From the NCBI GenBank assembly GCA_017546125.1, contig JAFYXO010000013.1:33647-97646 (forward strand): DNA of 64,000 nucleotides. Direction: 5' to 3'. Positions 1 through 64,000 of the stretch are shown in pieces. The stretch comes from Bacteroidales bacterium (lineage in GTDB: Bacteria; Bacteroidota; Bacteroidia; Bacteroidales; UBA932). Position numbers and translations under genes: made by a program. Position 1 is the stretch's first letter. Each line of letters opens with the position of its first letter. A model generated the notes under the pieces. That model had not been told where the DNA came from and ran no database searches. It worked only from the letters and a program-made list of their open reading frames with translations.

Positions 1-1
1 G

Positions 2-151
2 TGGTTGGAAAGATCCAATTCATTGACACCTGTGCAGGTAGAGCAAGCTCAGATCACCCTAAATTGGGCTGCAAGAACATATGTGGTATCAGCATTGTCT
101 GCATTGGCTACATTGATTTATTACCTTGGTTTCGCAAGGGATAACGATTAA
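2..151 (+). CDS. 3' end of a CDS cut by the window edge (hydrophobic tail ...ALSALATLIYYLGFARDND*); product not identifiable
   Basis: Frame 2 is open from the window edge to TAA at 149-151. No start codon lies in the window. Confidence 0.3.
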   Translation, partial: WLERSNSLTPVQVEQAQITLNWAARTYVVSALSALATLIYYLGFARDND

Positions 152-156
152 TCACT

Positions 157-1383
157 ATGACGCAATATGATATTGCAATAGTCGGAGGCGGTGCTGCGGG
201 GCTAATGGCTGCTGCAAGATGTGTCGGTTCCGCTTTGAATGTTATTCTGGTGGAGAAAAACCGTGAGTGCGGTAAGAAGATACTGATAACAGGCAAAGGG
301 CGTTGCAATATTACCAATATATCACCATGGAGGGAATTCCAGTCCCACATCCATCCCGATAAGGGGTTTGTCAAAAATGCATTCCATCACTTTTCCAATA
401 CAGATGTTGTAAACTTTATTGAGTCTACGGGTCTGCAGTGTAAAGAGGAGAGGGGTAACCGTATCTTCCCTGTTACAGACAGAAGTCACGATGTGAGGGA
501 CCACATAGTGAAATATATCAATAAAGGTGGGGTAAAAATTTCATGCGGAACGGAGGTTACCTCCATTACGAAATCGGATGACAAGTATGTGATCAATATG
601 GTGGCTCCAGGTGGTGATGATATCTCTGTTTTGGCCTCAAAGGTTATTTTAACCACAGGTGGTCTTTCGTATCCCACCACAGGTTCTACCGGAGACGGTT
701 ATACCTTTGCCAAGGCATTTGGCCATACTGTAGTGGATACTTTCCCTTCATTGACTGCATTGAAACCTAAAGAGATAGATCCACGTCTTGAGGGGTTGTT
801 GCTCAAAAATATCAAGATGGATTTGTGGGTCAATGGATCTGTAGTTCAGTCTGAATTTGGTGAGACCCTTTTCACTTCTGGTGGAATTGAGGGTGCACTT
901 GGCTTCAGAGTGAGCAGAAAAGGGGTCAAAGGACTTATAAACGGTCAGAAAGTGGAGCTCTCCATAGATTTGAAACCTGCAGTGGAAGAGGATGATGTAA
1001 AAGTAAGGGTAGGGGAGCTGGTTAAAGAGATGGGTGGCTTTAAGATTAAGAAGATACTCCCCAAACTGATGCCTCTCCAGATGGTGGAGAGTTTTGCTGA
1101 GATGAATCCTGACTTGCGTGAGGGAAATCTGGCTGCAAGGATAAAGGATTGGCGTTTCAGGATAGTGGGGTATGTTGGTTATGAAAGGTGTGTAATTACA
1201 GCCGGAGGCGTCTCGCTGGATGAGATATCGCGCAAGACTATGGAGTCCAAACTCTCCAGTGGGCTATATTTTGCGGGTGAGGTAATGGATCTGGATGGGG
1301 ATACAGGTGGGTATAATCTACAAATAGCCTTCTCTACAGGGGCTTTGGCGGCAGATTCTGCCATAAAATCATTGGCTATTTAA
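157..1383 (+). CDS. NAD(P)/FAD-dependent oxidoreductase, HI0933/YhiN (BaiN-like) flavoprotein family
   Basis: N-terminal dinucleotide-binding motif IVGGGAAGLMAA. C-terminal LYFAGEVMDLDGDTGGYNLQIAFSTG block is typical of this family. Confidence 0.85.
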   Translation: MTQYDIAIVGGGAAGLMAAARCVGSALNVILVEKNRECGKKILITGKGRCNITNISPWREFQSHIHPDKGFVKNAFHHFSNTDVVNFIESTGLQCKEERGNRIFPVTDRSHDVRDHIVKYINKGGVKISCGTEVTSITKSDDKYVINMVAPGGDDISVLASKVILTTGGLSYPTTGSTGDGYTFAKAFGHTVVDTFPSLTALKPKEIDPRLEGLLLKNIKMDLWVNGSVVQSEFGETLFTSGGIEGALGFRVSRKGVKGLINGQKVELSIDLKPAVEEDDVKVRVGELVKEMGGFKIKKILPKLMPLQMVESFAEMNPDLREGNLAARIKDWRFRIVGYVGYERCVITAGGVSLDEISRKTMESKLSSGLYFAGEVMDLDGDTGGYNLQIAFSTGALAADSAIKSLAI

Positions 1384-1945
1384 CTACGAAATTGAAGATT
1401 TGCTGATCGTCCACCTGACCGATAAGTCTTGTGGGTGCCTCTATATTTATAGGTGAGGCCAATTCAATAGCGATGAAGTCACCAATTCTCAGCGAACAAT
1501 ATTTGGAGATGGTGGATATTCTCTCCATCACCTGGTCGTATGTAGGAAATGTAAATTCAGCAAAAGGGTTCTTGTAGTTTGCGGTTACCTCGAATTTGTG
1601 GGTAGATGCCCCCCTTATCTCCATCTCTGGGAATGAGAGAAGCGGTATTATCGAAGTATAGTCGAGAGAGTTCTCAATAAAAGATCTCTCAGGCTCATTT
1701 TCAAAGTATTCATCTTTGAGTGTAGGGTGGAGTAGAAGTCCGAAACCGTAAGAGTCTATATACCTCTCAGCAAATCTGTGTGCTACAGCTTTTCCCGCCC
1801 GCAATGTCTTGACATACATTACGGGGGTAGCTGATACCTTTTGGACTTGATCCGGAATATAATACTCCTCCACTGCCCTGATCAAAGTGCTGTCGGGGCG
1901 ACAATAGAAACTTTGTTTTGAGTATGGAGAGACTATAATATTCAT
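1376..1945 (-). CDS. conserved hypothetical protein (189 aa)
   Basis: Clean ORF. Its ATG overlaps the stop of the upstream exonuclease gene by 1 nt (TAATG). I recognise no motif. Confidence 0.6.
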   Translation of the reverse strand: MNIIVSPYSKQSFYCRPDSTLIRAVEEYYIPDQVQKVSATPVMYVKTLRAGKAVAHRFAERYIDSYGFGLLLHPTLKDEYFENEPERSFIENSLDYTSIIPLLSFPEMEIRGASTHKFEVTANYKNPFAEFTFPTYDQVMERISTISKYCSLRIGDFIAIELASPINIEAPTRLIGQVDDQQIFNFVVK

Positions 1946-2709
1946 TATTTCTTACCTAGATGTATCTCAGTCAGGACTTTTTTGGTGTCAAGTGTGAAGT
2001 CGCCGTTCATCATCCATGAGTAGTAACTTGGCTCTTTTGCCAATACATCTTTAACAGGGACCCCTCTGTGTTTGCCAAAGTTAAATACAGGGACGTCTTT
2101 ATCGTTGTATACGATTCTTCCTGCGTAGTCTGCATTCTTGTTCTTGGTAGAGAACTCTGAGAGGAATGCCACGTCATTTTTAAGCTCAGGATACCTGTCT
2201 AGCTGTGCTTTGAGAATCTCGTAAGTGGCCAATGTGTCAGCTTCTGCTGAGTGGGCATTCTCAAGATCCTTCTGGCAGTAGAACTTGTATGCTGCACTGA
2301 GTGTCCTTTGCTCCATTTTATGGAAAATGGTCTGCACATCCACGAGTTTTCTCTTGCGGAAATCAAAATCATTGATCTCTGCCCTCAAGAACTCCTCTGC
2401 CAATAGAGGAATGTCAAACTTGGTAGAGTTATATCCGGCTATGTCGCACCCTGTCATCCATTGCGCCAATGATTTGGCTATCTGCTTGAATGTAGGGCAA
2501 TCTTTAACATCCTCATTTGATATGCCGTGTACAGCCTGAGCCTCAGGTGATATGGGGATGGTGGGATTTATCCTGCGGGTTTTGATCTCAGTATCCCCAT
2601 TAGGATGAACCTTAACAGCACTGATCTCTACGATCCTGTCTGTAGCAACATTCAAACCGGTACTTTCGATGTCAAAAAACAGTATCGGATTCTTAAGATT
2701 CAATTCCAT
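1945..2709 (-). CDS. DnaQ-like 3'-5' exonuclease (DEDDh, DNA pol III epsilon family)
   Basis: Exo I FFDIESTG, Exo II GYNSTKFDIPLL, Exo III HSAEADTLAT. Lies directly downstream of dnaN. Confidence 0.85.
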   Translation of the reverse strand: MELNLKNPILFFDIESTGLNVATDRIVEISAVKVHPNGDTEIKTRRINPTIPISPEAQAVHGISNEDVKDCPTFKQIAKSLAQWMTGCDIAGYNSTKFDIPLLAEEFLRAEINDFDFRKRKLVDVQTIFHKMEQRTLSAAYKFYCQKDLENAHSAEADTLATYEILKAQLDRYPELKNDVAFLSEFSTKNKNADYAGRIVYNDKDVPVFNFGKHRGVPVKDVLAKEPSYYSWMMNGDFTLDTKKVLTEIHLGKK

Positions 2710-2724
2710 ATACTCGCTCTAAGG

Positions 2725-3852
2725 TTATGATGGGATACGGATAGGCATCAATAGTGAGCAAATCACCTCTTCAGGATCTGTCTCACCGGCAGCAAGGATC
2801 AAACCTGCGCGGGTAGGGTCTGAAAGCTCGATAGAAACCTCTTCGTATGGAAGGTTGTTCAAGATCTCAGCCAAGAAGGTAGATTTGAAACCGATATGCA
2901 TCTCATCACCCTCGTATATGCAGTCAAGTGTCTCGTGTGCAGACATTGAGAAATTGGTGTCAGAAGCTGAGATAACCAATTTGTTGAATGATAGGGACAA
3001 CTTGATGTGTGAGGTAGACTGGTTTGAACAAACGGCTACCCTTTTTACTGCATTTAGTAGGGATACTCTATTGATAACAAGCTTGTTGGTATTGTTCTTA
3101 GGGATTACGGAACGGTATGCAGGGTATGTTCCCTCCTGTAGTCTGCAGATAAGAACATTGCCGTCAAACTCGAAGTATGCATTTTTCATGTCGAAGGTGA
3201 CCTTCACTGCGTCTTCACTCTTGGCTAGAAGTGTACGTAGGATAGCTGCAGGTTTTTTAGGGAGGATAAATGAACATTTCTCAGCCACTCTGACATCGTT
3301 GCGTGTATAATACACCAACTTGTGTGAATCTGTCGCTACGAGGGTAGTGTTCTCTGGGGTCATGTCGAAGAAAATACCATTCATTACCGGTCTCAACTCA
3401 TCCTCCGCTGTAGCATAGATGGTGTTGTTGATACCAGAAAGGAGAATGTCTGAAGGGAATGATGCCGAGATGGCAAGATCGCCCAACTCAGGTAGTGATG
3501 GGTAGTCTTCTGCCGGGAAGAATGGGATTTTCGATGCACCGCTCATCCAGCTGATGTTAAGGATCTCTTCGTTTGTCTCTGTGCTGAATGTCAGTGGCAG
3601 ATCAGGAAATTCTTTTAGTGAATCTGTCAGAAGCTTAGCGGGAACTGCAATTTCCCCCTCTTCCTGAACATCCTCGATCGCAATTGAAGTTTTAAGTGTC
3701 ATTTCAAGATCCGAAGCAGTTACCTCTAAAGTGTTGCCAGACAACACAAAAAGGAAATTGTCCAGGATAGGCAAGGTGTTTCGGCTGGAAATTACTCTTG
3801 ATACGGATAGTAGACCGTGCAAAAGTTCTGAACTTGATACTGTGAATTTCAT
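2725..3852 (-). CDS. dnaN: DNA polymerase III beta sliding clamp
   Basis: 375 aa. N-terminus MKFTVSSSELLHGLLSVSRVISSRNTLPILDNFLF and a three-domain length typical of DnaN. Confidence 0.95.
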   Translation of the reverse strand: MKFTVSSSELLHGLLSVSRVISSRNTLPILDNFLFVLSGNTLEVTASDLEMTLKTSIAIEDVQEEGEIAVPAKLLTDSLKEFPDLPLTFSTETNEEILNISWMSGASKIPFFPAEDYPSLPELGDLAISASFPSDILLSGINNTIYATAEDELRPVMNGIFFDMTPENTTLVATDSHKLVYYTRNDVRVAEKCSFILPKKPAAILRTLLAKSEDAVKVTFDMKNAYFEFDGNVLICRLQEGTYPAYRSVIPKNNTNKLVINRVSLLNAVKRVAVCSNQSTSHIKLSLSFNKLVISASDTNFSMSAHETLDCIYEGDEMHIGFKSTFLAEILNNLPYEEVSIELSDPTRAGLILAAGETDPEEVICSLLMPIRIPS

Positions 3853-3888
3853 ATTATTCTAAATGTTTTTGTTTTTTTCTTCTAAATG

Positions 3889-3896
3889 CAAATGTA
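3889..3896 (-). promoter_or_regulatory. candidate Bacteroides-type -7 box (TAcaTTTG) for dnaN
   Basis: Minus-strand TACATTTG lies ~37 nt upstream of the dnaN ATG and matches the TAnnTTTG consensus. Confidence 0.4.
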
Positions 3897-3952
3897 GAAA
3901 ATTTTTGGCATATATTTTGAGTTTAGGGATGAAAGTTGTTTAATAAAATACT

Positions 3953-5392
3953 ATGGAAATGAAAAAATATTTATTGGTAGCGTTGTGCGCAATTCTAGTA
4001 GGAGGAGCTACCTCTTATTTGGTAGTGAATAGTGTGTTAAACGGTGACAAATCCACCACTTATACCTATTCAGAAGGTGTTCCCCAGGTGAAAAATGTAA
4101 GTTTTTCAGGTGAGTATCCGGACTTTACATATGCTGCTGAATCATCAGTGCAGGCGGTGGTTTTTGTAAAAGTGATCAAGAGGTCAGAGGGGAACCAGAT
4201 GCCACCATCTATCTTTGATTATTTCTTCGGATTCGGCGGCGGACAGTCTGCGCCCAGAGAGCAAGTGGGGAGCGGATCGGGTGTTATCATTACCCAGGAT
4301 GGCTATATTGTGACAAATAACCACGTGGTCGCAGGTGCATCTGAAATAGAGGTGACAATGGACAACAACAAGACCTTCAAAGCGGATCTTATCGGAGCAG
4401 ACCCAGCTACAGATGTGGCGCTTCTCAAAGTGGATGCAGAGAACTTGCCAACAATTCCTTATGGGGATTCTGACAAACTTCGCTTGGGTGAGTGGGTGCT
4501 TGCCATCGGCAGCCCTTATGGGTTGAACTCCACCATTACTGCGGGTATTGTCAGTGCCAAAGGGCGTACAATGGCCAATAATGGCGAATTCAAAATCGAA
4601 TCATTCATACAGACAGATGCCGCTGTGAACCCAGGAAATAGCGGTGGCGCATTGGTGAATATTAAAGGTGAACTTGTGGGGATAAATACCGCAATTATAT
4701 CAAATACCGGTTCGTATGCAGGTTATTCATTTGCAGTTCCTGTAAATATCGTGAGAAAAATCGTGGCAGACCTTATGGATTTCGGAAAGGTGCAGAGGGC
4801 AATGTTGGGTATCTCTATGCAGGATATTACAGATGCATTGAAGAAAGAGAAAGAACTCACTACCCTTGAAGGTGTTTATGTGGCAGAGGTGGTAAAAGGT
4901 GGAGCTGCCGATAAGGCAGGTGTGAAGGCTGGTGATGTCCTTATCGCTATCGAAGGTGAACCTGTGAAGAAAGGGTCTTCGGTTCAGGAGAAGATCAACA
5001 GATACAGACCGGGGGACAAAGTTTCTCTAGTGGTACTGAGAAAAGGGAAGGAGCACAAGCTTGAGGCGACTCTGATCGGAAAAGATGCACAGGATATGGG
5101 AACAGTCGCTTCTCAGGAGAAAATCAATCTCTTCGGTGCTGAGTTGGTTCCTGCCCCTAAGAATCTGCTTGAAAAACTTGGTCTGAAATCTGGTGTTCAA
5201 GTATCTTCGATCGAGAAGGGTAAGATGAAGGAAGCTGGTATAAAACAGGACTTTATAATCACATTTGTGAATAATTCAATGGTTACAAATCCTGCAGATG
5301 TGGCAGCTATTGTGAAGAAAGCCAAGAGGTCTGTTCTCGTTGAAGGTGTATATCCTGACGGATCTGTCTTCTACTACGCTATCGGACTATAG
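3953..5392 (+). CDS. htrA: HtrA/DegP (Do-family) periplasmic serine protease with PDZ domains
   Basis: Signal/TM segment, trypsin-fold catalytic residues (TNNHV, DVALLKV, GNSGGALVN) and a C-terminal PDZ-like region. Confidence 0.9.
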   Translation: MEMKKYLLVALCAILVGGATSYLVVNSVLNGDKSTTYTYSEGVPQVKNVSFSGEYPDFTYAAESSVQAVVFVKVIKRSEGNQMPPSIFDYFFGFGGGQSAPREQVGSGSGVIITQDGYIVTNNHVVAGASEIEVTMDNNKTFKADLIGADPATDVALLKVDAENLPTIPYGDSDKLRLGEWVLAIGSPYGLNSTITAGIVSAKGRTMANNGEFKIESFIQTDAAVNPGNSGGALVNIKGELVGINTAIISNTGSYAGYSFAVPVNIVRKIVADLMDFGKVQRAMLGISMQDITDALKKEKELTTLEGVYVAEVVKGGAADKAGVKAGDVLIAIEGEPVKKGSSVQEKINRYRPGDKVSLVVLRKGKEHKLEATLIGKDAQDMGTVASQEKINLFGAELVPAPKNLLEKLGLKSGVQVSSIEKGKMKEAGIKQDFIITFVNNSMVTNPADVAAIVKKAKRSVLVEGVYPDGSVFYYAIGL

Positions 5393-5428
5393 TCTGAAAA
5401 GCTAAAATATATTTTCTAAAATACCTCA

Positions 5429-5469
5429 GTTGCAAAGGTTGCATATTAAAAAAATGCTATCTTTGCAAC
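5429..5469 (+). other. 9-bp perfect inverted repeat (GTTGCAAAG ... CTTTGCAAC) between htrA and rpoD
   Basis: Arms at 5429-5437 and 5461-5469. The descending arm contains the rpoD -7 box. Possible htrA terminator overlapping the rpoD promoter. Confidence 0.45.
5458..5465 (+). promoter_or_regulatory. candidate -7 box (TAtcTTTG) for rpoD
   Basis: Matches TAnnTTTG, 18 nt upstream of the ATG at 5483. Confidence 0.5.
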
Positions 5470-5482
5470 TTATTTGTATACA

Positions 5483-6343
5483 ATGAGACAGTTAAAAATA
5501 ACCAAATCAATCACTAACAGAGAGAGCGCATCTCTGGATAAGTATCTACAGGAGATCGGTAGAGAAGAACTAATTACTGTAGAAGATGAAGTAGAATTGG
5601 CCCAGAGAATCAGAAAAGGGGACCAGGAGGCCTTGGAAAAACTTACAAGAGCCAATCTCCGTTTCGTGGTATCTGTGGCAAAACAGTATCAAAATCAAGG
5701 TCTTAGCTTACCAGACCTTATCAATGAAGGTAACTTGGGTCTGATTAAAGCAGCTGAGAAGTTCGATGAGACCCGCGGTTTCAAATTTATCTCATACGCT
5801 GTATGGTGGATCCGTCAGTCTATCCTACAGGCTCTTGCAGAGCAGTCAAGAATCGTGAGACTTCCATTGAACCAGGTGGGATCGCTTAATAAAATCAACA
5901 AAGCTCTCAATAAATTTGAGCAGGAGAACGAACGTATGCCTTCACCTGATGAATTGGCAGACATTCTTGATATCCCACGCGAGAAAATCGCTGACACCCT
6001 TAGAGTATCCGGCAGACACGTATCTGTGGACGCACCTTTCGTAGATGGTGAGGATAACAGCCTTTTGGACGTTCTTGTGAACAATGACTCTCCAAATGCC
6101 GACAGAGGTCTTGTAAATGAATCCCTTAACAAAGAGATTGAGAGGGCTTTGTCTACACTTACAGAGAGGGAGAGGGATATCGTCAAAGATTTCTTCGGTA
6201 TCGGTACATCTGAGATGACATTGGAAGAGATCGGCGAGAAATTCGGCCTTACTCGCGAAAGGGTTCGCCAGATCAAGGAGAAAGCTATCCGAAGACTCAG
6301 ACACAGTAATCGTAGCAAACTCTTGAAGAGCTACTTGGGTTAA
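5483..6343 (+). CDS. rpoD: primary RNA polymerase sigma factor (sigma-70 family, Bacteroidota sigma-A)
   Basis: [16 protein letters not shown]-terminus. Region 2 ([35 protein letters not shown]) and region 4 ([23 protein letters not shown]). The track's TTG start at 5474 is probably 3 codons too long. Confidence 0.95.
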
Positions 6344-6366
6344 GAATAATACAAAATTTTAGATAT

Positions 6367-8460
6367 ATGAGAAAATCGTTACTAACAATTGTAGGAGCAA
6401 TTGCATTGTTTATGACTTATAGTTGTGAATCAAATCCACTTTTGAAAGAGTGGGATACACCTTTCGGTATTCCTCCATTTGAGGAGGTTCGTCCAGAACA
6501 CTATATGCCTGCTTTCCTTAAGGCAATGGATGAGCACAAAGCAGAAATCGACGCTATCGTTAACTGCAAAGAGGAGCCAAATTTTGAAAATACCATCCTT
6601 CCATACGATAAGGCCGGCAGCCTGTACTCAAAAGTGGCTGTAGTATTCTCAAGCGAGAGCGGTGTAAACTCAAGCGATGCTATCATGGCTATCTCAAGAG
6701 AGCTTTCTCCTATCCAGAGTGCACACTTCAGTGAGATCTCACTAAATGATGCGCTATTCCAAAGAATCAAAGCTGTATATGACAAGAGAGAGAGCTTAGG
6801 TCTTGATAAAGACCAGATGAGATTGGTGGAGGAGATCTATAAAGGTTTTGAGCGTTCAGGTGCAAACCTTCCTGCTGACAAGAAAGCAGAACTTAAAGAG
6901 GTAAACGCTGAGATCTCTGCACTTCAATTGGCTTTCGGACAAAACCTTTTGAAAGAGACTGCTGCTTACAAATTGGTGATTGATAATGAAAAAGACCTTG
7001 CAGGCCTTTCAGAGGCACAAATTGCAGAGGCTGCTTCAAGAGCTAAAGCTGCAGGAATGGAGGGTAAATGGATTTTCGGTCTTGATAATCCAAGCATCAT
7101 GCCTTTCCTTCAGAATGCAGACAACGCTGAGCTTCGCGAGCAAATGCTTAACGCATATTTGATGCGTGGAAACAACAACAACGAAAACGACAGCAAAGCT
7201 ACCATCGTAAAACTTGTTGAGTTGCGCCTTAAGAAAGCTCAAATCATGGGTTGCAAAAACTATGCGGAGTATGCACTTGATACCCGTATGGCAAAAACAG
7301 AAGAGGCTGTATTCGACCTATTGGACCAAATCTGGAAACCAGCCCTCAAAGCTGCTAAAAATGAGCTTAAAGATATGACTCAAATCGCTAAGAAAGAGGG
7401 TCATAAAGGTGAACTTAAAGCTTCTGACTGGAGATATTATTTCGAGAAAGCTAAAGTTAGCAAATTCAACCTTACTGAAGATGAGCTAAGACCTTACTTC
7501 AAATTGGAGAATGTTCGTGAAGGTATCTTCTATGTGGCTAACCAGCTATACGGAATCACATTTACCCAACTTGAAAATGTTCCACTTCCTCACCCTGAAG
7601 CAGTAGCTTTCGAGTGTAAAGAGGCTGACGGTACACACTTGGGTGTAATCTTCTTCGATATGTTTGCCCGTCCAGGTCAAAAAAGAGGTGGCGCATGGTG
7701 CGGTGGCTTCCGTGAGCAAGTTTATGAAAATGGTGTGAGAGTTGCACCTCTTGTAACAGTAGTAGGTAACTTTACACGTCCTGTTGGTGACCAGCCTGCA
7801 CTTCTTAGCCCTGATGAGGTTGAGACTTACTTCCACGAGTGCGGTCACGCTCTCCAATCTCTTCTTCAGGATGTAAAATACGATGGTCTTACCGGTATCA
7901 CCCGTGACTTCGTAGAGCTTCCTTCTCAGATTATGGAGCACTGGGCATTCAACCCACAAGTGCTTAACGTATATGCAAAACACTATCAGACAGGTGAAAT
8001 TATCCCTGCTGAGCTGGTGGAAAAACTTGACAAGTCAGGCAAATATGGCCAAGGTTTCGCTACTGTAGAGTATTTGGCAGCATCATATCTTGATATGGAC
8101 TACCACGTGTTGACAGAGATTCCTGAGAATCTTGATCTTGTAGCATTCGAGGCTAAGGTATTGGGCGATAGAGGGTTGATCTCTCAAATCCCTCCAAGAT
8201 ACAGAACTACCTACTTCAACCATACTTTCGGTGGCGGATATACAGCAGGTTACTACAGCTATATCTGGGCAGAGGTTCTGGATGCTGATGCATATCAGGC
8301 ATTTGTAGAGACAGGTGATATCTTCAACAAAGAGGTGGCTTCAAAATTCAGATATGAAGTATTGGCAAGAGCAGGTGAGGATGAGGCTATGACACTTTAT
8401 GTAAACTTTAGAGGAAAACAACCAGGAATCCAACCACTACTAAACAATAGAGGTCTATAA
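6367..8460 (+). CDS. dcp: M3-family peptidyl-dipeptidase (Dcp / oligopeptidase A-like) with lipoprotein signal
   Basis: HEXXH zinc motif in FHECGHALQS. Length ~700 aa. N-terminal signal ending ...MTYSC. Confidence 0.9.
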   Translation: MRKSLLTIVGAIALFMTYSCESNPLLKEWDTPFGIPPFEEVRPEHYMPAFLKAMDEHKAEIDAIVNCKEEPNFENTILPYDKAGSLYSKVAVVFSSESGVNSSDAIMAISRELSPIQSAHFSEISLNDALFQRIKAVYDKRESLGLDKDQMRLVEEIYKGFERSGANLPADKKAELKEVNAEISALQLAFGQNLLKETAAYKLVIDNEKDLAGLSEAQIAEAASRAKAAGMEGKWIFGLDNPSIMPFLQNADNAELREQMLNAYLMRGNNNNENDSKATIVKLVELRLKKAQIMGCKNYAEYALDTRMAKTEEAVFDLLDQIWKPALKAAKNELKDMTQIAKKEGHKGELKASDWRYYFEKAKVSKFNLTEDELRPYFKLENVREGIFYVANQLYGITFTQLENVPLPHPEAVAFECKEADGTHLGVIFFDMFARPGQKRGGAWCGGFREQVYENGVRVAPLVTVVGNFTRPVGDQPALLSPDEVETYFHECGHALQSLLQDVKYDGLTGITRDFVELPSQIMEHWAFNPQVLNVYAKHYQTGEIIPAELVEKLDKSGKYGQGFATVEYLAASYLDMDYHVLTEIPENLDLVAFEAKVLGDRGLISQIPPRYRTTYFNHTFGGGYTAGYYSYIWAEVLDADAYQAFVETGDIFNKEVASKFRYEVLARAGEDEAMTLYVNFRGKQPGIQPLLNNRGL

Positions 8461-8461
8461 T

Positions 8462-9841
8462 ATGGCAAACTTTTGGTCTGCACTAGAAAATGGAATAACC
8501 GCAGTAAGTGATTTTATCTGCGGTTATCCTCTTTTTACACTCCTTGTTGGGGGTGGACTGTTCTTCTTGATCTACTCAGGATTCGTTCCATTGAGGTATT
8601 ATGGTAGGGCTATCAAGTCATTGAAAGCCAAGGATGACAAGGCTGATGGCCAGATCAGTTCTTTTGAGGCGTTGGCAAGTGCCATCGCTGCCACTGTGGG
8701 TATGGGTAATATTGCAGGTGTTGCGATTGCCCTTTCTATTGGTGGTCCCGGTGCTATTTTCTGGATGTGGGTAAGCTCAATCTTGGGTATGGCTACCAAA
8801 TTCTTTGAAGGTACACTATCTGTAATGTATAAAGGTAAAGATGACGCAGGGGAGGTTCAAGGTGGTCCTATGTATATGATTATGTCAGGTCTTGGTTCCA
8901 AATGGAAACCATTGGCAGTATTCTTCTCAATCTTCGGTTTGATCGGTACACTATGTATCATGCAGGCAAACCAGTTTACAGAGGCCATTACTACCGTTTT
9001 CTTCAGACCTGAGCAAAATACCCTTACACTCAGATTTATCATCGGTGTAATTATTTGTGTTATCGTGGCATGTGTTATTCTGGGCGGTATCAAGAGGATC
9101 TCCAAAGTAGCAACAAAGGTGGTTCCTGCTATGGTGGCTATGTATTTCCTATTGGTGGCATATATCATCGTAACACATTTGAATGCTGTTCCTGGTGTAT
9201 TCGCCGCTATCTTTACAGAGGCATTTACAGTTAAAGCAGGTGTTGGTGGAGGTATAGGTGCATTGGCCTCTATCGCACTTATCGGTATAAGACGTGCTGC
9301 TCTTGTAAATGAAGCAGGTGTGGGTACCGCTTCTATGATGCACGGTGCATCAAAGAACAACGAGCCTGTAAGAGAGGGACTTGTAGCAATGATCGGCCCA
9401 TCAATTGACTCTGGTCTAGTTTGTACACTTACAGCAATTGCAATTTTGATCCAAAGGGATGTATTGCCTTTGGGTGATGGTATCAGCGGATCTATCGCAG
9501 GTTTGAGCGTAGCCCTTCAGGCATTTGACGCTTCAATTCCTGGTGTGGGCAAATACCTTCTATTGGCAATGTTGTTCTTCTTTGCATTCTCTACCATGTT
9601 CTCATATTCGTATTATGGTCAGAAATGTACAGGTTTCCTTTTTGGTGCAAAATATTCGAAATACTACAATATCTTCTTCCTGGTAATGTTGGTGGTAGCA
9701 GCGATGATCCCTTTGAAAGCAGCTGTGGGTCTTATCGATATCGCTTATGCTCTGATGGCATTCCCAACCATGATTACACTGTTTATCCTTTCTCCTAAGG
9801 TGAAAGCAGAGATGAAGAAGTACTTTGCAAAAAACAAATAA
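8462..9841 (+). CDS. alanine/glycine:cation symporter (AGCS family)
   Basis: Polytopic membrane protein. Conserved SSFEALASAIAATVGMGNIAGVA block typical of AGCS. Confidence 0.85.
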   Translation: MANFWSALENGITAVSDFICGYPLFTLLVGGGLFFLIYSGFVPLRYYGRAIKSLKAKDDKADGQISSFEALASAIAATVGMGNIAGVAIALSIGGPGAIFWMWVSSILGMATKFFEGTLSVMYKGKDDAGEVQGGPMYMIMSGLGSKWKPLAVFFSIFGLIGTLCIMQANQFTEAITTVFFRPEQNTLTLRFIIGVIICVIVACVILGGIKRISKVATKVVPAMVAMYFLLVAYIIVTHLNAVPGVFAAIFTEAFTVKAGVGGGIGALASIALIGIRRAALVNEAGVGTASMMHGASKNNEPVREGLVAMIGPSIDSGLVCTLTAIAILIQRDVLPLGDGISGSIAGLSVALQAFDASIPGVGKYLLLAMLFFFAFSTMFSYSYYGQKCTGFLFGAKYSKYYNIFFLVMLVVAAMIPLKAAVGLIDIAYALMAFPTMITLFILSPKVKAEMKKYFAKNK

Positions 9842-9842
9842 G

Positions 9843-11606
9843 ATGAATCAAGAAATTTTTATATCTGAAAGAGTTAAAGAGGCAGTAAAGAGTTTGTATG
9901 GTGCCTCAGCAGAGGGTATGCCTATCCAGATGCAGGCTACCAGAAAAGAGTTTGAAGGTGATGTGACCGCTGTGATGTTCCCATTGCTTAAAGTGAGCAA
10001 GAAGTCTCCAGAGGCTACAGGTGAAGAGGTGGGTGCATGGCTAAAAGCCAATACACCTGAGATTGAGTCATATAATGTGGTGAAAGGTTTCTTGAATATA
10101 AAAATTTCTCAGGCTTTCTGGAACAGTGTTTTCGCTGAGATAGCCTCTACAGAGGATTTTGGTCAGGGTGCACCATCAGGTAAGACCATCATGGTGGAGT
10201 ATTCAAGCCCAAATACCAACAAACCTCTCCACCTGGGACATATCAGAAACAACCTTTTGGGTTCGTCTGTATCCAAACTTCTGGCTGCAAACGGTCACAA
10301 TGTGATCAAAGTGAATCTGGTAAATGACCGTGGTATCCATATCTGCAAGTCTATGCTTGCTTGGCTTAAAAGAGGCAATGGGGAGACCCCTGCATCTTCA
10401 GGCAAGAAAGGTGACCACCTGGTAGGTGACTACTATGTACTATTCAACAACATGCTTAAAGAGGAGTGTGAGAAGCTTGGCTGTGAGGATAAAGATGCCC
10501 CTATCATGAAAGAGGCACAGGAGATGTTGTTCAAATGGGAGAGTGGTGATAAAGAGGTGGTGGACCTATGGAAGAAGATGAATGGCTGGGTATATGAGGG
10601 GTTCGATGAGACCTATAACAGATTGGGTATCGAATTCGATAAGATATACTATGAGTCTCAGACATATCTATTGGGTAAAGCATTGGTGCAGAAAGGTTTG
10701 GAAGCTGGTGTATTCGAGAAGATGGAGGATGGTTCTGTATGGTGTGACCTTACAGCAGATGGCCTTGACAGGAAGCTTCTTCTCCGCTCTGACGGCACAT
10801 CGGTGTATATGACACAGGATCTTGGTACAGCTGAGAGCAGATATTCTGAATTCAAACTTGATGAGATTATATATGTGGTGGGTAATGAGCAGAATTACCA
10901 TTTCCAGGTTCTCAAATTGATTTTGAAGAAGCTCGGATTTGACTGGTCAGACGCCATTTACCACTTGTCATACGGTATGGTAGAGCTACCTGAGGGTAAG
11001 ATGAAATCTCGTGAGGGTACAGTGGTGGATGCAGATGATCTTCTTGACAAGATGTACAATACCGCTAAGGAGACCTCATTGGAGCTTGGCAAGATGGATG
11101 GCATGAGTGAAGAGGAGCAGCACAAACTGTTCGAAATGTTGAGTTTGGGCGCATTGAAATACTTCATTATCAAAGTTGATCCTCGCAAGACCATGCTATT
11201 TGACCCACGTGAATCTATTGATTTCAACGGTAATACAGGTCCGTTTATCCAATATACACACGCACGTATCAAGTCTATCCTAAGGAAGGCTCAAGTGAGT
11301 GATGTAGTAGTCAAAGGTTTGGAGGATACATCAAAACTTCTTGATAAAGAGGTAAGTATCATCAAGATGCTCAACAACTTCCCTGAGAAGATCAAAGAGG
11401 GTGGTGATGCACACTCTCCAGCAGTGGTGGCTAACTACGCTTACGATTTGGCTAAGGAGTTCAACCAGTACTACCATGATGTCTCAATCATGAGAGAGGA
11501 GGATGAGCAGGTACGTATGTTCAGACTATCTCTTATCTGTGTGATAGCTAAGGTATTGACTAAAGCAATGGGTATTTTGGGCATTGAACTGCCTGAAAGA
11601 ATGTAG
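9843..11606 (+). CDS. argS: arginine--tRNA ligase
   Basis: Class I HIGH-type motif (PLHLGHIRN), Arg-tRNA synthetase core, and anticodon-binding C-terminus ending ...GIELPERM. The ATG at 9843 avoids overlap with the upstream gene. Confidence 0.93.
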   Translation: MNQEIFISERVKEAVKSLYGASAEGMPIQMQATRKEFEGDVTAVMFPLLKVSKKSPEATGEEVGAWLKANTPEIESYNVVKGFLNIKISQAFWNSVFAEIASTEDFGQGAPSGKTIMVEYSSPNTNKPLHLGHIRNNLLGSSVSKLLAANGHNVIKVNLVNDRGIHICKSMLAWLKRGNGETPASSGKKGDHLVGDYYVLFNNMLKEECEKLGCEDKDAPIMKEAQEMLFKWESGDKEVVDLWKKMNGWVYEGFDETYNRLGIEFDKIYYESQTYLLGKALVQKGLEAGVFEKMEDGSVWCDLTADGLDRKLLLRSDGTSVYMTQDLGTAESRYSEFKLDEIIYVVGNEQNYHFQVLKLILKKLGFDWSDAIYHLSYGMVELPEGKMKSREGTVVDADDLLDKMYNTAKETSLELGKMDGMSEEEQHKLFEMLSLGALKYFIIKVDPRKTMLFDPRESIDFNGNTGPFIQYTHARIKSILRKAQVSDVVVKGLEDTSKLLDKEVSIIKMLNNFPEKIKEGGDAHSPAVVANYAYDLAKEFNQYYHDVSIMREEDEQVRMFRLSLICVIAKVLTKAMGILGIELPERM

Positions 11607-11612
11607 CATCAA

Positions 11613-13331
11613 GTGTCACCTTTTTTACCAACAACCAAAAAGGAGGTTGATGCCCTCGGCTGGGACTATATCGATGTGATATTGTTCTCAGGCGATGCGT
11701 ATGTGGACCACCCCTCTTTTGGTGTGGCGGTGATAGGTCGTATACTTGAACGTGAAGGTTACCGTGTGGCCATTGTACCACAGCCTAACTGGAGAGATGA
11801 TTTGAGGGATTTCAAAAAGCTTGGAAGACCACGCCTTTTCTTCGGTGTCAGTGCTGGTGCGATGGACTCTATGGTAAACCATTATACTGCAAATAAGCGT
11901 CTTAGAAGTGATGATGCTTATACACCGGATGGAAAAGCTTCATTCAGACCCGATTATGCTGTAAAGGTCTATTCCAATATTCTTAAAGAGCTATATCCCG
12001 ATGTCCCTGTAGTAATAGGTGGCATCGAGGCCTCTTTAAGGCGTGTAACCCACTACGATTATTGGCAGGACAAACTCCTTCCATCCATTTTGGTCGATTC
12101 CAAGGCCGATTATCTTATCTATGGAATGGGTGAAAGACCTATAGTGGAGATAGCCAGAGGGTATGATGAGGGGTTAAGTGATTACCATTTCAGGAAAATA
12201 CCACAAATAGGGTATATAACAAAGAAGGGGGAGACCTCCGGAGATGATACCATTGTCCTCAAATCTTATGAGGAGTGTCTGGCATCCAAAAAGACATTTG
12301 TTGAGAATTTCAATATCATAGAGGTGGAGGCAAACAAGCTTCACGCCAAAAGGCTTGTTGAGCCAGTAGGGGATAGTGAGGTAGTGATCAATCCACCATT
12401 TCCTCCAGCCACAGAGGAGGAGATGGACTCATATTTTGACCTCCCTTTTACCAAATTGCCCCATCCCAGATATAAGGGAAAGAGGATACCTGCCTACGAT
12501 ATGATCAAATTCTCCATCAATATCCATCATGGATGTTTTGGGGGGTGCAGTTTCTGTACAATAGCGGCTCATCAGGGCAGATTTATACAAAACAGGTCAT
12601 GTAACAATATTGTTAACGAGATTAACAAACTTGTTACTCATCCTGAATTCAAAGGTGTTATATCTGATGTAGGTGCTCCTACCGCAAATATGTATAAAAT
12701 GGGTGGAAAGGACCGCAAACTGTGTGACAAGTGCAGCCGCAAGTCGTGTCTCTTCCCCAAAATGTGCCCGAATCTGGACCATTCACACCAGGAGGTCCTC
12801 AATCTTTACAGGGAGATATCCAAGATCAAAGGGGTCAAAAAATTTTTCATAGGGAGCGGTATCAGATACGATCTTTTCTTGAATGAAGAGGGGTATTTGG
12901 ACAGTACCTCAAAACCTTATCTTCAGGAGTTGGTTACCAAGCACACTTCAGGAAGGTTGAAGGTGGCACCGGAGCATACGGAGGAGAGGGTCCTCAAATA
13001 TATGTCAAAGCCTACATTCAAACTCTTTTCGGTACTCAGGAGGGAGTTTGACAAGATTATACACAGAGAGGGGCTGAAATATCAGCTTGTCCCTTATTTC
13101 ATATCGTCCCATCCGGGATGTAAGCTGGAGGATATGGTAAACTTGTCCCAGAACAAGGATTTGAAAGGTGTCTATATGGAACAAGTTCAGGACTTTACAC
13201 CCACACCTATGACAGCATCCTCGGCTATGTACTATTCAGGAATGGATTTGAAAACATTCAAGCCTATTTTTGTAGAAAAGAATCAGGAAAATAAAAAGAG
13301 ACAAAAATCTTATTTTTTTTCTCGCAGATAA
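11613..13331 (+). CDS. YgiQ-family (UPF0313) radical SAM protein
   Basis: N-terminal FLPTTKKEVDALGWDYIDVILFSGDAYVDHPSFG and radical-SAM cysteine cluster CFGGCSFCTI. Confidence 0.85.
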   Translation: MSPFLPTTKKEVDALGWDYIDVILFSGDAYVDHPSFGVAVIGRILEREGYRVAIVPQPNWRDDLRDFKKLGRPRLFFGVSAGAMDSMVNHYTANKRLRSDDAYTPDGKASFRPDYAVKVYSNILKELYPDVPVVIGGIEASLRRVTHYDYWQDKLLPSILVDSKADYLIYGMGERPIVEIARGYDEGLSDYHFRKIPQIGYITKKGETSGDDTIVLKSYEECLASKKTFVENFNIIEVEANKLHAKRLVEPVGDSEVVINPPFPPATEEEMDSYFDLPFTKLPHPRYKGKRIPAYDMIKFSINIHHGCFGGCSFCTIAAHQGRFIQNRSCNNIVNEINKLVTHPEFKGVISDVGAPTANMYKMGGKDRKLCDKCSRKSCLFPKMCPNLDHSHQEVLNLYREISKIKGVKKFFIGSGIRYDLFLNEEGYLDSTSKPYLQELVTKHTSGRLKVAPEHTEERVLKYMSKPTFKLFSVLRREFDKIIHREGLKYQLVPYFISSHPGCKLEDMVNLSQNKDLKGVYMEQVQDFTPTPMTASSAMYYSGMDLKTFKPIFVEKNQENKKRQKSYFFSRR

Positions 13332-13376
13332 GATAAAAAGCATTATTATTGCACCGAGAATTATATCTATTAACAC

Positions 13377-13736
13377 ATGAGCAGAACAGTTGGTAAAGCA
13401 GCATCTTCTATTAAGAGAGCAGTGGTAAGTTATGAGAATATGTCGGCAGAGTTGCAGGCAGCATTCAAGGAGAAGTATCCTAAGGGATATGCCGATTACA
13501 TGGGTGATATTTTCAAAGTGGACAAACCTGACGGTACATCTTTCTACGCAGTATCTGTAGAGATGCCGGGCGCTATATATTTGGTGAAAATATCAGTTAA
13601 GGTAGATGACTATGAGGATGTAGAGAAAGATCTGTTCAACGATGGTATGGATGATGATGCCGGAGACGGTACATTCCCAGAGGATGGAACAGATTCATCT
13701 GCTTTCAATGACGATGATGATTCGAAAGAGGAATAA
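13377..13736 (+). CDS. small hypothetical protein with highly acidic C-terminal tail
   Basis: 119-aa ORF. The C-terminal third is D/E-rich (NDGMDDDAGDGTFPEDGTDSSAFNDDDDSKEE). No recognised motif. Confidence 0.6.
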   Translation: MSRTVGKAASSIKRAVVSYENMSAELQAAFKEKYPKGYADYMGDIFKVDKPDGTSFYAVSVEMPGAIYLVKISVKVDDYEDVEKDLFNDGMDDDAGDGTFPEDGTDSSAFNDDDDSKEE

Positions 13737-15495
13737 TATAATCCACTCGATTTCACGTTTGCTGCATAAGCTCCCTGAAGCACAGTTCCTTTTGATTTTA
13801 GCTTTTATAGTGGGTCTTGTTAGCGGCGGGGCTGCAGTTGCCTTAAAACTGATGATAGAACTTGTAGGAGACTTGTTGATTGGTTGGTTTGATACCACTA
13901 CCGACAGTTTCCTATATTTGTTATATCCTGGTCTTGGTATGCTTATAGCGATGCTTCTGGTCAGATATCTCATTAAGGACAATATCGGCCACGGTGTCAC
14001 TAAGGTTCTTCTGGCAGTATCCAAGAATAACTCAAAAATCAAATCCCACAACACATGGTCTTCATTGTTGACCAGTTCGATCACTATCGGGTTTGGTGGA
14101 TCGGTAGGAGCTGAGGCACCTATTGTATATACCGGTGCAGCTATTGGCTCAAATATAGCCAGACATCTGGGTCTCTCTTACAAACAGATGACCATTCTGC
14201 TCGGGTGTGGTGCTGCAGGTGCAGTGGCAGGTATTTTCAAGGCACCTATGGCCGGAATCCTGTTTACCCTGGAGATATTGCTCTTCAATATCTCAATGAC
14301 ATCCATCCTCCCTCTATTGATGTCCACAGTGACAGCTACAGCGGTGTCATACCTTTTCTTCGGAAGGGATGTCGCTTTTATGAGCACCATCGACCCATTT
14401 GTGATGAAAAATATCCCTTACTATTTGGTGCTTGGGGTATTTTGTGGATTCGTATCGCTCTATTTTACCAGAACCACATTGAGTCTCGAAGATAAAATCA
14501 AGGGTATTGAGAATCCATATAAGAGATGGGCTTTCAGTGCATTGATGTTGGGTATATTGATCTATATCTTCCCACCTCTGTATGGTGAAGGTTACCACGC
14601 ACTCGAATCCCTTCTTACAGGTAATCCTGTGCAGGGACTTGATACTTCACTCTTTGCTTCGCTGTTGAATTACAAGTGGTTTGTCCCTATATTCTTCCTG
14701 TTTGTATTGATTTTCAAAGTGTTCGCCATGTCGTTCACAAATGCGGGCGGTGGAGTTGGAGGTACATTCGGTCCTACATTGATCGTAGGCGGTATAGCGG
14801 GCTTTGTTCTGGCCAGGGTGATTAACCTTACCGGAATCCATGTCCTCCCCGAGAACAATTTTGTCCTTGTGGGTATGGCAGGCTTGATGGCCGGTGTGAT
14901 GCAGGCTCCGATGACCGCTATCTTCCTTATCGCGGAGATTACAGGAGGTTACGAACTGCTGATGCCATTGAGTATTACGGCTGCAATATCGTTCGCTACC
15001 ATACGTATCTTTGAGCCATATTCGATCTATACCAAACGAATTGCCAAGAGTGGAGAACTCCTTACCCACGACAGTGATCAGGCGGTATTGACCCTGCTGA
15101 AGACCTCTGATCTTATAGAGTCCGATTTCTGCCCTGTACATATGGAGGACAATCTGGGCAGTTTGGTCGATGTGGTGGCAAAATCAAAGCGCAATATCTT
15201 CCCTGTAGTGGATTCAAACGACAAATTCCAGGGATTTATCTCTCTTGATGATATCAGGATGATAATGTTTGACAGGGAGAAGTACAATGAAGTATTTGTA
15301 TACAATATAATGAAGCAGCCCCCTTATACTGTCTGCGACTGTGAGAAAATGGACAGTGTGATGAGAAAATTCGAAAAGAGTGGGGCTTGGAATCTCCCGG
15401 TAGTGACCGAAGAGAACAAATATTTGGGATTTGTGTCCAAGTCCAAGATATTCTCTTCGTATAGGGAGAAACTTCAGGATGTTTCCCACGACTAA
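13708..15495 (+). CDS. ClC-family voltage-gated chloride channel/antiporter with C-terminal CBS pair
   Basis: GSGIP-like GFGGSVGAEAPIV, GKEGP-like GIFKAPMAG and GGVGGTFGPTL motifs. Two CBS-like repeats at the C-terminus. Start uncertain: ATGs at 13708/13714/17 or TTG at 13759. The track start at 13642 overlaps the upstream gene by 95 nt. Confidence 0.85.
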   Translation: MTMMIRKRNNIIHSISRLLHKLPEAQFLLILAFIVGLVSGGAAVALKLMIELVGDLLIGWFDTTTDSFLYLLYPGLGMLIAMLLVRYLIKDNIGHGVTKVLLAVSKNNSKIKSHNTWSSLLTSSITIGFGGSVGAEAPIVYTGAAIGSNIARHLGLSYKQMTILLGCGAAGAVAGIFKAPMAGILFTLEILLFNISMTSILPLLMSTVTATAVSYLFFGRDVAFMSTIDPFVMKNIPYYLVLGVFCGFVSLYFTRTTLSLEDKIKGIENPYKRWAFSALMLGILIYIFPPLYGEGYHALESLLTGNPVQGLDTSLFASLLNYKWFVPIFFLFVLIFKVFAMSFTNAGGGVGGTFGPTLIVGGIAGFVLARVINLTGIHVLPENNFVLVGMAGLMAGVMQAPMTAIFLIAEITGGYELLMPLSITAAISFATIRIFEPYSIYTKRIAKSGELLTHDSDQAVLTLLKTSDLIESDFCPVHMEDNLGSLVDVVAKSKRNIFPVVDSNDKFQGFISLDDIRMIMFDREKYNEVFVYNIMKQPPYTVCDCEKMDSVMRKFEKSGAWNLPVVTEENKYLGFVSKSKIFSSYREKLQDVSHD

Positions 15496-15507
15496 TCCAA
15501 ACCTATT

Positions 15508-17649
15508 ATGAAACCTTTGTATATCGATTTTATAAGCCGGAGGCTAAGTGTATCCGGATGGCAAGTCCAACACTGTATTGACCTTTTTGAGGAGGGGGCG
15601 ACCATCCCTTTCATCTCCAGGTACAGAAAGGAGAGGACCGGTGGTCTGGATGAGGCACAGGTGGGAGAGGTGAAGCACTACTATCAGAAGTTTGAGGAGC
15701 TTGAGAAGAGGAAGGAGGGGATACTTGCATCGATTCAGGAGCAAGGGAAACTGACGGATGAGCTGAAATCGGAGATAGACAAGTGTGTGGAAACCCAGCA
15801 CTTGGAGGATTTGTATCTCCCATACAGACCAAAAAGGAAGACCAAGGCCTCTATAGCCAAAGAGAGAGGTCTGGAACCTTTGGCAATGGATATTTTCAAC
15901 TGCAAGGTGGATGATCCTGCAAAGTGCGCACAAAGGTATCTCAATGATCAGGTGGAGGATAGTGATGCTGCACTTCAGGGTGCAAGGGACATTATAGCTG
16001 AGTGGATATCGGAGTCTATTGAGGTGAGGACAGCCCTCAGAACCCAATATTCAAAATATGGAAAGGTCTCTGCAAAAGTGGCCAGAGGTGTGGATGAGGA
16101 GTCTGATGAGGCTCAGAAATATAAGAACTACTTCGATTTCTCGGAGGATATCAGCAGAGCACCGTCACACAGGGTATTGGCTATCCTTAGAGGTGCCTCT
16201 GAGGGAATTTTGAGTGTAAAAGTGGAGGTGGATAGCGACAGATCGCTTGACAGAATCTACAGTTTGGCCCTTAAAGGGAAGAGAAACCCTTCCGATAAGG
16301 TGGCTGAGCAGATAGATATTGCTGTGGAGGATTCATATAAGAGGCTTCTCCATCCCTCTATTGAGAATGAGTCACTCAAGATAGTGAAGGAGAGGGCAGA
16401 TATTGAATCCATAAAGGTGTTCGGGGAGAATCTCAGACAGCTGCTGATGGCTCCACCTTTGGGACAAAAGAGGGTTCTTGCAATAGATCCCGGCTTCAGA
16501 ACAGGCTGTAAAGTGGTGTGTCTGGATGCTCAGGGAGCCTTGCTTCATAACGATGTGATATATCCTCATCCACCGGTAAATGAGCGTACTATGGCGATGA
16601 AGAAGGTCTCAAATCTGGTGGAGGCTTACAAAATAGAGGTGATAGCTATAGGCAATGGTACTGCTGGCAGGGAGACAGAGGCATTTATAAAGAAACTTGC
16701 CCTTCCTGAGGGTGTGAGGGTATACTCGGTAAGTGAGGATGGTGCTTCTGTATATTCTGCATCATCTGTGGCGAGGGAGGAGTTCCCCGAGTATGATGTA
16801 ACTGTGAGGGGTGCAGTCTCTATCGGACGCAGAATTATGGACCCTTTGGCAGAATTGGTGAAGATAGATCCCAAATCGATAGGTGTAGGGCAATATCAGC
16901 ACGATGTGGACCAGACACTTCTGAAAGAGAATCTGGACAATGTGGTGGAGAGTTGTGTTAATAGTGTCGGTGTAAACTTGAACACCGCCAGCAAGCACCT
17001 TTTGGGATATGTGTCGGGTATCGGACCTGCCATTGCACAAAATATAGTCGACTACAGGACTCAGAATGGTCCGTTCCTTTCACGTAAAGATCTACTTAAG
17101 GTCAAAAGGCTTGGAGACAAGGTGTATGAGCAGTGTGCAGGCTTTTTGCGTATTCCTGGGGCTACAAATCCACTGGACAATTCTGCTGTCCATCCCGAGA
17201 GGTATCAGCTCGTTCAGAAGATGGCCAAAGATATCTCTGTAACAGTAGAGGATCTCATTAAAGATGAGCAGGTAAGGGGTATGGTGGATGTGAAGAAATA
17301 TATCTCTGAAGATGTGGGTTTGCCCACTTTGAATGATATTATGGCTGAGCTTGCCAAGCCGGGACGTGACCCTCGTGCATCCATTAAAATTCTCGAATTC
17401 AGCGATGAAATCAAGAGTATAGAGGATGTGAAGGTGGGGATGGAACTTCCTGGCATCATCACCAATATTACCAATTTCGGTGCATTTGTCGATTTTGGTA
17501 TTAAGCAGAATGGCCTTATACATGTCTCAAAACTATCAAACAAATTCATTACCAATCCTGCAGATGTGGTGAAGATACACCAGCATGTGAAGGTGAAGGT
17601 GATAGAGGTAGATATGAGAAGACAGAGGATAGCTCTGGCCCTCTTATAG
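15508..17649 (+). CDS. tex: Tex-like transcription accessory protein (YqgF/RuvC-like + HhH + S1 domains)
   Basis: N-terminal Tex helix-turn-helix (ATIPFISRYRKERTGGLDE), central IDPGFRTGCK, and C-terminal S1 domain (GIITNITNFGAFVDFG). Confidence 0.92.
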   Translation: MKPLYIDFISRRLSVSGWQVQHCIDLFEEGATIPFISRYRKERTGGLDEAQVGEVKHYYQKFEELEKRKEGILASIQEQGKLTDELKSEIDKCVETQHLEDLYLPYRPKRKTKASIAKERGLEPLAMDIFNCKVDDPAKCAQRYLNDQVEDSDAALQGARDIIAEWISESIEVRTALRTQYSKYGKVSAKVARGVDEESDEAQKYKNYFDFSEDISRAPSHRVLAILRGASEGILSVKVEVDSDRSLDRIYSLALKGKRNPSDKVAEQIDIAVEDSYKRLLHPSIENESLKIVKERADIESIKVFGENLRQLLMAPPLGQKRVLAIDPGFRTGCKVVCLDAQGALLHNDVIYPHPPVNERTMAMKKVSNLVEAYKIEVIAIGNGTAGRETEAFIKKLALPEGVRVYSVSEDGASVYSASSVAREEFPEYDVTVRGAVSIGRRIMDPLAELVKIDPKSIGVGQYQHDVDQTLLKENLDNVVESCVNSVGVNLNTASKHLLGYVSGIGPAIAQNIVDYRTQNGPFLSRKDLLKVKRLGDKVYEQCAGFLRIPGATNPLDNSAVHPERYQLVQKMAKDISVTVEDLIKDEQVRGMVDVKKYISEDVGLPTLNDIMAELAKPGRDPRASIKILEFSDEIKSIEDVKVGMELPGIITNITNFGAFVDFGIKQNGLIHVSKLSNKFITNPADVVKIHQHVKVKVIEVDMRRQRIALALL

Positions 17650-17669
17650 TCTCAAGAGAGATTCTTTCC

Positions 17670-18548
17670 TTACTTTTGGGTGACGGCAACTCCGAGGATA
17701 ACTATCAGGATTCCCAGTATTTGCGGCCATGTAAAGGTTTCGTATCCATATATATAAGCCCCAATGGCCGACACGGCAGGGATAAGGGATGTGAATATGC
17801 TTGAGCGTGCAATTCCGAGCGATTTGATCGCAAAAATGTAGAGTACGAATGACAGGCACGAGCATAGGATCGCAAGTGATATCAGCGGAGTGAATATCTC
17901 CGGTGAGAAAATCCTTACTATCTCATAATCTGAATTGAATCCTAGGAAGAAGGGGAAGAAAAGCACGGCTCCAAAGACAAACTGATATGTGGCAATGGTG
18001 AAGCTGTTGTATTTGCTTAACATTCTCACCACAGATGAATATCCCACTGAGCCGAAAATGGCCAGGAACAGGAGGGCAATTCCCCACCAGTATTCGGGGG
18101 TCATATCTCCTGTATTGAATACCATCAAAAGTATACCGGGTATGGTAAGGATAACCCCGACCACATTTATCCAGCTGACTTTCTCCTTATAGATAAATAC
18201 ACCTGCAGCAAGTGCAAATACAGGTATCAGTGCTATTATGAGGGCGCTGAGGGTGGGGGAGTTTGTCGCCTGAAGGCCGAATGTCTCACCGATAAAGTAT
18301 ATGAATGGTTCGAAAAAGGCCATAAGCAACATCAGCCACCAATCCTTCTTCTCCACTTTCTGAAGTTTGCCGGTAACAGCTGAAAAAATCAAGAGCAGTA
18401 ATCCCGCAATCAACATTCTGAAGAATATGAAAGTGAAGACAGGGATATCTTCCAGGAGTATCTGATTGGTCCAAATAAATGAGAACCCCCAGAAGAATAT
18501 TGCCATAAATATGGCGACGTATACTTTGATATTCATATTATCTCTCAA
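17670..18548 (-). CDS. EamA/DMT-family transporter
   Basis: About 10 TM segments in two EamA-like halves. An alternative ATG at 18536 removes the overlap with pyrC. Confidence 0.8.
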   Translation of the reverse strand: MRDNMNIKVYVAIFMAIFFWGFSFIWTNQILLEDIPVFTFIFFRMLIAGLLLLIFSAVTGKLQKVEKKDWWLMLLMAFFEPFIYFIGETFGLQATNSPTLSALIIALIPVFALAAGVFIYKEKVSWINVVGVILTIPGILLMVFNTGDMTPEYWWGIALLFLAIFGSVGYSSVVRMLSKYNSFTIATYQFVFGAVLFFPFFLGFNSDYEIVRIFSPEIFTPLISLAILCSCLSFVLYIFAIKSLGIARSSIFTSLIPAVSAIGAYIYGYETFTWPQILGILIVILGVAVTQK

Positions 18549-19896
18549 ATGTCACTCTTTGACCACCTTTAAGGCCTGTAAGTTTGTAATCTTTTACAAC
18601 CTGGACTCCATTTACGAATGTGTGGACTACACCATAGTCCAGACTCTCCTCTGAGACTGGTGTCCATCCGCATTTGTAGGCAGGTGCAGCAGCTTGGCTT
18701 TTGGTCTCTTCGACCAGTACAAGATCTGCGAAGTACCCTTCACGGATATATCCCCTCATGGAGATAGCAAATGTTTGTGCAGGTGCGTGTGAAAGCATCT
18801 GTGGAACGGTCTCAATAGGGAAGACACCCTCTTTAGAGAGCTGCAGCATCATTCTGAGAGAGTGCTGTACGGTAGGGAGACCCGAAGGGGCCTGGGTATA
18901 ATTTCCACCCTTTTCAGATAGCAGGTGTGGTGCGTGGTCTGTTGCGACAGCGCCAGGGAGACCTTTTGCTACAGCATTGCGTAGCGCCTCCATATCTGAA
19001 CGGCGTTTGATGGCAGGATTGCATTTGATCCTGGTGCCGTATTTTGGGTAATCTTCGTCGCAGAACCACAAATAGTGTACGCACACTTCAAACGAGATCT
19101 TTGGATTCTTTTTCTGCGCTTCGAGTACCATCTCCACCTCATCTGCTGTACTTGTGTGGAGAATATGGAGCTGGGCGCCGCTTCGAACCGCCATATCGAT
19201 GGCTTTGGCAGTCGATTTGATGCAAGCTTCGCGACTTCTGATATTGGGGTGCTCCGAGACAGGGATGTCATCGCCGTATCTCTCTTTGGCTGCTGCCAAT
19301 GCCTCTCTGATGGAGGTCTCATCCTCGCAGTGGGTCGCTATTAGTGTGGGTGAGCTCTCAAAAACTGCTTTCAGTGCCTCTTCACTGTCTACCAGCATAT
19401 TGCCTGTAGATGAACCCATAAAGAGTTTTACTCCGCAATTGGTTTTCGGGTCAAGTTTGATAACCTGATCAATATTCTCATTGGATGCTCCGAGGTAGAA
19501 TGAGTAGTTTGTGGTGGAGTTTTCTGCTGCAATGGCATATTTCTCTTCGAGATGTCCGATTGTGCAGGCGGGTGGATTGTTGTTGGGCATATCCATGTAG
19601 GATGTCACCCCTCCAAGGGCAGCTGCTGCACTCTCTGATGCGATATCCCCCTTGTGGGTGGCACCGGGCTCACGGAAGTGGACCTGATCATCAATAACAC
19701 CGGGGAGGAGGATCATACCTTGGGCATCAAGCACCTCCAAATGGTCTGAAGACTCCTCGATAGCCTGCAGTTTGATGCTGTAGTCAGGATCTTCAGTGTC
19801 GAGGATTTTGGATATTATCTTGTTGGTAATCAAAAGGCTACCCTTGAAAGATAGCCCTTCGTTTATAATTGTAGCATTTTTGATTAGTGTGCTCAT
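18538..19896 (-). CDS. pyrC: dihydroorotase-type cyclic amidohydrolase
   Basis: Metal-binding DDQVHFREPG, later HILHTST and ATDHAPH motifs. ~450 aa, as in Bacteroidota PyrC. Confidence 0.8.
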   Translation of the reverse strand: MSTLIKNATIINEGLSFKGSLLITNKIISKILDTEDPDYSIKLQAIEESSDHLEVLDAQGMILLPGVIDDQVHFREPGATHKGDIASESAAAALGGVTSYMDMPNNNPPACTIGHLEEKYAIAAENSTTNYSFYLGASNENIDQVIKLDPKTNCGVKLFMGSSTGNMLVDSEEALKAVFESSPTLIATHCEDETSIREALAAAKERYGDDIPVSEHPNIRSREACIKSTAKAIDMAVRSGAQLHILHTSTADEVEMVLEAQKKNPKISFEVCVHYLWFCDEDYPKYGTRIKCNPAIKRRSDMEALRNAVAKGLPGAVATDHAPHLLSEKGGNYTQAPSGLPTVQHSLRMMLQLSKEGVFPIETVPQMLSHAPAQTFAISMRGYIREGYFADLVLVEETKSQAAAPAYKCGWTPVSEESLDYGVVHTFVNGVQVVKDYKLTGLKGGQRVTFER

Positions 19897-19898
19897 AT

Positions 19899-20624
19899 TT
19901 ATCTTGCCCTTATTTTTCTGAATTTAAGCTTTAGAACACCCCAGAATGCTTCTCCGAAGATGGAGCTGCTCATTTTGGATGTCCCTTCCACTCTGTCGGT
20001 GAAAAGTATCGGAACCTCCTGAATCTTGAATCCAAGCTTGTACGCATTGTATTTCATCTCTATCTGGAATCCGTAACCTTTCATCTCAATATTTGGAAGA
20101 TTGATGGTCTCGAGGACCTTTCTGCTGTAGCATACAAAACCTGCAGTGGAGTCGTAAATTTTCATCCCTAGGACCGATCTTACATAGAAAGACGCACCAT
20201 AGGAGATCATAATGCGACCTACAGGCCAGTCTTTGACGGCGATACCTCTGCAATAGCGGGATCCGATCGACATGTCGTTACCATCCACGGCACAGGCGTC
20301 GTGAAGACGGATAAGGTCGTCTGGATCGTGCGAAAAGTCGGCATCCATCTCGAAAATATAGTCGTATTTGTGCTCTATTGCCCAGTTGAAACCTGCTATG
20401 TATGCCGTTCCAAGTCCCAGTTTGCCTGTGCGCTCAATGATGAAAAGGGAGGTTGGGTACTCTTTCATCAGACGCTTTACGATATTTGCTGTCCCGTCAG
20501 GTGATCCGTCATCCACCACCAAAATATGGAAGCCCCCCTTCATGGAGAAGACTTTGCGAACCATCTTCTCGATATTCTCTTTCTCGTTGTAAGTGGGGAT
20601 AATGACCAATTTGCTTGTTTCCAT
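19899..20624 (-). CDS. GT2 polyprenol-phosphate mannosyltransferase (Dpm1-like)
   Basis: IIPTYNEKENI, VVDDGSPDGT and MDADFSHDP motifs. Confidence 0.85.
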   Translation of the reverse strand: METSKLVIIPTYNEKENIEKMVRKVFSMKGGFHILVVDDGSPDGTANIVKRLMKEYPTSLFIIERTGKLGLGTAYIAGFNWAIEHKYDYIFEMDADFSHDPDDLIRLHDACAVDGNDMSIGSRYCRGIAVKDWPVGRIMISYGASFYVRSVLGMKIYDSTAGFVCYSRKVLETINLPNIEMKGYGFQIEMKYNAYKLGFKIQEVPILFTDRVEGTSKMSSSIFGEAFWGVLKLKFRKIRAR

Positions 20625-20697
20625 CTCAAATCTTGATTTAATCTCCCAAAGGTAGGAAAATTATTGTTATCTTCGTGTTTGCAATTCTGAAATAGTG

Positions 20698-21729
20698 ATG
20701 AAGAGGTTAAAATCTGTCATAATATTGATCCTTTTGACTACTGTGTTGTGTGCACAGGAGGTGGTGTGGAACATGGATTTTGATGTGAGACTCGACAATC
20801 ACGAGTTTGCCAAAATGGATATCGGTACCTCGAAAACCCTTTTCGGGCTTTACCTTGCACCTACTGTAGGGTTCGGATGGGATGAAAATATACACTCTCT
20901 CAATGTCGGTGCAGATTTGAGGGCCTCTTTCGGTGAGGGGAGTGAGTGGTATAAAGGCTCCCTTTTGGCATACTACCGACTTAATGCATCCAAACATGAG
21001 GTTTATGCGGGAATTTTCCCGGTCAAAGATATGTTTGACGATTTCTCCACCGCATTTATCAGCGATGAGATGAGATTCAATGACAGGTCCCTGGAGGGTG
21101 TGGCGTATAAGTTCAAAGGTGAAAGGGGTTATGTGAAGGTTATCTTTGATATGCCCAGATGGAGGAGCGACTATCTCTCAGAAATTCTTACACTCTATTC
21201 ATCGTCCAAGTGGACATTCGGCTGGTTCTCTTTAGGTTATCTGTTTGATTTGAACCATTATGCTTATAGTATAAACACGGGTCTTGTAGTCGATAATTAC
21301 TGGTTCAATCCATTTGTTGAGTTCTCCTTTGGCGAGTATCTCAAACTGCAGAAAGGTGTGATCAATGCCGGTGGCCTGCTGACTGCCCAGAGGGACAGGA
21401 CAGTAACCAGAGAGCTTATTTTCCCAATGGGATTTCATGGCAGAGTGATACTTCAAAAATGGAATGTAGGTATAGACAATACGATCTATCTTGGAGATAA
21501 TCTGATGCCCTATTGGGGATATGAAGATCTCTATCACGGAAGTGAGATGTACAGGACCCAGACAGGTCTGTACAACAGACTGGAGTGCTATTACAAACCC
21601 TATAGAAGCGATTTTATGGATGTCTCCATCTCGTGGATAATGCATACTGACGGAGTGGGGATAGGGTGGCAGCAAAAAGCGACACTGCTGATCAATCTTG
21701 ACAATATAAATTTTAAAAAAGATAAGTAA
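20698..21729 (+). CDS. hypothetical secreted, probably outer-membrane, protein
   Basis: Signal peptide (LLTTVLCAQE). Aromatic/Gly-rich alternating pattern suggests a beta-barrel. No recognised family. Confidence 0.6.
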   Translation: MKRLKSVIILILLTTVLCAQEVVWNMDFDVRLDNHEFAKMDIGTSKTLFGLYLAPTVGFGWDENIHSLNVGADLRASFGEGSEWYKGSLLAYYRLNASKHEVYAGIFPVKDMFDDFSTAFISDEMRFNDRSLEGVAYKFKGERGYVKVIFDMPRWRSDYLSEILTLYSSSKWTFGWFSLGYLFDLNHYAYSINTGLVVDNYWFNPFVEFSFGEYLKLQKGVINAGGLLTAQRDRTVTRELIFPMGFHGRVILQKWNVGIDNTIYLGDNLMPYWGYEDLYHGSEMYRTQTGLYNRLECYYKPYRSDFMDVSISWIMHTDGVGIGWQQKATLLINLDNINFKKDK

Positions 21730-22895
21730 TGAAACTGAGCAAACTTCCTCTATTGGCCAAAGTGGTGATAGGTATTATTCTTGGTATCGCATTTTCACTC
21801 TTTTTGCCCGAATGGTGTGTAAGGATATTTGTCACACTAAGCGGAATATTCGGCAATTTCTTGGGATTTATTATTCCACTGCTGATAGTGGGGCTTGTGG
21901 CTCCGGGTATTGCTGAGCTCGGTAAAGGTGCTGGAAAGCTTCTGGGTGTGACCTCTCTGATAGCATATGGCTCTACAGTGTTTGCAGGTTTCCTGTCGTA
22001 TTACAGCTGTGTATGGACATATCCGTCGATTATCGACAAGACTCCTGAGACTATGGCCAAATTTCAAGGGCTGGCATCATCGTCCATTGAACCCTATTTC
22101 ACCATTGAAATGCCTCCGGTAATGTCTGTGATGAGTGCCCTTATCTTAGCATTTGTCCTGGGGCTTGGGCTCTCAAGGGTGAAAGGTGGTGCTTTCAGAG
22201 GTGTCCTTAATGAGTTGAAAGAGGTGATAGAGCTTGTCATATCAAAAGTGATTATCCCTCTCCTTCCTTTCTATATTTTCTGCATCTTCCTCAAAATAGG
22301 TGAAGAGGGTAGCGTAGTGGCTGTTTTAGGCCTCTTTATGAAAGTTATACTTGTTATTTTTGTGATACATGTATTGCTGTTGGTGATACAGTTCTGTATA
22401 GCTGGTGCCGTTGCCGGCAAAAACCCATTCAAAGCTTTGGTGACTATGCTCCCTGCTTATATGACAGCATTGGGTACCCAGTCCTCTGCTGCAACTATCC
22501 CTGTGACTTTGGCGCAAGCCAAGAAAAATGGGGTGGCAGATGAGGTGGCCGAGTTCTCTGTGCCGTTGTGTGCTACTATCCACCTGGCAGGAAGTACCCT
22601 TAAGATCGTAGCGTGTGCCTTTGCTATCTCGTATATGTTGGGGATGCCTACAAATGTGGGGCTTTATGCCGGATTTATTATGATGCTCGGTATCACTATG
22701 GTGGCGGCACCAGGAGTTCCAGGTGGGGCGATAATGGCAGCATTGGGCGTCCTTTCGTCCATTTTGGGATTTGATGAGAATATGTTGGGGCTGATGATTG
22801 CCCTTTATATCGCTATGGATAGTTTCGGTACAGCTTGCAATGTGACCGGAGACGGTGCTATTGCGATGGTTGTAAATAAAATCTATAAGAAGTAG
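21729..22895 (+). CDS. dicarboxylate/amino acid:cation symporter (DAACS/SstT-like)
   Basis: Polytopic protein. Conserved GTQSSAATIPV and TGDGAIAMVV motifs. Its start overlaps the upstream stop by 1 nt. Confidence 0.85.
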   Translation: MKLSKLPLLAKVVIGIILGIAFSLFLPEWCVRIFVTLSGIFGNFLGFIIPLLIVGLVAPGIAELGKGAGKLLGVTSLIAYGSTVFAGFLSYYSCVWTYPSIIDKTPETMAKFQGLASSSIEPYFTIEMPPVMSVMSALILAFVLGLGLSRVKGGAFRGVLNELKEVIELVISKVIIPLLPFYIFCIFLKIGEEGSVVAVLGLFMKVILVIFVIHVLLLVIQFCIAGAVAGKNPFKALVTMLPAYMTALGTQSSAATIPVTLAQAKKNGVADEVAEFSVPLCATIHLAGSTLKIVACAFAISYMLGMPTNVGLYAGFIMMLGITMVAAPGVPGGAIMAALGVLSSILGFDENMLGLMIALYIAMDSFGTACNVTGDGAIAMVVNKIYKK

Positions 22896-23698
22896 TGAGA
22901 GTGGGAAGGGGAGATCTTAACATAGTTCTGTGCCAGTACGATATTCTGTGGGAGGCTCCACGGGAGAATTGCCGCAGGCTCTCCCATCTGGTGGAGAGGT
23001 ATATGGAGGGCAGAACTGTTGATCTGCTGGTTTTCCCCGAATTTTTCTCCATGGGATTCACCATGAACTACGAAGCTGTCCTCTCTGAAAGGGGAGAGAC
23101 GCTCCGTTGGATGCGCTCGATGGCCCTGAAACACAATGTGGCGGTGGTGGGATCTGTCCCCACTGCGTCTGATGGGAGGATTGTTAATAGGTGCTATTTC
23201 ATTGCCCCGGATGGGGAGGAACTCCATTATGACAAGCGCCATCTGTTCAGGATGGGGGAGGAGAATGAGCACTATGCGGCCGGTGAATCGAAGGTTATTG
23301 CCCATTATAAAGGGTGGAATATTGCCCTGAATGTCTGCTACGATTTGAGGTTCCCCGTTTGGAGCAGGAATATCGGACTGGAGTACGATCTTCTGCTTAA
23401 TGTGGCGTCCTGGCCCGATTCGAGGATAGGGGTGACCGAGTACCTGATTAAAGCCAGGGCAATAGAAAATATGAGCTATGCAGCATTCTGCAATAGAATT
23501 GGGGAAGATCCTGCGAATGCTTACAATGGCCATTCGAGGGTGATTTCGCCCCGTGGGGAGGATATTGCGGCAGCTGAAGATATGGGGGATGCCCAATTTT
23601 TGAGCGCTACCCTCTCCGCTTCGAAGCTTGATTCCTTAAGGGAGAAATTCCCCGCGTGGAGGGATGCCGATTTGTTTGAAATTAAAAAAGAGAAATAA
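22895..23698 (+). CDS. carbon-nitrogen hydrolase (nitrilase superfamily, omega-amidase-like)
   Basis: Catalytic E-K-C triad contexts FPEFF, KRHLF and VCYDLRFP. GTG start overlaps the upstream stop by 1 nt. Confidence 0.85.
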   Translation: MRVGRGDLNIVLCQYDILWEAPRENCRRLSHLVERYMEGRTVDLLVFPEFFSMGFTMNYEAVLSERGETLRWMRSMALKHNVAVVGSVPTASDGRIVNRCYFIAPDGEELHYDKRHLFRMGEENEHYAAGESKVIAHYKGWNIALNVCYDLRFPVWSRNIGLEYDLLLNVASWPDSRIGVTEYLIKARAIENMSYAAFCNRIGEDPANAYNGHSRVISPRGEDIAAAEDMGDAQFLSATLSASKLDSLREKFPAWRDADLFEIKKEK

Positions 23699-23699
23699 T

Positions 23700-25283
23700 A
23701 TGAGAAGATTGAATTTGTTGTTCATTGCAGCTGTGCTGCTATTCGCCTCTTGCGGTGAGCAGGAGCACAATATATATATTTACGCCACCACCGATGTGCA
23801 CGGAACATATATCGGGGAGAACTCCCTTTCTAATGTCAATACTTATGTGAATCAGAAGAGGGGTGAATATGGTGAGAAATCGGTATTCCTTATCGATAAT
23901 GGTGACCATCTCCAGGGGACAAATGAGGCCTATTATTTCAATTTTAAGGACAAATCCGGTGGCAAGCACCTTTTCAGCAGGGTGATGGAATATATGCGCT
24001 ACGATGCTATAGTGCTCGGAAATCACGATATAGAGGCGGGACACCCTGTCTATGACAAAATAGATGAGGAGATGAATATCCCATATCTGGCAGCAAATGC
24101 TATCGAAGTGGAGACCGGCAAACCATACTTCCAGGAGTATGCAATCATTAAAAAAGGTGGGGTAAAAGTGGCTGTAATCGGTTTTGAAAACCCAAATATT
24201 GCAAGCTGGCTGGCCCCTGCGCTATGGGAAGGGATCAAATTTGTACCCACTTACCCTATGGCAGATTCTCTGGTGGCTGCAGTGAGGGCTAAGGAGAACC
24301 CTGATGTGGTGGTGATTTCGGTGCATGGTGGTATTGGCGAAGCGGATAATCACAGGATCGAGAACCCTGCCCTGTATCTTGCTTCAAATGTGAAAGGTGT
24401 GGATCTTGTGATAGCGGGTCATGACCACAGAAGATTTGCAGAGAAGGTGTGGAATGGTGAGGACAGTGTATTGGTGATGGATGGCGGAAGCAGATCCAAA
24501 CTCCTCTCAGAGGTAAAGATATCGTTTAAAAAGAGGGGTGGAAAGGTGTATGACAAAGTGGTGGAAGGTGCCCTTGTAAATATGAAAGATGTCCCTCAGG
24601 ATACAATATTTGATGCAAAATTTGAAGCGGACAGGAAGATCGTTGAGGAGTTTGTAAATGTGAAAGTGGGTGAGATAACTGAGGATTTGAATTTCAGTGA
24701 GGCACTTGACGGAATGTGCGGATATATGGACTTCGTACATTTGGTACAGCTTGTTTCTACCGGAGCCGATGTGTCTATATCTGCCCCTTTGGCCACTTAT
24801 GGTGGTGTACCTAAAGGCGATGTGCTATACAAAAACCTGTTTGACTTGTATAGATACGAGAATCAGCTCTATGTAATCACAATGAGCGGCAAGGAGCTGA
24901 AAGACTATCTTGAGAACTCATTCGACATGTGGATCAATGGCAGGGGGCCCGCTTACAACTACGACTCTGCTACAGGACTTAACTATACAGTCAAAAAGTC
25001 GGCCAAGAAGGGTAACAGGGTTAAGATAACCACCATGGCAGACGGCAGACCATTTGATATGGAAGGCCAGTATAAAGTGGCTATGACATCGTATCGTGCT
25101 AGCGGTGCCGGCGATCTTTTGAAAAATGCAGGTATCGATCCATCAGAGATAGAGGGGAGGACAATCAACAGACTACCAGAGATTAGGGAGCTCATATATG
25201 AATATCTGCTGCAAGAGAAAGTGGTGGTTCCAAGTGAGCTTTCCAAAAATCCTAAATTGGGTACTTGGAATTTTGTGAAATAA
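23700..25283 (+). CDS. secreted bifunctional metallophosphatase/5'-nucleotidase (UshA-like) lipoprotein
   Basis: Lipobox LLFASC. Metallophosphoesterase motifs TTDVHG, GDHLQG and GNHD. C-terminal 5'-nucleotidase substrate-binding domain. Confidence 0.85.
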   Translation: MRRLNLLFIAAVLLFASCGEQEHNIYIYATTDVHGTYIGENSLSNVNTYVNQKRGEYGEKSVFLIDNGDHLQGTNEAYYFNFKDKSGGKHLFSRVMEYMRYDAIVLGNHDIEAGHPVYDKIDEEMNIPYLAANAIEVETGKPYFQEYAIIKKGGVKVAVIGFENPNIASWLAPALWEGIKFVPTYPMADSLVAAVRAKENPDVVVISVHGGIGEADNHRIENPALYLASNVKGVDLVIAGHDHRRFAEKVWNGEDSVLVMDGGSRSKLLSEVKISFKKRGGKVYDKVVEGALVNMKDVPQDTIFDAKFEADRKIVEEFVNVKVGEITEDLNFSEALDGMCGYMDFVHLVQLVSTGADVSISAPLATYGGVPKGDVLYKNLFDLYRYENQLYVITMSGKELKDYLENSFDMWINGRGPAYNYDSATGLNYTVKKSAKKGNRVKITTMADGRPFDMEGQYKVAMTSYRASGAGDLLKNAGIDPSEIEGRTINRLPEIRELIYEYLLQEKVVVPSELSKNPKLGTWNFVK

Positions 25284-25294
25284 AATCTCTTTCC

Positions 25295-25302
25295 TATCTT
25301 TG
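25295..25302 (+). promoter_or_regulatory. candidate -7 box (TAtcTTTG) for the coiled-coil/zapA operon
   Basis: TAnnTTTG lies 19 nt upstream of the ATG at 25321. It overlaps the track's TTG start at 25300, which argues against that start. Confidence 0.45.
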
Positions 25303-25320
25303 TGTATTAAGACGAAAGAA

Positions 25321-25614
25321 ATGGATAAAAGCAGAGAAATATTGCTGAATGATTTGACTAAGAAGATAGAGCTTCTTATCTCTAAGTATGAGCAAGTTCG
25401 TGCTGAGAAAAATGAACTTTCGTTGAAGCTTGCACAGTGCAAGGAAGAATTGGAAATTAGTAATAACAAGATAAAAGATTTAGAACAAAAGATAGATAAC
25501 TTACAATTGATTGAAGCATTCAAAGCATCTAAAGGTGATGTCAAGGAGGCTAAACTGAACATCAGTAAGCTTGTGAGGGAGATAGACAAGTGTATTGCAC
25601 TTTTGAACGACTAG
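25321..25614 (+). CDS. small coiled-coil protein (ZapB-like by position and composition)
   Basis: 97 aa with heptad-rich sequence (LELISKYEQVRAEKNELSLKLAQCKEELE). Sits immediately upstream of zapA. Confidence 0.6.
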   Translation: MDKSREILLNDLTKKIELLISKYEQVRAEKNELSLKLAQCKEELEISNNKIKDLEQKIDNLQLIEAFKASKGDVKEAKLNISKLVREIDKCIALLND

Positions 25615-25615
25615 T

Positions 25616-25915
25616 ATGGACGAGAACAGACATAGGATAACCATCAATATAGCCGGTAAGGATCGTCACTTCAGCAATATTGCACCTGAAGAGGAGGAGT
25701 TTATGCGTATGGCGGCTAAGATGATTACCAACAAGATGGATGATTACAAGAAGAAGTATGCGGGGTTGTCGGATCAGGATGCATTAAGCGTTACCTCATT
25801 GATATTTGTCACCCAATTGATTAAGGAGAGGAGGAACAATAGTGTAGGGGACTTTGAGAATAGAATAGCGGAACTTAATAATACACTCGACGAATATATT
25901 AAGACAAATCTCTAG
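25616..25915 (+). CDS. zapA: cell division protein ZapA
   Basis: 99 aa. ITINIAGKDRHF...EEEEFMRMAAKMITNKMDDY is the typical ZapA N-terminal fold, followed by a coiled-coil tail. Confidence 0.8.
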   Translation: MDENRHRITINIAGKDRHFSNIAPEEEEFMRMAAKMITNKMDDYKKKYAGLSDQDALSVTSLIFVTQLIKERRNNSVGDFENRIAELNNTLDEYIKTNL

Positions 25916-26104
25916 CCGTTAGATCGCTCTTTGCGAAAATCAACAGAATTAACATAACCGAGCCAACTCGACGGATGAAGACAGGCCTAGGTGACTCCTT
26001 CGGAGGATTACGTATTTACGTGACGTTGGAAGTCTGAGTCCAAAATCGGAGCTCAAATCTTATTATATAAGGTTTTTCGATGAACAGCATCTGACGGCTT
26101 TTTT
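25915..26104 (+). ncRNA. ssrS: candidate 6S RNA
   Basis: ~25-bp interrupted closing helix (25915-25941 with 26071-26098; the first 10 bp GCCGTTAGAT/ATCTGACGGC include one G-U). Large asymmetric internal loop (25942-25957 vs 26050-26070). Distal helices CCGA/UCGG and GGAUGAAGAC/GUCUGAGUCC. CUCC-UUCG-GAGG tetraloop hairpin at 25995-26006. Ends in a T6 run. Located right after zapA, as ssrS is in E. coli. Confidence 0.6.
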
Positions 26105-26173
26105 CAATATAAATTATCTCTCTTTTGTTGTAAAGTAGCGTTTGAAACTAAACTAAACACTATATATACAACA

Positions 26174-27718
26174 ATGAATACCAGCATTATTATAATTATT
26201 ACAGGTATCTCCTCTGCTTTGGCAGCTTTGGGATGTTATACCCTTGTCAGAAATGTTATTTTAAAGAAGAAGGGCAGTCAAATCATCCGCGACGCTGAAA
26301 TTCAGGGGGAGAATATCAAGAAAGAGAAGATTTTCCAGGCAAAGGAGAAATTCCTTCAGCTCAAATCTGAGCATGAGAAAGAGGTAAACGAAAAGAATTT
26401 CCAGATCCAGCAATTTGAGAACAAACTCAAACAGCGTGAAATGCAGATCAATCAGCAAGCATCTGAAGTTCAAAAGAAACAGAAAGAGGCTGACACTATC
26501 AGAGAGAATCTTAAAGCCCAACTGGATATCGTAAACAAGAAGTCTGATGAGTATGAGAAGCTACGTGTACAAGCTATTGAGAAGATAGAGAGCATCGCAG
26601 GGATGTCTGCAGCTGAGGCCAAAGAGCAGCTTGTAGAGAGTATGAAAGCTGAGGCACGTACACAAGCCATGTCATACATCAACGATGTGATGGATGAGGC
26701 CCGCCTTACTGCATCAAAAGAGGCAAAAAGGATTGTTATCAATACCATTCAGCGTATTGCACCTGAGACAGCCATTGAGAATGCTGTAACAGTATTCCAT
26801 ATCGACAGCGATGAGGTGAAAGGAAGAATCATCGGACGTGAAGGTCGTAATATCCGTGCACTTGAGGCAGCAACAGGTGTTGAGATTGTAGTGGATGACA
26901 CCCCTGAAGCAATCCTCCTTTCAGCATTTGACCCAGTACGCAGGGAGGTAGCCCGTCTTGCACTTCACCAGCTTGTAACTGACGGCCGTATCCACCCTGC
27001 ACGTATCGAAGAGGTGGTGGCTAAAGTACAGAAACAGCTTGAGGATGAGATTATGGAGACAGGTAAACGTACTTGTATCGACCTTGGTATCCACGGCTTG
27101 CATGTAGAGCTTATCCGTCTTATCGGACGTATGAAATATCGTTCATCATACGGTCAGAACTTGTTGCAACACTCTCGCGAGGTGGCAAATATCTGTGCTA
27201 CTATGGCATCAGAGCTTGGCCTTAACCCTAAAGTGGCCAAACGTGCCGGTCTTCTACACGATATCGGTAAAGTATCTGAAGAGGATTCAGAACTTCCACA
27301 TGCTATCCTGGGTATGAAACTAGCTGAGAAATATAAAGAGAAACCAGAGATCTGCAACGCTATAGGTTCTCACCACGAAGAGGTAGAGATGACATCACTT
27401 ATTTCACCTATCGTATTGGTATCCGATGCTATCTCAGGTGCCCGTCCAGGTGCCCGTCGCGAGGTAATCGAGTCTTACATCAAGAGACTTAAAGATATGG
27501 AAGGCATCGCACTTTCTCACCCTGGTGTTACCAAAACATACGCTATACAGGCAGGTCGTGAGCTACGTGTTATCGTAGGTGCAGACCAAGTGTCAGATGC
27601 CGAATCTGAAGTATTGTCAAACGAGATCGCTAAGAAGATCCAGGATGAGATGGTTTATCCGGGTCAGGTGAAGATTACTGTGATTCGTGAGACTCGCTCC
27701 GTAGCTTTTGCAAAATAA
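26174..27718 (+). CDS. rny: ribonuclease Y
   Basis: N-terminal TM helix, long coiled-coil, KH domain ([15 protein letters not shown]) and HD domain (LLHDIGK). Confidence 0.95.
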
Positions 27719-27742
27719 AAGCAGTTTATAGGGTAATTTCTG

Positions 27743-27905
27743 CGTTATGCTTGAGGTGAAATTCCTCATTTACCAAAGTAAACTCCGGATTTCATCTCTG
27801 CGCATGCCTTGAAATTCCACTTCTAAACTACTTTTATTGGTTTCGCGCGCCTGGAAAATCCTCCGCTATTTTGCAAAAGATGCGCATGCCTTGAAATTCC
27901 ACTTC
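27743..27905 (+). repeat. three copies of a ~25-nt motif downstream of rny
   Basis: TGCGCATGCCTTGAAATTCCACTTC is identical at 27799-27823 and 27881-27905. A degenerate copy TGCGTTATGCTTGAGGTGAAATTCC starts at 27743. Confidence 0.8.
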
Positions 27906-27911
27906 AAAAAG

Positions 27912-27942
27912 TCGCTCCCGATCTGTCGGGGGCGATTTTTTT
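27912..27942 (+). terminator. intrinsic terminator
   Basis: 10-bp stem TCGCTCCCGA / TCGGGGGCGA (one G-U), loop TCTG, followed by T7. Confidence 0.8.
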
Positions 27943-27957
27943 GTCCATTTATTGTCC

Positions 27958-28038
27958 CGCGTTCATTTTTGGGCAAATATGTGCGCGAGTGGTGAAAAAA
28001 AGGGGAGTCGCGTTCATTTTCGGCGAAAATCGTGCGCG
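27958..28038 (+). promoter_or_regulatory. two 30-bp direct repeats (24/30 identical) just upstream of the esterase promoter; candidate regulator binding sites
   Basis: CGCGTTCATTTTTGGGCAAATATGTGCGCG at 27958-27987 and CGCGTTCATTTTCGGCGAAAATCGTGCGCG at 28009-28038. Spaced 51 bp start to start. The second ends 9 nt before the -7 box. Confidence 0.55.
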
Positions 28039-28046
28039 GGAATTTT

Positions 28047-28054
28047 GTAAATTT
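28047..28054 (+). promoter_or_regulatory. candidate -7 box (TAaaTTTG) for the sialate O-acetylesterase gene
   Basis: TAnnTTTG lies 24 nt upstream of the ATG at 28078. Confidence 0.45.
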
Positions 28055-28077
28055 GCTCACACTAAGTAAATGATGTT

Positions 28078-29502
28078 ATGAATAAGAGAGTTTTCTGTGC
28101 TTTGGTACTTTTGATGGCTGTTACTTTGGGTCTTGATGGCAAAGTGAGGCTACCTGCCATTATTTCAGACAATATGGTTCTTCAGCAGAGTACCGATGTG
28201 AAGTTATGGGGATGGGCCGATGCAGGTGAGTGTGTTTCGATATCCACTTCTTGGGGTGACGATGTTGTCTCTGTGACAGCTGATGCTGACGGGAAGTGGT
28301 CTGTGTATGTGAAGACCCCGGGGTGTATGACAGGACAGTCTGTTGTGTTCTCAGGCTCCAATTCACAGGATAAAATCACAGTAGAGAATATCCTTATAGG
28401 TGAAGTGTGGTTGGCCAGCGGTCAGAGCAATATGGAGTTCGAGATGAAGCCCCATCCTGTAGACAAGTGGATGACCGGTATGTATGAGTGGGAGAAGGAG
28501 TCTGCAGATGCTGACTATCCGGGGATACATCTTTTCAAAGTGAAAGAGGCCTGGGATTATGTTGCACCCAGAGAGGATTGCGAAGGGGAGTGGGTAGTAT
28601 GCTCTCCGGAGGTGGCCCAAACATATTCTGCCATCGCATTTCTTTTTGCCAGAGAGCTTCACAAGAGCCTTAAAAGACCTGTAGGGGTGATCCTTTGCGC
28701 ATTTGGCGGTACTCATGCAGAATCCTGGACCAGAGATGAGATAATGAGGGATGACCCTGTATACAAAAGGGTATATGAGGGTTATTCACCAGAAAAGACC
28801 ACCCCTAAAGGGTATCAGCACAAAGTGCCTGCTGCCATATGGAATGCAATGGTAAACCCCATTCTCGGCTACACCATCAAAGGCAATATCTGGTATCAGG
28901 CAGAATCGAATGCCTGGAGATCGGAGGATTATCAGCATATTTTTGTGAAAATGGTAAACGACTGGCGTGCTTTGTGGGGGCAGGAGAGATTGCCTTTCTA
29001 CTATATGCAGGTGGCTCCATTTGGGGACCTGTCGGGTAAAGTGCGTCTGGAGCAGGCAGAAGTGTGGGAGAAGGGGAAACTTGAGGATATAGGGATGGCT
29101 ACCGCAATAGATGTGGGGGACTCACTCGATATACACCCTAAAAATAAAGTGGTGCCGGCACATAGATTTGTACTGTGGGCATTGGCCAAGGAATATGGCT
29201 ACAATGTAGAGTGCGAGGGGCCACTTCTTAATGATGTCAAGGTGAAGGGGGATAAGATGGTGTTGGGTTTCAAGAATGCCAAAGGATTGTATATCAAGGG
29301 GGATTCGGGTGTGAGATATCTCCATATTGCAGGGGCAGACGGCGTTTATTACCCTGCCCAATCCAAAATTGAAAAGGGTAAACTTGTGGCCTGGAGTCCA
29401 TCCGTCCCAAGACCAGTCCATATCAAATACTGCACGGAGGACTATTGCTGTGGCACTATCTATAATGAGGCGGGCCTCCCTGCATATCCGTTTGAATATT
29501 GA
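28078..29502 (+). CDS. sialate O-acetylesterase (SGNH-type)
   Basis: Signal peptide. GEVWLASGQSNMEF catalytic-serine block. ~470 aa, typical of Bacteroidota sialate O-acetylesterases. Confidence 0.85.
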   Translation: MNKRVFCALVLLMAVTLGLDGKVRLPAIISDNMVLQQSTDVKLWGWADAGECVSISTSWGDDVVSVTADADGKWSVYVKTPGCMTGQSVVFSGSNSQDKITVENILIGEVWLASGQSNMEFEMKPHPVDKWMTGMYEWEKESADADYPGIHLFKVKEAWDYVAPREDCEGEWVVCSPEVAQTYSAIAFLFARELHKSLKRPVGVILCAFGGTHAESWTRDEIMRDDPVYKRVYEGYSPEKTTPKGYQHKVPAAIWNAMVNPILGYTIKGNIWYQAESNAWRSEDYQHIFVKMVNDWRALWGQERLPFYYMQVAPFGDLSGKVRLEQAEVWEKGKLEDIGMATAIDVGDSLDIHPKNKVVPAHRFVLWALAKEYGYNVECEGPLLNDVKVKGDKMVLGFKNAKGLYIKGDSGVRYLHIAGADGVYYPAQSKIEKGKLVAWSPSVPRPVHIKYCTEDYCCGTIYNEAGLPAYPFEY

Positions 29503-29505
29503 TAT

Positions 29506-30249
29506 ATGAATTTCAGGACTTTCGGTAAAAAAGATGCTCCCGTGCTGATGCTGATCCCTGGATTGGGGGTCTCATTTGAGATATTCACACCTCTGATGAG
29601 GATACTGGAAGATAAGTTCCATATCATAGCTGTGGAGGTGGATGGATTTACATTAGGAAAGCATACCGCATTTACATCGGTAGATGACCAGGCAGGGCAG
29701 GTTATTGGGTATATCAAAGAACAATTTGATGGTAAAATAGAGTGCGCATATGGGCTTTCTCTCGGTGGAAAGATCCTCTCAAGGGTTCTGGAGAGGGGAG
29801 AGGTAGCCATTGGCCATTCGGTTATGGATGCAGCGCCATTGCTCCCCCTTCCTGGGTGGATGGTAAAACCGCTGAGTTATACCCAGGCGGCCAACGTGTG
29901 GAGTTGTTACCATTGGACCAGATTCTGGAGGTGGGTATTTCACTCTCACTATTTTGATGTGCTGCTTGATGAGTGTAGAAAGGTATATCCGTACGGAGGG
30001 GTGCAGGCTGTTCTGGATGGATACGAATCTGTCTATACTAACAGACTGGAATCCATTTCTAATACAGATATCCAATACTGGTATGGAACCAAAGAGATAT
30101 TTGTGGCCAAATATCAGGCCGACCACCTCAGATCGATATGTCCATCAGTCCGGATAGAGATATTCGACAAGATGAACCATGGACAGCTCCTGATAGATCA
30201 TCCGGAGGAGATAGCCAGGAGGATTGAGGAACTTGGGACCGAAGGATAG
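29506..30249 (+). CDS. alpha/beta-fold hydrolase
   Basis: Nucleophile elbow GLSLGG, oxyanion region LIPGLG, and C-terminal NHGQ histidine context. Confidence 0.75.
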   Translation: MNFRTFGKKDAPVLMLIPGLGVSFEIFTPLMRILEDKFHIIAVEVDGFTLGKHTAFTSVDDQAGQVIGYIKEQFDGKIECAYGLSLGGKILSRVLERGEVAIGHSVMDAAPLLPLPGWMVKPLSYTQAANVWSCYHWTRFWRWVFHSHYFDVLLDECRKVYPYGGVQAVLDGYESVYTNRLESISNTDIQYWYGTKEIFVAKYQADHLRSICPSVRIEIFDKMNHGQLLIDHPEEIARRIEELGTEG

Positions 30250-30250
30250 A

Positions 30251-30394
30251 ATGAATAGTCTGTTGTCTGATATTGTTGGAAGCCGTATTCCTGCGCCAAA
30301 TGGTCGCTATCTTTATGATCGGGAGCGTTGGAATAAAGAAATTCAGAAACTTTGTTTTGATAGCATAACTGATGCGATCAATCAAGTCCAATAA
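30251..30394 (+). CDS. possible 47-aa ORF or gene remnant (MNSLLSDIVGSRIPAPNGRYLYDRERWNKEIQKLCFDSITDAINQVQ*)
   Basis: ATG lies 1 nt after the hydrolase stop. Below the ORF-track size cut-off. Its last 21 nt form the left copy of the 23-bp direct repeat. Confidence 0.3.
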   Translation: MNSLLSDIVGSRIPAPNGRYLYDRERWNKEIQKLCFDSITDAINQVQ

Positions 30395-30396
30395 AT
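30374..30396 (+). repeat. left copy of 23-bp direct repeat GCGATCAATCAAGTCCAATAAAT
   Basis: 21/23 identity with 30795-30817. The 15-nt core TCAAGTCCAATAAAT is identical. Confidence 0.8.
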
Positions 30397-30443
30397 TATA
30401 TCTGATATATAGACATCCGAAAGGAGTAGGATGTGACGGGAAG

Positions 30444-30654
30444 AATCTCATCAGTATAGAGGAAGTGAGCGCACTTTGCGTAGAGCGTAAATCGAATGAA
30501 CGGTAAGTCGGTGTGTGGCGAAGCCAATGCCGGACCATGTTTGATGACGTTAGGCGTGCGTAGCACGACTAAAAGGAAGAGTTGTCCGGCAAGCCGACGT
30601 GAGTGAAATGAGTAGCTCGGAGCAATCGGAGCGAGCGTCTATACTGATGAGATT
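30444..30654. other. structured element closed by a perfect 17-bp long-range inverted repeat (candidate ncRNA or non-autonomous mobile-element remnant)
   Basis: AATCTCATCAGTATAGA (30444-30460) pairs perfectly with TCTATACTGATGAGATT (30638-30654). Nested helices inside include GTCGG/CCGAC, TGCCGGAC/GTCCGGCA, TGGC-GAA-GCCA and CGTGC-GTA-GCACG. Confidence 0.5.
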
Positions 30655-30673
30655 ACCCCCCCCAACTGAGATG

Positions 30674-30708
30674 TGACGCAGTGATATGTGGCTTTAGACA
30701 CTGCGTCA
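30674..30708. other. perfect 10-bp hairpin TGACGCAGTG ... CACTGCGTCA
   Basis: Arms at 30674-30683 and 30699-30708, with a 15-nt loop. Confidence 0.6.
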
Positions 30709-30794
30709 TGGCGCTGAATTCGATGAATTAGGCTTGAAACTATGTGTGAGGCAGTGAAAAATGCCCTAAAACAGTGCGTCGCTAATGAAATTTC

Positions 30795-30817
30795 GCAATC
30801 AGTCAAGTCCAATAAAT
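30795..30817 (+). repeat. right copy of 23-bp direct repeat GCAATCAGTCAAGTCCAATAAAT
   Basis: See 30374-30396. Here the reading frame is closed by a TGA 3 codons upstream. Confidence 0.8.
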
Positions 30818-31141
30818 GATGTCCCCAGTATTTCGGGTATGTTTTTTTAATAGCTGTCTCGCATAAGGTGTGCATTTATGTATCAATATTGTAGCTGTGA
30901 CAGTTTTTGGGCAAATAGTGATACGGTGGTGGCCAAATCAGCCTGAAATCATCGGAAATCAATGGGACTGTGTCAAAAAAGCAAGAAAAACTGCTACAGC
31001 TCAAGAAGAATCAGTTCAGCAGGTAAATTCGCACCTATACATAAATATATTCCTCGACGTCCTTGTTGGAGATTTGTTGTTTTCAAAATTGTCCCAGAAA
31101 TGTGCGATAGGGGAGATGTTGTGATTCCAATGGAAATAGCA

Positions 31142-31149
31142 TATCTTTG
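31142..31149 (+). promoter_or_regulatory. candidate -7 box (TAtcTTTG)
   Basis: TAnnTTTG lies 21 nt upstream of the ATG at 31170. Confidence 0.45.
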
Positions 31150-31169
31150 CTAGATAAACTTTTTGAAAA

Positions 31170-31457
31170 ATGAATTTAACCGGACTTCTTGTGGGACTTT
31201 CCACATTTTTGATAATCGGGCTGTTCCACCCACTTGTGGTCAAGGCTGAATATTATATCGGTGTTAAGAGCTGGGTATTGTTTGCTATTGCAGGGGTGGC
31301 CTTTGCGATAGCATCTGTATTGATAGACCATATGATATGTTCAATAATTATGGGTGTAGTGGCCTTCTCCTCATTCTGGAGCATACTGGAGGTTGTACAC
31401 CAGCGTGAGCGTGTACGCAAAGGGTGGTTTCCTGAAGGACCTGGACATAAGAAGTAA
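31170..31457 (+). CDS. small integral membrane protein (DUF4491-like)
   Basis: 95 aa with three hydrophobic helices and a basic C-terminal tail. Confidence 0.65.
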   Translation: MNLTGLLVGLSTFLIIGLFHPLVVKAEYYIGVKSWVLFAIAGVAFAIASVLIDHMICSIIMGVVAFSSFWSILEVVHQRERVRKGWFPEGPGHKK

Positions 31458-31475
31458 ATCTCATACCGCACGATT

Positions 31476-32084
31476 ATGAAACTCTACAGATTTGTACTTG
31501 CTATAATTATAACAGTATCATTTGCTACAGCCACTTATGCCCAGGAAGATAAAGTGATAAAAGGCTTTTCAGGAGGCATGATGCTTCACACAGGATACCA
31601 GTTCGGAGGTGATAATCCATATAATCTCTCTATCAGTAGCCCCACTTTCGGTATTGGAGGGTGTGCAAAAATCCACTTTACAAACCATTTCAGAACAGGA
31701 TTTGAAGGGTATTTTTCTACAGCGCCTATCCATAAAGGGGTCCAGAGCGGAAGTCATAACAAACTTTTCTGGACAGGTGTTCTGGCTGACTGGTTCTGGC
31801 AAGTAGGTAAGTTGATACCATATGTAGGTATTACAGCTGGTGGTGGGATGGAGACATCCTTCTATATGTTTGAGGGGGACAAATACGACTGGGAACTTGA
31901 GCCCAAAGCTGTACTGCACAAGCAGCCGATTTTCGTAGTTGATCCGTATGTGGGGATAGAGTATGCTGTAGGAAAGGCCCTCAGACTTACATTGAAGGCT
32001 GACTGGCTGTTGGCTTTCCATTCAAGTGGTCTCAACTGGCCTATGGGGCCGAGAGTGTACTTCGGCTTTATATTTGCACATTGA
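31476..32084 (+). CDS. outer-membrane beta-barrel protein (porin-family-like)
   Basis: Signal peptide ending ATATYAQ. Alternating aromatic/Gly pattern. C-terminal ...VYFGFIFAH. Confidence 0.7.
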   Translation: MKLYRFVLAIIITVSFATATYAQEDKVIKGFSGGMMLHTGYQFGGDNPYNLSISSPTFGIGGCAKIHFTNHFRTGFEGYFSTAPIHKGVQSGSHNKLFWTGVLADWFWQVGKLIPYVGITAGGGMETSFYMFEGDKYDWELEPKAVLHKQPIFVVDPYVGIEYAVGKALRLTLKADWLLAFHSSGLNWPMGPRVYFGFIFAH

Positions 32085-32120
32085 TAATATCCCTGCGAAT
32101 TTCTCTACACGAAACAGAAC

Positions 32121-32166
32121 CCCATTTACTACAGTAAGTTATTATAGTAAATGGGTTATTGTTTTG
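32121..32166 (+). terminator. intrinsic (probably bidirectional) terminator at the left edge of the low-GC island
   Basis: 11-bp stem CCCATTTACTA / TAGTAAATGGG (32121-32131 and 32145-32155), followed by TTATTGTTTTG. Confidence 0.7.
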
Positions 32167-32183
32167 TTAAATTTGTGTAAATA

Positions 32184-32549
32184 TTAATTTTGAAAATAAC
32201 CTATAGCATATATATTATCACTATCTATAATAATAGTGTACTTATCATGTATCTTAGGAACATTTATATATGTTACAGAGTATGTTTCAGAATTAACGAA
32301 TTCTTCTTTTACTACAGTACCATTGCTGTTTAATATATATATGTTAATATTATCTAGTCCAGCATGGTGGAATTCAATATAATCATCTGATGAATGGAAA
32401 TATGCAGCACATAAGATTATATCTCTAGGTCTTGAAGTTGTTGATTTATCTTCTTTATCTAATATAATTTCTTTTATAGTAATAGCATAGTTTGCTATAG
32501 GTTGTAGAAATAATAAGATCGTAAAAATGAGTAAGGATTTAGTTTTCAT
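32184..32549 (-). CDS. small secreted beta-sandwich protein, DUF3244-like
   Basis: Signal peptide. ~100-aa body with alternating pattern (INIYILNSNGTVVKEE...YTIIIDSDNIYAIGYF) resembling DUF3244 proteins. Confidence 0.65.
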   Translation of the reverse strand: MKTKSLLIFTILLFLQPIANYAITIKEIILDKEDKSTTSRPRDIILCAAYFHSSDDYIEFHHAGLDNINIYILNSNGTVVKEEFVNSETYSVTYINVPKIHDKYTIIIDSDNIYAIGYFQN

Positions 32550-32560
32550 AGTCTAATAAT

Positions 32561-34192
32561 TTATTTAATTATGATGTTTGGGTATAGCTCTGTAAATAAG
32601 TTTTTTAACCATATGTCTAGATTTGTGTCGCTTTGATTAAGGTTCATCTTCTTTCGTAATAGTGAATTGATGTTGTAAACAGTCTTCCTTTTAATTAGAT
32701 ATTTAATGTCTTCTGGATATAAACCAATGATATACAAGCAACAAAAACCGATTTCAGAAGTAGTTAATCCATTGTTTTTAAGTCTTACTACAAACTCCGG
32801 ATATAGAATTGTATATACCAATGCCACATTGTCTATTATGTAGTTTTTATTTTTTTCAATCATTTCTATCTGACTGGCTATTTTTGATATAGAGTCAGGT
32901 TTAGGTGACTCCATAAATGTAGTAAATGAAATTAGTCTATTTTTAAGGTTCTCATTGTCTTTTACTAAGGAGAGAATGTGGTAATACTTCTGCTCAACAA
33001 TCTTCAAGATTCTAAACTCATTATTTATCGCCCAAAGTTTACGCTTATTAACGAACCATTTGATAGATGTATATAGTGAAATTATTGATAATAATGATAT
33101 AAATAAAATACTATACATCTTGATATTTCTCTTTTTTCTCTCCGATAACAGAAATTGATATTCTTTCTGTAGTAATGCAATATTAGATTTATATATGAAT
33201 AAATCTTGCTTGCCGTTTATTTCCGAATAAATTTTACGAGAACGAGAGGCGCCTTTGTAGTCTTCTAAATGTTCTTGTATCTTGGCAAGATTTGAATAAT
33301 ATGAAGCATCGTTAGAGATGTCATTATATTTTGAATACAAATTAATATAATACAATGCATCATCATATTGTTGATTCTTGAGTTTGGCTATAGCTATAGT
33401 CTTCCAATTTATCAGATTATAGTGTGGATAATTATTTATATAACTATTCGTAAATATATCAACTGTACCTGCATGAGCTTTTGTGTATATATAATAGTTT
33501 AATTTTAGATTATGATAGAAGTGAATTTGTTCTATGCTCATATTGTTTATATATTGATCTAATGTGTCTATAGCTATAGAAAGGTTATTGTATCTTTCCA
33601 TCATATTGTTCATTTTACCAATATTGAGGTAACAATATATATAATATGTAGTGTCCCTATCCAGATAAGCGTAGTGTGCTGCTCTTGAAAAAGAATGAAA
33701 GGATTCTTCATGTCTCCATATTTTATGATACATTGCACCTTGAAGACCAGATATCCTTTTTAAAATATTATTGTCAATTTGCAATGTGTCTAATGAAAGA
33801 GCTTTAACTGCACACAACATAGCTTCCTCATAATCTTCTTTATTTTCATAAATCCTTCCAAGATAGTAATATGTATAGGCTTTATCATTCTCAGTCCCAT
33901 GATTAAGGTAGTACTCAACAGCGGGTTTTATAATGCTGTCATGTGTAAGATCAATGTAATTTTTATCAAGGGCTATAGAGTAGAGAAGGGCATATCTCGC
34001 TTTATCTTTTTTAGTGTGTAATGAACTAATGTCTATTTTCTTTAGTTCATTAAGAGCACTATCAGGATTAGTATTAATGTATGACCCTATATTCTCCATG
34101 TTACGAAATTTGGTATGTGTCATCTTACATGAGCAAATAACAAGGGTGGATATGAGAACTAATAGTACTTTCTTTTTCATGTTCAAACTCAT
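32561..34192 (-). CDS. membrane-anchored regulator: lipoprotein signal + TPR-like helical domain + single TM + C-terminal HTH-like domain
   Basis: Lipobox LVICSC. TPR-like repeats (e.g. AYTYYYLGRIYENKEDYEEAMLCAVKAL). TM MYSILFISLLSIISLYTSIKWF flanked by basic residues. C-terminal LTTSEIGFCCLYIIGLYPEDIKYLI... resembles a LuxR/GerE-type HTH. Confidence 0.6.
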   Translation of the reverse strand: MSLNMKKKVLLVLISTLVICSCKMTHTKFRNMENIGSYINTNPDSALNELKKIDISSLHTKKDKARYALLYSIALDKNYIDLTHDSIIKPAVEYYLNHGTENDKAYTYYYLGRIYENKEDYEEAMLCAVKALSLDTLQIDNNILKRISGLQGAMYHKIWRHEESFHSFSRAAHYAYLDRDTTYYIYCYLNIGKMNNMMERYNNLSIAIDTLDQYINNMSIEQIHFYHNLKLNYYIYTKAHAGTVDIFTNSYINNYPHYNLINWKTIAIAKLKNQQYDDALYYINLYSKYNDISNDASYYSNLAKIQEHLEDYKGASRSRKIYSEINGKQDLFIYKSNIALLQKEYQFLLSERKKRNIKMYSILFISLLSIISLYTSIKWFVNKRKLWAINNEFRILKIVEQKYYHILSLVKDNENLKNRLISFTTFMESPKPDSISKIASQIEMIEKNKNYIIDNVALVYTILYPEFVVRLKNNGLTTSEIGFCCLYIIGLYPEDIKYLIKRKTVYNINSLLRKKMNLNQSDTNLDIWLKNLFTELYPNIIIK

Positions 34193-34361
34193 AATTTACT
34201 ACCAAATTTATATAATATTTATTTTTCAAGATTGTATATAAGAGCGTTTTTCACAATATTGAAATAAAATAAACGTAAGTTGCTTATTATTATAGAGATA
34301 GATGTTTAAAAAATGAGATATTTTTTTTCTGACTGAAATGTTTATCAAGTAATTTTGATTA

Positions 34362-34382
34362 AGATTAATTAAGAATTAATCT
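34362..34382. promoter_or_regulatory. 21-bp perfect palindrome AGATTAATT-AAG-AATTAATCT in the divergent island promoter region
   Basis: 9-bp arms with a 3-nt spacer. Ends 32 nt upstream of the ATG at 34415. Confidence 0.45.
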
Positions 34383-34414
34383 AAGTTTTCTGTTTTATCT
34401 TAAATATTAATTGT

Positions 34415-35905
34415 ATGAAAAAAGCTCTATTTTTGATGTTGATCTCTATCGTATCTTGTACTGTTTTAGAGAATGGTACATTTTTAAGTGATGGTATGCA
34501 GAAAGAAATCATAGATGAACCATATTCTTTTGAGACCATTACTGCTACTAATGTATGGAAGCAACATAATACTTTTGAAGAGATGCAAAAAGCATGTCAA
34601 ATTCCACATGAATACCTAGAGAATATGACAACAAGAAGTTTGGTAGAAACATGTATTAAGTATCCTCTCTTTGGTAATTATATGGCGTATAATGATCAGT
34701 TTGATGGAGTAAAAGCTGTCATGGCTGGTTTTAATGGTTTTGAAGAACTTAAATCTAGAGATGATGCTGCGGAAGAGCTATTAAAATATTATGCATCTAT
34801 GGATGTTGAGATTATTGGTGCTCAAACAAAATCTGATGCATATTCTGATTTAGTAAAAGGTAATAGTGTAATGCATGTTGATTTTATGGAACTTGTGTTA
34901 ATGTCAGGAGTATTTCCATCTGTTATTGTTGATAATTCTGATGAATTAAGGAATATAGCAGAGAGTAAATTGCTTTCAAAAATAAATAATAATACCTCAT
35001 TTAGTGATGAAAGTATCTTAAAAACAGGAGTAATTATAGATGTTTTAGATAAAGTCTCAGAAGTTGTTTGTAAAAGTTCAGACTATGTTATAGATACACT
35101 ATATTGGTTTAATGAGTTTAAAAAAAATTATTACAATGGAAATGTCGCACCAAGTGGTGTTTACACAAAAGGAGGTCAGTATATAGAAATTATAAATAGG
35201 GGAGAATTAACAGATGCTGATCTTTTAACAAGGCAGCAATATTTGGTCCGAATATATCCAAATGCTATTATACTATCTGAAGCATCAGATATGTATAATG
35301 GGCATGGGTATGCTTGGCATATGTCTGATGGTGGTTCAGAGTGTTGGATTAATTCTGTAACTATGAGTGAGCCTGATATTATGAATGGAAATATTAGGAA
35401 GTATTGGACAAATGATTATTATTGGCAAACCTATGCGCCGGAGTTTGCCCAAAAAATATTATATGTGAGTGCTTCTGCAAGTGATTGCCATACAGCAGTG
35501 AGATCAAGTGTTGCGGGAAAATATGAATCTAAATGGGGTGGTTTGCCATTAGTAAGACACGAGCCTAACTATTGTCCTTATATCGGAAGTAAACTTTATT
35601 TTACACATAATGTTACTACAGGTTTATTAGTGTGTAGTTCTGGAAATGGTGAGACTAGTGTAGGGGAAAGTAGTGATTACTATCCTGCGCAGGAACCAAG
35701 TACATCTATTGCATATAGAGAGTGGGAGATATTAACAGCAAAGGGAACTAATGCTGTTGAGGATGGTAAAGCGAGTATATCTACTAATGGAAATGTAGCA
35801 ACTATTTCATTTAATTTTCCAGGACTATACCAGATTTTCTATCGATCTTATAACAGCTTAAATTATTTGGTAGGAGAGTATTTCTTTGAGCCTATAGTAG
35901 AATAA
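34415..35905 (+). CDS. lipoprotein of unknown function (496 aa)
   Basis: Lipobox LISIVSC. Helical N-terminal half, a Cys/His/Trp-rich middle region (…DCHTAVRSSVAGKYESKWGGLPLVRHEPNYCPY…) and a C-terminal beta-rich ~90 aa. No family recognised. Confidence 0.75.
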   Translation: MKKALFLMLISIVSCTVLENGTFLSDGMQKEIIDEPYSFETITATNVWKQHNTFEEMQKACQIPHEYLENMTTRSLVETCIKYPLFGNYMAYNDQFDGVKAVMAGFNGFEELKSRDDAAEELLKYYASMDVEIIGAQTKSDAYSDLVKGNSVMHVDFMELVLMSGVFPSVIVDNSDELRNIAESKLLSKINNNTSFSDESILKTGVIIDVLDKVSEVVCKSSDYVIDTLYWFNEFKKNYYNGNVAPSGVYTKGGQYIEIINRGELTDADLLTRQQYLVRIYPNAIILSEASDMYNGHGYAWHMSDGGSECWINSVTMSEPDIMNGNIRKYWTNDYYWQTYAPEFAQKILYVSASASDCHTAVRSSVAGKYESKWGGLPLVRHEPNYCPYIGSKLYFTHNVTTGLLVCSSGNGETSVGESSDYYPAQEPSTSIAYREWEILTAKGTNAVEDGKASISTNGNVATISFNFPGLYQIFYRSYNSLNYLVGEYFFEPIVE

Positions 35906-35930
35906 AATTTCTAGGGAATCAGATAATGTG

Positions 35931-38279
35931 ATGGATATTAGAAGTTTAATAGTATTGATATTGTCTTTTTTATTATCTCTTGTGTCGCTTGCTCAAGAGA
36001 GAGATACCGTGTACAATATCAAGGAAGCTGTGATTTTTAGTGATAGGGGGATGTTGGATATCAAGAGCACTCAATCCAGTTCTACTAAGATCTCAAGGAA
36101 GGAGATTTTTCAGGTGCCTGCTGTTATGGGTGAGGTGGATGTAATTAAGGTATTGCATAGAATTCCAGGCATCTTGTCCACAGGAGACGGACGAGCAGGA
36201 GTGTATGTCAGAGGTGGCGATTATGATCAGAATCAGATAAGGATGGATGGGGCGATATTGTATAATGCAGAACATCTTAAGGGGTTTCTTTCAGCAATCA
36301 ACCCAGATATGGTGGATCAGATGGTGGCTTATAAAGGTGCTTTTCCTTCTCAATATGGAGGGCAACTGTCCAGCATTATAGACATAAAGATGAGAGAAGG
36401 AGATTATCAAGATTTTCATGGTTCATTAAATATGGGTCTGATGTCATCCAAAATACAAGCAGAGGGGCCAATTTGGAAAATGAGAACATCATTCAATATA
36501 GGCGCTCGAGTCTCATATATAAATTTTATAGTGCTCCCTGTTCTGACTAAAATAGCAGACAATTCCAATGCAACCTCTTCATATGTTGATCTGAAGTATT
36601 ATGACATTACAGCCAAATTATCACACAAATTCAGTGACAAGCACAAACTGTCCGGGACCTTTTATATAGGTAAAGATATTCAAGGTGAGTCACCGACACC
36701 ATCAATAAGAGAAGTGGCAGATGGAGGTCTGTATTCATACTATAAAATTGATGAGTTTTCCGGCAGTAAATGGGGGAATATATCGGGCAGTTTGAATTGG
36801 TTATATGCATTAGATGCACAACTAAGTTTTGGGTCCAGTGTGGTGTATAGTGGTTATAACTATAATTTAGACAGCAGGCTTAATACAATTTACAAAGAAG
36901 AGAGTTTCAGTCAAAGAGTCTTATATGAAGCAGAAACTCGTTTAAATCAAAAATCAGACATAGAGAATATGTCTGTAGAATTTTGCTTAAACCACAAAAC
37001 TGCCAATAATGATTTGATGGTAGGGTTTAAAGGTGATTATAGTGTTTTCTGTCCAATCGTGAATTCATATAAAAGGGTATATCAGGAGTTTTATAATAAT
37101 ATTTCAGAGAGCGGTAGACATGTTTCTGAAAGCGTGCTGGATACTGTTTCTGGAAACATACAAAATATTAAATCACTTTCGATGTATGTGCAAGATGATT
37201 TAAGGGTAGCTAATTGGTTAGGTGTAAGTTGTGGTATAAGATATACATTATACTCGGTCCCTAATAAGATGTATCACTCATTTGAGCCTCGTGGCGCTAT
37301 CAGATTCTTGGTTACACCCAATGCATCATTCAAATTGTCATATGCCAGTATGTCGCAAGGAATACACCAGCTTGTGAGCAGTTCACTTTACTCACCATCT
37401 GATATATGGGTACCTATAACTGAGAATATTCCACTTATGCGTGGTAATATATTCAGCGTTTCTTACGAACAGGAGTTTAATAAGGGGTTCAGACTTTCAT
37501 TGGAGGGGTATTACAAACAAATGGCAAATCTTTTAGAATACAAGGAAGGTGCTTCAGCACTATCTGGTCAGGATTGGGAGAAGAGAGTTGTTTTAGGGAA
37601 CGGGTGGGCATATGGATTGGAATTCTTATTGGAGAGGAGTGCTGGTAATACTACAGGATGGATTAATTATACATGGAGTAAGTCTCTTCGTCTTTTTGAT
37701 GGTGTAAATAATGGGGAAAAATATTATAGTCCAAATGATAGAAGGCATAACTTTGGGATACTGTTAAATCATAAATTTGATCATAGGTGGAATGTGTCTT
37801 TATCTTGGACATATCAGACCGGGCGTTTTAGTACCATTCCGGATCAAGTGTATTATTCCGGAAGTAGGGTTTCAGAAATTCTAATTACCCATGACTCTAA
37901 TGAGCATAGAGCATTTCATTATGATTCGTACAGTTTTATTAGATATGATGAGAGAGTTGGGAAGTATGTCGTTGATCATGTTGGACAGTTTGAAGATAAA
38001 TCTGATGATAGTTTTTTCAGAAGATATCTCAGAGTGGATTCTTATACAGAAAAAAATGGATATAAGTTTCCGGATGTGCATAGGTTGGATATTAGTGTGA
38101 ATTACAATATAGAGCATAAATTTGGGAAAAGCGTTTTGAATTTGTCAATATATAATCTGTATAATAGAATGAACATAACATCTGTTTATATGGGTTTTGA
38201 TGAAAATAATAATATAGCTATGAAAGGTTTGTGTCTGCTGCCATTTATGCCTTCGATTAGTTATACGTTTAAATTTTAA
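35931..38279 (+). CDS. TonB-dependent receptor (plug + 22-strand barrel), SusC-unlike
   Basis: Signal peptide. Plug motifs (VIKVLHRIPGI, GVYVRGGDYDQNQIRMDG, FPSQYGGQLSSIIDI). C-terminal ...SISYTFKF ends in aromatic F. No N-terminal CarboxypepD_reg-like extension. Confidence 0.85.
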   Translation: MDIRSLIVLILSFLLSLVSLAQERDTVYNIKEAVIFSDRGMLDIKSTQSSSTKISRKEIFQVPAVMGEVDVIKVLHRIPGILSTGDGRAGVYVRGGDYDQNQIRMDGAILYNAEHLKGFLSAINPDMVDQMVAYKGAFPSQYGGQLSSIIDIKMREGDYQDFHGSLNMGLMSSKIQAEGPIWKMRTSFNIGARVSYINFIVLPVLTKIADNSNATSSYVDLKYYDITAKLSHKFSDKHKLSGTFYIGKDIQGESPTPSIREVADGGLYSYYKIDEFSGSKWGNISGSLNWLYALDAQLSFGSSVVYSGYNYNLDSRLNTIYKEESFSQRVLYEAETRLNQKSDIENMSVEFCLNHKTANNDLMVGFKGDYSVFCPIVNSYKRVYQEFYNNISESGRHVSESVLDTVSGNIQNIKSLSMYVQDDLRVANWLGVSCGIRYTLYSVPNKMYHSFEPRGAIRFLVTPNASFKLSYASMSQGIHQLVSSSLYSPSDIWVPITENIPLMRGNIFSVSYEQEFNKGFRLSLEGYYKQMANLLEYKEGASALSGQDWEKRVVLGNGWAYGLEFLLERSAGNTTGWINYTWSKSLRLFDGVNNGEKYYSPNDRRHNFGILLNHKFDHRWNVSLSWTYQTGRFSTIPDQVYYSGSRVSEILITHDSNEHRAFHYDSYSFIRYDERVGKYVVDHVGQFEDKSDDSFFRRYLRVDSYTEKNGYKFPDVHRLDISVNYNIEHKFGKSVLNLSIYNLYNRMNITSVYMGFDENNNIAMKGLCLLPFMPSISYTFKF

Positions 38280-38285
38280 TGAACA

Positions 38286-39347
38286 ATGAAAAAGATAGGT
38301 ATAATACTATTGTTGCTTATAGGTGCTGTCTCTTCTTGTGAAGTTATATTGGAATTTCCTGAAGAGAGAGAAAAGTCTGTGTTGGTGTTGAATGCTATTG
38401 TAGATACGGACTCTACATTTTCAGCTTTTGTTAGTAGGTCGTTACCAAGCGACTCCGTCTATCCTGGAAATTTATTTTACGGGTATGATGATATTCTGTA
38501 TGGTGATATGAGTTTGTCAGGGTTATATGAGGATTTTAATATGAAAAAGCATGCGATACAGGATGTTAAGGTTTTATTTCAAGTGAATAATGGTTCTAGT
38601 GAGATTATGTATTATGATTCATTATTGATGAAATATAGATGTGATTATGTACCCAGAGAAGGTGATAAGGTAAATATATGGTGTGAGAATCAGAGTTATG
38701 AAATAATCTCAGCCGAGACTTTAGTCCCTCAAAAACAGAAAATAGAAGTGTTAAATGTTGAAAAAATATATAGTGAGAGTCCAGATTGTGAATGCACCGA
38801 TACAATTATCCGTATTGATTTAAATATAACTGATCCTGGCAACGAAAAGAATTATTATCGTTTGAAAATTAGAAGTGCTTCAGGATTCTATGAAGACCTG
38901 GTTTCTGACAATAAAACATCTAACGGGTACCAGGTTATATACAAGAATCGATATAGAATAAACGACTACTATACATCAACAGATCCGTTGTTTTATGATG
39001 AATATTTATACAAGGGAGATGGGGTGTGGCCGGCACATTTTTCTACAATTTTTGATGATAGGCTGATAGATGGGAAAAGTTATTCTTTTACAGTCGAAAT
39101 TAGAGAAGTATTGGGAAACTATATGGATTCAGCCGGTAATACATATCAACACAACAATCCCTACCTTTACATAGAACTGGTATCCATAACCGAAGATATG
39201 TACAAATATATGAAATCAATGATGAAATATAGGATATCAGAAGGTGACCCATATGCGGAGCTAAGTAAAGTGTATACCAATATAGAAGGTGGCTTCGGCA
39301 TATTGGGAGCCAGCTCAAGCACTGACATATATTTCCCTTTATTTTAA
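38286..39347 (+). CDS. DUF4249-like lipoprotein
   Basis: Lipobox GAVSSC followed by ...SVLVLNAIVDTDSTFSAFVSRS. Typical size and position immediately downstream of a TonB-dependent receptor. Confidence 0.65.
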   Translation: MKKIGIILLLLIGAVSSCEVILEFPEEREKSVLVLNAIVDTDSTFSAFVSRSLPSDSVYPGNLFYGYDDILYGDMSLSGLYEDFNMKKHAIQDVKVLFQVNNGSSEIMYYDSLLMKYRCDYVPREGDKVNIWCENQSYEIISAETLVPQKQKIEVLNVEKIYSESPDCECTDTIIRIDLNITDPGNEKNYYRLKIRSASGFYEDLVSDNKTSNGYQVIYKNRYRINDYYTSTDPLFYDEYLYKGDGVWPAHFSTIFDDRLIDGKSYSFTVEIREVLGNYMDSAGNTYQHNNPYLYIELVSITEDMYKYMKSMMKYRISEGDPYAELSKVYTNIEGGFGILGASSSTDIYFPLF

Positions 39348-39366
39348 TTGTGTAACACCTATAATT

Positions 39367-40206
39367 TTAGCCCAGGAAATTTGTCTTAGCAGCTACCCTG
39401 TAGCCCTCAGCATATAGTGCAGAGAGTTTGGTAGTGTCGGTCTCCATACGGTCTACCTCTACAGGCTTTTCAGGAGATATCACTATTACTTTACCTTCTG
39501 ACTCAAGCTTGTCTATGAGGTCAAGTGTCTTGTTGTATTTGGAATTTCTTTCAGCTATAGCTCTTTGTAGATGAGGGTATTTGCGGTAGAACAGTTTGGT
39601 GATGGGGTGTGAAGTCTCCTTTTTTCTGTATCCTCTCTGTCGGGTAAGGACCACTACTGCCTTTTCGTATCCCTGATTAAGAGCATATTCTATGGGGATA
39701 GAGTCAGCTATCCCGCCATCCAGCATAGGTATTCCGTCTACATGGGTGATTTTGCATACATAGGGGAGACTGCTTGATGCACGGACAATATCCATAACCC
39801 TATCTGAGGATTTTCTCTCCTCCAGATATTCCGCCTGACCTGTGAGGCAGTTGGTGGTAACCATTACATACCTGTCGGGGTTTGAAAAATAGGTGTCGTA
39901 GTCGTATGGGATGATTTTAGTGGGGAAATCTTCAAAAAGGAGTTTGAAATCCATAATGCACCCCTGTGAGAAGAGGTACTTCAGACCTACATAGTGGTGT
40001 TTCTCCATCAGGTCTATGTTGCTCGCCTTGGCACGGCCACGCTGTCCCGACATATATGATAGGCCATTGCAGGCACCTGCACTTACACCTACTGTGAGGG
40101 GGAATGTAATACCATGGTCCATAAAATAGTCCAGAACTCCGCAAGTAAATACCCCACGAAGTCCGCCCCCCTCAAGAATAAGTGCTGAATGCCTCCCAAT
40201 AGTCAT
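39367..40206 (-). CDS. patatin-like phospholipase
   Basis: Oxyanion GGGLRG, nucleophile GVSAGA, and later DGG (MLDGGIADS). Confidence 0.85.
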   Translation of the reverse strand: MTIGRHSALILEGGGLRGVFTCGVLDYFMDHGITFPLTVGVSAGACNGLSYMSGQRGRAKASNIDLMEKHHYVGLKYLFSQGCIMDFKLLFEDFPTKIIPYDYDTYFSNPDRYVMVTTNCLTGQAEYLEERKSSDRVMDIVRASSSLPYVCKITHVDGIPMLDGGIADSIPIEYALNQGYEKAVVVLTRQRGYRKKETSHPITKLFYRKYPHLQRAIAERNSKYNKTLDLIDKLESEGKVIVISPEKPVEVDRMETDTTKLSALYAEGYRVAAKTNFLG

Positions 40207-40212
40207 ATACGA

Positions 40213-40584
40213 TTACAGTCTTGAAAGGAATTTCTCGATCTGTATGATGAATCGGGTGTGGACGCCGTGTCCGATAGTGTTGCCGGCAGAGTCTGTGGCG
40301 CTTACATCAAATGTTAGTTTTCGGCCGTCGATAGCGGTCAATACAGCTTTTGCTGTGATGGTGTCTCCGATTTTGGATGCTTTTACGTGGTCAACATTCA
40401 TCTGTGTGCCTACGGTCGATTCACCTTCGGCAAGGGACTCCTGGACAAGTGTAAAGGCTGCCTTCTCCATCAATGCTATCATCGATGGGGTAGAGAATAC
40501 GTCAAGCCCACCAGAACCAACTGCAGAAGCGCAGTTGGCTGGAGCGACTTGTGTATTACATGTGTATTCAGATCCTATTTTCAT
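40213..40584 (-). CDS. hotdog-fold thioesterase family protein
   Basis: 123 aa. VFSTPSMIALMEKAA...GTQMNVDHVKAS pattern resembles the small thioesterase family. Confidence 0.65.
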   Translation of the reverse strand: MKIGSEYTCNTQVAPANCASAVGSGGLDVFSTPSMIALMEKAAFTLVQESLAEGESTVGTQMNVDHVKASKIGDTITAKAVLTAIDGRKLTFDVSATDSAGNTIGHGVHTRFIIQIEKFLSRL

Positions 40585-40585
40585 A

Positions 40586-41140
40586 TTATTGGATATCCTC
40601 TACAGCGTTCATGCCTACATTGATAGCCTCTTCGTTCATAGGAATAAGACCGTGGTGACGTGGTGGAAGTGACTTTTTAAGACCTTTAAGTACATTTTCC
40701 ATGGTCACGATAGGTTTCTTCTTCAGGAATGCGCCAAGAACTATCATGTTGTATGCTTTGGCATTGCCAAGATTTGCTGCCTCATCTACAGCTGCGATTT
40801 TGCATACTGTGATGTCTTTCCTTTCAGGATGACGGGTGATGCCGTTAGGGTCGTAGATAAGAAGTCCGCCAGGTTTGACTCTGGATTCGAACTTGTCCAT
40901 AGACTGCTGGTTAAGGATGATGGCAGTATCATATTTGCTTAGGATAGGGGAGCTGATCTTGTTATCGCTAAGGATTACGCATACATTACATGTACCGCCA
41001 CGCATCTCACGACCGTATGAAGGCATCCAAGTGACCTCCTGGTCTTGCATAATACCACCGTAAGCGAGGATCTTGCCCATAGAGAGGATACCTTGTCCTC
41101 CGAAGCCTGCGATAATTATTTCTTCTTTCATAACTTTCAA
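40586..41140 (-). CDS. 2-oxoacid:ferredoxin oxidoreductase gamma subunit
   Basis: IIIAGFGGQGILSMGKILA N-terminus is typical of the POR/KOR gamma domain. Confidence 0.88.
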   Translation of the reverse strand: MKVMKEEIIIAGFGGQGILSMGKILAYGGIMQDQEVTWMPSYGREMRGGTCNVCVILSDNKISSPILSKYDTAIILNQQSMDKFESRVKPGGLLIYDPNGITRHPERKDITVCKIAAVDEAANLGNAKAYNMIVLGAFLKKKPIVTMENVLKGLKKSLPPRHHGLIPMNEEAINVGMNAVEDIQ

Positions 41141-41161
41141 TTTTATAGTGTGGATACCTTA

Positions 41162-41923
41162 TTACCTGTCTTTCATGTCGCCAAGAGGATAGAATGGGAA
41201 CATATTCTCTTCCATCCATTTGTTGGCTTTTACAGGGGTCGTTTTCCAGCCTGAGTTACATGTGCTGACTACCTCTACAAACGAGGTACCTTTGTTCATC
41301 ATAGAGTTCTCAAATGCCTTACGGATAGCCTTTTTGGCTTTACGTACTGCTGCAGGGTTCTGAACAGACTGGCGGGTTACATAGCAGGTACCCTCAAGCT
41401 GTGCAATAAGTTCGGTAATCTTGAGTGGATAACCATTGAGGTCTGCACGACGGCCGTAAGGTGTGGTAGCTGTAACCTGGCCAAGTAGGGTAGTAGGTGC
41501 CATCTGTCCACCTGTCATACCATAGATGGCGTTGTTGATGAAGATAACCACGATGTTTTCACCTCTGTTGCAGGCGTGCATGATCTCGGCGGTACCGATA
41601 GATGCCAAGTCACCATCACCCTGGTAGGTAAATACATATTTGTCAGGCATAAGTCTCTTGGTAGCGGTAGCAAGTGCTGGTGCTCTACCGTGAGCTGCTT
41701 GTTGCCAGTCTATATCCAGGTAGTTATATGCGAATACCGAGCATCCTACAGGAGATACACCGATGGTTTTGTCCTGGATACCCATCTCTTCGATAACTTC
41801 TGCAATCAATTTATGAACCACACCGTGCGAACATCCTGGGCAGTAGTGTAGAACGGCGTCTTTTAGAACGGGGGTTTTACCGTAAACCTTATTTTCAGGT
41901 TTGATTATATCTTTAATATCCAT
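41162..41923 (-). CDS. 2-oxoacid:ferredoxin oxidoreductase beta (TPP-binding) subunit
   Basis: YCPGCSHG and GDGD...NN TPP-binding motif (QGDGDLASIG...FINNAIYGMTGGQ). Confidence 0.9.
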   Translation of the reverse strand: MDIKDIIKPENKVYGKTPVLKDAVLHYCPGCSHGVVHKLIAEVIEEMGIQDKTIGVSPVGCSVFAYNYLDIDWQQAAHGRAPALATATKRLMPDKYVFTYQGDGDLASIGTAEIMHACNRGENIVVIFINNAIYGMTGGQMAPTTLLGQVTATTPYGRRADLNGYPLKITELIAQLEGTCYVTRQSVQNPAAVRKAKKAIRKAFENSMMNKGTSFVEVVSTCNSGWKTTPVKANKWMEENMFPFYPLGDMKDR

Positions 41924-41928
41924 AGCGC

Positions 41929-43011
41929 CTATTTATTAATTGATTTTACAAATGCTTCAAATACCTCCTCAGGATCAGGAATCATACCGCCCTGACGGCC
42001 GTAGAAGTTTACAGGTACTCTACCGTTAGAGATAACTTTAAGATCCTCTACCATCTGCCCTGCATTAAGCTCTACAGACATAATGCTCTTAAGCTGAGGG
42101 ATAAGTGCCTCTACAGCTGCTTTTGGATAAGGGAAAAGGGTGATAGGGCGGAGAAGACCCACTTTGTAACCCTGTTCACGGGCGTGGTCCACTACAGCTT
42201 CACCGATACGGGACATACATCCGAAAGCCACGAGAAGGTGCTCTGCATCTTCGGTCTTGTAAGTGCTGTATCTTGCCTCGTTTGCTTCGATCTCAGCATA
42301 TTTTTTCTGAAGTTTGATATTGTGTCTCTCCTGAACATCTGCTTCAAGGGCAAGTGAGGTGATGGTATTTCCACCTCTGTGTGCAGGTTTGCCGATAGTA
42401 GCCCAAGAGTCGCATAGGGCGCGAATCTCTTCTTCTGTGCGGCGGGCTTTGGCAGGTCTGATCTCCACTTTCTCCATCATCTGGCCGATAACACCGTCAC
42501 CAAGAATCATGGCAGGGATACGGTATTTGAATGCGAGTTCAAAGCCAAGATCCACAAAATCATACATATCCTGAGCTGACGCAGGAGCCAGTACGATCAT
42601 ATGATAGTCACCATGTCCACCGGCTTTTGTTGCCTGGAAATAGTCACCCTGGCTGGGCTGGATAGTACCAAGACCAGGACCACCTCTCATGACGTTTACT
42701 ACAAGACAAGGTAGCTCTGCTCCTGCAAGGTAGCTAAGACCTTCGCACATAAGGCTGATGCCGGGGCTACTTGAAGATGTCATAACTTTTTTACCACAGC
42801 AAGCACCACCATATACCATATTGATAGATGAGGTCTCACTCTCTGCCTGAAGAACCACCATACCAGTGGTTTCCCAAGGTTTCTCTTTCATCAACGTCTC
42901 CATTACTTCTGATTGAGGCGTGATAGGGTAGCCGAAGTATCCGTCGCAACCGCAGTTGATAGCTGCGTAAGCGATAGCTTCATTTCCCTTCATTAGAACT
43001 TTTTCTGCCAT
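41929..43011 (-). CDS. 2-oxoacid:ferredoxin oxidoreductase alpha subunit
   Basis: MKGNEAIAYAAINCGCDGYFGYPITPQSE N-terminus is typical of KorA/VorB. Confidence 0.9.
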   Translation of the reverse strand: MAEKVLMKGNEAIAYAAINCGCDGYFGYPITPQSEVMETLMKEKPWETTGMVVLQAESETSSINMVYGGACCGKKVMTSSSSPGISLMCEGLSYLAGAELPCLVVNVMRGGPGLGTIQPSQGDYFQATKAGGHGDYHMIVLAPASAQDMYDFVDLGFELAFKYRIPAMILGDGVIGQMMEKVEIRPAKARRTEEEIRALCDSWATIGKPAHRGGNTITSLALEADVQERHNIKLQKKYAEIEANEARYSTYKTEDAEHLLVAFGCMSRIGEAVVDHAREQGYKVGLLRPITLFPYPKAAVEALIPQLKSIMSVELNAGQMVEDLKVISNGRVPVNFYGRQGGMIPDPEEVFEAFVKSINK

Positions 43012-43023
43012 ATCGGTAAATTT

Positions 43024-43245
43024 TTAAATTTTTACTCTATAAACTGTGATTACTGCGTCAGGACATACTGTCGCGCAGTTAGTACAACCGGTGCAGCTTT
43101 CAGGATTCTCCATATAAAGGAAATTGTACCCTTTGCTGTTAACCTCTTTGGATAATGCGATGGTCTGTGTAGGACAATTTACAACGCAAACGCCGCAGCC
43201 TTTGCATTTCTCTGTGTCAACTACTATTGCTCCTCGTAGTGCCAT
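43024..43245 (-). CDS. 2x[4Fe-4S] ferredoxin-like delta subunit
   Basis: Two CxxCxxCxxxCP motifs (CKGCGVCVVNCP, CTGCTNCATVCP). Confidence 0.9.
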   Translation of the reverse strand: MALRGAIVVDTEKCKGCGVCVVNCPTQTIALSKEVNSKGYNFLYMENPESCTGCTNCATVCPDAVITVYRVKI

Positions 43246-43265
43246 AATTTATAATGTTTTAAAGT

Positions 43266-43424
43266 TTATTTTTTAAATTTGAAAAATTCAAAACCGTTGC
43301 CAACGCCCTCCATAATGAAATCCCATCTGATAATGATACCTATGATGAGGAATACTATGAGGACTAAAAAAACTTGTGTTGTGGAGCTCTGGTTGTTCCA
43401 CCACTCCTTGATCTTCTCTATCAT
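43266..43424 (-). CDS. candidate 52-aa single-TM small protein (MIEKIKEWWNNQSSTTQVFLVLIVFLIIGIIIRWDFIMEGVGNGFEFFKFKK*)
   Basis: Hand-translated. ATG lies 3 nt after the upstream synthetase stop, and the stop lies 20 nt before the korD-like start. Same strand as the operon. Clear hydrophobic helix. Below the ORF-track size cut-off. Confidence 0.5.
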   Translation of the reverse strand: MIEKIKEWWNNQSSTTQVFLVLIVFLIIGIIIRWDFIMEGVGNGFEFFKFKK

Positions 43425-43427
43425 AAT

Positions 43428-45485
43428 CTATCTCTCTTTTTCTATCCTGACTCTTGCATCCACTGCCACCACCTGTCTGCTGTTGCCCAATAGGGGGTTG
43501 AGGTCCATTTCGAAGATCTCAGGTGCCGCCTCGCATAGGGCAGATACCCTTCTTATAGCCTCTGCAAAGAGCGGAATGTTTACACCCTCTTGACCTCTGG
43601 TCCCCTCAAGCATCTTGTAGCTGCGGAGCCCTTTGATCATCTCATTTGCCTCTGTGTGGGACACAGGTGAAAGTGAATAGTTGATATCTTTAAGTGTCTC
43701 AACAAATATACCACCTAAACCGCAAAGTACCAAATGGCCGAAAGAACCTTCACGTTTGGCACCGATGAAGATCTGGGTACCGGAAAGCATCGGCTGCATG
43801 AGGATAGCGGTGGTTTGGGGTATCTGCATCATCCTTCTGAACTGGTTCAATAGGGTGGTGTCATCTTTGATATCCAAAGCTACTCCGCCAACATCCGATT
43901 TGTGTACAGGCCCTATGACCTTCATGACCAGAGGGTATCCTATTGCGTGAGCACCTTCCAGTACCTCTTTTTCGCTTGTGGCCACCACCTCTTTTGCCCT
44001 CTCTATCCCTGCCGCATCGAGGAGAATCTGCACTTTTTCCGGTGCCAGATATCCGTTCTGGGCCTCATCGATGATGGTGCGGATCTTCTTTTTGTCCACA
44101 GGTGGAAGGGTGAAGTCTCCGATAGCCTGCGGCTGGTTGACGATCTTGACTATTGCACTGCCGAGTGCCACCTCGTCTGGGAAACTGATCCCCCCGTCCT
44201 GCTGGAACTTCATTATCTCATCCGCAGAATTTACGATGGATGGAAGTACGGGATATATTGGTTTCTTTGAGTTTCTGATCTTATCTGCAAGCAGGTCGTA
44301 CACGTCGTAGGTGGTCTTGAGACCCGGATTTCCGAAGATGACAGTCATACCGTCCACGTCAAAATCCTTCTCGCATGCATCAAGGATGTGTCCCAATTGC
44401 TCGGCGGTGCCTGTGGCAAGGAAGTCGATAGGGTTTGCTACAGATGATCCAGGGTAGAGCTTTGAGAGGAGCTCATCCGCTTTCTCACCTTTGAACGGAG
44501 GAATCTCGATTCCGTGGCTCGAAAGGATATCTGTCTGCATGACTGCAGGACCTCCTGCATGGGTAATAATTGCAAATTTATTCCCCTTAGGTGCGGGGTA
44601 CATAAGTGCAGAGGCTACATTCACAAGTTCTCCTCTGCTATAGCAACGGATGATTCCCGCTTTGCGGAACAATGCATCCACTGCTTTGTCGGGTGAGGCC
44701 ATAGCACCTGTATGAGAGGATGCTGCGCGGCTCCCCGCTTCGCTGTAACCCGATTTGATTGCTGCAATCTTTGCACCCTTCTTAATTAGTGAAGATGCGT
44801 GTTTGTAGAGCTTCCAAGGGTCGCTTATGTTTTCGATGTAGAGCATGATGACAGGGGAGCTTTTGCCCGCCTGATAGCTCTCATCCATATATTCAAGTGC
44901 CTCTTCAACCCCAATTTGGGCGCAATTGCCCACGGAGAAGACTTGGCTGAAGTTCAATCCAAGCTGCATGGCTGCCTCCAATATGAAGACAATGGTGGCA
45001 CCGGAACCTGAAATGAGGGCTGCTCCATCTGGGGTGAGCTTGGGAATAGGGTGGGTGAAGACACCTGCGTAGTCCGGAGTCATCACTCCGATGCAGTTAG
45101 GGCCGATCAGGCTAGTGCCGCACTCATTGCACACTTGTGCTATTTTGTTCTCTATCTCTGCACCCTCGGCGCTGTCTTCGTGGAAACCGGCAGAGAGGAT
45201 GATTATCGCCTTGCACGACTTCTTGTAGCAGAGGGTAGTGACAGCATCGAGGCACAATTTGGCCGGGATGGCCAATATGGCGCACTCCACTGCAGGGATA
45301 TCTTCTATATTTCTGTATGATCTGACCCCTTGGGCAGAATCTGCCTTGGGGTTTACAACGAACAAATCACCCGAATAGTGGGTGTCGAGCAGGTTCTTCA
45401 GTGTGTTGCCTCCAGGCTTCTGAGTGTCGTCAGAGCCGCCTACTACTACAATGCTTTTGGGTGATATGAGTTCTCTGTTTATCAT
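43428..45485 (-). CDS. ADP-forming acetyl/acyl-CoA synthetase (fused alpha-beta, NDP-forming family)
   Basis: MINRELISPKSIVVVGGSDDTQKPGG CoA-binding N-terminus, a succinyl-CoA-synthetase-like ligase domain and a C-terminal ATP-grasp. The track ORF (to 46064) is over-extended into the divergent gene. ATG at 45485 or 45503. Confidence 0.85.
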   Translation of the reverse strand: MINRELISPKSIVVVGGSDDTQKPGGNTLKNLLDTHYSGDLFVVNPKADSAQGVRSYRNIEDIPAVECAILAIPAKLCLDAVTTLCYKKSCKAIIILSAGFHEDSAEGAEIENKIAQVCNECGTSLIGPNCIGVMTPDYAGVFTHPIPKLTPDGAALISGSGATIVFILEAAMQLGLNFSQVFSVGNCAQIGVEEALEYMDESYQAGKSSPVIMLYIENISDPWKLYKHASSLIKKGAKIAAIKSGYSEAGSRAASSHTGAMASPDKAVDALFRKAGIIRCYSRGELVNVASALMYPAPKGNKFAIITHAGGPAVMQTDILSSHGIEIPPFKGEKADELLSKLYPGSSVANPIDFLATGTAEQLGHILDACEKDFDVDGMTVIFGNPGLKTTYDVYDLLADKIRNSKKPIYPVLPSIVNSADEIMKFQQDGGISFPDEVALGSAIVKIVNQPQAIGDFTLPPVDKKKIRTIIDEAQNGYLAPEKVQILLDAAGIERAKEVVATSEKEVLEGAHAIGYPLVMKVIGPVHKSDVGGVALDIKDDTTLLNQFRRMMQIPQTTAILMQPMLSGTQIFIGAKREGSFGHLVLCGLGGIFVETLKDINYSLSPVSHTEANEMIKGLRSYKMLEGTRGQEGVNIPLFAEAIRRVSALCEAAPEIFEMDLNPLLGNSRQVVAVDARVRIEKER

Positions 45486-45633
45486 TTTTTTACTTTTAAT
45501 CATGCAAATATAATAAAAAGTCGCTATTTTAGTAGTGATTGTTAAAAAAAATAATAAAAAAGTTTGATTTGATTTCAAATTAAAAATATGGGCCATATAT
45601 TTTTTATTCTTTGTGATATTTTTTAACTTTGCT

Positions 45634-45641
45634 TTGATAAA
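45634..45641 (+). promoter_or_regulatory. candidate -7 box (TAacTTTG) for the mtaD operon
   Basis: TAnnTTTG lies 14 nt upstream of the ATG at 45655. It is downstream of the track's start at 45613, which argues against that start. Confidence 0.4.
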
Positions 45642-45654
45642 TTGTAAGAGAATT

Positions 45655-46914
45655 ATGGGAACATTATTGATAAAACAAGTTACCCTGAACGGGGAGAAAA
45701 AAGATATCTTAATCGAAGGGAATAAGATAGGCAAAATAGCAGATGAGATTAATGTATCGGCGGATGAGGTTATTTCGGGAGAGAATATGACAGCCATCCC
45801 CGGTCTGTACAATATGCATACACACAGTGCCATGACACTTATGAGGGGGTGTCTGGAAGATGCTCCACTATTTGAGTGGCTTGACGAGGTGTGGAGACTT
45901 GAAAAACATATCGATCCTGAGGCAATATACTGGGGTACCAAACTCGCATGTATCGAGATGATCAAATGTGGTGTCACCTGCTTCCTGGATCTGTACTGGT
46001 TTATAGATACAGCTGTAAAAGCAGTGGAGGAGACAGGTATGAGGGCAAACCTCTCATATACCATTCTGGGTGGTGGAGATGCCGAGAAAGAGGCACGACA
46101 GGTGCGTGAGTGTCAGGAGATCTATGAGAAATCCAAATCATGGAGCGACAGGGTGCAGTTCTCAGTGGGTATCCATGCAGGTTATACTGTGGCTGAAGAG
46201 ACTATGCTCTGGGCCACAAACTTTGCAGTAGACCACGATCTGCTTATCCATACCCACTTGTCTGAGACAGAGAAAGAGGTGAAGGATTCGATAGAACTTT
46301 ATGGGGTGTCACCTGTGAAGAGATTCAAGAGATTGGGCATGTTGAGTGACAGAGTTATCGCTGCACACGGTGTATGGCTTGATGAAGAGGATATCGAGAT
46401 CCTCGGCAACAGGAGAGTTACCATTACCCACAATATCAACTCAAACCTGAAACTCTCTTCGGGCTATATGTTCAAATACAAGGAGCTTAAGGCTGCCGGA
46501 GCCAATGTGGTATTCGGTACAGACGGCACAGCATCTTCTAACAATCTTGATGTTCTGGAGTCGATGAAGACATCTGCTCTTATGCAGAAAGCCTGGAGAA
46601 AGGATCCCGGGGCAATGCCTCTTCAGGAGATTATGGATATGGCAACCAAAGATTCGGCAAAAGCACTCAGAATCAATTCCGGTGAGATCGTGGAGGGCAA
46701 GCTTGCAGATATCGTATTGGTGAATACCAAGTCTGCTGCATTCACCCCTAATTACAACTTCCTCGCAAATCTTATCTATTCGGCAAACAGCTCTTGTGTG
46801 GATACTGTGATCTGTGATGGTAAAGTGATAATGAGAAACAGGGTTATCCCTGGAGAGGAAGAGGTATTGGAAAATGCAGCCAGAATGGCTGCCAAATTGG
46901 CTAAAAACTTATAA
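45655..46914 (+). CDS. mtaD: amidohydrolase, 5'-methylthioadenosine/S-adenosylhomocysteine deaminase-like
   Basis: HxH metal site (NMHTHSAM), HLSET and GTDG motifs of the chlorohydrolase/deaminase branch. Context with PNP and mtnA. Confidence 0.75.
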
Positions 46915-46925
46915 AACAGAATAAT

Positions 46926-47753
46926 ATGGACGAAAGACTAATACAGATAAATGAGGCGGTAGAGTACCTGAAGGGCAGATTTGGTGATACAAAACCATTT
47001 GCAGGTATCGTCCTCGGCAGTGGCCTTGGTAAACTGGCTGACAAGATAGAGGATCCTATCGTAGTCAAATATAGCGAGATACCTCACTTTGCGGTATCGA
47101 CAGCCACCGGTCATAAAGGTAACTTTATTCTCGGTAAGCTTGGTGGTAAATATGTCCTTGCCATGCAGGGGAGATTTCACTTCTATGAGGGGTACTCAAT
47201 GTATAAAGTGACACTCCCTATCAGAGTGATGGTGAAGATGGGTATCCAGTACCTGTTTGTATCCAATGCTGCAGGTGGTGTGAACTTTGACTATAAAGTG
47301 GGTGATCTGATGGTGATTAAGGACCATTTGAACCTTCTTCCAAATCCACTTATCGGACCTAACTTGGATGAGTTTGGCCCACGTTTTCCAGATATGACCC
47401 GCCCATACGAGCCAAAACTTATGAAGATGGCCCACGAGATAGGGGCAGAGTTCGGTATTGAGCTCAAAGAGGGTGTATATCTGGCAAGTACAGGTCCTAC
47501 TTACGAGACACCATCTGAGTACAAATATTTCAGAACCATCGGTGCGGATGCAGTGGGTATGTCCACTATCCCTGAGGTTATTGTGGCAAGACACTCATCA
47601 GTCCCTGTATTTGGAGTGTCTGTGATCACCAATGAGGCTCACGACGACTATGCAGATGACTATGTAAATGATGGTGAGGATGTGGTAGTGGCTGCAAATG
47701 CTGCTGCTGACAGGATGACTACAGTGTTTACCAAAATTATAGAGAGACTATAG
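46926..47753 (+). CDS. purine nucleoside phosphorylase (trimeric PNP/MTAP family)
   Basis: GSGLG phosphate loop, [18 protein letters not shown] and [13 protein letters not shown] motifs. Confidence 0.88.
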
Positions 47754-47755
47754 AG

Positions 47756-48775
47756 GTGGAGAAATTCTTCGAATACGACGCGGTAGAGTGGAATGAGGAT
47801 AGGACAGGGGTCAGGATCATCGATCAGACCCGTCTCCCTCATGAAGAGGTATTCCTTACCCTGACCACCCCCGAGGAGATATACGAAGCGATATATTTGC
47901 TGAAGGTGAGGGGCGCCCCTGCAATAGGGGTCGCTGCCGCCTTTGGTATGTATGTTTCGGTATTGCCCATCGGCGGACCTGTGGAGCATTTCGTGTCGGA
48001 GTTCCGGAGGATAAAACAATATTTGCAGAGCTCAAGACCCACTGCGGTCAATTTGAGCTACGCCCTTGAGAGAATGGAGAATTGCCTTGAAGGCAATATT
48101 GCCGGAGGCGTGGAAGGGTTGAAGAGGGCCCTTTTTGCTGAAGCGGAGGCTATCAAGCAGGAGGATGTGCTGATGTGCAGGGCAATAGCAGAGAATGGTC
48201 TTACACTGATGAAGCCAGGCGTGAGGGTTTTAACCCATTGCAACGCGGGACATTTGGCGGTGTCACGTTATGGGACCGCCCTTGGACCTGTCCACCTGGC
48301 GCAGCAGAGGGGATTTGCACCCAAGGTGTTTGTGGATGAGACCCGTCCGCTCCTTCAAGGTGCGAGGCTGACTGCATATGAGATGGTCAAGAGTGGGGTG
48401 GATGCCACCCTTATCTGCGACAATATGGCGGCGAGCGTAATGGCTCAGGGGAAGGTGGATATGATATTTGTGGGGTGTGACAGGGTGGCTGCAAATGGTG
48501 ATGCAGCCAACAAAATCGGGACAATGTCCCTTGCAGTACTTGCAAAGCATTTCGGAATCCCATTTTATGTGTTGGGGCCGAGCAGTACAATAGATTTGAA
48601 ATGTGCGACCGGTAAGGATATTGTGATAGAGGAGAGGCCGGCAAGTGAAGTGACAGACTTCAATATTAAGGTGTACAATCCAGCATTTGATGTGACCCCT
48701 GCAGAACTTATATCTGGGATAGTCACAGAGAAGGGGATATTCAGGGCACCATACGATTTTGGAAAAGAAAAATAA
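47756..48775 (+). CDS. mtnA: S-methyl-5-thioribose-1-phosphate isomerase
   Basis: eIF-2B alpha/beta/delta-like fold. IIDQTRLPHE, VRGAPAIGVAAA, TRPLLQGARLTA, VGCDRVAANGD and PAFDVTPAELI motifs. Confidence 0.88.
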   Translation: MEKFFEYDAVEWNEDRTGVRIIDQTRLPHEEVFLTLTTPEEIYEAIYLLKVRGAPAIGVAAAFGMYVSVLPIGGPVEHFVSEFRRIKQYLQSSRPTAVNLSYALERMENCLEGNIAGGVEGLKRALFAEAEAIKQEDVLMCRAIAENGLTLMKPGVRVLTHCNAGHLAVSRYGTALGPVHLAQQRGFAPKVFVDETRPLLQGARLTAYEMVKSGVDATLICDNMAASVMAQGKVDMIFVGCDRVAANGDAANKIGTMSLAVLAKHFGIPFYVLGPSSTIDLKCATGKDIVIEERPASEVTDFNIKVYNPAFDVTPAELISGIVTEKGIFRAPYDFGKEK

Positions 48776-48781
48776 CATTAT

Positions 48782-49441
48782 ATGATTAAGAACCTGATAT
48801 TTGATCTCGGTGGAGTGATAGTGCCGCTCAACAGGATAGCCTGCTTGAGGGCATTTGATGAGATTGTGGGGTACAAGGATTTTGGAGAGGTCCTTAACAG
48901 CTACAGGCAGATAGGATTCTTCGAAAAATTCGAGAATGGGGAGATCTCAGCGAAGAAATTCCGCCAGATCATCAGAATCAACGCCTCACCCATTAAAGAT
49001 GGGCAGAAGAGGGTGATAAAGGATAGGGAGATCGATTACTCACTTAACAGATTCCTGTGCGATATCCCACAGGATAAGATTGAGACACTGCTCTTCTTCC
49101 AGGGGGAGTACAGGATGTTTCTCCTTAGCAATACCAATCCTATCGGAATGTCGAGGGTAAGGGAGCTCTTTAAGGATAAAGGGTACAAGATAGAGGAGCT
49201 TTTTGAGATCCTTTTCCTCTCATACAAGATGAAGTGCGGCAAACCGAGTGACAAGATCTTCAATGATATGGCCAAAAAGGCCAAAATCAAGCCAGAGGAA
49301 TCCCTTTTTATCGATGATTCACTTGCCAATATAGAGGCTGCCAATAAGTTGGGTTACAACACTATCCACTATAATCCCAAAGATGATCTCTATAAAGTGG
49401 TGACTAAAAAACTTGAAGAGTTGGAGGAGCAGGGGAAATGA
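48782..49441 (+). CDS. HAD-superfamily hydrolase (subfamily IA-like)
   Basis: Motif I IFDLGGV, motif II LLSNT, and motif IV FIDDS. Confidence 0.8.
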   Translation: MIKNLIFDLGGVIVPLNRIACLRAFDEIVGYKDFGEVLNSYRQIGFFEKFENGEISAKKFRQIIRINASPIKDGQKRVIKDREIDYSLNRFLCDIPQDKIETLLFFQGEYRMFLLSNTNPIGMSRVRELFKDKGYKIEELFEILFLSYKMKCGKPSDKIFNDMAKKAKIKPEESLFIDDSLANIEAANKLGYNTIHYNPKDDLYKVVTKKLEELEEQGK

Positions 49442-50244
49442 TACAGTTTTTAAGTCTTTCGAGTGGTAGCAACGGTAATTGTTACTATCTGGGGAATGAA
49501 GAGACAGCCCTTCTGATAGATGTGGGTATCGGAGGAAGGACTATAAAGAAAAGGTTGGAAGACAATGGGTTGTCCATCTCCAATGTGGATATGATCCTGG
49601 TTACCCACAACCATATCGACCATATCAAATATCTGGGATCAGTAGCTGACAAATTGTCTCTCCCCGTATATGCACCGGCCGGTATTCATCAGGCTCTGGA
49701 GGTTCATCCATGTACCAAAGGGATGATAAAAGGGTGTAAGAGGGTGATTAGAAAGGAGACCTTTGTCCAGAACAGAGGTGTCAAATTTGTCGCTTTTGAC
49801 GTACCTCACGATGCAGTGGAGACTGTAGGGTACTATATAGATTTCTTCGGTGAGAAATTTGTCTTCATGACAGACCTGGGTGATGTTCCGGAGGCAGCTA
49901 TGGAGTATTGCCGTATGGCAGACCATCTGATAATAGAGTCCAATTTCGATCTTGATATGCTTATAAGGGGAAATTATGCACCCGAACTCAAGAAGAGGAT
50001 ATATGAGGGGAATGGACATTTGAGCAACGATCAGTGTGCTCATGCTCTTAAAATGGTGATACACAAGGGACTGAAGTCTGTATATCTATGCCACTTGAGT
50101 GAAAATAACAATACCCCAAGCCTGGCGTATGACTCTGCATCCGAGGCCATATCATCTATGGGATATGAACTGGGCAAGGATATCAAACTTTTCTGTCTTC
50201 CACGCAGGGAACCATCTCCTGTATTTACTTTTGAAGAGAAATAG
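49438..50244 (+). CDS. MBL-fold metallo-hydrolase
   Basis: HxHxDH (THNHIDH). ATGA overlap with the HAD gene. Confidence 0.8.
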   Translation: MIQFLSLSSGSNGNCYYLGNEETALLIDVGIGGRTIKKRLEDNGLSISNVDMILVTHNHIDHIKYLGSVADKLSLPVYAPAGIHQALEVHPCTKGMIKGCKRVIRKETFVQNRGVKFVAFDVPHDAVETVGYYIDFFGEKFVFMTDLGDVPEAAMEYCRMADHLIIESNFDLDMLIRGNYAPELKKRIYEGNGHLSNDQCAHALKMVIHKGLKSVYLCHLSENNNTPSLAYDSASEAISSMGYELGKDIKLFCLPRREPSPVFTFEEK

Positions 50245-51268
50245 TGGCGATTACAGGGTTGTGGTCGCTGTGCCTGAACTCCAGATCGAGGGTAGTAATC
50301 TCCCGTGCTGTGATGTTGTCTGAGTGGAAGAAGTAATCTATCAGTGTTCTGGTAGAGTGCTCGGAATCATAAGGCTTGTCATTGTATCTGGCAGTGTGAC
50401 GGGATGGATCATATTTGAAACTGCCTATCTTTTTGAGACTGTCTGATGGGAGGGGCTGGACGATAAAATATTTGTCACTCAATTCTTTATCGGAAGGTGT
50501 ATACCCTTCCGGATATTGGTTCCAGTCACCTCCGATTATGAACCTGCATGACCTTTTGGAGTTGAGGAACCTGTATAGATACTCTGTCTCCTGTTTTCTC
50601 ATGGAGCCGTCGTCAAATGCAGAGCAGTGGGTATTGCCTATAATCAGCTCTTCACCATCCGGCAGAGTGAAATGTGCCGAAAGGAGACATCTTTTGAGAT
50701 TGAACATACTTACAGGCCATGGGAATCGTGAGGGATACTGATGTCTGATGGCAGAATCTGCTGCAAATCTGCTCATAATGGCAATTCCTCCGTGTGTCTC
50801 TCCGATAGGCTCTTTGACAGGGGTGGGTATGAACCACGATTTGAGATTTGAGGCAAAATAGATGTGATACTCAGGGAAAGCCTCCTGAAGGGCCTGCACT
50901 TCATTTATATGGTAAGTGCGGTGTGAGTTTACATCTACCTCCTGAAGGAGGACAATGTCGGGGCTCTGTGCCCGGATAGTCGCAATGATATTGTCGAGGT
51001 TGTGCCGGGTCCTCTCTCTGGTGTCCCTGACATCCTTGCCTCCATCCATGAAGAAAGTCATATTGTCCCCAAGCCCAGCATAGCCTATATTCCAGGTCAT
51101 AATCTTCATGGTATCCTGGATGGCTGCATCTGATGATGATGTCAAAGGAGGGTAGTGGATCGCCTCCTCCAGAGGGGCTGGCCTGTGCTCCAGAACAGCT
51201 GATGCGATGAGGAATATGGCGATAGCCCCTAAAATGGTTCCTAATACTATGTAAATCACTTTCTTCAT
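50225..51268 (-). CDS. endonuclease/exonuclease/phosphatase (EEP) family protein with N-terminal membrane anchor
   Basis: MTWNIGY, LLQEVD and C-terminal SDHNPV motifs. Confidence 0.82.
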   Translation of the reverse strand: MKKVIYIVLGTILGAIAIFLIASAVLEHRPAPLEEAIHYPPLTSSSDAAIQDTMKIMTWNIGYAGLGDNMTFFMDGGKDVRDTRERTRHNLDNIIATIRAQSPDIVLLQEVDVNSHRTYHINEVQALQEAFPEYHIYFASNLKSWFIPTPVKEPIGETHGGIAIMSRFAADSAIRHQYPSRFPWPVSMFNLKRCLLSAHFTLPDGEELIIGNTHCSAFDDGSMRKQETEYLYRFLNSKRSCRFIIGGDWNQYPEGYTPSDKELSDKYFIVQPLPSDSLKKIGSFKYDPSRHTARYNDKPYDSEHSTRTLIDYFFHSDNITAREITTLDLEFRHSDHNPVIATISLQK

Positions 51269-51282
51269 TTTTTATGTGTTGG

Positions 51283-51318
51283 TAAATAAACAAAGGGGCC
51301 CCTTTTGCCGGGCCCCTT
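51283..51318 (-). terminator. intrinsic terminator of pckA
   Basis: 9-bp GC-rich stem AAGGGGCCC / GGGCCCCTT (51293-51301 and 51310-51318), followed on the minus strand by TTTGTTTATTT. Confidence 0.75.
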
Positions 51319-51343
51319 GTCTCTGTTTAGTCGTGAAACTGTA

Positions 51344-52948
51344 TTATAGTTGAGGACCGGCAGCTACAAGAGCTTTACCTGCCTCATTGCCTTCAAATTT
51401 CTTGAAGTTCTTCACGAAACGACCTGCAAGGTCTTTAGCTTTCTCTTCCCACTCTGCTGGAGTAGCATAGGTGTTGCGAGGGTCAAGGATGTGTGTGTCA
51501 ACCTCAGCAAGCTGAGTAGGAACAGCCAAGTTGAACATAGGGATGGTGATGGTCTCAGCTTTATCCATAGAACCGTCAAGGATTCTGTCGATAATAGCGC
51601 GGGTATCTTTGATAGAGATACGTTTGCCTGTACCGTTCCAGCCTGTGTTTACAAGGTATGCAGTAGCACCCACTTTCTCCATTCTCTTAACTAGCTCCTC
51701 ACCATATTTGGTAGGATGTAGTGAAAGGAATGCAGCACCGAAACATGCTGAGAAGGTAGGAGTTGGCTCAGTGATACCACGCTCAGTACCAGCAAGTTTT
51801 GCGGTGAAACCACTTAGGAAGTAGTATTTGGTTTGCTCAGGAGTAAGCTTAGATACTGGAGGAAGCACACCGAATGCGTCAGCTGTCAAGAAGATAACCT
51901 TGGTAGCGTGACCTGCTTTAGAAACAGGTTTAACGATGTTGTTGATGTGGTAGATAGGGTAAGAAACGCGGGTGTTCTCAGTAACGCTCTTGTCGTTGAA
52001 GTCGATCTTACCATTAGCATCTACAGTTACGTTCTCAAGAAGAGCATCTTTCTTGATAGCGCCATAGATATCTGGCTCGTTCTCTTTAGACAGGTTGATA
52101 ACTTTAGCGTAGCAACCACCTTCGAAGTTGAATACACCGTCGTCATCCCAACCGTGCTCGTCATCACCGATCAGCTGACGTTTAGGGTCAGTTGAAAGGG
52201 TAGTTTTACCGGTACCTGAAAGACCGAAGAAGATAGCAGTGTCACCATCTTTACCGGTGTTTGCAGAGCAGTGCATAGATGCGATACCTTTAAGAGGAAG
52301 AAGATAGTTCATGTATGAGAACATACCTTTTTTCATCTCACCACCATACCAGGTGTTAAGGATAACCTGCATTTTCTCAGTAAGGTTGAATACAACAGCT
52401 GTCTCAGAGTTAAGACCTAGCTCTTTATAGTTCTCAACTTTAGCTTTAGAAGCGTTAAGAACTACGAAATCTGGCTCACCGAAGTTAGCAAGTTCCTCCT
52501 CAGTAGGGCGGATGAACATATTCTTAACGAAGTGAGCTTGCCAAGCAACCTCCATAATGAAACGGATTTTCAGGCGGGTGTTTTCGTTAGCACCGCAGAA
52601 AGTATCCATTACATAAAGTTTCTTGTTAGAAAGCTCTTCAGCTGCCAATTTCTTAAGTTCTGCCCAAGTCTCTTTGGTTACAGGTTTGTTGTCGTTTTTG
52701 TACTCCTCTGAAGTCCACCAGATAGTGTCTTTAGAAGTTTCATCCATTACGAAAAATTTATCTTTAGGAGAACGGCCGGTGTAAACACCTGTCATAACGT
52801 TTACAGCACCAAGCTCTGTAACTACGCCAGTCTCATAACCAGTAAGTTCTGGGTTTAGCTCATCTTTGTAAAGTGTATCGTAATCAGGGTTATAGACAAC
52901 CTCTGAAACCCCAGTGATACCGTACTTGCTTAGATCGATTGTGTTCAT
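51344..52948 (-). CDS. pckA: phosphoenolpyruvate carboxykinase (ATP)
   Basis: 534 aa. Kinase-1a GLSGTGKTT, the IGDDEHGW motif and NTGWNG. Confidence 0.96.
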
Positions 52949-53028
52949 AATTGAATATTTTTTGTTTATCTATTTATTGTTAATCATTTACTTTTTCTTC
53001 CTGCAAAAAATCTGCCGAAAATTTCCAC

Positions 53029-53036
53029 GCAAAGAT
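53029..53036 (-). promoter_or_regulatory. candidate -7 box (TAtcTTTG) for pckA
   Basis: Minus-strand TATCTTTG lies ~80 nt upstream of the pckA ATG. Confidence 0.4.
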
Positions 53037-53044
53037 ATATTATT

Positions 53045-53052
53045 TAACTTTG
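53045..53052 (+). promoter_or_regulatory. candidate -7 box (TAacTTTG) for the RecQ-family helicase gene
   Basis: TAnnTTTG lies 27 nt upstream of the in-frame TTG at 53079, back-to-back with the pckA box. Confidence 0.4.
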
Positions 53053-53078
53053 TAAAAACAATACTTGGAGGTAATATT

Positions 53079-54788
53079 TTGGAGAAGTTATTAACAAAAT
53101 ACTGGGGCTACAGTACGTTCAGGCCGATGCAGCGTGAGATTATTGAGAGTGCGCTTTCCGGCAGGGATACCCTTGCCATTCTCCCCACTGGAGGGGGCAA
53201 GTCAATATGCTTCCAGATACCTGCCATGAAGAGACCCGGTATTGCCATTGTGGTGACACCCCTTATCTCCCTGATGAAGGATCAGGTACAGAACCTTAAG
53301 AATAAGGGGATTAAGGCTCTTGCAATATATTCCGGGATGACCTACCACGAGATAGATGTTGCCCTGGATAATGCCATTTATGGCGATTATAAGTTCCTGT
53401 ATGTCTCTCCGGAGAGGCTCAGAACAGATATTTTCCTCGCCAGAGTGGCAAAAATGGAGGTCAATTATATAGTGGTGGATGAGGCTCACTGCATATCACA
53501 GTGGGGTTACGATTTCAGACCGGATTATCTTCTTATAAAAGAGCTCCGCAATGTGGTGGGGGAGAATGTCCCATTTATTGCCCTTACTGCCACAGCTACA
53601 GCCAAAGTGGCAGAAGATATAATGGATACCCTCGGGTTCAAGGAGAGAAACCTCCTCAAATCGGGCTTTGAGCGCCCTAATCTCGCCTATATCGTTAGGG
53701 AGTGTGAAAATAAGCTTGGCAATGTGGTAAAAGCGTGCAACAGCTCTCCCGGAAGCGGTATTGTCTATGTGAGGGAGAGGAAAAAAGCTGAAGAGATAGC
53801 ACAATTCCTTCAGTCACAGGGCGTAGATGCCGATTTCTATCATGCAGGTGTAGGGAAGGAGATGCGCTCTATAAAGCAGGACAGATGGAAAAAGGGTGAT
53901 TTGAGGGTGATGGTGGCAACCAATGCCTTCGGAATGGGTATAGATAAGCCCGATGTGAGGTTTGTGTGCCATATAGATCTCCCTGAGTCCCTTGAATCCT
54001 ATTTCCAGGAGGCGGGCCGTGCAGGTAGGGATGGCCTGAATTCGAAGGCTGTGCTTCTTTGGAATAAGACAGATCTTGTGAGGCTGAAAAGGATATTCCA
54101 GGTCTCATTTCCCCCTCTTGAGTACATCTCGGATATCTACCAGAAGATGTTCATGTATCTGGGGATAGCCTATGGGGATGGGGAAGGTGCTACCCGCAAA
54201 TTTAACCTGATGGACTTTTCAAGGCATTTCGGGCTCCATTCGGCCACTGCATATTATGCCATCAAATATATTGAGCTTTCTGGATACTGGAGCGTTACAG
54301 AGGAGATTGATAACCCCAGCAGGATAATGTTCTCGGTAAATAGGGATGATCTGTATAGAATCCAGCTTTCAGACCCTGGAATGGATGCTTTTCTTAAGGC
54401 TATCATGAGAATATATCCGGCACTCTTCTCACATTTTGTCTCGATAGATGAAGAGTATATCGCCAAGATGCTCCGCCAGAGTGTGCAGGAGGTTAAAAGG
54501 ATCCTTATAGAGCTCTCAAGAATGAAGGTGATAGAGTATGTACCGCAGTCACGTTCTCCTCTTATATTTATTAACAATGAGAGACTTACCCCGGATAACT
54601 TAAAGATATCGAAGAGGTACTATGAGGAGAGGAAAGAGAACTTCGGCAAGAGGTTAAGATCGGTTATAGACTACGTATCACACCCTGTGGATGACGATAA
54701 TCCGCCATGCAGAAGCAGAAGGCTGCTCCGCTATTTCGGACAGATGGAGAGTCCTGATTGCGGAGCATGCGATATGTGTAAAGGTTAG
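53079..54788 (+). CDS. RecQ-family ATP-dependent DNA helicase
   Basis: YWGYSTFRPMQREII, PTGGGKS, VVDEAHCISQWGYDFRPDY, ATNAFGMGIDKPDVR and QEAGRAGRDG motifs. No in-frame ATG lies between the promoter box and the conserved N-terminus, so a TTG start at 53079 is inferred. The track start at 52914 overlaps pckA. Confidence 0.85.
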   Translation: MEKLLTKYWGYSTFRPMQREIIESALSGRDTLAILPTGGGKSICFQIPAMKRPGIAIVVTPLISLMKDQVQNLKNKGIKALAIYSGMTYHEIDVALDNAIYGDYKFLYVSPERLRTDIFLARVAKMEVNYIVVDEAHCISQWGYDFRPDYLLIKELRNVVGENVPFIALTATATAKVAEDIMDTLGFKERNLLKSGFERPNLAYIVRECENKLGNVVKACNSSPGSGIVYVRERKKAEEIAQFLQSQGVDADFYHAGVGKEMRSIKQDRWKKGDLRVMVATNAFGMGIDKPDVRFVCHIDLPESLESYFQEAGRAGRDGLNSKAVLLWNKTDLVRLKRIFQVSFPPLEYISDIYQKMFMYLGIAYGDGEGATRKFNLMDFSRHFGLHSATAYYAIKYIELSGYWSVTEEIDNPSRIMFSVNRDDLYRIQLSDPGMDAFLKAIMRIYPALFSHFVSIDEEYIAKMLRQSVQEVKRILIELSRMKVIEYVPQSRSPLIFINNERLTPDNLKISKRYYEERKENFGKRLRSVIDYVSHPVDDDNPPCRSRRLLRYFGQMESPDCGACDMCKG

Positions 54789-54791
54789 TCC

Positions 54792-55382
54792 CTACAGCAG
54801 TGTCTTGAGTGCTTCGTAGAGTCTCTGGATAGGTAGCCCCACTACATTGAAATAGGACCCTTGGATCGAGGTGATTCCTGTCGCACCGATCCACTCTTGG
54901 ATGGCGTATCCGCCTGCCTTGTCATAGGGGCGGAACTTCTCTATGTAGTAATAGATTTCCTCGTCTGTCAAATCTCTGAATGTCACCTCTGTAGATGTGG
55001 AGAATGTATGTACTCCTTTAACTGTTCTGATAGTCACTCCAGTGATAACTTCATGTGTGTATCCGGAGAGTGCAGCGAGCATTTTGTAGGCATCTGCCGC
55101 ATCTTTGGGTTTGCCCAGAGGGTTGTTCTGCGGGCCGAAAACCATAGTGTCGGCAGTGATTAGAACCTCATCCTCTTCAAGGGGTCTGCCGAATGAATGG
55201 GATTTTTTAAGGGATATTATTCTTGGAATCTCTGTGTATGGGGTGTCTTCAGGATAGCTTTCGTCATTGTCTGCAGGGAGTTCGACTGTGAATTCAAACC
55301 CCAAAAGTGATAAAAGTTCCTTGCGGCGAGGTGATGCCGAACCCAGAATTATCCTGAAATCGCGTCTGTCTGATAGAACCAT
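54792..55382 (-). CDS. maf: Maf-family nucleoside triphosphate pyrophosphatase
   Basis: ILGSASPRRKELL N-terminal motif and AGGYAIQ near the C-terminus. Confidence 0.9.
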   Translation of the reverse strand: MVLSDRRDFRIILGSASPRRKELLSLLGFEFTVELPADNDESYPEDTPYTEIPRIISLKKSHSFGRPLEEDEVLITADTMVFGPQNNPLGKPKDAADAYKMLAALSGYTHEVITGVTIRTVKGVHTFSTSTEVTFRDLTDEEIYYYIEKFRPYDKAGGYAIQEWIGATGITSIQGSYFNVVGLPIQRLYEALKTLL

Positions 55383-55879
55383 TTTCCGTGAATTTTAAGT
55401 ACTTGTTCAATTAAATCTCTGACACATCCTTTGCTTCCATTAAATGCAGATACATAATCACATACCGCTTTTACTTCAGGTACTGCATCAGCAGGGCAAA
55501 CAGCAAGTCCGCATACCTGAAGAATGGGGATGTCGGGGATGTCGTCACCCATAAAGGCGACCTCTTCGGGCTTGAGTCCGTAACGGCTGCAGAAGTCCTG
55601 GAAATCGGGAATCTTGTTTCTCGAATTCTGATAGAGATCCTCATCTTTTACCCCGATGGGGAGGAAGCGGTTGGATATGCTTTTTGAACATCCTCCTGTG
55701 ATTATCGCCACAGGGTATCCGTTGGTGAGGGCTGTCCTCAAGCCGAAACCGTCCTTGGCGTTGTAGGAACGGAGAAGGTCCCCATCTGCAGTGCACTGGA
55801 ATATGCCGTCGGTAAAGACACCATCCACGTCGAATGCGAAGGCCTTTATCTGGTGAAGTTTTGTTTTATAGTTTGCCAT
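55349..55879 (-). CDS. kdsC: 3-deoxy-D-manno-octulosonate 8-phosphate phosphatase (HAD-IIIA, KdsC)
   Basis: FDVDGVFTDG, AKDGFGL and MGDDIPD motifs. 176 aa. Confidence 0.88.
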   Translation of the reverse strand: MANYKTKLHQIKAFAFDVDGVFTDGIFQCTADGDLLRSYNAKDGFGLRTALTNGYPVAIITGGCSKSISNRFLPIGVKDEDLYQNSRNKIPDFQDFCSRYGLKPEEVAFMGDDIPDIPILQVCGLAVCPADAVPEVKAVCDYVSAFNGSKGCVRDLIEQVLKIHGKWFYQTDAISG

Positions 55880-55885
55880 ATTGTT

Positions 55886-56695
55886 CTATTTCTTTACCCT
55901 TGAGGGGATGTTTCTGCTTATGATTTTGTAAATCTCTTCGTGCTCATCCAGTCCGAGTCCATTCAGAAGCCCGATATGTTTCTCCATAGTCTTGGTGTCA
56001 CCCCTGAGTGCAGGGCCGGTCTGGACCTTGTCGGGGTGAATCATGCAGCATTTGCGGACCGATTCTATGGCGGTAGGGATGAGGTAAGGTGCTTTGTCCC
56101 CGGCAAGCTCGAATGCGAGGCTGAGGGCGTAATTTACGAAGTTTGATGCAAATACAGCTGCGCAATGCATTTTCAGCCTTTGTGCCGAGTCGCACGAGAA
56201 GTATTCGCAACGGAGGGTAAATGCAATGTTTTTCAGCACCTCTACGGTATTTTCATCGGTGTGCTCTATGAGTAGCGGCACCTCTTTGAAATCGATATTC
56301 TTGTTTTTGCTGAGGGTCATCATAGGGTAGAGGACTCCGCAAGGAAATCCCCCCTCCATAAGTGGTGCGAGTGCGTCGATAGGTGTTGCCCCCGATGTGT
56401 GGACCACTATCGGTTTTCCCCCGGATGGGTTCTCTTTTGCATTGCCTGTCAGATTTGAGGCCACTTCGCCGATTCCATTGTCGGAGACTGCTATTATTAT
56501 GAGCTCCGAGTCGAGCAGATCCCCCAAATCTGGGGTAAAGCGGGTGATGCCACCTTCTGCTGCGAGTATGGAGGCAAGTTTTGATCCGGCATCACTCTTT
56601 CTGCACCACACTTTCTGGAGGGTGTGACCTGCATCTCTGAGGGCAATGCCGAGTCTGTGTGCCATATTTCCGGCACCTATGATGGAGATATTCAT
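55886..56695 (-). CDS. Rossmann-fold + DUF2520-type protein
   Basis: N-terminal IIGAGNMAHRLG dinucleotide-binding motif. Size and C-terminal helical domain match DUF2520 proteins. Confidence 0.7.
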   Translation of the reverse strand: MNISIIGAGNMAHRLGIALRDAGHTLQKVWCRKSDAGSKLASILAAEGGITRFTPDLGDLLDSELIIIAVSDNGIGEVASNLTGNAKENPSGGKPIVVHTSGATPIDALAPLMEGGFPCGVLYPMMTLSKNKNIDFKEVPLLIEHTDENTVEVLKNIAFTLRCEYFSCDSAQRLKMHCAAVFASNFVNYALSLAFELAGDKAPYLIPTAIESVRKCCMIHPDKVQTGPALRGDTKTMEKHIGLLNGLGLDEHEEIYKIISRNIPSRVKK

Positions 56696-57021
56696 TAGGC
56701 GTTAGGGGTGTTTGGACCAAATCCCATAGGTGGGAGAACCATTTTCTGCTCAGGTAGTTTGACCTCTCCGAACTGGCTCTCGAACTTGGCAATATTGTCC
56801 TCCAATGCCCTTGCAAGGCGTTTTGCGTGCTCAGGGGTCATAATGATCCTGTTAGTGACAGAGGGCTGGGGGATTCCTGGGAGGATTTTGGCGAAATCTA
56901 TGATGAACTCACTGGTAGAGTGGGTGATGATAGCAAGGTTTGCATAGCTCCCTTTGGCTACCTCTTCGGGCAGATTCAGGCTCAATTCTTTCCCTTGGGG
57001 ATTTTTTTGGTTACTTTCCAT
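56695..57021 (-). CDS. DUF3467-like protein
   Basis: [26 protein letters not shown] core. ATG at 57021 is preferred because the track's GTG at 57045 lies inside the predicted -7 box. Confidence 0.7.
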
Positions 57022-57044
57022 AATAATTTGAATGTTACTATGCA

Positions 57045-57052
57045 CAAAGATA
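57045..57052 (-). promoter_or_regulatory. candidate -7 box (TAtcTTTG) for the DUF3467 operon
   Basis: Minus-strand TATCTTTG lies 24 nt upstream of the ATG at 57021. Confidence 0.4.
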
Positions 57053-57065
57053 GGAATAAAATATG

Positions 57066-57073
57066 TAAATTTG
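57066..57073 (+). promoter_or_regulatory. candidate -7 box (TAaaTTTG) for valS
   Basis: TAnnTTTG lies 48 nt upstream of the ATG at 57121. Confidence 0.4.
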
Positions 57074-57120
57074 CAGATTGTAATAATAATTGGAAATATA
57101 TAACAGATTATAAATACTTT

Positions 57121-59769
57121 ATGGAATTACCTGTAAAATACAATCCGCTTGAGGTAGAAGACAAGTGGTATGCTTATTGGCTGGAAAACAAATATTTTCA
57201 CTCAGAACCGGATGAGAGAGAGCCTTATACTATCGTAATCCCACCACCAAACGTTACCGGTGTGCTCCACATGGGACATATGTTGAACAATACCATTCAG
57301 GATGTGTTGGTCCGCAGAGCCAGGATGAACGGTAAGAATGCTTGCTGGGTGCCGGGTACTGACCACGCATCTATTGCGACTGAGGCGAAAGTGGTAGCCA
57401 AGCTTAAAGAGCAGGGGATAGAGAAATCTTCACTTACCCGTGAGGAGTTCCTCAAACATGCATGGGAGTGGAAAGAGAAACATGGCGGCATCATCTTGGA
57501 GCAGCTTAAGAAACTTGGAGCTTCCTGTGATTGGGACAGAACCAAATTTACTATGGATGAGCCACTAAGTGAGGCTGTTATAAATACATTTGTATACTTC
57601 TACAAGAAGGGTTACATCTATCGTGGTGTGAGAATGGTCAACTGGGATCCACAATCCCTTACAGCTGTGAGTGATGAAGAGGTAATCCGTAAAGAGACCC
57701 AGTCCAAACTTTACTATTTGAGATATTTCATCTCAGAGGATGGCAAACCTTCTGACAAATACATAGTTATCGCTACCACTCGTCCTGAGACTATCATGGC
57801 CGATGCTGCTGTATGTATCAACCCTGAAGATGAGAGATATCACTACCTTAAAGGTAAAAAAGTGTTCGTTCCACTTATCAACAAAGAGATCCCTATCATC
57901 GAAGACAGCTACGTGACTATGGACTTCGGTACAGGATGTTTGAAAGTGACCCCTGCACACGATATCAATGACTATGAGTTGGGTATCAAACACAAACTTC
58001 CTGTGATTGACATTATCGACGAGCACGGATGCTTGAACGAGAAGGCCCAAATCCTGGTAGGTGAGGATAGGTTTGTGGCACGTAAGAAGATTACCAAGAT
58101 GCTTGATGAGGCCGGTCACCTGGAGAAAGAGGAGAACTACTTGTCACAAGTGGGTTACTCAGAGAGGACAAATGCGGTTATTGAACCAAGACTATCTCTC
58201 CAATGGTTCTTGAAGATGGAAGATCTTGCAAAAGATGCGCTTGCTAAAGTGGAGAATGGTGAGATCAAACTTATACCAGACAAATTCAGAAATACATATC
58301 GTCACTGGATGGAGAATGTACGTGACTGGTGTATCTCACGTCAACTTTGGTGGGGTCAGCAAATCCCTGCATACTACCTTCCAAACGGTGATTTCGTGGT
58401 AGAAGCTACAGCTGAAGAGGCATTGGCTGCTGCCCAAAAGATCGATCCTTCAGTGAAGATGGAGGATTTGAGAAGGGATGATGACGTACTTGATACATGG
58501 TTCTCTTCATGGTTGTGGCCTGTATCTGTATTTGATGCATCAAAACCTGGTCACCCTGATCAGACTCCAAACTCTGAGCTTGCATACTATTACCCTACAA
58601 ATGACCTTATCACTGCACCTGAGATCCTATTCTTCTGGGTGGCACGTATGATTATGGCCGGCAATGAGTTCTGTCAGGATGTACCTTTCAGAAATGTATA
58701 TTTGACCGGTATTGTAAGGGATAAGCTTGGCAGAAAGATGTCAAAATCTCTTGGTAACTCTCCAGACCCTATCAAACTTATGGAGCAATATGGTGCAGAC
58801 GGTGTACGTTTGGGTATGCTTCTATGCAGCTCTGCAGGTAACGATATCCTCTTCGATGAGTCACAGGTGGAGCAAGGACGTAACTTCTGTAACAAGATCT
58901 GGAACGCTTACCGTCTGATCAGAGGATGGGAGGTGAGCGCTGATGCGCCTCAAAGCGAGCACTCCAAACTTGCTGCAGAGTGGTTTGAGAACAAACTTTC
59001 ACAAACCATCGAGACTGTGGATGATATGTTCACCAAGTTCAGATTGTCAGATGCTTTGATGACCCTTTACAAATTCTTCTGGGATGACTTCTGTGCATGG
59101 TATCTTGAGGTAATCAAGCCTGAATACGGCAAACCTATCGATAAGGTGACTTATGATGCCACTATCGTATTCTTCGAGAAGCTTCTGAGACTTCTTCACC
59201 CTATCATGCCTTTCATTACTGAAGAGCTATGGCAAAATATCGAGGAGAGAAAAGAGGGTGAGACCATTATGCTTCAGCCTATGCCTAAGGCAGGTGAGTA
59301 CAGTGCTGAGACTATCCACGCTTTTGAACAGGGTGTGGGTGCTATTGCTTCTATCAGAAATATCCGCCAGTCAAAAGGTCTTTCACCAAAAGAGGCTCTT
59401 ACCCTTCAAATTAAAGGTGCATTCCCTGAGAAGATCGTCTCAGTAGTGAAGAGAATGGCAAACCTTTCTGAGGTAAGCATCGTCGAAAATATCGACAACA
59501 GTGCTAATGGAGCAGCATTTATGGTGGACACTATCGAGTTCTTCGTACCATTGACCGGTATGGTGAATGCAGAGGAGGAGATCGCTAAAATGGAGGCTGA
59601 AATCGCCCACTTGACCAAGTTCTTGAAGGGTGTGGAGGCAAAACTTTCAAATGAGAGATTTGTTCAGAATGCACCAGAGGCTGTAGTGGCTATGGAGAGG
59701 AAGAAACAGAGCGATGCTACCACCAAAATTGAAAACTTGAAGAACAGTATAGCTAATCTTAAAAAATAG
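57121..59769 (+). CDS. valS: valine--tRNA ligase
   Basis: [20 protein letters not shown] start, HIGH-type [18 protein letters not shown], and a C-terminal coiled-coil. The track start at 56827 is an upstream extension over the divergent gene. Confidence 0.95.
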
Positions 59770-59771
59770 AG

Positions 59772-60194
59772 ATGTTGTACCAGTCTGAGATGGAATTGGA
59801 GGTCCGTTATTACGAGACCGATCAGATGGGGATAGTCCATCACTCCAACTATATCCGCTATTTCGAGTGTGGTAGGGGGAAGATGATGGATGATCTCGGT
59901 CTCCCTGTATCCAAGTTCGAGGAGTTCGGATTTGTGATGCCGGTGAGTTCTGTCTCCTGCAAATATAAGACCCCTGCGAAGCTCGGAGACAAGTTGAGAA
60001 TTGTCTCCAGAGTGGAGAAGGAGCCTATGGCCAAGGTGGAAGTTTCTACCCGGATCTTCAATCAGAATGGGGATCTGGTGTGTGAAGGTGAGGTGGTGCT
60101 CGGGTTTTTGAACAAAGATACCCGCCGCCCTATCAGAGCGCCTCAAGAATTTGTAGATGCTTTCAAAAAAGCCGTTGTAAACGATTGTAAATAA
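59772..60194 (+). CDS. acyl-CoA thioesterase (YbgC/4HBT hotdog family)
   Basis: VRYYETDQMGIVHHSNYIRYFE catalytic-Asp N-terminal motif. Confidence 0.85.
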   Translation: MLYQSEMELEVRYYETDQMGIVHHSNYIRYFECGRGKMMDDLGLPVSKFEEFGFVMPVSSVSCKYKTPAKLGDKLRIVSRVEKEPMAKVEVSTRIFNQNGDLVCEGEVVLGFLNKDTRRPIRAPQEFVDAFKKAVVNDCK

Positions 60195-60218
60195 ATTAAT
60201 TTAACTAAATTGTTATAT

Positions 60219-60443
60219 ATGTTAACATTATTGTTTCTAGGGTCAATCGGAATGACTGAAATTATCGTTATCGCACTTATCGTACTACTTTTCTTCGGTG
60301 GTAAGAAGATTCCTGAGCTTATGAAAGGTATCGGTAAAGGTGTGAAAAGTTTCAAGGATGGGATGAAGGATGTGCAGGATGAACTTGATCTTGATAAGGA
60401 GACCAAAGAGATTAACGATTCCCTAAACTCAGACAAGAAGTAG
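60219..60443 (+). CDS. tatA: twin-arginine translocase TatA/E-family subunit
   Basis: TM helix followed by [21 protein letters not shown], the canonical hinge/amphipathic helix. Confidence 0.88.
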
Positions 60444-60447
60444 AGTA

Positions 60448-61236
60448 GTGGCTCAAGAGATGACATTTTGGGAGCACTTGGACGAGCTGCGGAAAGTTAT
60501 TTTCCGTGGGCTCGGTCTTATATTGCTCTTTATGGTGGTAATCTTTATCGGGAAGGACTACGTCTTCAATGATGTGATTCTTGCCCCTATTGGGGACGAT
60601 TTTGCATTGTACCGCTGGTTCAATGCATTATTTGCACTTATTGGGCTGAGCCCATTGGATGAATTCTCGCTTGAGCTGATCAATATCGATCTTGCAGCGC
60701 AGTTCTTTATCCATATAAAGGTCTCTTTCTACCTCGCCTTTGTGGTAGCATTCCCCTTTATTATTTATCTCATTTGGGGATTTATAAGCCCAGCCCTCTA
60801 TTCCAATGAGAAGGGGGTAATCAAGAGTGCGTTCGGATTTGCATCTATCCTTTTCTATACAGGTGTGGCAGTGGGGTACTTTTTCGTATTTCCATTGACC
60901 CTAAGGTTTCTGGGAACATATCAGGTGAGCCCTGATGTCCCTAACCAGATCTCCCTTTCATCCTATATTGCGATGTTTATCAGGCTGATTCTGGTGATGG
61001 GAATTGTGTTCGAGATGCCTGCATTGGCCGCTATCCTCTCGAGACTGGGTGTGATCCACAAGGGTCTGCTCCGCAAGTACAGGAAGCATGCAGTGGTGGT
61101 GCTGATGGTTCTGGCTGCAGTAATTACCCCATCGGGTGACGCCTTTACACTCTTTATGGTGGCGCTGCCGCTCTATATGCTGTATGAAATGTCGATATTG
61201 ATGTGTAAAGAAAAAGTGGAGGAGGCAGAAGAATGA
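60448..61236 (+). CDS. tatC: twin-arginine translocase subunit TatC
   Basis: FWEHLDELRK N-terminus and six TM segments. The start may be the ATG at 60460. Confidence 0.9.
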   Translation: MAQEMTFWEHLDELRKVIFRGLGLILLFMVVIFIGKDYVFNDVILAPIGDDFALYRWFNALFALIGLSPLDEFSLELINIDLAAQFFIHIKVSFYLAFVVAFPFIIYLIWGFISPALYSNEKGVIKSAFGFASILFYTGVAVGYFFVFPLTLRFLGTYQVSPDVPNQISLSSYIAMFIRLILVMGIVFEMPALAAILSRLGVIHKGLLRKYRKHAVVVLMVLAAVITPSGDAFTLFMVALPLYMLYEMSILMCKEKVEEAEE

Positions 61237-63176
61237 TTTCAATCAACGATTTGACCGTCTCGTTCGGCGGTTTTACCCTTCTTGATAGTATCAATTTCCA
61301 TATCAGCGATGGTGAACATATTGCCCTTGTAGGTAAAAATGGGGCAGGTAAATCGACCATCCTTAAGCTGATAATGGGGGTGGAGTCCCCTACGGAAGGG
61401 AGAATTCTCAAGCCGCAGGATATCACTATCGGATACCTTCCGCAGATAATGGAGTATTCGAAGGATAGAAGTGTGATAGATGAGGCGATGACTGCATTTG
61501 CAGATATGTTTGCGATGCAGGACAGGATGGAACAGATAAATACTGAGCTCGCAACCCGTACAGACTATGAATCTGCTGGGTACCACAAACTTATTGAGGA
61601 GCTCAACGATATAAATGACAGGCTTGCGTTTGCCCAGTCGGATTCTCCGAGGCTGCAGGCCGAAAAGACCCTAATAGGTCTTGGATTCAAAAAAGAGGAG
61701 CTGGAAAGAAAGAGGGGTACATTCTCCCAAGGGTGGAATATGCGTGTGGAGCTGGCTAAAGTGCTTTTGAAAAGGCCAAAGGTGATAATGCTGGATGAGC
61801 CCACCAACCACCTCGATATCGAGTCTATCCAGTGGCTCGAAGATTATCTTACTTCTTATTCGGGGACACTGCTTCTGATCTCCCACGACAGGAGATTTCT
61901 GGATCGTGTGACAAATAGGACAGTGGAGATAATGCTCGGCAAAATTCACGATTATAAGGTATCCTACAGCAAGTTCAAAGAGCTTCGTGCGGAGAGGATG
62001 GCGCAGCAGAGGGCTGCCTACGAGAACCAGCAGAGGATGATCGAGAAGACTGAGGAGTTTATCGAGAAATTCAGATACAAACCAACCAAATCCAATCAGG
62101 TGCAGTCCAGAATAAAGCAGCTTGACAAGCTTGAGAGGATAGAGGTGGAGGTGGAGGACAACTCTGCACTTAGTGTCAAATTCCCCCCAGCACCACGTTC
62201 AGGTGATGTGGTACTTAAGGTGAGGGAGATGGCGGCAGGTTATGACAATGGCCGCAAAGTGGTCTTCAAAGATGCTGATATGACCATCATGAGGGGTGAA
62301 AAGGTGGCTTTTGTGGGGCGTAACGGTGAGGGAAAATCTACTATGATGAAGATACTTACCTCAGAACTTTACCCATTGGAGGGTGAAGCTGCTTTAGGAT
62401 ACAATGTCTCTATGGGTTATTATGCCCAGAATCAGGAGGATATTCTCGATAAGAACGACACTGTATTTGATACATTGGATAAGGTCGCTGTGGGTGATAT
62501 CAGATTCAAACTCAGGGATATCCTTGGAGCATTCCTGTTCAGGGGTGAAGATATAGAGAAGAAGGTGGCTGTTTTGAGCGGTGGTGAAAGATCGCGTCTG
62601 GCTATGGCCAAACTTATCCTCAAACCGTACAATCTGCTCGCACTCGACGAGCCTACAAACCATATGGATATCAGGTCAAAAGATATTTTGAAGCAGGCTC
62701 TTGTCAAGTATGATGGTACTTTGGTTATTGTATCCCACGATAGGGACTTCCTTGATGGTCTGGTAGATAAGGTGTATGAGTTCAGGGATGGAAAGATAAA
62801 GGAGCATCTGGGAGGAATCTCGGCATTCCTTGAGAGGAGGAAGATAGAGAATCTTTCGGAACTTGAAATTCAGTCAGTAGAAAGTAAAAAAGAGGTGGCT
62901 TCACCTAAGAAAGCGGCTCCTGCACCAGCTCCTGCAGAGGAGAAGGGTGCAAAACTCTCGTATGAGGAGCAGAAAGAGCTTCGACGCAAACAGAAACAGG
63001 TGGAGATCTGTGAAAAGAAGATCAGGACCCTCGAAGAGAAGATGAAAGAGATAGAGGGCAAACTCGCTGCTCCGGAGGCGGGGACAGATATAGACTCGCT
63101 CACCAGAGAGTATCTGGAGTTGAAGAGGGAGCTGGATATCAAGATGGAGGAGTGGTTAATGTTGTCAGAAAATTAA
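61233..63176 (+). CDS. ABC-F family ATPase (two ABC domains, no TM domain, C-terminal coiled-coil)
   Basis: Walker A sites GKNGAGKST and GRNGEGKST. Signatures FSQGW/LSGGE. Inter-domain linker. K/E-rich tail. Confidence 0.9.
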   Translation: MISINDLTVSFGGFTLLDSINFHISDGEHIALVGKNGAGKSTILKLIMGVESPTEGRILKPQDITIGYLPQIMEYSKDRSVIDEAMTAFADMFAMQDRMEQINTELATRTDYESAGYHKLIEELNDINDRLAFAQSDSPRLQAEKTLIGLGFKKEELERKRGTFSQGWNMRVELAKVLLKRPKVIMLDEPTNHLDIESIQWLEDYLTSYSGTLLLISHDRRFLDRVTNRTVEIMLGKIHDYKVSYSKFKELRAERMAQQRAAYENQQRMIEKTEEFIEKFRYKPTKSNQVQSRIKQLDKLERIEVEVEDNSALSVKFPPAPRSGDVVLKVREMAAGYDNGRKVVFKDADMTIMRGEKVAFVGRNGEGKSTMMKILTSELYPLEGEAALGYNVSMGYYAQNQEDILDKNDTVFDTLDKVAVGDIRFKLRDILGAFLFRGEDIEKKVAVLSGGERSRLAMAKLILKPYNLLALDEPTNHMDIRSKDILKQALVKYDGTLVIVSHDRDFLDGLVDKVYEFRDGKIKEHLGGISAFLERRKIENLSELEIQSVESKKEVASPKKAAPAPAPAEEKGAKLSYEEQKELRRKQKQVEICEKKIRTLEEKMKEIEGKLAAPEAGTDIDSLTREYLELKRELDIKMEEWLMLSEN

Positions 63177-63188
63177 TTGGAAATAGAT

Positions 63189-63935
63189 ATGGAAGAAAAA
63201 TTGAATTACCTATTTGGGATGCACCCTGTAATGGAGGCTGTGCGTGCCGGGAAGAATATCGATAAGGTGATGCTGAAGCAGGGGCTTGATTCTCCCCAAT
63301 TCAGGGATCTTATGGAGCTTTTGAAAGAGAAAGGGATTCAGGCACAATTCGTGCCGGCAGAGCGTCTCAATAAAATATGCAAGGGTAATCACCAGGGCGT
63401 AATTGCTTTATTTTCAAAGATTGACTATACTCCATTTGAAGAGATGGTTGACCTGGCTTTTATGCAGCATTCTGCCCCTGTTTTCGTTATGCTTGATGGT
63501 GTGAGCGATGTCCGCAACCTCGGAGCTATCGCCCGTACAGCAGAGTGTGCCGGTGCTTCAGGAATCATTGTTCCGGCTAAAGGTGGTGCTGCCATCACAT
63601 CAGAAGGTATCAAAGCATCTGCAGGTGCATTGCTCCGTATCAATGTGGCAAAGACCCAAAATCTCCGACTGCCTGCCATGTATCTTAAAGAGCAGGGATT
63701 TCAGATTGTGGGTGCTACCGAAAAGAGCGATAAGGATATTTACGGCGTAGATTTTACCAAGCCTACAGCTATTGTTATGGGTTCTGAAGGTAAAGGGATC
63801 TCAGATTCGATGCTTGCCCTATGTGACGATAAGGCCAAAATACCGATGGCAGGGGAGATCAGTTCTCTCAACGTCTCTGTAGCCACTGCGGTGTGTCTTT
63901 ATGAGGCGGTCCGCCAAAGGGGTGGTAAACTTTAG
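63189..63935 (+). CDS. rlmB: 23S rRNA (guanosine-2'-O)-methyltransferase RlmB (SpoU/TrmH family)
   Basis: GMHPVMEAVRAG N-terminal substrate-binding domain. SPOUT motifs LDGVSDVRNLGAIARTAE, GSEGKGIS and SLNVSVATAVCLYE. Confidence 0.88.
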   Translation: MEEKLNYLFGMHPVMEAVRAGKNIDKVMLKQGLDSPQFRDLMELLKEKGIQAQFVPAERLNKICKGNHQGVIALFSKIDYTPFEEMVDLAFMQHSAPVFVMLDGVSDVRNLGAIARTAECAGASGIIVPAKGGAAITSEGIKASAGALLRINVAKTQNLRLPAMYLKEQGFQIVGATEKSDKDIYGVDFTKPTAIVMGSEGKGISDSMLALCDDKAKIPMAGEISSLNVSVATAVCLYEAVRQRGGKL

Positions 63936-63961
63936 GATATTTTTTGAGAATATTTAGAGAG

Positions 63962-63989
63962 AGGATGCAACAAACTTGCATCCTTTTTC
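63962..63989 (+). terminator. intrinsic terminator after rlmB
   Basis: 9-bp stem AGGATGCAA / TTGCATCCT with a 5-nt loop, followed by TTTTCGTT. Confidence 0.7.
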
Positions 63990-64000
63990 GTTATATTTAT

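Follow-up and report, generated by a model that had tools for sequence, protein, structure and literature searches.

The repeats closest to the locus described here belong to several known groups. REP/BIME and REPIN-RAYT systems (enterobacteria, pseudomonads) are made of short palindromic units, single or in doublets, that occupy gaps at gene 3' ends; several repeat families are combined in mosaics, and a single-copy Y1/HUH (RAYT-type) gene is flanked by its cognate repeats. ERIC/IRU elements (Enterobacteriaceae, Vibrio) are imperfect palindromes of about 127 bp that form long imperfect hairpins in transcribed intergenic regions and vary widely in copy number among relatives; the ERIC hairpin is maintained by compensatory substitutions. 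BOX (boxA-boxB-boxC), RUP and SPRITE of Streptococcus pneumoniae and Correia/NEMIS of Neisseria are modular, mosaic, structured non-coding intergenic repeats that are co-transcribed with neighbouring genes, and the hairpin of the Correia element is a substrate of RNase III. In IS200/IS605 elements a Y1 HUH gene is bounded by subterminal hairpins, all on one strand, and their miniature derivatives, the PATEs, are built of the left-end and right-end hairpins; no target-site duplication is produced.

A locus with likenesses to each of these groups lies in the window analysed here, i.e., a stretch of 64,000 nucleotides from a Bacteroidales genome. A preliminary description of its sequence had singled out an ORF-free, densely structured segment bracketed by direct repeats and proposed that it was a single element. 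We found that two multi-copy, folded non-coding families of uncultured gut Bacteroidales, neither of them catalogued, are patched together in this segment. These families, A and B, are unrelated, and the segment consists of both of them and a small hairpin rather than of one element. On one side of the patchwork a small gene ends; on the other lies a repeated copy of that gene's last 29 bases, with its terminator. With slightly better than even confidence, we read the segment as a mosaic of the BIME/BOX type, made of structured intergenic repeats that are dispersed and non-autonomous, in which A would be read through as 3'-UTR RNA and B would be IS200/RAYT-like. The features of the locus are as follows.

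30224..30394, + strand: small ORF of 56 codons from TTG 30224 or 47 from ATG 30251, ending in ...AINQVQ*
30374..30402, + strand: left copy of the direct repeat, 29 nt, from the sixth-last codon of the small ORF through its stop and 8 nt beyond
30412..30988, + strand: block that is 95% identical in the sister species G002 (contig C16), with unrelated flanks there
30413..30434, + strand: small hairpin ACATCC-N10-GGATGT (-7.6 kcal/mol, z -2.3)
30444..30460, + strand: 5' arm of the closing helix P1, 17/17 complementary to 30638-30654
30461..30640, + strand: core of family A, in which nested helices form a rod with one GCGAAGC side hairpin (covariance model R1, 210.7 bits)
30538..30553, + strand: 5' strand of the invariant module, UGUUUGAUGACGUUAG here, consensus UGUCUGANGACGUUAG
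30569..30583, + strand: 3' strand of the invariant module, CUAAAAGGAAGAGUU here, consensus CUAAAAGGANGAGUU
30638..30654, + strand: 3' arm of P1, homologous to the conserved 5' region of several B copies (GTCTATACTGGGGAGATT)
30660..30800, + strand: family B copy, two related hairpins of ~36 nt (30674-30708, 30748-30780) with a conserved 37-nt spacer
30795..30823, + strand: right copy of the direct repeat, where a leftover of the small ORF's 3' end reads AISQVQ*
30818..30848, + strand: weak hairpin and T7 run after the right repeat (-5.6 kcal/mol)

The non-coding, structured character of the segment was confirmed: its ORFs are short and overlapping (78 aa or less), and 30397-30794 folds at -133.5 kcal/mol on the + strand (z -5.2) and at -115.2 kcal/mol on the - strand (z -6.0), with 0/100 shuffles as stable in either case. 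Nor is the segment unique, since the genome carries five copies of A and about seven of B; both families are present in 5-6 of the 8 congeners. The hairpin at 30413-30434 is probably a diverged member of a family of short REP-like hairpins (ACACCCGA...TCGGGTGT). Hairpins of this type also border other copies of A and B, and a relative of the one in the window is found at C4:132826, where a 5' fragment of family A follows it.

The small ORF at the left edge is a 5'-truncated member of a family of small proteins with the motif YDRxxWNKEIQxLCFD (27 representatives at E<=1e-3; full-length members of 57-70 aa). It is joined to the end of a hydrolase gene, and the similarity to the hydrolase locus of G007 stops at about 30240. 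The tail of this small ORF is found fused to different N-termini in different contigs. The left repeat had been described as the 3' end of a 47-codon ORF and the right one as a copy closed by a TGA three codons before AISQVQ*; both readings are correct, and the right copy reads AINQVQ* in sister species. The 23-bp repeats first reported, identical at 21/23 positions, extend to 29 nt with 25/29 identities. The left copy has no second occurrence in the genome besides the right one. Local alignment of the two flanks gives a score of 19 (shuffled flanks: mean 7.9, maximum 11.5), and by our own arithmetic the chance of a 25/29 match is ~2e-6 among about 3e5 position pairs. An intact ORF of the small-protein family (L119) has a terminator hairpin of -20.7 kcal/mol directly after its stop, and this hairpin is homologous to the sequence that follows the right repeat: at 30818-30848 the intrinsic terminator of the small ORF is present in decayed form. 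The sequence duplicated on either side of the A and B insert is the 3' end of a genuine small-protein gene.

Such a duplication could be the trace of one discrete element that integrated site-specifically in the 3' end of the small gene and brought a replacement end, the repeats being attL and attR, as the preliminary description had proposed. The repeat is indeed far beyond chance, it corresponds exactly to the gene's last codons, stop and terminator start, and its right copy retains the AINQVQ* reading in sister species. Yet the insert is composed of two independent repeat families, and no integrase, RT or TnpB-like ORF was found within ~3 kb of the segment when the ORF list was read by eye. 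The flanking repeat is also absent at the other four A copies of the genome, which give background scores, and at every other B copy. In sister species, family B is accompanied by the right repeat, and the left copy is missing: the G002 block includes it in unrelated flanks where there is no left repeat, and in G007, where the block is partly deleted, only the right repeat is kept with 45 nt of family B. Finally, the two copies differ at 4/29 positions, against 95% identity of the block between species, and two diverged gene ends or an old rearrangement fit equally well. We hold an integrative element with att sites to be very improbable.

The fold of family A has strong covariation behind it. 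The copy in the window spans 30444-30654, and the element is ~200 nt long with a core of ~180 nt. It is closed by the perfect 17-bp inverted repeat that had been noticed at the outset (P1, arms 177 nt apart), and the nested helices reported inside it are present. Among 43 distinct sequences, both sides change in 38 of the 44 pairs, 95.3% of the cells pair (33-46% with slid partners) and 0/500 shuffles match the observed values, in an alignment that was fitted to the model and hence leans towards structure. Within the genus, 16 of the 44 pairs are compensatory. G-U and U-G pairs outnumber A-C and C-A pairs by 70:10 in the diverse set and by 14:1 within the genus, and this asymmetry places the fold on the + strand. 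The fold of A is kept by selection across at least five genera, as expected of a structured RNA. The module UGUCUGANGACGUUAG...CUAAAAGGANGAGUU is invariant, and helices 8 and 9 never or almost never vary among the 43 sequences. The invariant internal loop is asymmetric (5'-GANGACG / 5'-AAGGA), allows tandem G.A pairs and adjoins an invariant UUAG/CUAA helix; loop and helix together are most likely a putative protein-binding site. G-T wobbles, however, are tolerated in folded single-stranded DNA too, and the sense bias may in part be a replication-strand bias.

The closing helix P1 is specific to each paralogue lineage. The sequences of its arms are unrelated between paralogue lineages, and mutually so among the five copies of this genome, yet they pair over 13-40 bp. 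We considered several accounts of these arms. A MITE is rejected, because the arms are not conserved among A copies and the flanking direct repeat occurs at the window copy only. P1 as an older hairpin split by an insertion found no support: no intact hairpin made of the P1 arms occurs elsewhere in the genome. A P1 arm acting as a guide has one exact 14-nt complement, in a coding region (C7:4572), which we judged to be a chance match.

The combination of a conserved core and free arms also sets A apart from the described repeats. REPs lack its ~200-nt size, its conserved core with lineage-specific closing arms, its deep covariation and its bias towards the sense strand. ERIC/IRU elements belong to another phylum and have no sequence similarity to A. 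Copies of ERIC share terminal sequences and occur in both orientations, whereas A has paralogue-specific termini, lies in the sense orientation in 80% of cases, and has in addition the asymmetric invariant loop and the side hairpin. The repeats of Streptococcus and Neisseria show no homology to A or B, which also lack the target duplications and the conserved inverted repeats at the termini that characterise Correia and RUP.

Might A be a member or a cousin of a known class, such as retron msr/msd, TnpB/IscB omega-RNA, IS110 bridge RNA, hammerhead or box C/D-like k-turn RNA? Its core has CUGANGA, the core heptamer of hammerheads, with N variable as in hammerheads; the invariant loop could form tandem G.A pairs; and P1 resembles the a1/a2 repeats of retrons. 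Against this, no Rfam 15 family matched anywhere in the window at the gathering threshold, and at E<=10 the region 30200-31200 gave only four noise matches (12.9-16.6 bits). The invariant CUGANGA faces AAGGANGAG on the opposite strand, with no GAAA and no three-way junction around it in the covariation-supported fold, and no hammerhead model matches; the hammerhead is rejected. The retron-msr-like and omega-RNA-like identities initially suggested did not survive either. RVT_1 has no match in this assembly (G000), G005 or G007, all carriers of A, no RT-like ORF lies near any A copy examined, and instead of branching several times the fold forms one nested rod with a single side hairpin, which speaks against retron msr/msd. 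No TnpB, IscB or IS110 gene adjoins any A copy examined and there is no HEARO or IS605-orfB match in Rfam, which speaks against the omega-RNAs (including HEARO). A kinship of A with any of these classes is extremely unlikely. The other suggestions made at the outset, a non-autonomous miniature element or an RNA class not yet described, agree with a family that is non-coding, multi-copy, structured and missing from Rfam.

The distribution of A is patchy. It is present in 6/8 Candidatus Coprenecus species and lacking in the other two, and the covariance model R1 matches 12/151 genomes from 5/37 genera of the family, up to 10 times in one genome. One MAG has at least 18 exact-pattern matches, so that copy number spans 1 to at least 18 per genome. 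The 5' neighbour lies on the same strand in 24/30 copies (80% sense) and the 3' neighbour is convergent in 20/31, counts that rest on crude ORF calls and include orthologous, hence non-independent, copies. The neighbours are unrelated housekeeping genes (e.g., TruB, aldolase, glucokinase, peptidase, CDF transporter), among which no functional enrichment was seen by eye. A -7 box (TAnnTTTG) occurs within 160 nt upstream of 1/37 copies, compared with a background of 8%, and few copies have a T-run right after the element. A thus mostly lacks the pair of signals, own -7 box and intrinsic terminator, of a stand-alone sRNA gene of Bacteroidetes. Because A has no promoter of its own and lies mostly downstream of unrelated housekeeping genes in the same direction, we infer that it is transcribed by read-through; A and B are probably read through as 3'-UTR RNA.

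Some copies of A are rearranged. There is a chimeric copy (L123), some copies are 5'-truncated, and one lies at a synteny breakpoint relative to a 99%-identical relative. No clean empty site was found at the C27 locus in G003 and G006, because the upstream gene differs, or at the C18 locus in the comparison of G007 and G005, where synteny breaks off at the A copy, inside the 3' end of another gene. Phages and plasmids gave no match (pattern scan and blastn for phages, blastn for plasmids), and the element is not obviously borne by either.

These data bear on the possibility that A copies are genes of trans-acting ncRNAs, RNP scaffolds or protein-sequestering RNAs, kept by the host as paralogues whose loop binds a conserved partner. 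The deep covariation and the invariant module across genera are consistent with it, as are the strand specificity of the fold and the recurrence of paralogue types with the same P1 (C27-type, C15-type) at partly syntenic loci in several species. The patchy distribution, including the absence of A from two of the eight congeners, the range of copy numbers, the near absence of the canonical -7 box and of a T-run directly downstream, the truncated and chimeric copies, and the position behind unrelated housekeeping genes argue against it, and we regard it as unlikely.

Family B is a different kind of repeat. The perfect 10-bp hairpin of the preliminary description (30674-30683 / 30699-30708) is there, and so is a 36-nt direct repeat (30672-30707 / 30745-30780, 75% identity) that had been missed. 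The sequence of B is conserved and its covariation is essentially nil, unlike that of A, so its fold has no covariation support. Its organisation is that of a REPIN doublet, with 36-nt units 73 nt apart and a consensus fold in which the two units pair with each other. The arms GGTGTGACGCAGTGA...GGTGCGTCG are identical to the hairpins on both sides of a Y1/HUH gene (C15:66282-67238), whose orthologues in G001, G002 and G004 are flanked by the same hairpin; B thus appears to have a cognate Y1/HUH gene flanked by the same palindromic units, a link that rests on about 24 identical hairpin-arm positions and one locus. In the four species, 84-nt direct repeats with GACGCAG(C/T)G hairpins bracket this gene, which encodes a 318-aa HUH-like protein. 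The earlier statement that no recombinase is nearby thus holds within the window, but a Y1/HUH gene with B-type hairpin flanks is present on another contig. The genome encodes at least 13 Y1/HUH-like paralogues, and the one on C6 is flanked by its own high-copy repeat of ~110 nt, as in RAYTs.

The resemblance of B to the described systems has limits. REPINs come in tens to hundreds of copies, whereas B has only about seven, with 10 hairpins carrying this arm in the genome. The C15 gene is flanked by direct rather than inverted repeats, the Y1-like proteins have a length of about 300 aa and a C-terminal HTH, and no GTAG-type tetranucleotide was seen at the foot of the hairpin in the B alignment. 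Compared with TnpA(IS200), the C15-type protein is twice as large and its match to PF01797 is weak or indirect. There is neither a tnpB nor an omega-RNA here as in IS200/IS605, and the likeness to these elements lies in the sequence identity of the hairpin arms.

One may ask whether the folds of both A and B matter only as single-stranded DNA, as HUH (Y1) ends of the IS200/IS605-PATE or REPIN-RAYT type, with any RNA being incidental. The many Y1/HUH-like paralogues, the C6 gene with its own repeat, and the C15 gene, with its B-type hairpin flanks and an A copy at 386 nt in four species, are in line with this. So are the matches to PF01797, found in all six A/B-positive congeners and in neither of the two negative ones (8/8 coincide), and the lack of target duplications at the other copies, which is expected of Y1 transposition. 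For A, several observations point the other way. The P1 arms differ between paralogue lineages, and a transposase would therefore be unable to recognise the ends of A by sequence. The A copy lies outside the 84-nt repeats that bound the C15 gene, and in other genera no Y1 gene was found in the 8-kb loci around A; A as a part of the Y1 element is rejected on these grounds. Close relatives of the C15-type protein occur in only 7/12 A-positive genomes, compared with 29/139 A-negative ones, i.e., five of the 12 lack one, including G007, which has B. This family-wide co-occurrence is only modest. Lastly, the 80% sense orientation seems stronger than what a replication-strand bias alone would be expected to give. 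A role confined to single-stranded DNA for both families is in our opinion rather improbable.

The BIME/BOX-like mosaic that we favour suggests the following scenario. A is an uncatalogued rod-shaped element, with a fold selected on the + strand, that would be transcribed within 3' UTRs and would work, or at least be selected, as RNA. Its long, perfect and lineage-specific P1 would provide a stable 3' structure and is a plausible substrate of RNase III, whose cleavage may release the core. B would be a miniature hairpin pair (REPIN/PATE-like) of an IS200/RAYT-like element, and may move as single-stranded DNA with the help of the Y1 protein. Dispersed copies of A and B recombine, become truncated and mark synteny breakpoints, which would explain the mosaic and probably also the 29-nt duplication. 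A bolder proposal, which we find rather doubtful, is that A is a new class of functional RNA, a rod of ~180 nt that would be set free from unrelated mRNAs, in whose 3' UTRs it lies, when the closing duplex is cleaved, with the loop as a dock for a conserved protein or as a catalytic centre. The closing arms, free to vary in sequence, might even let every paralogue recognise a different target.

Gut Bacteroidales of the Coprenecus group thus carry a structured element that is absent from the RNA catalogue (Rfam 15) and whose covariation support equals that of many accepted RNA families; its invariant internal-loop module invites a search for a binding partner. The locus also illustrates how intergenic DNA evolves in these small genomes, where folded repeats recombine, are truncated and sit at synteny breakpoints, and where at least one family of repeats seems to be linked with an enlarged repertoire of HUH/Y1 transposase-like genes. 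For annotation, it accounts for several 'orphan' small ORF fragments in metagenome gene catalogues. If the RNA reading of A is true, a structured RNA embedded in 3' UTRs would be added to a phylum whose post-transcriptional biology is little known.

The preliminary description had placed 23-nt direct repeats (identical at 21 of 23 positions) around a structured segment, and all the features that it listed there hold. The repeat can be extended to 29 nt (30374-30402 and 30795-30823, 25/29 identical), and its flank-to-flank alignment scores 19, far beyond chance level (shuffle maximum 11.5). Repeat searches recover the perfect 17-bp inverted repeat (30444-30460 with 30638-30654) and the perfect 10-bp hairpin (30674-30683 with 30699-30708), together with an additional 36-nt direct repeat (30672-30707 and 30745-30780) that is 75% identical. 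The segment contains only short overlapping ORFs, none of them credible; the left repeat forms the 3' end of a small ORF (30224/30251-30394), and the right one is preceded by an in-frame TGA three codons upstream. Relative to shuffles, the folding of 30397-30794 has a z-score of -5.2 on the plus strand and -6.0 on the minus strand.

What was not borne out is the idea of a single element between the repeats. BLAST against the organism's own 1.86-Mb assembly revealed that the segment is indeed multi-copy, but splits it into two families. Family A (window 30451-30642) recurs on contigs C15, C18, C27 and C3 with 82-84% identity, and family B (about 30584-30801) on C13, C21, C37, C41 and C42 with 75-78% identity, C34 holding a fragment. 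Both were found again in five to six of the genus's seven other species. For family A, a covariance model (R1) derived from a 12-copy genus alignment identifies five copies in the own genome and matches 12 of 151 genomes, belonging to 5 of the 37 genera of the taxonomic family; a single genome has at most 10 copies by this model. Scanning species-representative genomes with a pattern gave 43 family A loci, at least 18 of them in one MAG. These copies (EPI_MAG_00004, L052-L075) are near-identical, which suggests a recent burst. Units in the genus of this MAG are longer and combine a small GC hairpin, which comes as either of two compensating forms (GGCGC...GCGCC or GCGTC...GACGC), the rod behind it and, after the rod, one or two GCACCTTTTG...CAAAAGGTGC hairpins.

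Family A is a covariation-supported, strand-specific fold with an invariant module. When the own-genome copies are aligned, the conserved core spans about 165-180 nt. P1, the long-range helix closing this core, differs in sequence in each of these five copies while pairing is kept; it measures 13-17 bp here and up to about 40 bp in other genera. For the 12 genus copies, RNAalifold predicts a rod in which the helices are nested and a single hairpin (GCGAAGC) branches off to the side, with compensatory changes in 16 of 44 pairs. In a set of 47 model-aligned matches (43 distinct), 38 of the 44 pairs have changes on both sides, standard pairs fill 95.3% of cells (33-46% when partners are slid by 1-3 columns) and 0 of 500 shuffles attain any observed covariation measure, counts that must be read knowing that this alignment was fitted to the R1 model. 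The ratio of G-U/U-G to A-C/C-A is 70:10 in the diverse set and 14:1 in the structure-blind genus alignment, one U.G pair occurring in 33 of 43 sequences, and this excess indicates that the folded strand is the plus strand of the window. The apical rod is essentially invariant (UGUCUGANGACGUUAG - variable hairpin - CUAAAAGGANGAGUU). Two of its helices never or almost never vary (UCU/AGN and UUAG/CUAA), and the asymmetric internal loop between them (5'-GANGACG / 5'-AAGGA) might, to judge from its sequence, make tandem sheared G.A pairs. Sequence varies in the apical hairpin, which tolerates inserts of 57-78 nt.

This fold belongs to no described family. Scanning the whole window with Rfam 15 at gathering thresholds gave no match, and a local search at E<=10 gave noise-level matches only, so the Rfam comparison proposed earlier returns no known family; the phage collection, the plasmid collection and viral contigs had no family A match either. 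CUGANGA, the core heptamer of hammerhead ribozymes, is present in family A, but the strand opposite does not read GAAA, and the fold has no three-way junction. The retron-msr-like and omega-RNA-like readings of the preliminary description fail as well: the fold is not retron-like, RVT_1 is absent from the A-carrying genomes G000 (the own assembly), G005 and G007, and no TnpB, IscB, IS110 or integrase ORF lies beside the family A copies examined.

Judged from gene context, family A is placed like a repeat that is dispersed or embedded in 3' UTRs, and not like a stand-alone sRNA gene. For 33 copies drawn from diverse genomes, the closest 5' ORF shares the strand of the element in 24 of 30 cases (binomial p about 7e-4) and the closest 3' ORF converges on it in 20 of 31, an orientation rule obeyed by four of the five own-genome copies. 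The upstream genes, read by eye, are unrelated and housekeeping (TruB, fructose-bisphosphate aldolase, ROK kinase, peptidase, CDF transporter). The Bacteroidetes -7 box TAnnTTTG occurs within 160 nt upstream in 1 of 37 copies (8% in random windows), and few of the 37 have a T-run right behind the element. Of the two multi-copy families, A lies behind genes, in sense, and without promoters of its own. A true family of trans-acting RNA genes, which could also have a covarying fold, seems unlikely with such a placement. In the C3 copy, the closing helix has a 5' arm (C3:1983-1996, CAGTATGCATAGGG) with an exact 14-nt complement in a coding region on another contig (C7:4572-4585), which is probably chance (by estimate about 0.1 for all arms tested). 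Another repeat family (C27:3760-3920; L024 query 707-860), immediately upstream of the C27 copy, is ~90-150 nt long and has a terminator-like hairpin (GGGCAC...GTGCCC) and many copies across the genus.

Family B is a pair of related hairpins, GACGCAGTG...CACTGCGTC and GA(C/G)GCAGTG...(A/G)GTGCGTC, with a conserved spacer between them; its sequence is conserved and covariation is almost absent. By sequence comparison, its hairpin arms are identical to flanks of a Y1/HUH transposase-like gene. This gene (C15:66282-67238) is bracketed by 84-nt direct repeats whose hairpins have in common with family B the 15-mer GGTGTGACGCAGTGA and an imperfect 3' arm, GGTGCGTCG, and the arrangement is kept in three other species (G001, G002 and G004). 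The earlier statement that no recombinase is nearby is right for the window, but on another contig the C15 gene has B-type hairpin flanks. Within the genus, PF01797 (Y1_Tnp) matches coincide with A/B elements in 8/8 genomes (six with both, two with neither). With the matching arms and this co-occurrence, family B is placed, at moderate confidence, among REPIN/PATE-type repeats, a putative miniature partner of a Y1 element and a low-copy new member of that kind. Across the family, close relatives of the C15 protein occur in 7 of 12 A-positive and 29 of 139 A-negative genomes, only a modest link of that protein with family A. A purely single-stranded DNA role for both families would accord with their shared coincidence with PF01797 in the genus; we find it quite improbable, even more so than trans-acting RNA genes.

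The own genome (1.86 Mb) encodes at least 13 paralogous proteins of 290-330 aa with an HUH motif (HVH or HFH), several with weak PF01797 matches and a C-terminal HTH-like tail. Their expansion is striking (contigs C8, C10, C12, C14, C18, C21 and C33), and they may be transposases or domesticated DNA-binding proteins. Hairpin flanks of the C15 type were not seen around the other paralogues. Outside the window, at C6:63961-65563, a 303-aa Y1/HUH-like gene (64161-65090, minus strand) whose motif is HFH has its own ~108-121-nt repeat on either side; this repeat contains the hairpin GGGTGGGTGATTTTACCCACCC and occurs in dozens of copies genome-wide, apparently a RAYT-like (REP-RAYT-like) arrangement in a Bacteroidales MAG.

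Comparisons between loci show that A and B copies undergo recombination and truncation. The sister species G002 carries window 30412-30988 at 95% identity between unrelated flanks (small hairpin, A, B, right repeat, terminator and a further 140 nt). G007, the closest relative, shows 97-99% identity elsewhere; its syntenic right flank retains window sequence from 30755 onwards only, and the sequence downstream of its hydrolase orthologue is unrelated to the window. In metagenome contig L123, a chimeric A joins a 5' part with the window's P1 arm to the 3' part of the C15 copy and the Y1 gene downstream of that copy, and therefore points to recombination between dispersed copies. In front of several B copies stands the 3' third of A without its 5' partner; in G002 and G004, three window-type A copies are missing ~40 nt at the start of the core, and C4:132826 is a 5' fragment of A. 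Against a 99%-identical genome, the C18 copy marks a break in synteny; no clean empty site was found in relatives for the C27 and C18 loci. A shared module, CCTTGCCGTATTTGCTGCGCAAATAC...CCGCGGGKCGTCTGATGACGMC, adjoins broken A copies on either side (C4:132900-132990, and upstream of truncated copies at G004:C28 and G002:C33) and looks as if it had split an A element.

The small ORF does belong to a genuine protein family. Among 1.84 billion representatives it has 27 matches at E<=1e-3, several of them low-complexity hits to long proteins; the remaining ones are proteins of about 57-112 aa with the motif YDRxxWNKEIQxLCFD, often starting with MAEVLxCV; full-length members have 57-70 aa. Pfam has no family for it. 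One metagenome contig has an intact member:

L119:3001-3192, intact small gene; its stop is directly followed by a strong terminator hairpin (-20.7 kcal/mol).

In the window, a weak hairpin with a T7 run (30818-30848, -5.6 kcal/mol) is homologous to this terminator, and therefore the right repeat and what follows it represent a native end of the gene, the left repeat being that end still on the ORF body. About 10 codons are missing at the N-terminus of the window ORF, which is joined to the end of an alpha/beta-hydrolase gene (29506-30249). The hydrolase is 71% identical to L119:3386-4126, co-directional and fused here but convergent in L119, a difference that implies that the locus was inverted or otherwise rearranged. 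Elsewhere among the metagenome contigs, this ORF tail is attached at different points to different upstream sequences (for example P0002 in L123, and P0005 in L118, behind an amidase fragment). The L119 gene is preceded by HIRAN and DUF5053 small genes, which lends the family a mobile-element or phage-like flavour. The proposed gene-end duplication around an insert agrees with the homology of the right repeat and terminator to an intact gene end, but such repeats do not recur at other A/B copies. Because no other copy has them, and the G002 block lacks the left one, these elements do not have a general att site in this repeat. The 29-nt duplication may be a long target duplication produced when the A+B block inserted, a pair of tandem gene ends that have since diverged, or the outcome of recombination that placed a block with its own gene end beside a resident copy.

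The closest known kinds are REP/BIME, REPIN-RAYT, ERIC/IRU, BOX/RUP/Correia and the miniature derivatives of IS200/IS605. Like ERIC, family A would act as a transcribed hairpin repeat (transcription is predicted here); unlike ERIC, it has paralogue-specific ends, a large conserved asymmetric core with an invariant loop, a strong sense bias and covariation that spans genera. On balance, we lean towards a mosaic of dispersed repeats combining a 3'-UTR fold (A) with a Y1-moved hairpin pair (B). Read-through from the upstream gene would carry A into the 3' UTR, where it would fold; the long perfect P1 may stabilise the 3' end, or RNase III cleavage may release the core, and the invariant loop may bind a protein, while B would move as single-stranded DNA via the Y1 enzyme.

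Follow-up and report, generated by a model that had tools for sequence, protein, structure and literature searches.

A low-G+C accessory locus in a gut Bacteroidales species encoding a DUF7689 lipoprotein, a non-SusC TonB-dependent transporter, a DUF4249 lipoprotein and a divergent TPR regulator

The genome of an uncultured gut Bacteroidales species near 'Candidatus Coprenecus' carries a compact block of five AT-rich genes, which raises the question of whether these genes constitute an acquired envelope system for uptake and sensing, and whether such a system has already been described. The block was analyzed within a 64,000-nucleotide stretch of DNA (the window; GCA_017546125.1, JAFYXO010000013.1:33647-97646), and all positions are counted from its first letter. 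A preliminary description made from the sequence alone had proposed a horizontally acquired island in which a sensor/regulator module diverges from a lipoprotein/transporter operon, without the parts of a classical PUL and without an obvious mobile element.

Extent, composition and distribution of the island

The block extends over 7.28 kb (positions 32085-39366) and has a G+C content of 32.5%, compared with 45.0% elsewhere in the window; a composition scan of the whole window identified it as the stretch of minimum G+C at a width of 7.3 kb. The GC3 values of its five genes (0.15-0.33) fall outside the range of all 44 other ORFs (0.38-0.60), which substantiates the compositional break noted earlier. 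The suggested richness of the proteins in N, K, I and Y was borne out for the regulator and the small protein, whose N/K/I/Y/F fraction reached 0.43 versus about 0.21-0.40 in other window ORFs. The gene content also agreed with the preliminary description, as judged from Pfam and NCBIfam assignments and gene coordinates.

The island lies where a 202-aa gene and a patatin gene converge, in the spacer that separates them. Its left junction spacer (32085-32183, no strand) contains an inverted repeat with 29-nt arms and a T-rich tail at 32109-32167, whose fold reaches -23 kcal/mol on the plus strand (z = -4.4) and -20.7 kcal/mol on the minus strand. The hairpin reported at this edge is thus real, and it could terminate transcription in both directions, from the neighbouring 202-aa gene (plus strand) and from the small-protein gene (minus strand); it did not appear in the terminator scan output because its loop exceeds the length limit of the scan. 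On the right side, the last base of the DUF4249 stop codon is 39347, and the patatin gene, which converges on it, ends at 39367; this leaves a 19-nt gap as the right junction (39348-39366, no strand) and confirms the tail-to-tail arrangement. Among the five gene products, no Pfam or NCBIfam match was found to SusD, sigma/anti-sigma, HTCS, glycoside hydrolase, integrase or transposase families, and a classical PUL was rejected because no SusD or SusC family match was obtained for any of them. Similarly, no integrase or transposase family was detected in the genes called within the ~10-kb flanks, no tRNA gene and no Rfam match in the window, and no direct repeats flanking the island. The marks of an integrative element (integrase or transposase, tRNA and flanking direct repeats) were therefore not found, in line with what had been described, whereas the combination that defines a genomic island, presence/absence polymorphism and anomalous composition, was.

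Comparison with relatives provided the evidence for this polymorphism. At this site the island is missing from three sister species (L003, L004 and L005, 'Candidatus Coprenecus' and related gut MAGs), and their flanking proteins share 85-99% identity with those of the window. In L003 and L004 the flanking genes are adjacent, with the patatin stop codon 0-48 nt from the 202-aa gene, and the island site of L005 is occupied by an unrelated 1.37-kb insert, together with a duplicated patatin 3' fragment; the spacers at the empty sites are short, clean and different from one another. Another strain of the window's species (L177) has the island in this position but has lost the lipoprotein gene by deletion, which makes the lipoprotein dispensable in that strain. 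Relative to this strain, dN/dS was 0.17 for the regulator, 0.14 for the transporter and 0.08 for the DUF4249 gene, and purifying selection acts on all three; dS was 0.04-0.09 in the island, and several flanking genes had higher values, up to 0.39. In addition, another organism (L096) was found to have a related cassette (72-73% DNA identity) that lacks the DUF7689 lipoprotein gene. This cassette occupies an unrelated place on the chromosome, beside Peptidase_M19, DUF2807 and sigma-70 genes, and its G+C content is 32.6%, compared with 46.1% in its flank. Homologous modules in three further loci (L086, L088 and L090) lie ~10 G+C points under their flanks. The island is an insertion-type polymorphism and an accessory locus, absent from the same locus in three sister species and so not common to all relatives. 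This part of the earlier claim stands on the empty sites and the related cassette elsewhere; horizontal acquisition itself belongs to the interpretation considered below.

A transporter, its putative lid and a DUF7689 lipoprotein

The central plus-strand gene (35928-38279) encodes a 783-aa TonB-dependent transporter (TBDT) of non-SusC type, with Pfam matches to Plug (8.7e-10, starting at aa 45) and OMP_b-brl_4 (3.5e-11). No NCBIfam family was matched at E <= 0.01, and hence no SusC/RagA-type match was obtained. The protein has no N-terminal CarboxypepD_reg or STN extension, in contrast to its relatives in L109, L110 and L084, which possess an N-terminal CarboxypepD_reg-like domain. Its gene begins 22 nt after the stop codon of the upstream lipoprotein gene and is followed, 6 nt downstream on the same strand, by the gene of a 353-aa DUF4249 lipoprotein (38286-39347; Pfam DUF4249, E 2e-26, aa 24-346), a putative extracellular lid in which a lipobox (VSSC) and then an acidic segment (EVILEFPEE) can be read from the sequence. 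In Bacteroides thetaiotaomicron, BT2172/BT2173 likewise consist of a non-SusC TBDT followed by a DUF4249 lipoprotein on the same strand. A lid role was proposed for this pair from cofitness and AlphaFold-Multimer, and many genera conserve the TBDT/DUF4249 pairing (Price, Deutschbauer & Arkin 2023, bioRxiv 10.1101/2023.03.17.533168; PMC11003636). By family and gene order, the two window proteins can be assigned to the alternate-lid pairs of the BT2172/BT2173 type, and by analogy the DUF4249 protein would contact the barrel. Since this kind of pair had already been published, the view of the whole locus as undescribed does not hold for its transporter.

What the window has in addition, compared with BT2172/BT2173 as portrayed there, is an extra upstream surface lipoprotein and a dedicated TPR transmembrane regulator. 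The 496-aa lipoprotein (34415-35905, plus strand) was assigned to the DUF7689 family by its match to PF24738 (23.2 bits; gathering threshold 22.6). The family was also matched by 69 of 85 relatives (best E 2e-11) and includes 5,304 cluster representatives at E <= 1e-3. The protein comprises an N-terminal helical domain (aa ~30-240), the DUF7689 core (aa ~245-400) and a C-terminal Ig-like domain, and AF2 models reached a pLDDT of 81 for the full lipoprotein and 84 for the core alone. Foldseek with the full model matched only the Ig domain, marginally (best E 1.2e-3), and the core gave nothing significant against the PDB (best E 0.37, TM-scores <= 0.39); the non-significant list consisted mostly of C39, NlpC/P60, CHAP and USP folds and also contained a CdiA-CT toxin. 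No significant sequence or structure match linked the lipoprotein to papain-like hydrolases.

However, a motif resembling those of such enzymes emerged from the family alignment, in which N295, W301, H359, S372, K373, W374 and H382 are invariant. The Cys of a YNCHxYAW motif is present in 136 of 166 relatives, and model and alignment together place this consensus Cys at a helix N-terminus and the invariant His359 and His382 on successive strands. In papain-like cysteine hydrolases (NlpC/P60, CHAP, C39 and transglutaminase-like), a helix-N-terminal Cys is likewise followed by His on beta-strands, and the DUF7689 core may therefore carry a papain-like Cys/His signature, as judged by motif and predicted geometry. 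The window copy differs from these hydrolases in having Gly296 in place of the nucleophile Cys; most likely it has lost catalysis and only binds. As DUF7689 relatives are either lipoproteins or bearers of T9SS sorting tails, the family appears to be exported to the cell surface. The two lipoproteins of the window's operon are probably surface-exposed.

Of 39 informative metagenome loci, 32 have a DUF7689 gene immediately 5' of the TBDT-DUF4249 genes, an order also observed in L084 and L086-L090. The conserved unit is therefore this triad and not the five genes, which accompany one another less often: the regulator was found with the triad in 4 of 35 loci. A literature search retrieved no mention of DUF7689, and the available parts of the literature on the closest systems do not mention its association with the TBDT-DUF4249 pair. 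DUF7689 is a large unstudied family, and its position in TBDT-DUF4249 loci is new.

A TPR regulator, its small partner and a putative divergent promoter region

The minus-strand genes encode a 543-aa regulator (32561-34192) and a 121-aa secreted protein (32184-32549). From its N-terminus, the regulator has a lipobox (Cys22) and a TPR domain, then a single transmembrane helix at ~aa 360-382, and beyond a linker it ends in a conserved C-terminal domain; its translation probably starts at the MKKK codon at 34180. The TPR domain is predicted to be periplasmic, and the linker and a putative LuxR-like HTH cytoplasmic. Pfam matches were obtained to TPR_2/1/8, and the NCBIfam model BT3442_fam (NF053779) was matched with 51.3 bits (E 7.8e-14, aa 5-519 of 543) versus an equivalog cut-off of 940, so that the sequence is best classified as a distant BT3442 relative only. 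More than 730 homologues were found. In an alignment of family members Cys22 is nearly invariant, TPR matches occur in 21 of 22 members and the C-terminus is conserved, with the motif LTxxEIGFCCLY..GL...EI......YNISS.IRKKLG. None of the C-terminal domains matched Pfam GerE; a profile of this region had its best PDB matches, weak (E 0.06-0.9) but aligned in the proper register, in the DNA-binding domains of VraR, NarL and DosR, and hhalign against 11 LuxR-type HTH sequences gave a probability of 38.6% (E 3.2e-4, 56 columns). DUF6377 was weakly matched by 5 of 22 relatives, and DUF6377 TPR proteins, which are related to the regulator, have been treated as PUL membrane regulators. The neighbourhoods of the regulator family vary and include TolB-like/DUF5128 propellers and other gene sets.

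The small protein, in which a signal peptide can be read at the N-terminus, weakly resembles DUF3244, a family of Ig-like beta-sandwiches (PF11589; E 5.9e-4, 20.2 bits against a Pfam cut-off of 25; model positions 20-95 of 96). DUF3244 was also matched by 2 of 6 relatives; no PDB match was found by sequence or profile, and 3d33 was not recovered. A small gene lies downstream of the regulator in every locus inspected, and homologous genes of ~120-129 aa directly follow it in L085, L086, L092, L095, L096 and L177. BT3442/BT3441 show a similar layout: a multi-domain TPR protein of ~550 aa comes first, then a small Ig-like protein (DUF3244, PDB 3d33 family). They head the MACPF cluster BT3433-BT3442, in which pore-forming proteins abound (Xu et al. 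2010, PMC2954219). Both pairs adjoin clusters of surface lipoproteins and outer-membrane proteins, although the neighbours are MACPF or lectin-like proteins for BT3442 and a TBDT system in the window. The architecture of the regulatory module was thus not undescribed either.

The two units are separated by a putative divergent promoter region (34193-34414, no strand), delimited by sequence reading and motif scripts. It contains a Bacteroides-type -7 box, TAATTTTG, at 34350-34357 (plus strand), a second box, TAAATTTG, in the minus-strand reading at 34203-34210, and a perfect 9-bp palindrome, AGATTAATT-AAG-AATTAATCT, at 34362-34382. A block AAAATGAGA...GAAATG...TAATTTTG can be aligned with the corresponding stretches in L096 and L085, and the whole intergenic region is 100% identical in L177; the palindrome is not conserved in L096. 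The regulator/small-protein pair is divergent from the TBDT/DUF4249 genes in the window, L096, L177 and L085, and co-directional with them in L086/L087 and L094/L095. With respect to synteny, the two divergent units do recur together elsewhere, and the regulatory link between them is suggested by position only.

Origin and function of the locus

Taken together, we consider it probable that the island is a horizontally acquired accessory locus combining a lidded TBDT uptake operon with a divergent membrane regulatory pair. In the plus-strand unit, the DUF7689 surface lipoprotein, the non-SusC TBDT and the DUF4249 lipoprotein would form an outer-membrane uptake operon, in which the DUF4249 protein, by analogy with BT2172/BT2173, would cap the extracellular face of the barrel. 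Cys-bearing DUF7689 relatives may process or capture substrate at the cell surface and hand it over to lid and barrel, whereas the window copy, with Gly in the nucleophile position, most likely binds only; import would be powered by TonB. In the minus-strand unit, a lipid-anchored, single-span regulator would be co-transcribed with its small secreted partner, and the TPR domain and partner might sense the imported compound or a derivative in the periplasm. The regulator would then turn on transcription from the divergent promoter, a part played in PULs by SusR or hybrid two-component systems; its DNA binding and the direction of regulation are presumed from its domain architecture. A hint at the substrate, a small peptide- or amide-bearing compound, comes from the hydrolase-like partner and from the tendency of alternate-lid TBDTs towards small substrates. 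The logic of surface lipoprotein(s), a lidded TonB-dependent barrel and a linked envelope-sensing regulator is common to SusC/SusD PULs with SusR, HTCS or ECF regulators, but the window has no SusD, SusC-type barrel, glycoside hydrolase, STN or sigma/anti-sigma pair, and its lid and regulator come from unrelated families.

The acquired origin and the coupling of the two units have to be weighed against other readings. The island might instead be ancestral and lost in sister lineage(s), its low G+C content reflecting a general AT bias of weakly expressed Bacteroidales surface-protein clusters. Modules in other loci that are also ~10 G+C points low would fit such a gene-class property, the missing integrase, tRNA, att repeats and target-site duplication would be expected, and one loss in a clade of the three sisters could explain all empty sites, at a position whose instability is evident from the different insert and duplicated patatin fragment in L005 and the internal deletion in L177. 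We nevertheless regard loss as unlikely, because three separate species have clean, short and mutually different spacers, the closest cassette lies at an unrelated site of another organism 13 points below its flank, and island dS between strains is lower than that of several flanking genes. It is somewhat less probable still that the two units became neighbours by an accident of insertion, the regulator and small protein controlling other genes or themselves and the uptake operon being constitutive or controlled from elsewhere. The rarity of a regulator upstream of the triad, the unrelated neighbours of its family and the human-gut triads without an adjacent regulator (L109 and L110) would be explained in this way; however, several independent arrangements, divergent as well as co-directional, link the pair to TBDT/DUF4249, pair and operon move as a single low-G+C block, and the intergenic region is fully conserved between strains.

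A different function, surface antagonism or defence, appears the least probable of these alternatives. DUF7689 would then be a papain-like toxin or cell-wall hydrolase acting against competitors, and TBDT/DUF4249 would serve export, self-protection or as a receptor, with a regulator of the type that also heads a MACPF (BSAP-like) cluster. Such a role would be in keeping with the pore-former-rich cluster headed by the BT3442/BT3441 pair, the secretion of T9SS-tailed relatives, the peptidoglycan hydrolases (NlpC/P60 and CHAP) and CdiA-CT toxin in the weak Foldseek list, and the cell-wall genes adjoining the modules in L088 and L109. TBDTs are importers, though, and the near-constant adjacency of DUF7689 genes to a TBDT and its lid (32 of 39 loci) suits the hand-over of a substrate; moreover, the locus has no immunity-like small gene, the window copy lacks the nucleophile, PADLOC gave no match and the fold matches were non-significant.

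The probable reading therefore remains an acquired uptake locus with its own regulatory pair. In a bolder and distinctly tentative form, which we find possible but rather doubtful, the triad would amount to an outer-membrane import machine of three components, widespread in Bacteroidota and not yet described, in which a surface papain-like thiol hydrolase cuts a peptide- or amide-linked, possibly cell-wall-derived substrate and passes the product to the lidded barrel, and the BT3442-type protein with its DUF3244-like partner would represent a new class of lipid-anchored, single-span one-component regulators that read the periplasm via TPR.

Composition and gene content of the island

The island (window positions 32085-39366), which lies between a gene encoding a 202-aa protein and a convergent patatin gene, is clearly distinguished by its composition. 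Sliding-window G+C falls from 0.42-0.50 to 0.25-0.38 over approximately 32000-39300, and the island as a whole has 32.5% G+C compared to 45.0% in the remainder of the window, which makes it the minimum among 7.3-kb stretches in the window. Third-position G+C (GC3) ranges from 0.15 to 0.33 in its five genes, whereas the other 44 window ORFs all fall within 0.38-0.60. The left edge is marked by a hairpin (arms 32109-32137 and 32139-32167; -23 kcal/mol, z = -4.4) with a T-rich tail, and a gap of 19 nt separates the DUF4249 gene from the patatin gene at the right edge. The preliminary description, which had reported a low-GC block with abrupt edges, a left-edge hairpin, a tail-to-tail gap of this length and five ORFs, was therefore accurate in these respects. 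Further short low-GC patches (0.36-0.41) are present at 25000-26500 and 45250-46000, the latter falling within an 878-aa ORF (43428-46064, minus strand).

On the plus strand, the 496-aa lipoprotein matched DUF7689 in Pfam just over the threshold, the 783-aa TonB-dependent transporter (TBDT) has Plug and outer-membrane barrel domains, and the 353-aa lipoprotein matched DUF4249 (E 2e-26). On the minus strand, the 543-aa regulator contains TPR repeats and the 121-aa small secreted protein has a sub-threshold match to DUF3244. For these five proteins, NCBIfam added only a distant match of the regulator to the 'BT3442 family' (51 bits, cut-off 940), and the TBDT had no SusC/RagA match in this database. 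No SusD, sigma/anti-sigma, HTCS, glycoside hydrolase, integrase or transposase family was matched by the five proteins in Pfam or NCBIfam, which bears out these absences as noted at first reading and the view that the island is not a classical PUL or an obvious mobile element. Integrase and transposase families were also absent from the genes called in the ~10-kb flanks, no tRNA was detected in the window, and neither direct repeats flanking the island nor a target-site duplication was found; a mobile element was rejected on the lack of tRNA, integrase, repeats and duplication. A defence system was likewise rejected, since PADLOC returned no match in the island.

Occupancy of the 202-aa/patatin site

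For host placement, the flanking patatin protein was scanned against one genome per species. The top matches were gut MAGs named 'Candidatus Coprenecus', from yak cecum among others, and the host is an uncultured gut Bacteroidales. Alignment to close relatives revealed the presence/absence polymorphism that the preliminary description had proposed to look for. In two sister-species loci (L003 and L004), the 202-aa gene adjoins the patatin gene with spacers of ~48 and 0 nt and no island, and these spacers have no sequence in common with the island ends; in a third (L005), the same intergenic site holds an unrelated 1.37-kb insert of 41.6% G+C (L005:10835-12209). In all three, the flanking proteins share 85-99% identity with their window counterparts. 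The L005 insert encodes a small membrane protein, and a duplicated patatin 3'-end fragment lies beside the 202-aa gene of that locus; the 202-aa/patatin spacer looks like a rearrangement hot spot. The patatin gene itself (39367-40206) is 83.6% identical to that of L003 in DNA and 91% in protein, compared to 88-89% and 93-98%, respectively, for its neighbours.

The island also occupies this site in another strain of the species (L177; flanks 94.5-96.5% identical), where an out-of-frame deletion of 1,398 bp (window 34479-35876), bounded by the imperfect 7-nt repeats AGAGAAT and AGAGAGT, removed the lipoprotein gene and left a 26-codon stub. The remaining four island genes are intact, and dN/dS between the two strains is 0.17 for the regulator, 0.14 for the TBDT and 0.08 for the DUF4249 gene, so that these three genes are under purifying selection, which rules out a decaying remnant for them. 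A related cassette of another organism (L096; 72-73% DNA identity) contains the regulator, small protein, TBDT and DUF4249 genes without the lipoprotein gene, adjoining Peptidase_M19, DUF2807 and sigma-70 genes, and has 32.6% G+C compared to 46.1% in its flank.

The island is thus an insertion-type polymorphism, which constitutes a natural allelic series at this site, and horizontal gain is the most economical reading of it. A less likely alternative is that the island was ancestral and was lost once in the sister species. This reading would gain from the observation that homologous modules in other loci are also ~10 G+C points under their flanks, so that low G+C may be partly a property of the gene class; it has to accommodate the empty sites of two sister-species loci and the unrelated insert of the third. 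Of the horizontal acquisition proposed in the preliminary description, the accessory nature of the island was established by these sites, while acquisition itself is retained only as probable.

The DUF7689 lipoprotein and its transporter partners

To our knowledge, most TonB-dependent transporters of gut Bacteroidota outside the SusC type are orphans, and we are aware of no substrate for the DUF4249-lidded class. The last two genes of the island match the pattern of BT2172/BT2173 of B. thetaiotaomicron, for which Price, Deutschbauer and Arkin proposed that BT2173, a DUF4249 lipoprotein, acts as an extracellular lid on BT2172, a non-SusC TBDT, based on cofitness, AlphaFold-Multimer contacts and adjacency conserved over dozens of genera (PMC11003636). 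Small substrates are described there as a tendency of alternate-lid TBDTs (PMC11003636). The window TBDT lacks an N-terminal CarboxypepD_reg-like domain, whereas its relatives in three homologous loci (L084, L109, L110) have one.

The family of the 496-aa lipoprotein proved to be large. A word-indexed protein search had returned 21 homologues, and the resulting idea of a very rare family was overturned by an exhaustive profile (HMM) search, which yielded 5,304 cluster representatives at E <= 1e-3, of which 893 reached E <= 1e-30 and many matched full-length; for such divergent, AT-biased proteins, word-indexed searching badly underestimates family size. Among 85 sampled relatives, 69 matched DUF7689 and 12 had a T9SS sorting tail in place of the lipobox; with either signal, members would be exposed on the cell surface or shed from it. 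Eighty metagenome loci were annotated with HMMs built for this analysis, 39 of which had sufficient downstream sequence; in 32 of these 39, one or more DUF7689 genes are directly followed by TBDT and DUF4249 genes in either order. The conserved unit is therefore the triad of DUF7689 protein, TBDT and DUF4249 protein, in which the DUF7689 family is a near-constant third partner of DUF4249-lidded transporters. Many loci split the protein over two adjacent genes, one for the N-terminal helical domain and one for the DUF7689+Ig part, which are fused in the window.

The seven loci without the triad include distant ones with tandem family arrays, several from termite-gut-like samples. Such arrays (L148-L173, L175 and L176, several with termite-gut-like sample names) lie away from any TBDT or DUF4249 gene and comprise two to four distant paralogues, some bearing T9SS tails or PKD domains; they are a second, different genomic context of the family. 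In other loci (L084:1785-3202, L097, L099, L100, L129), the TBDT and DUF4249 genes 3' of an intact DUF7689 gene are fragmented into short ORFs (e.g., 131, 196 and 143 aa), which suggests repeated transporter decay in some lineages.

In the AlphaFold2 model of the lipoprotein (pLDDT 81), residues ~30-240 form a helical domain and residues ~245-400 a core of mixed alpha/beta structure, followed at the C-terminus by a beta-sandwich. Searching PDB by sequence or profile gave nothing usable, and with the whole chain in Foldseek only the beta-sandwich matched, marginally, to Ig-like domains (best E 1.2e-3). The core-only model (pLDDT 84) had no significant Foldseek match in PDB (best E 0.37); its non-significant list was mostly papain-like (PCAT1 C39, NlpC/P60, MepS/Spr, PcsB CHAP, USPs and SpeB). 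The family consensus is YNCHxYAW ... DHSA ... SKWG ... RH, in which alignment and predicted structure place the Cys at a helix N-terminus and the invariant His359 and His382 on successive strands, the usual geometry of thiol hydrolases. Of 166 relatives, 136 have the consensus Cys, which is replaced by Gly in the window protein and its closest homologue (YNGHGYAW). It is therefore probable, judging from modelled geometry and residue conservation, that DUF7689 proteins are surface thiol hydrolases and that the window copy is a non-catalytic binder, the family apparently having predicted active (Cys) and inactive (Gly) forms.

The regulator pair, a proposed mechanism and its alternatives

The regulator family has more than 730 members among the matches listed. 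An alignment shows TPR repeats and a single hydrophobic span between a nearly invariant lipobox Cys22 and a C-terminus that is strongly conserved. The best PDB matches of the C-terminal profile were the DNA-binding domains of VraR, NarL and DosR, in the right register at E of only 0.06-0.9, and hhalign against approximate LuxR-type HTH sequences gave a probability of 38.6% (E 3.2e-4), which is suggestive of a LuxR-type HTH. A secreted homologue of the 121-aa protein (~120-129 aa) follows every family member whose context was inspected. For this small protein, PDB yielded nothing usable by sequence or profile, and a third, profile-based homology search recovered no more than 8 proteins, all of them lacking a Pfam assignment. 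The same pairing is seen in BT3442/BT3441 of B. thetaiotaomicron, which heads a MACPF-rich lipoprotein cluster and in which BT3441 is described as a homologue of the DUF3244 structure 3d33 (PMC2954219). The literature regards TPR proteins of the related DUF6377 type as membrane-bound regulators in PULs.

Neighbours of the regulator pair vary, including TolB-like/DUF5128 propellers and TBDT/DUF4249 genes in several arrangements, and of 35 loci only 4 have the regulator beside the DUF7689 triad, so that the five-gene arrangement is one combination of two modular units rather than an invariant system. The intergenic region, which is 100% identical in L177, has Bacteroides-type -7 boxes in both directions and a motif block common to L096 and another homologous locus, L085. 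A sigma-70-type promoter scan gave 47 hits versus 43 expected from shuffles, which is not above shuffles, and Rfam, consulted for a riboswitch or RNA clue to the substrate, had no match at E <= 1 in the island. A perfect 9-bp inverted repeat, AGATTAATT-AAG-AATTAATCT (34362-34382), is situated between the start codon of the lipoprotein gene and a candidate -7 box (34350-34357) and is identical in L177; it was rejected as a conserved operator because equivalent regions of L096 and L085 lack it.

We consider it somewhat probable that the island combines surface capture, lidded import, periplasmic sensing and promoter control. A compound would be captured at the cell surface by the DUF7689 lipoprotein (or cleaved in Cys-bearing relatives) and imported via the DUF4249 lid and the TonB-dependent barrel. 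The regulator, acting through its periplasmic TPR domain and together with the small secreted protein, would sense this import and control the divergent promoter via its cytoplasmic HTH. Given the hydrolase-like partner, the substrate may carry a peptide or amide group. Two further, less likely rivals are that the genes form an antagonism module, against which the near-constant triad speaks, or that the two units are neighbours by accident, for which the variable surroundings of the regulator pair speak. Cell-wall genes recur near homologous modules: glucosaminidase/LysM upstream and mraW-ftsL-PBP downstream of one (L088:5175-16822), and D-Ala-D-Ala ligase and Mur ligase beside another (L109:3996-6820). 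The BT3442 cluster (BT3433-BT3442) is reported to come after ftsZ/ftsA/ftsQ/murC (PMC2954219). This may be coincidence, insertion preference or a hint of a peptidoglycan-derived substrate.

Taken together, the island is an accessory locus that was probably acquired and fits neither a PUL nor a mobile element; calling it an undescribed system claimed too much, given that two of its three building blocks are of known, poorly studied kinds. What is new is the DUF7689 family as near-constant third partner of DUF4249-lidded transporters, together with its apparent active and inactive forms and the allelic series at this site. The empty, five-gene and lipoprotein-deleted alleles held by close relatives at one site offer a clean natural experiment, and an uncharacterised type of TPR transmembrane regulator is linked to a defined putative target promoter. 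More broadly, a large, unstudied surface-protein family, DUF7689, with thousands of clusters, is tied to orphan transporters, and its putative enzyme activity provides a concrete handle for finding the transporter substrate.
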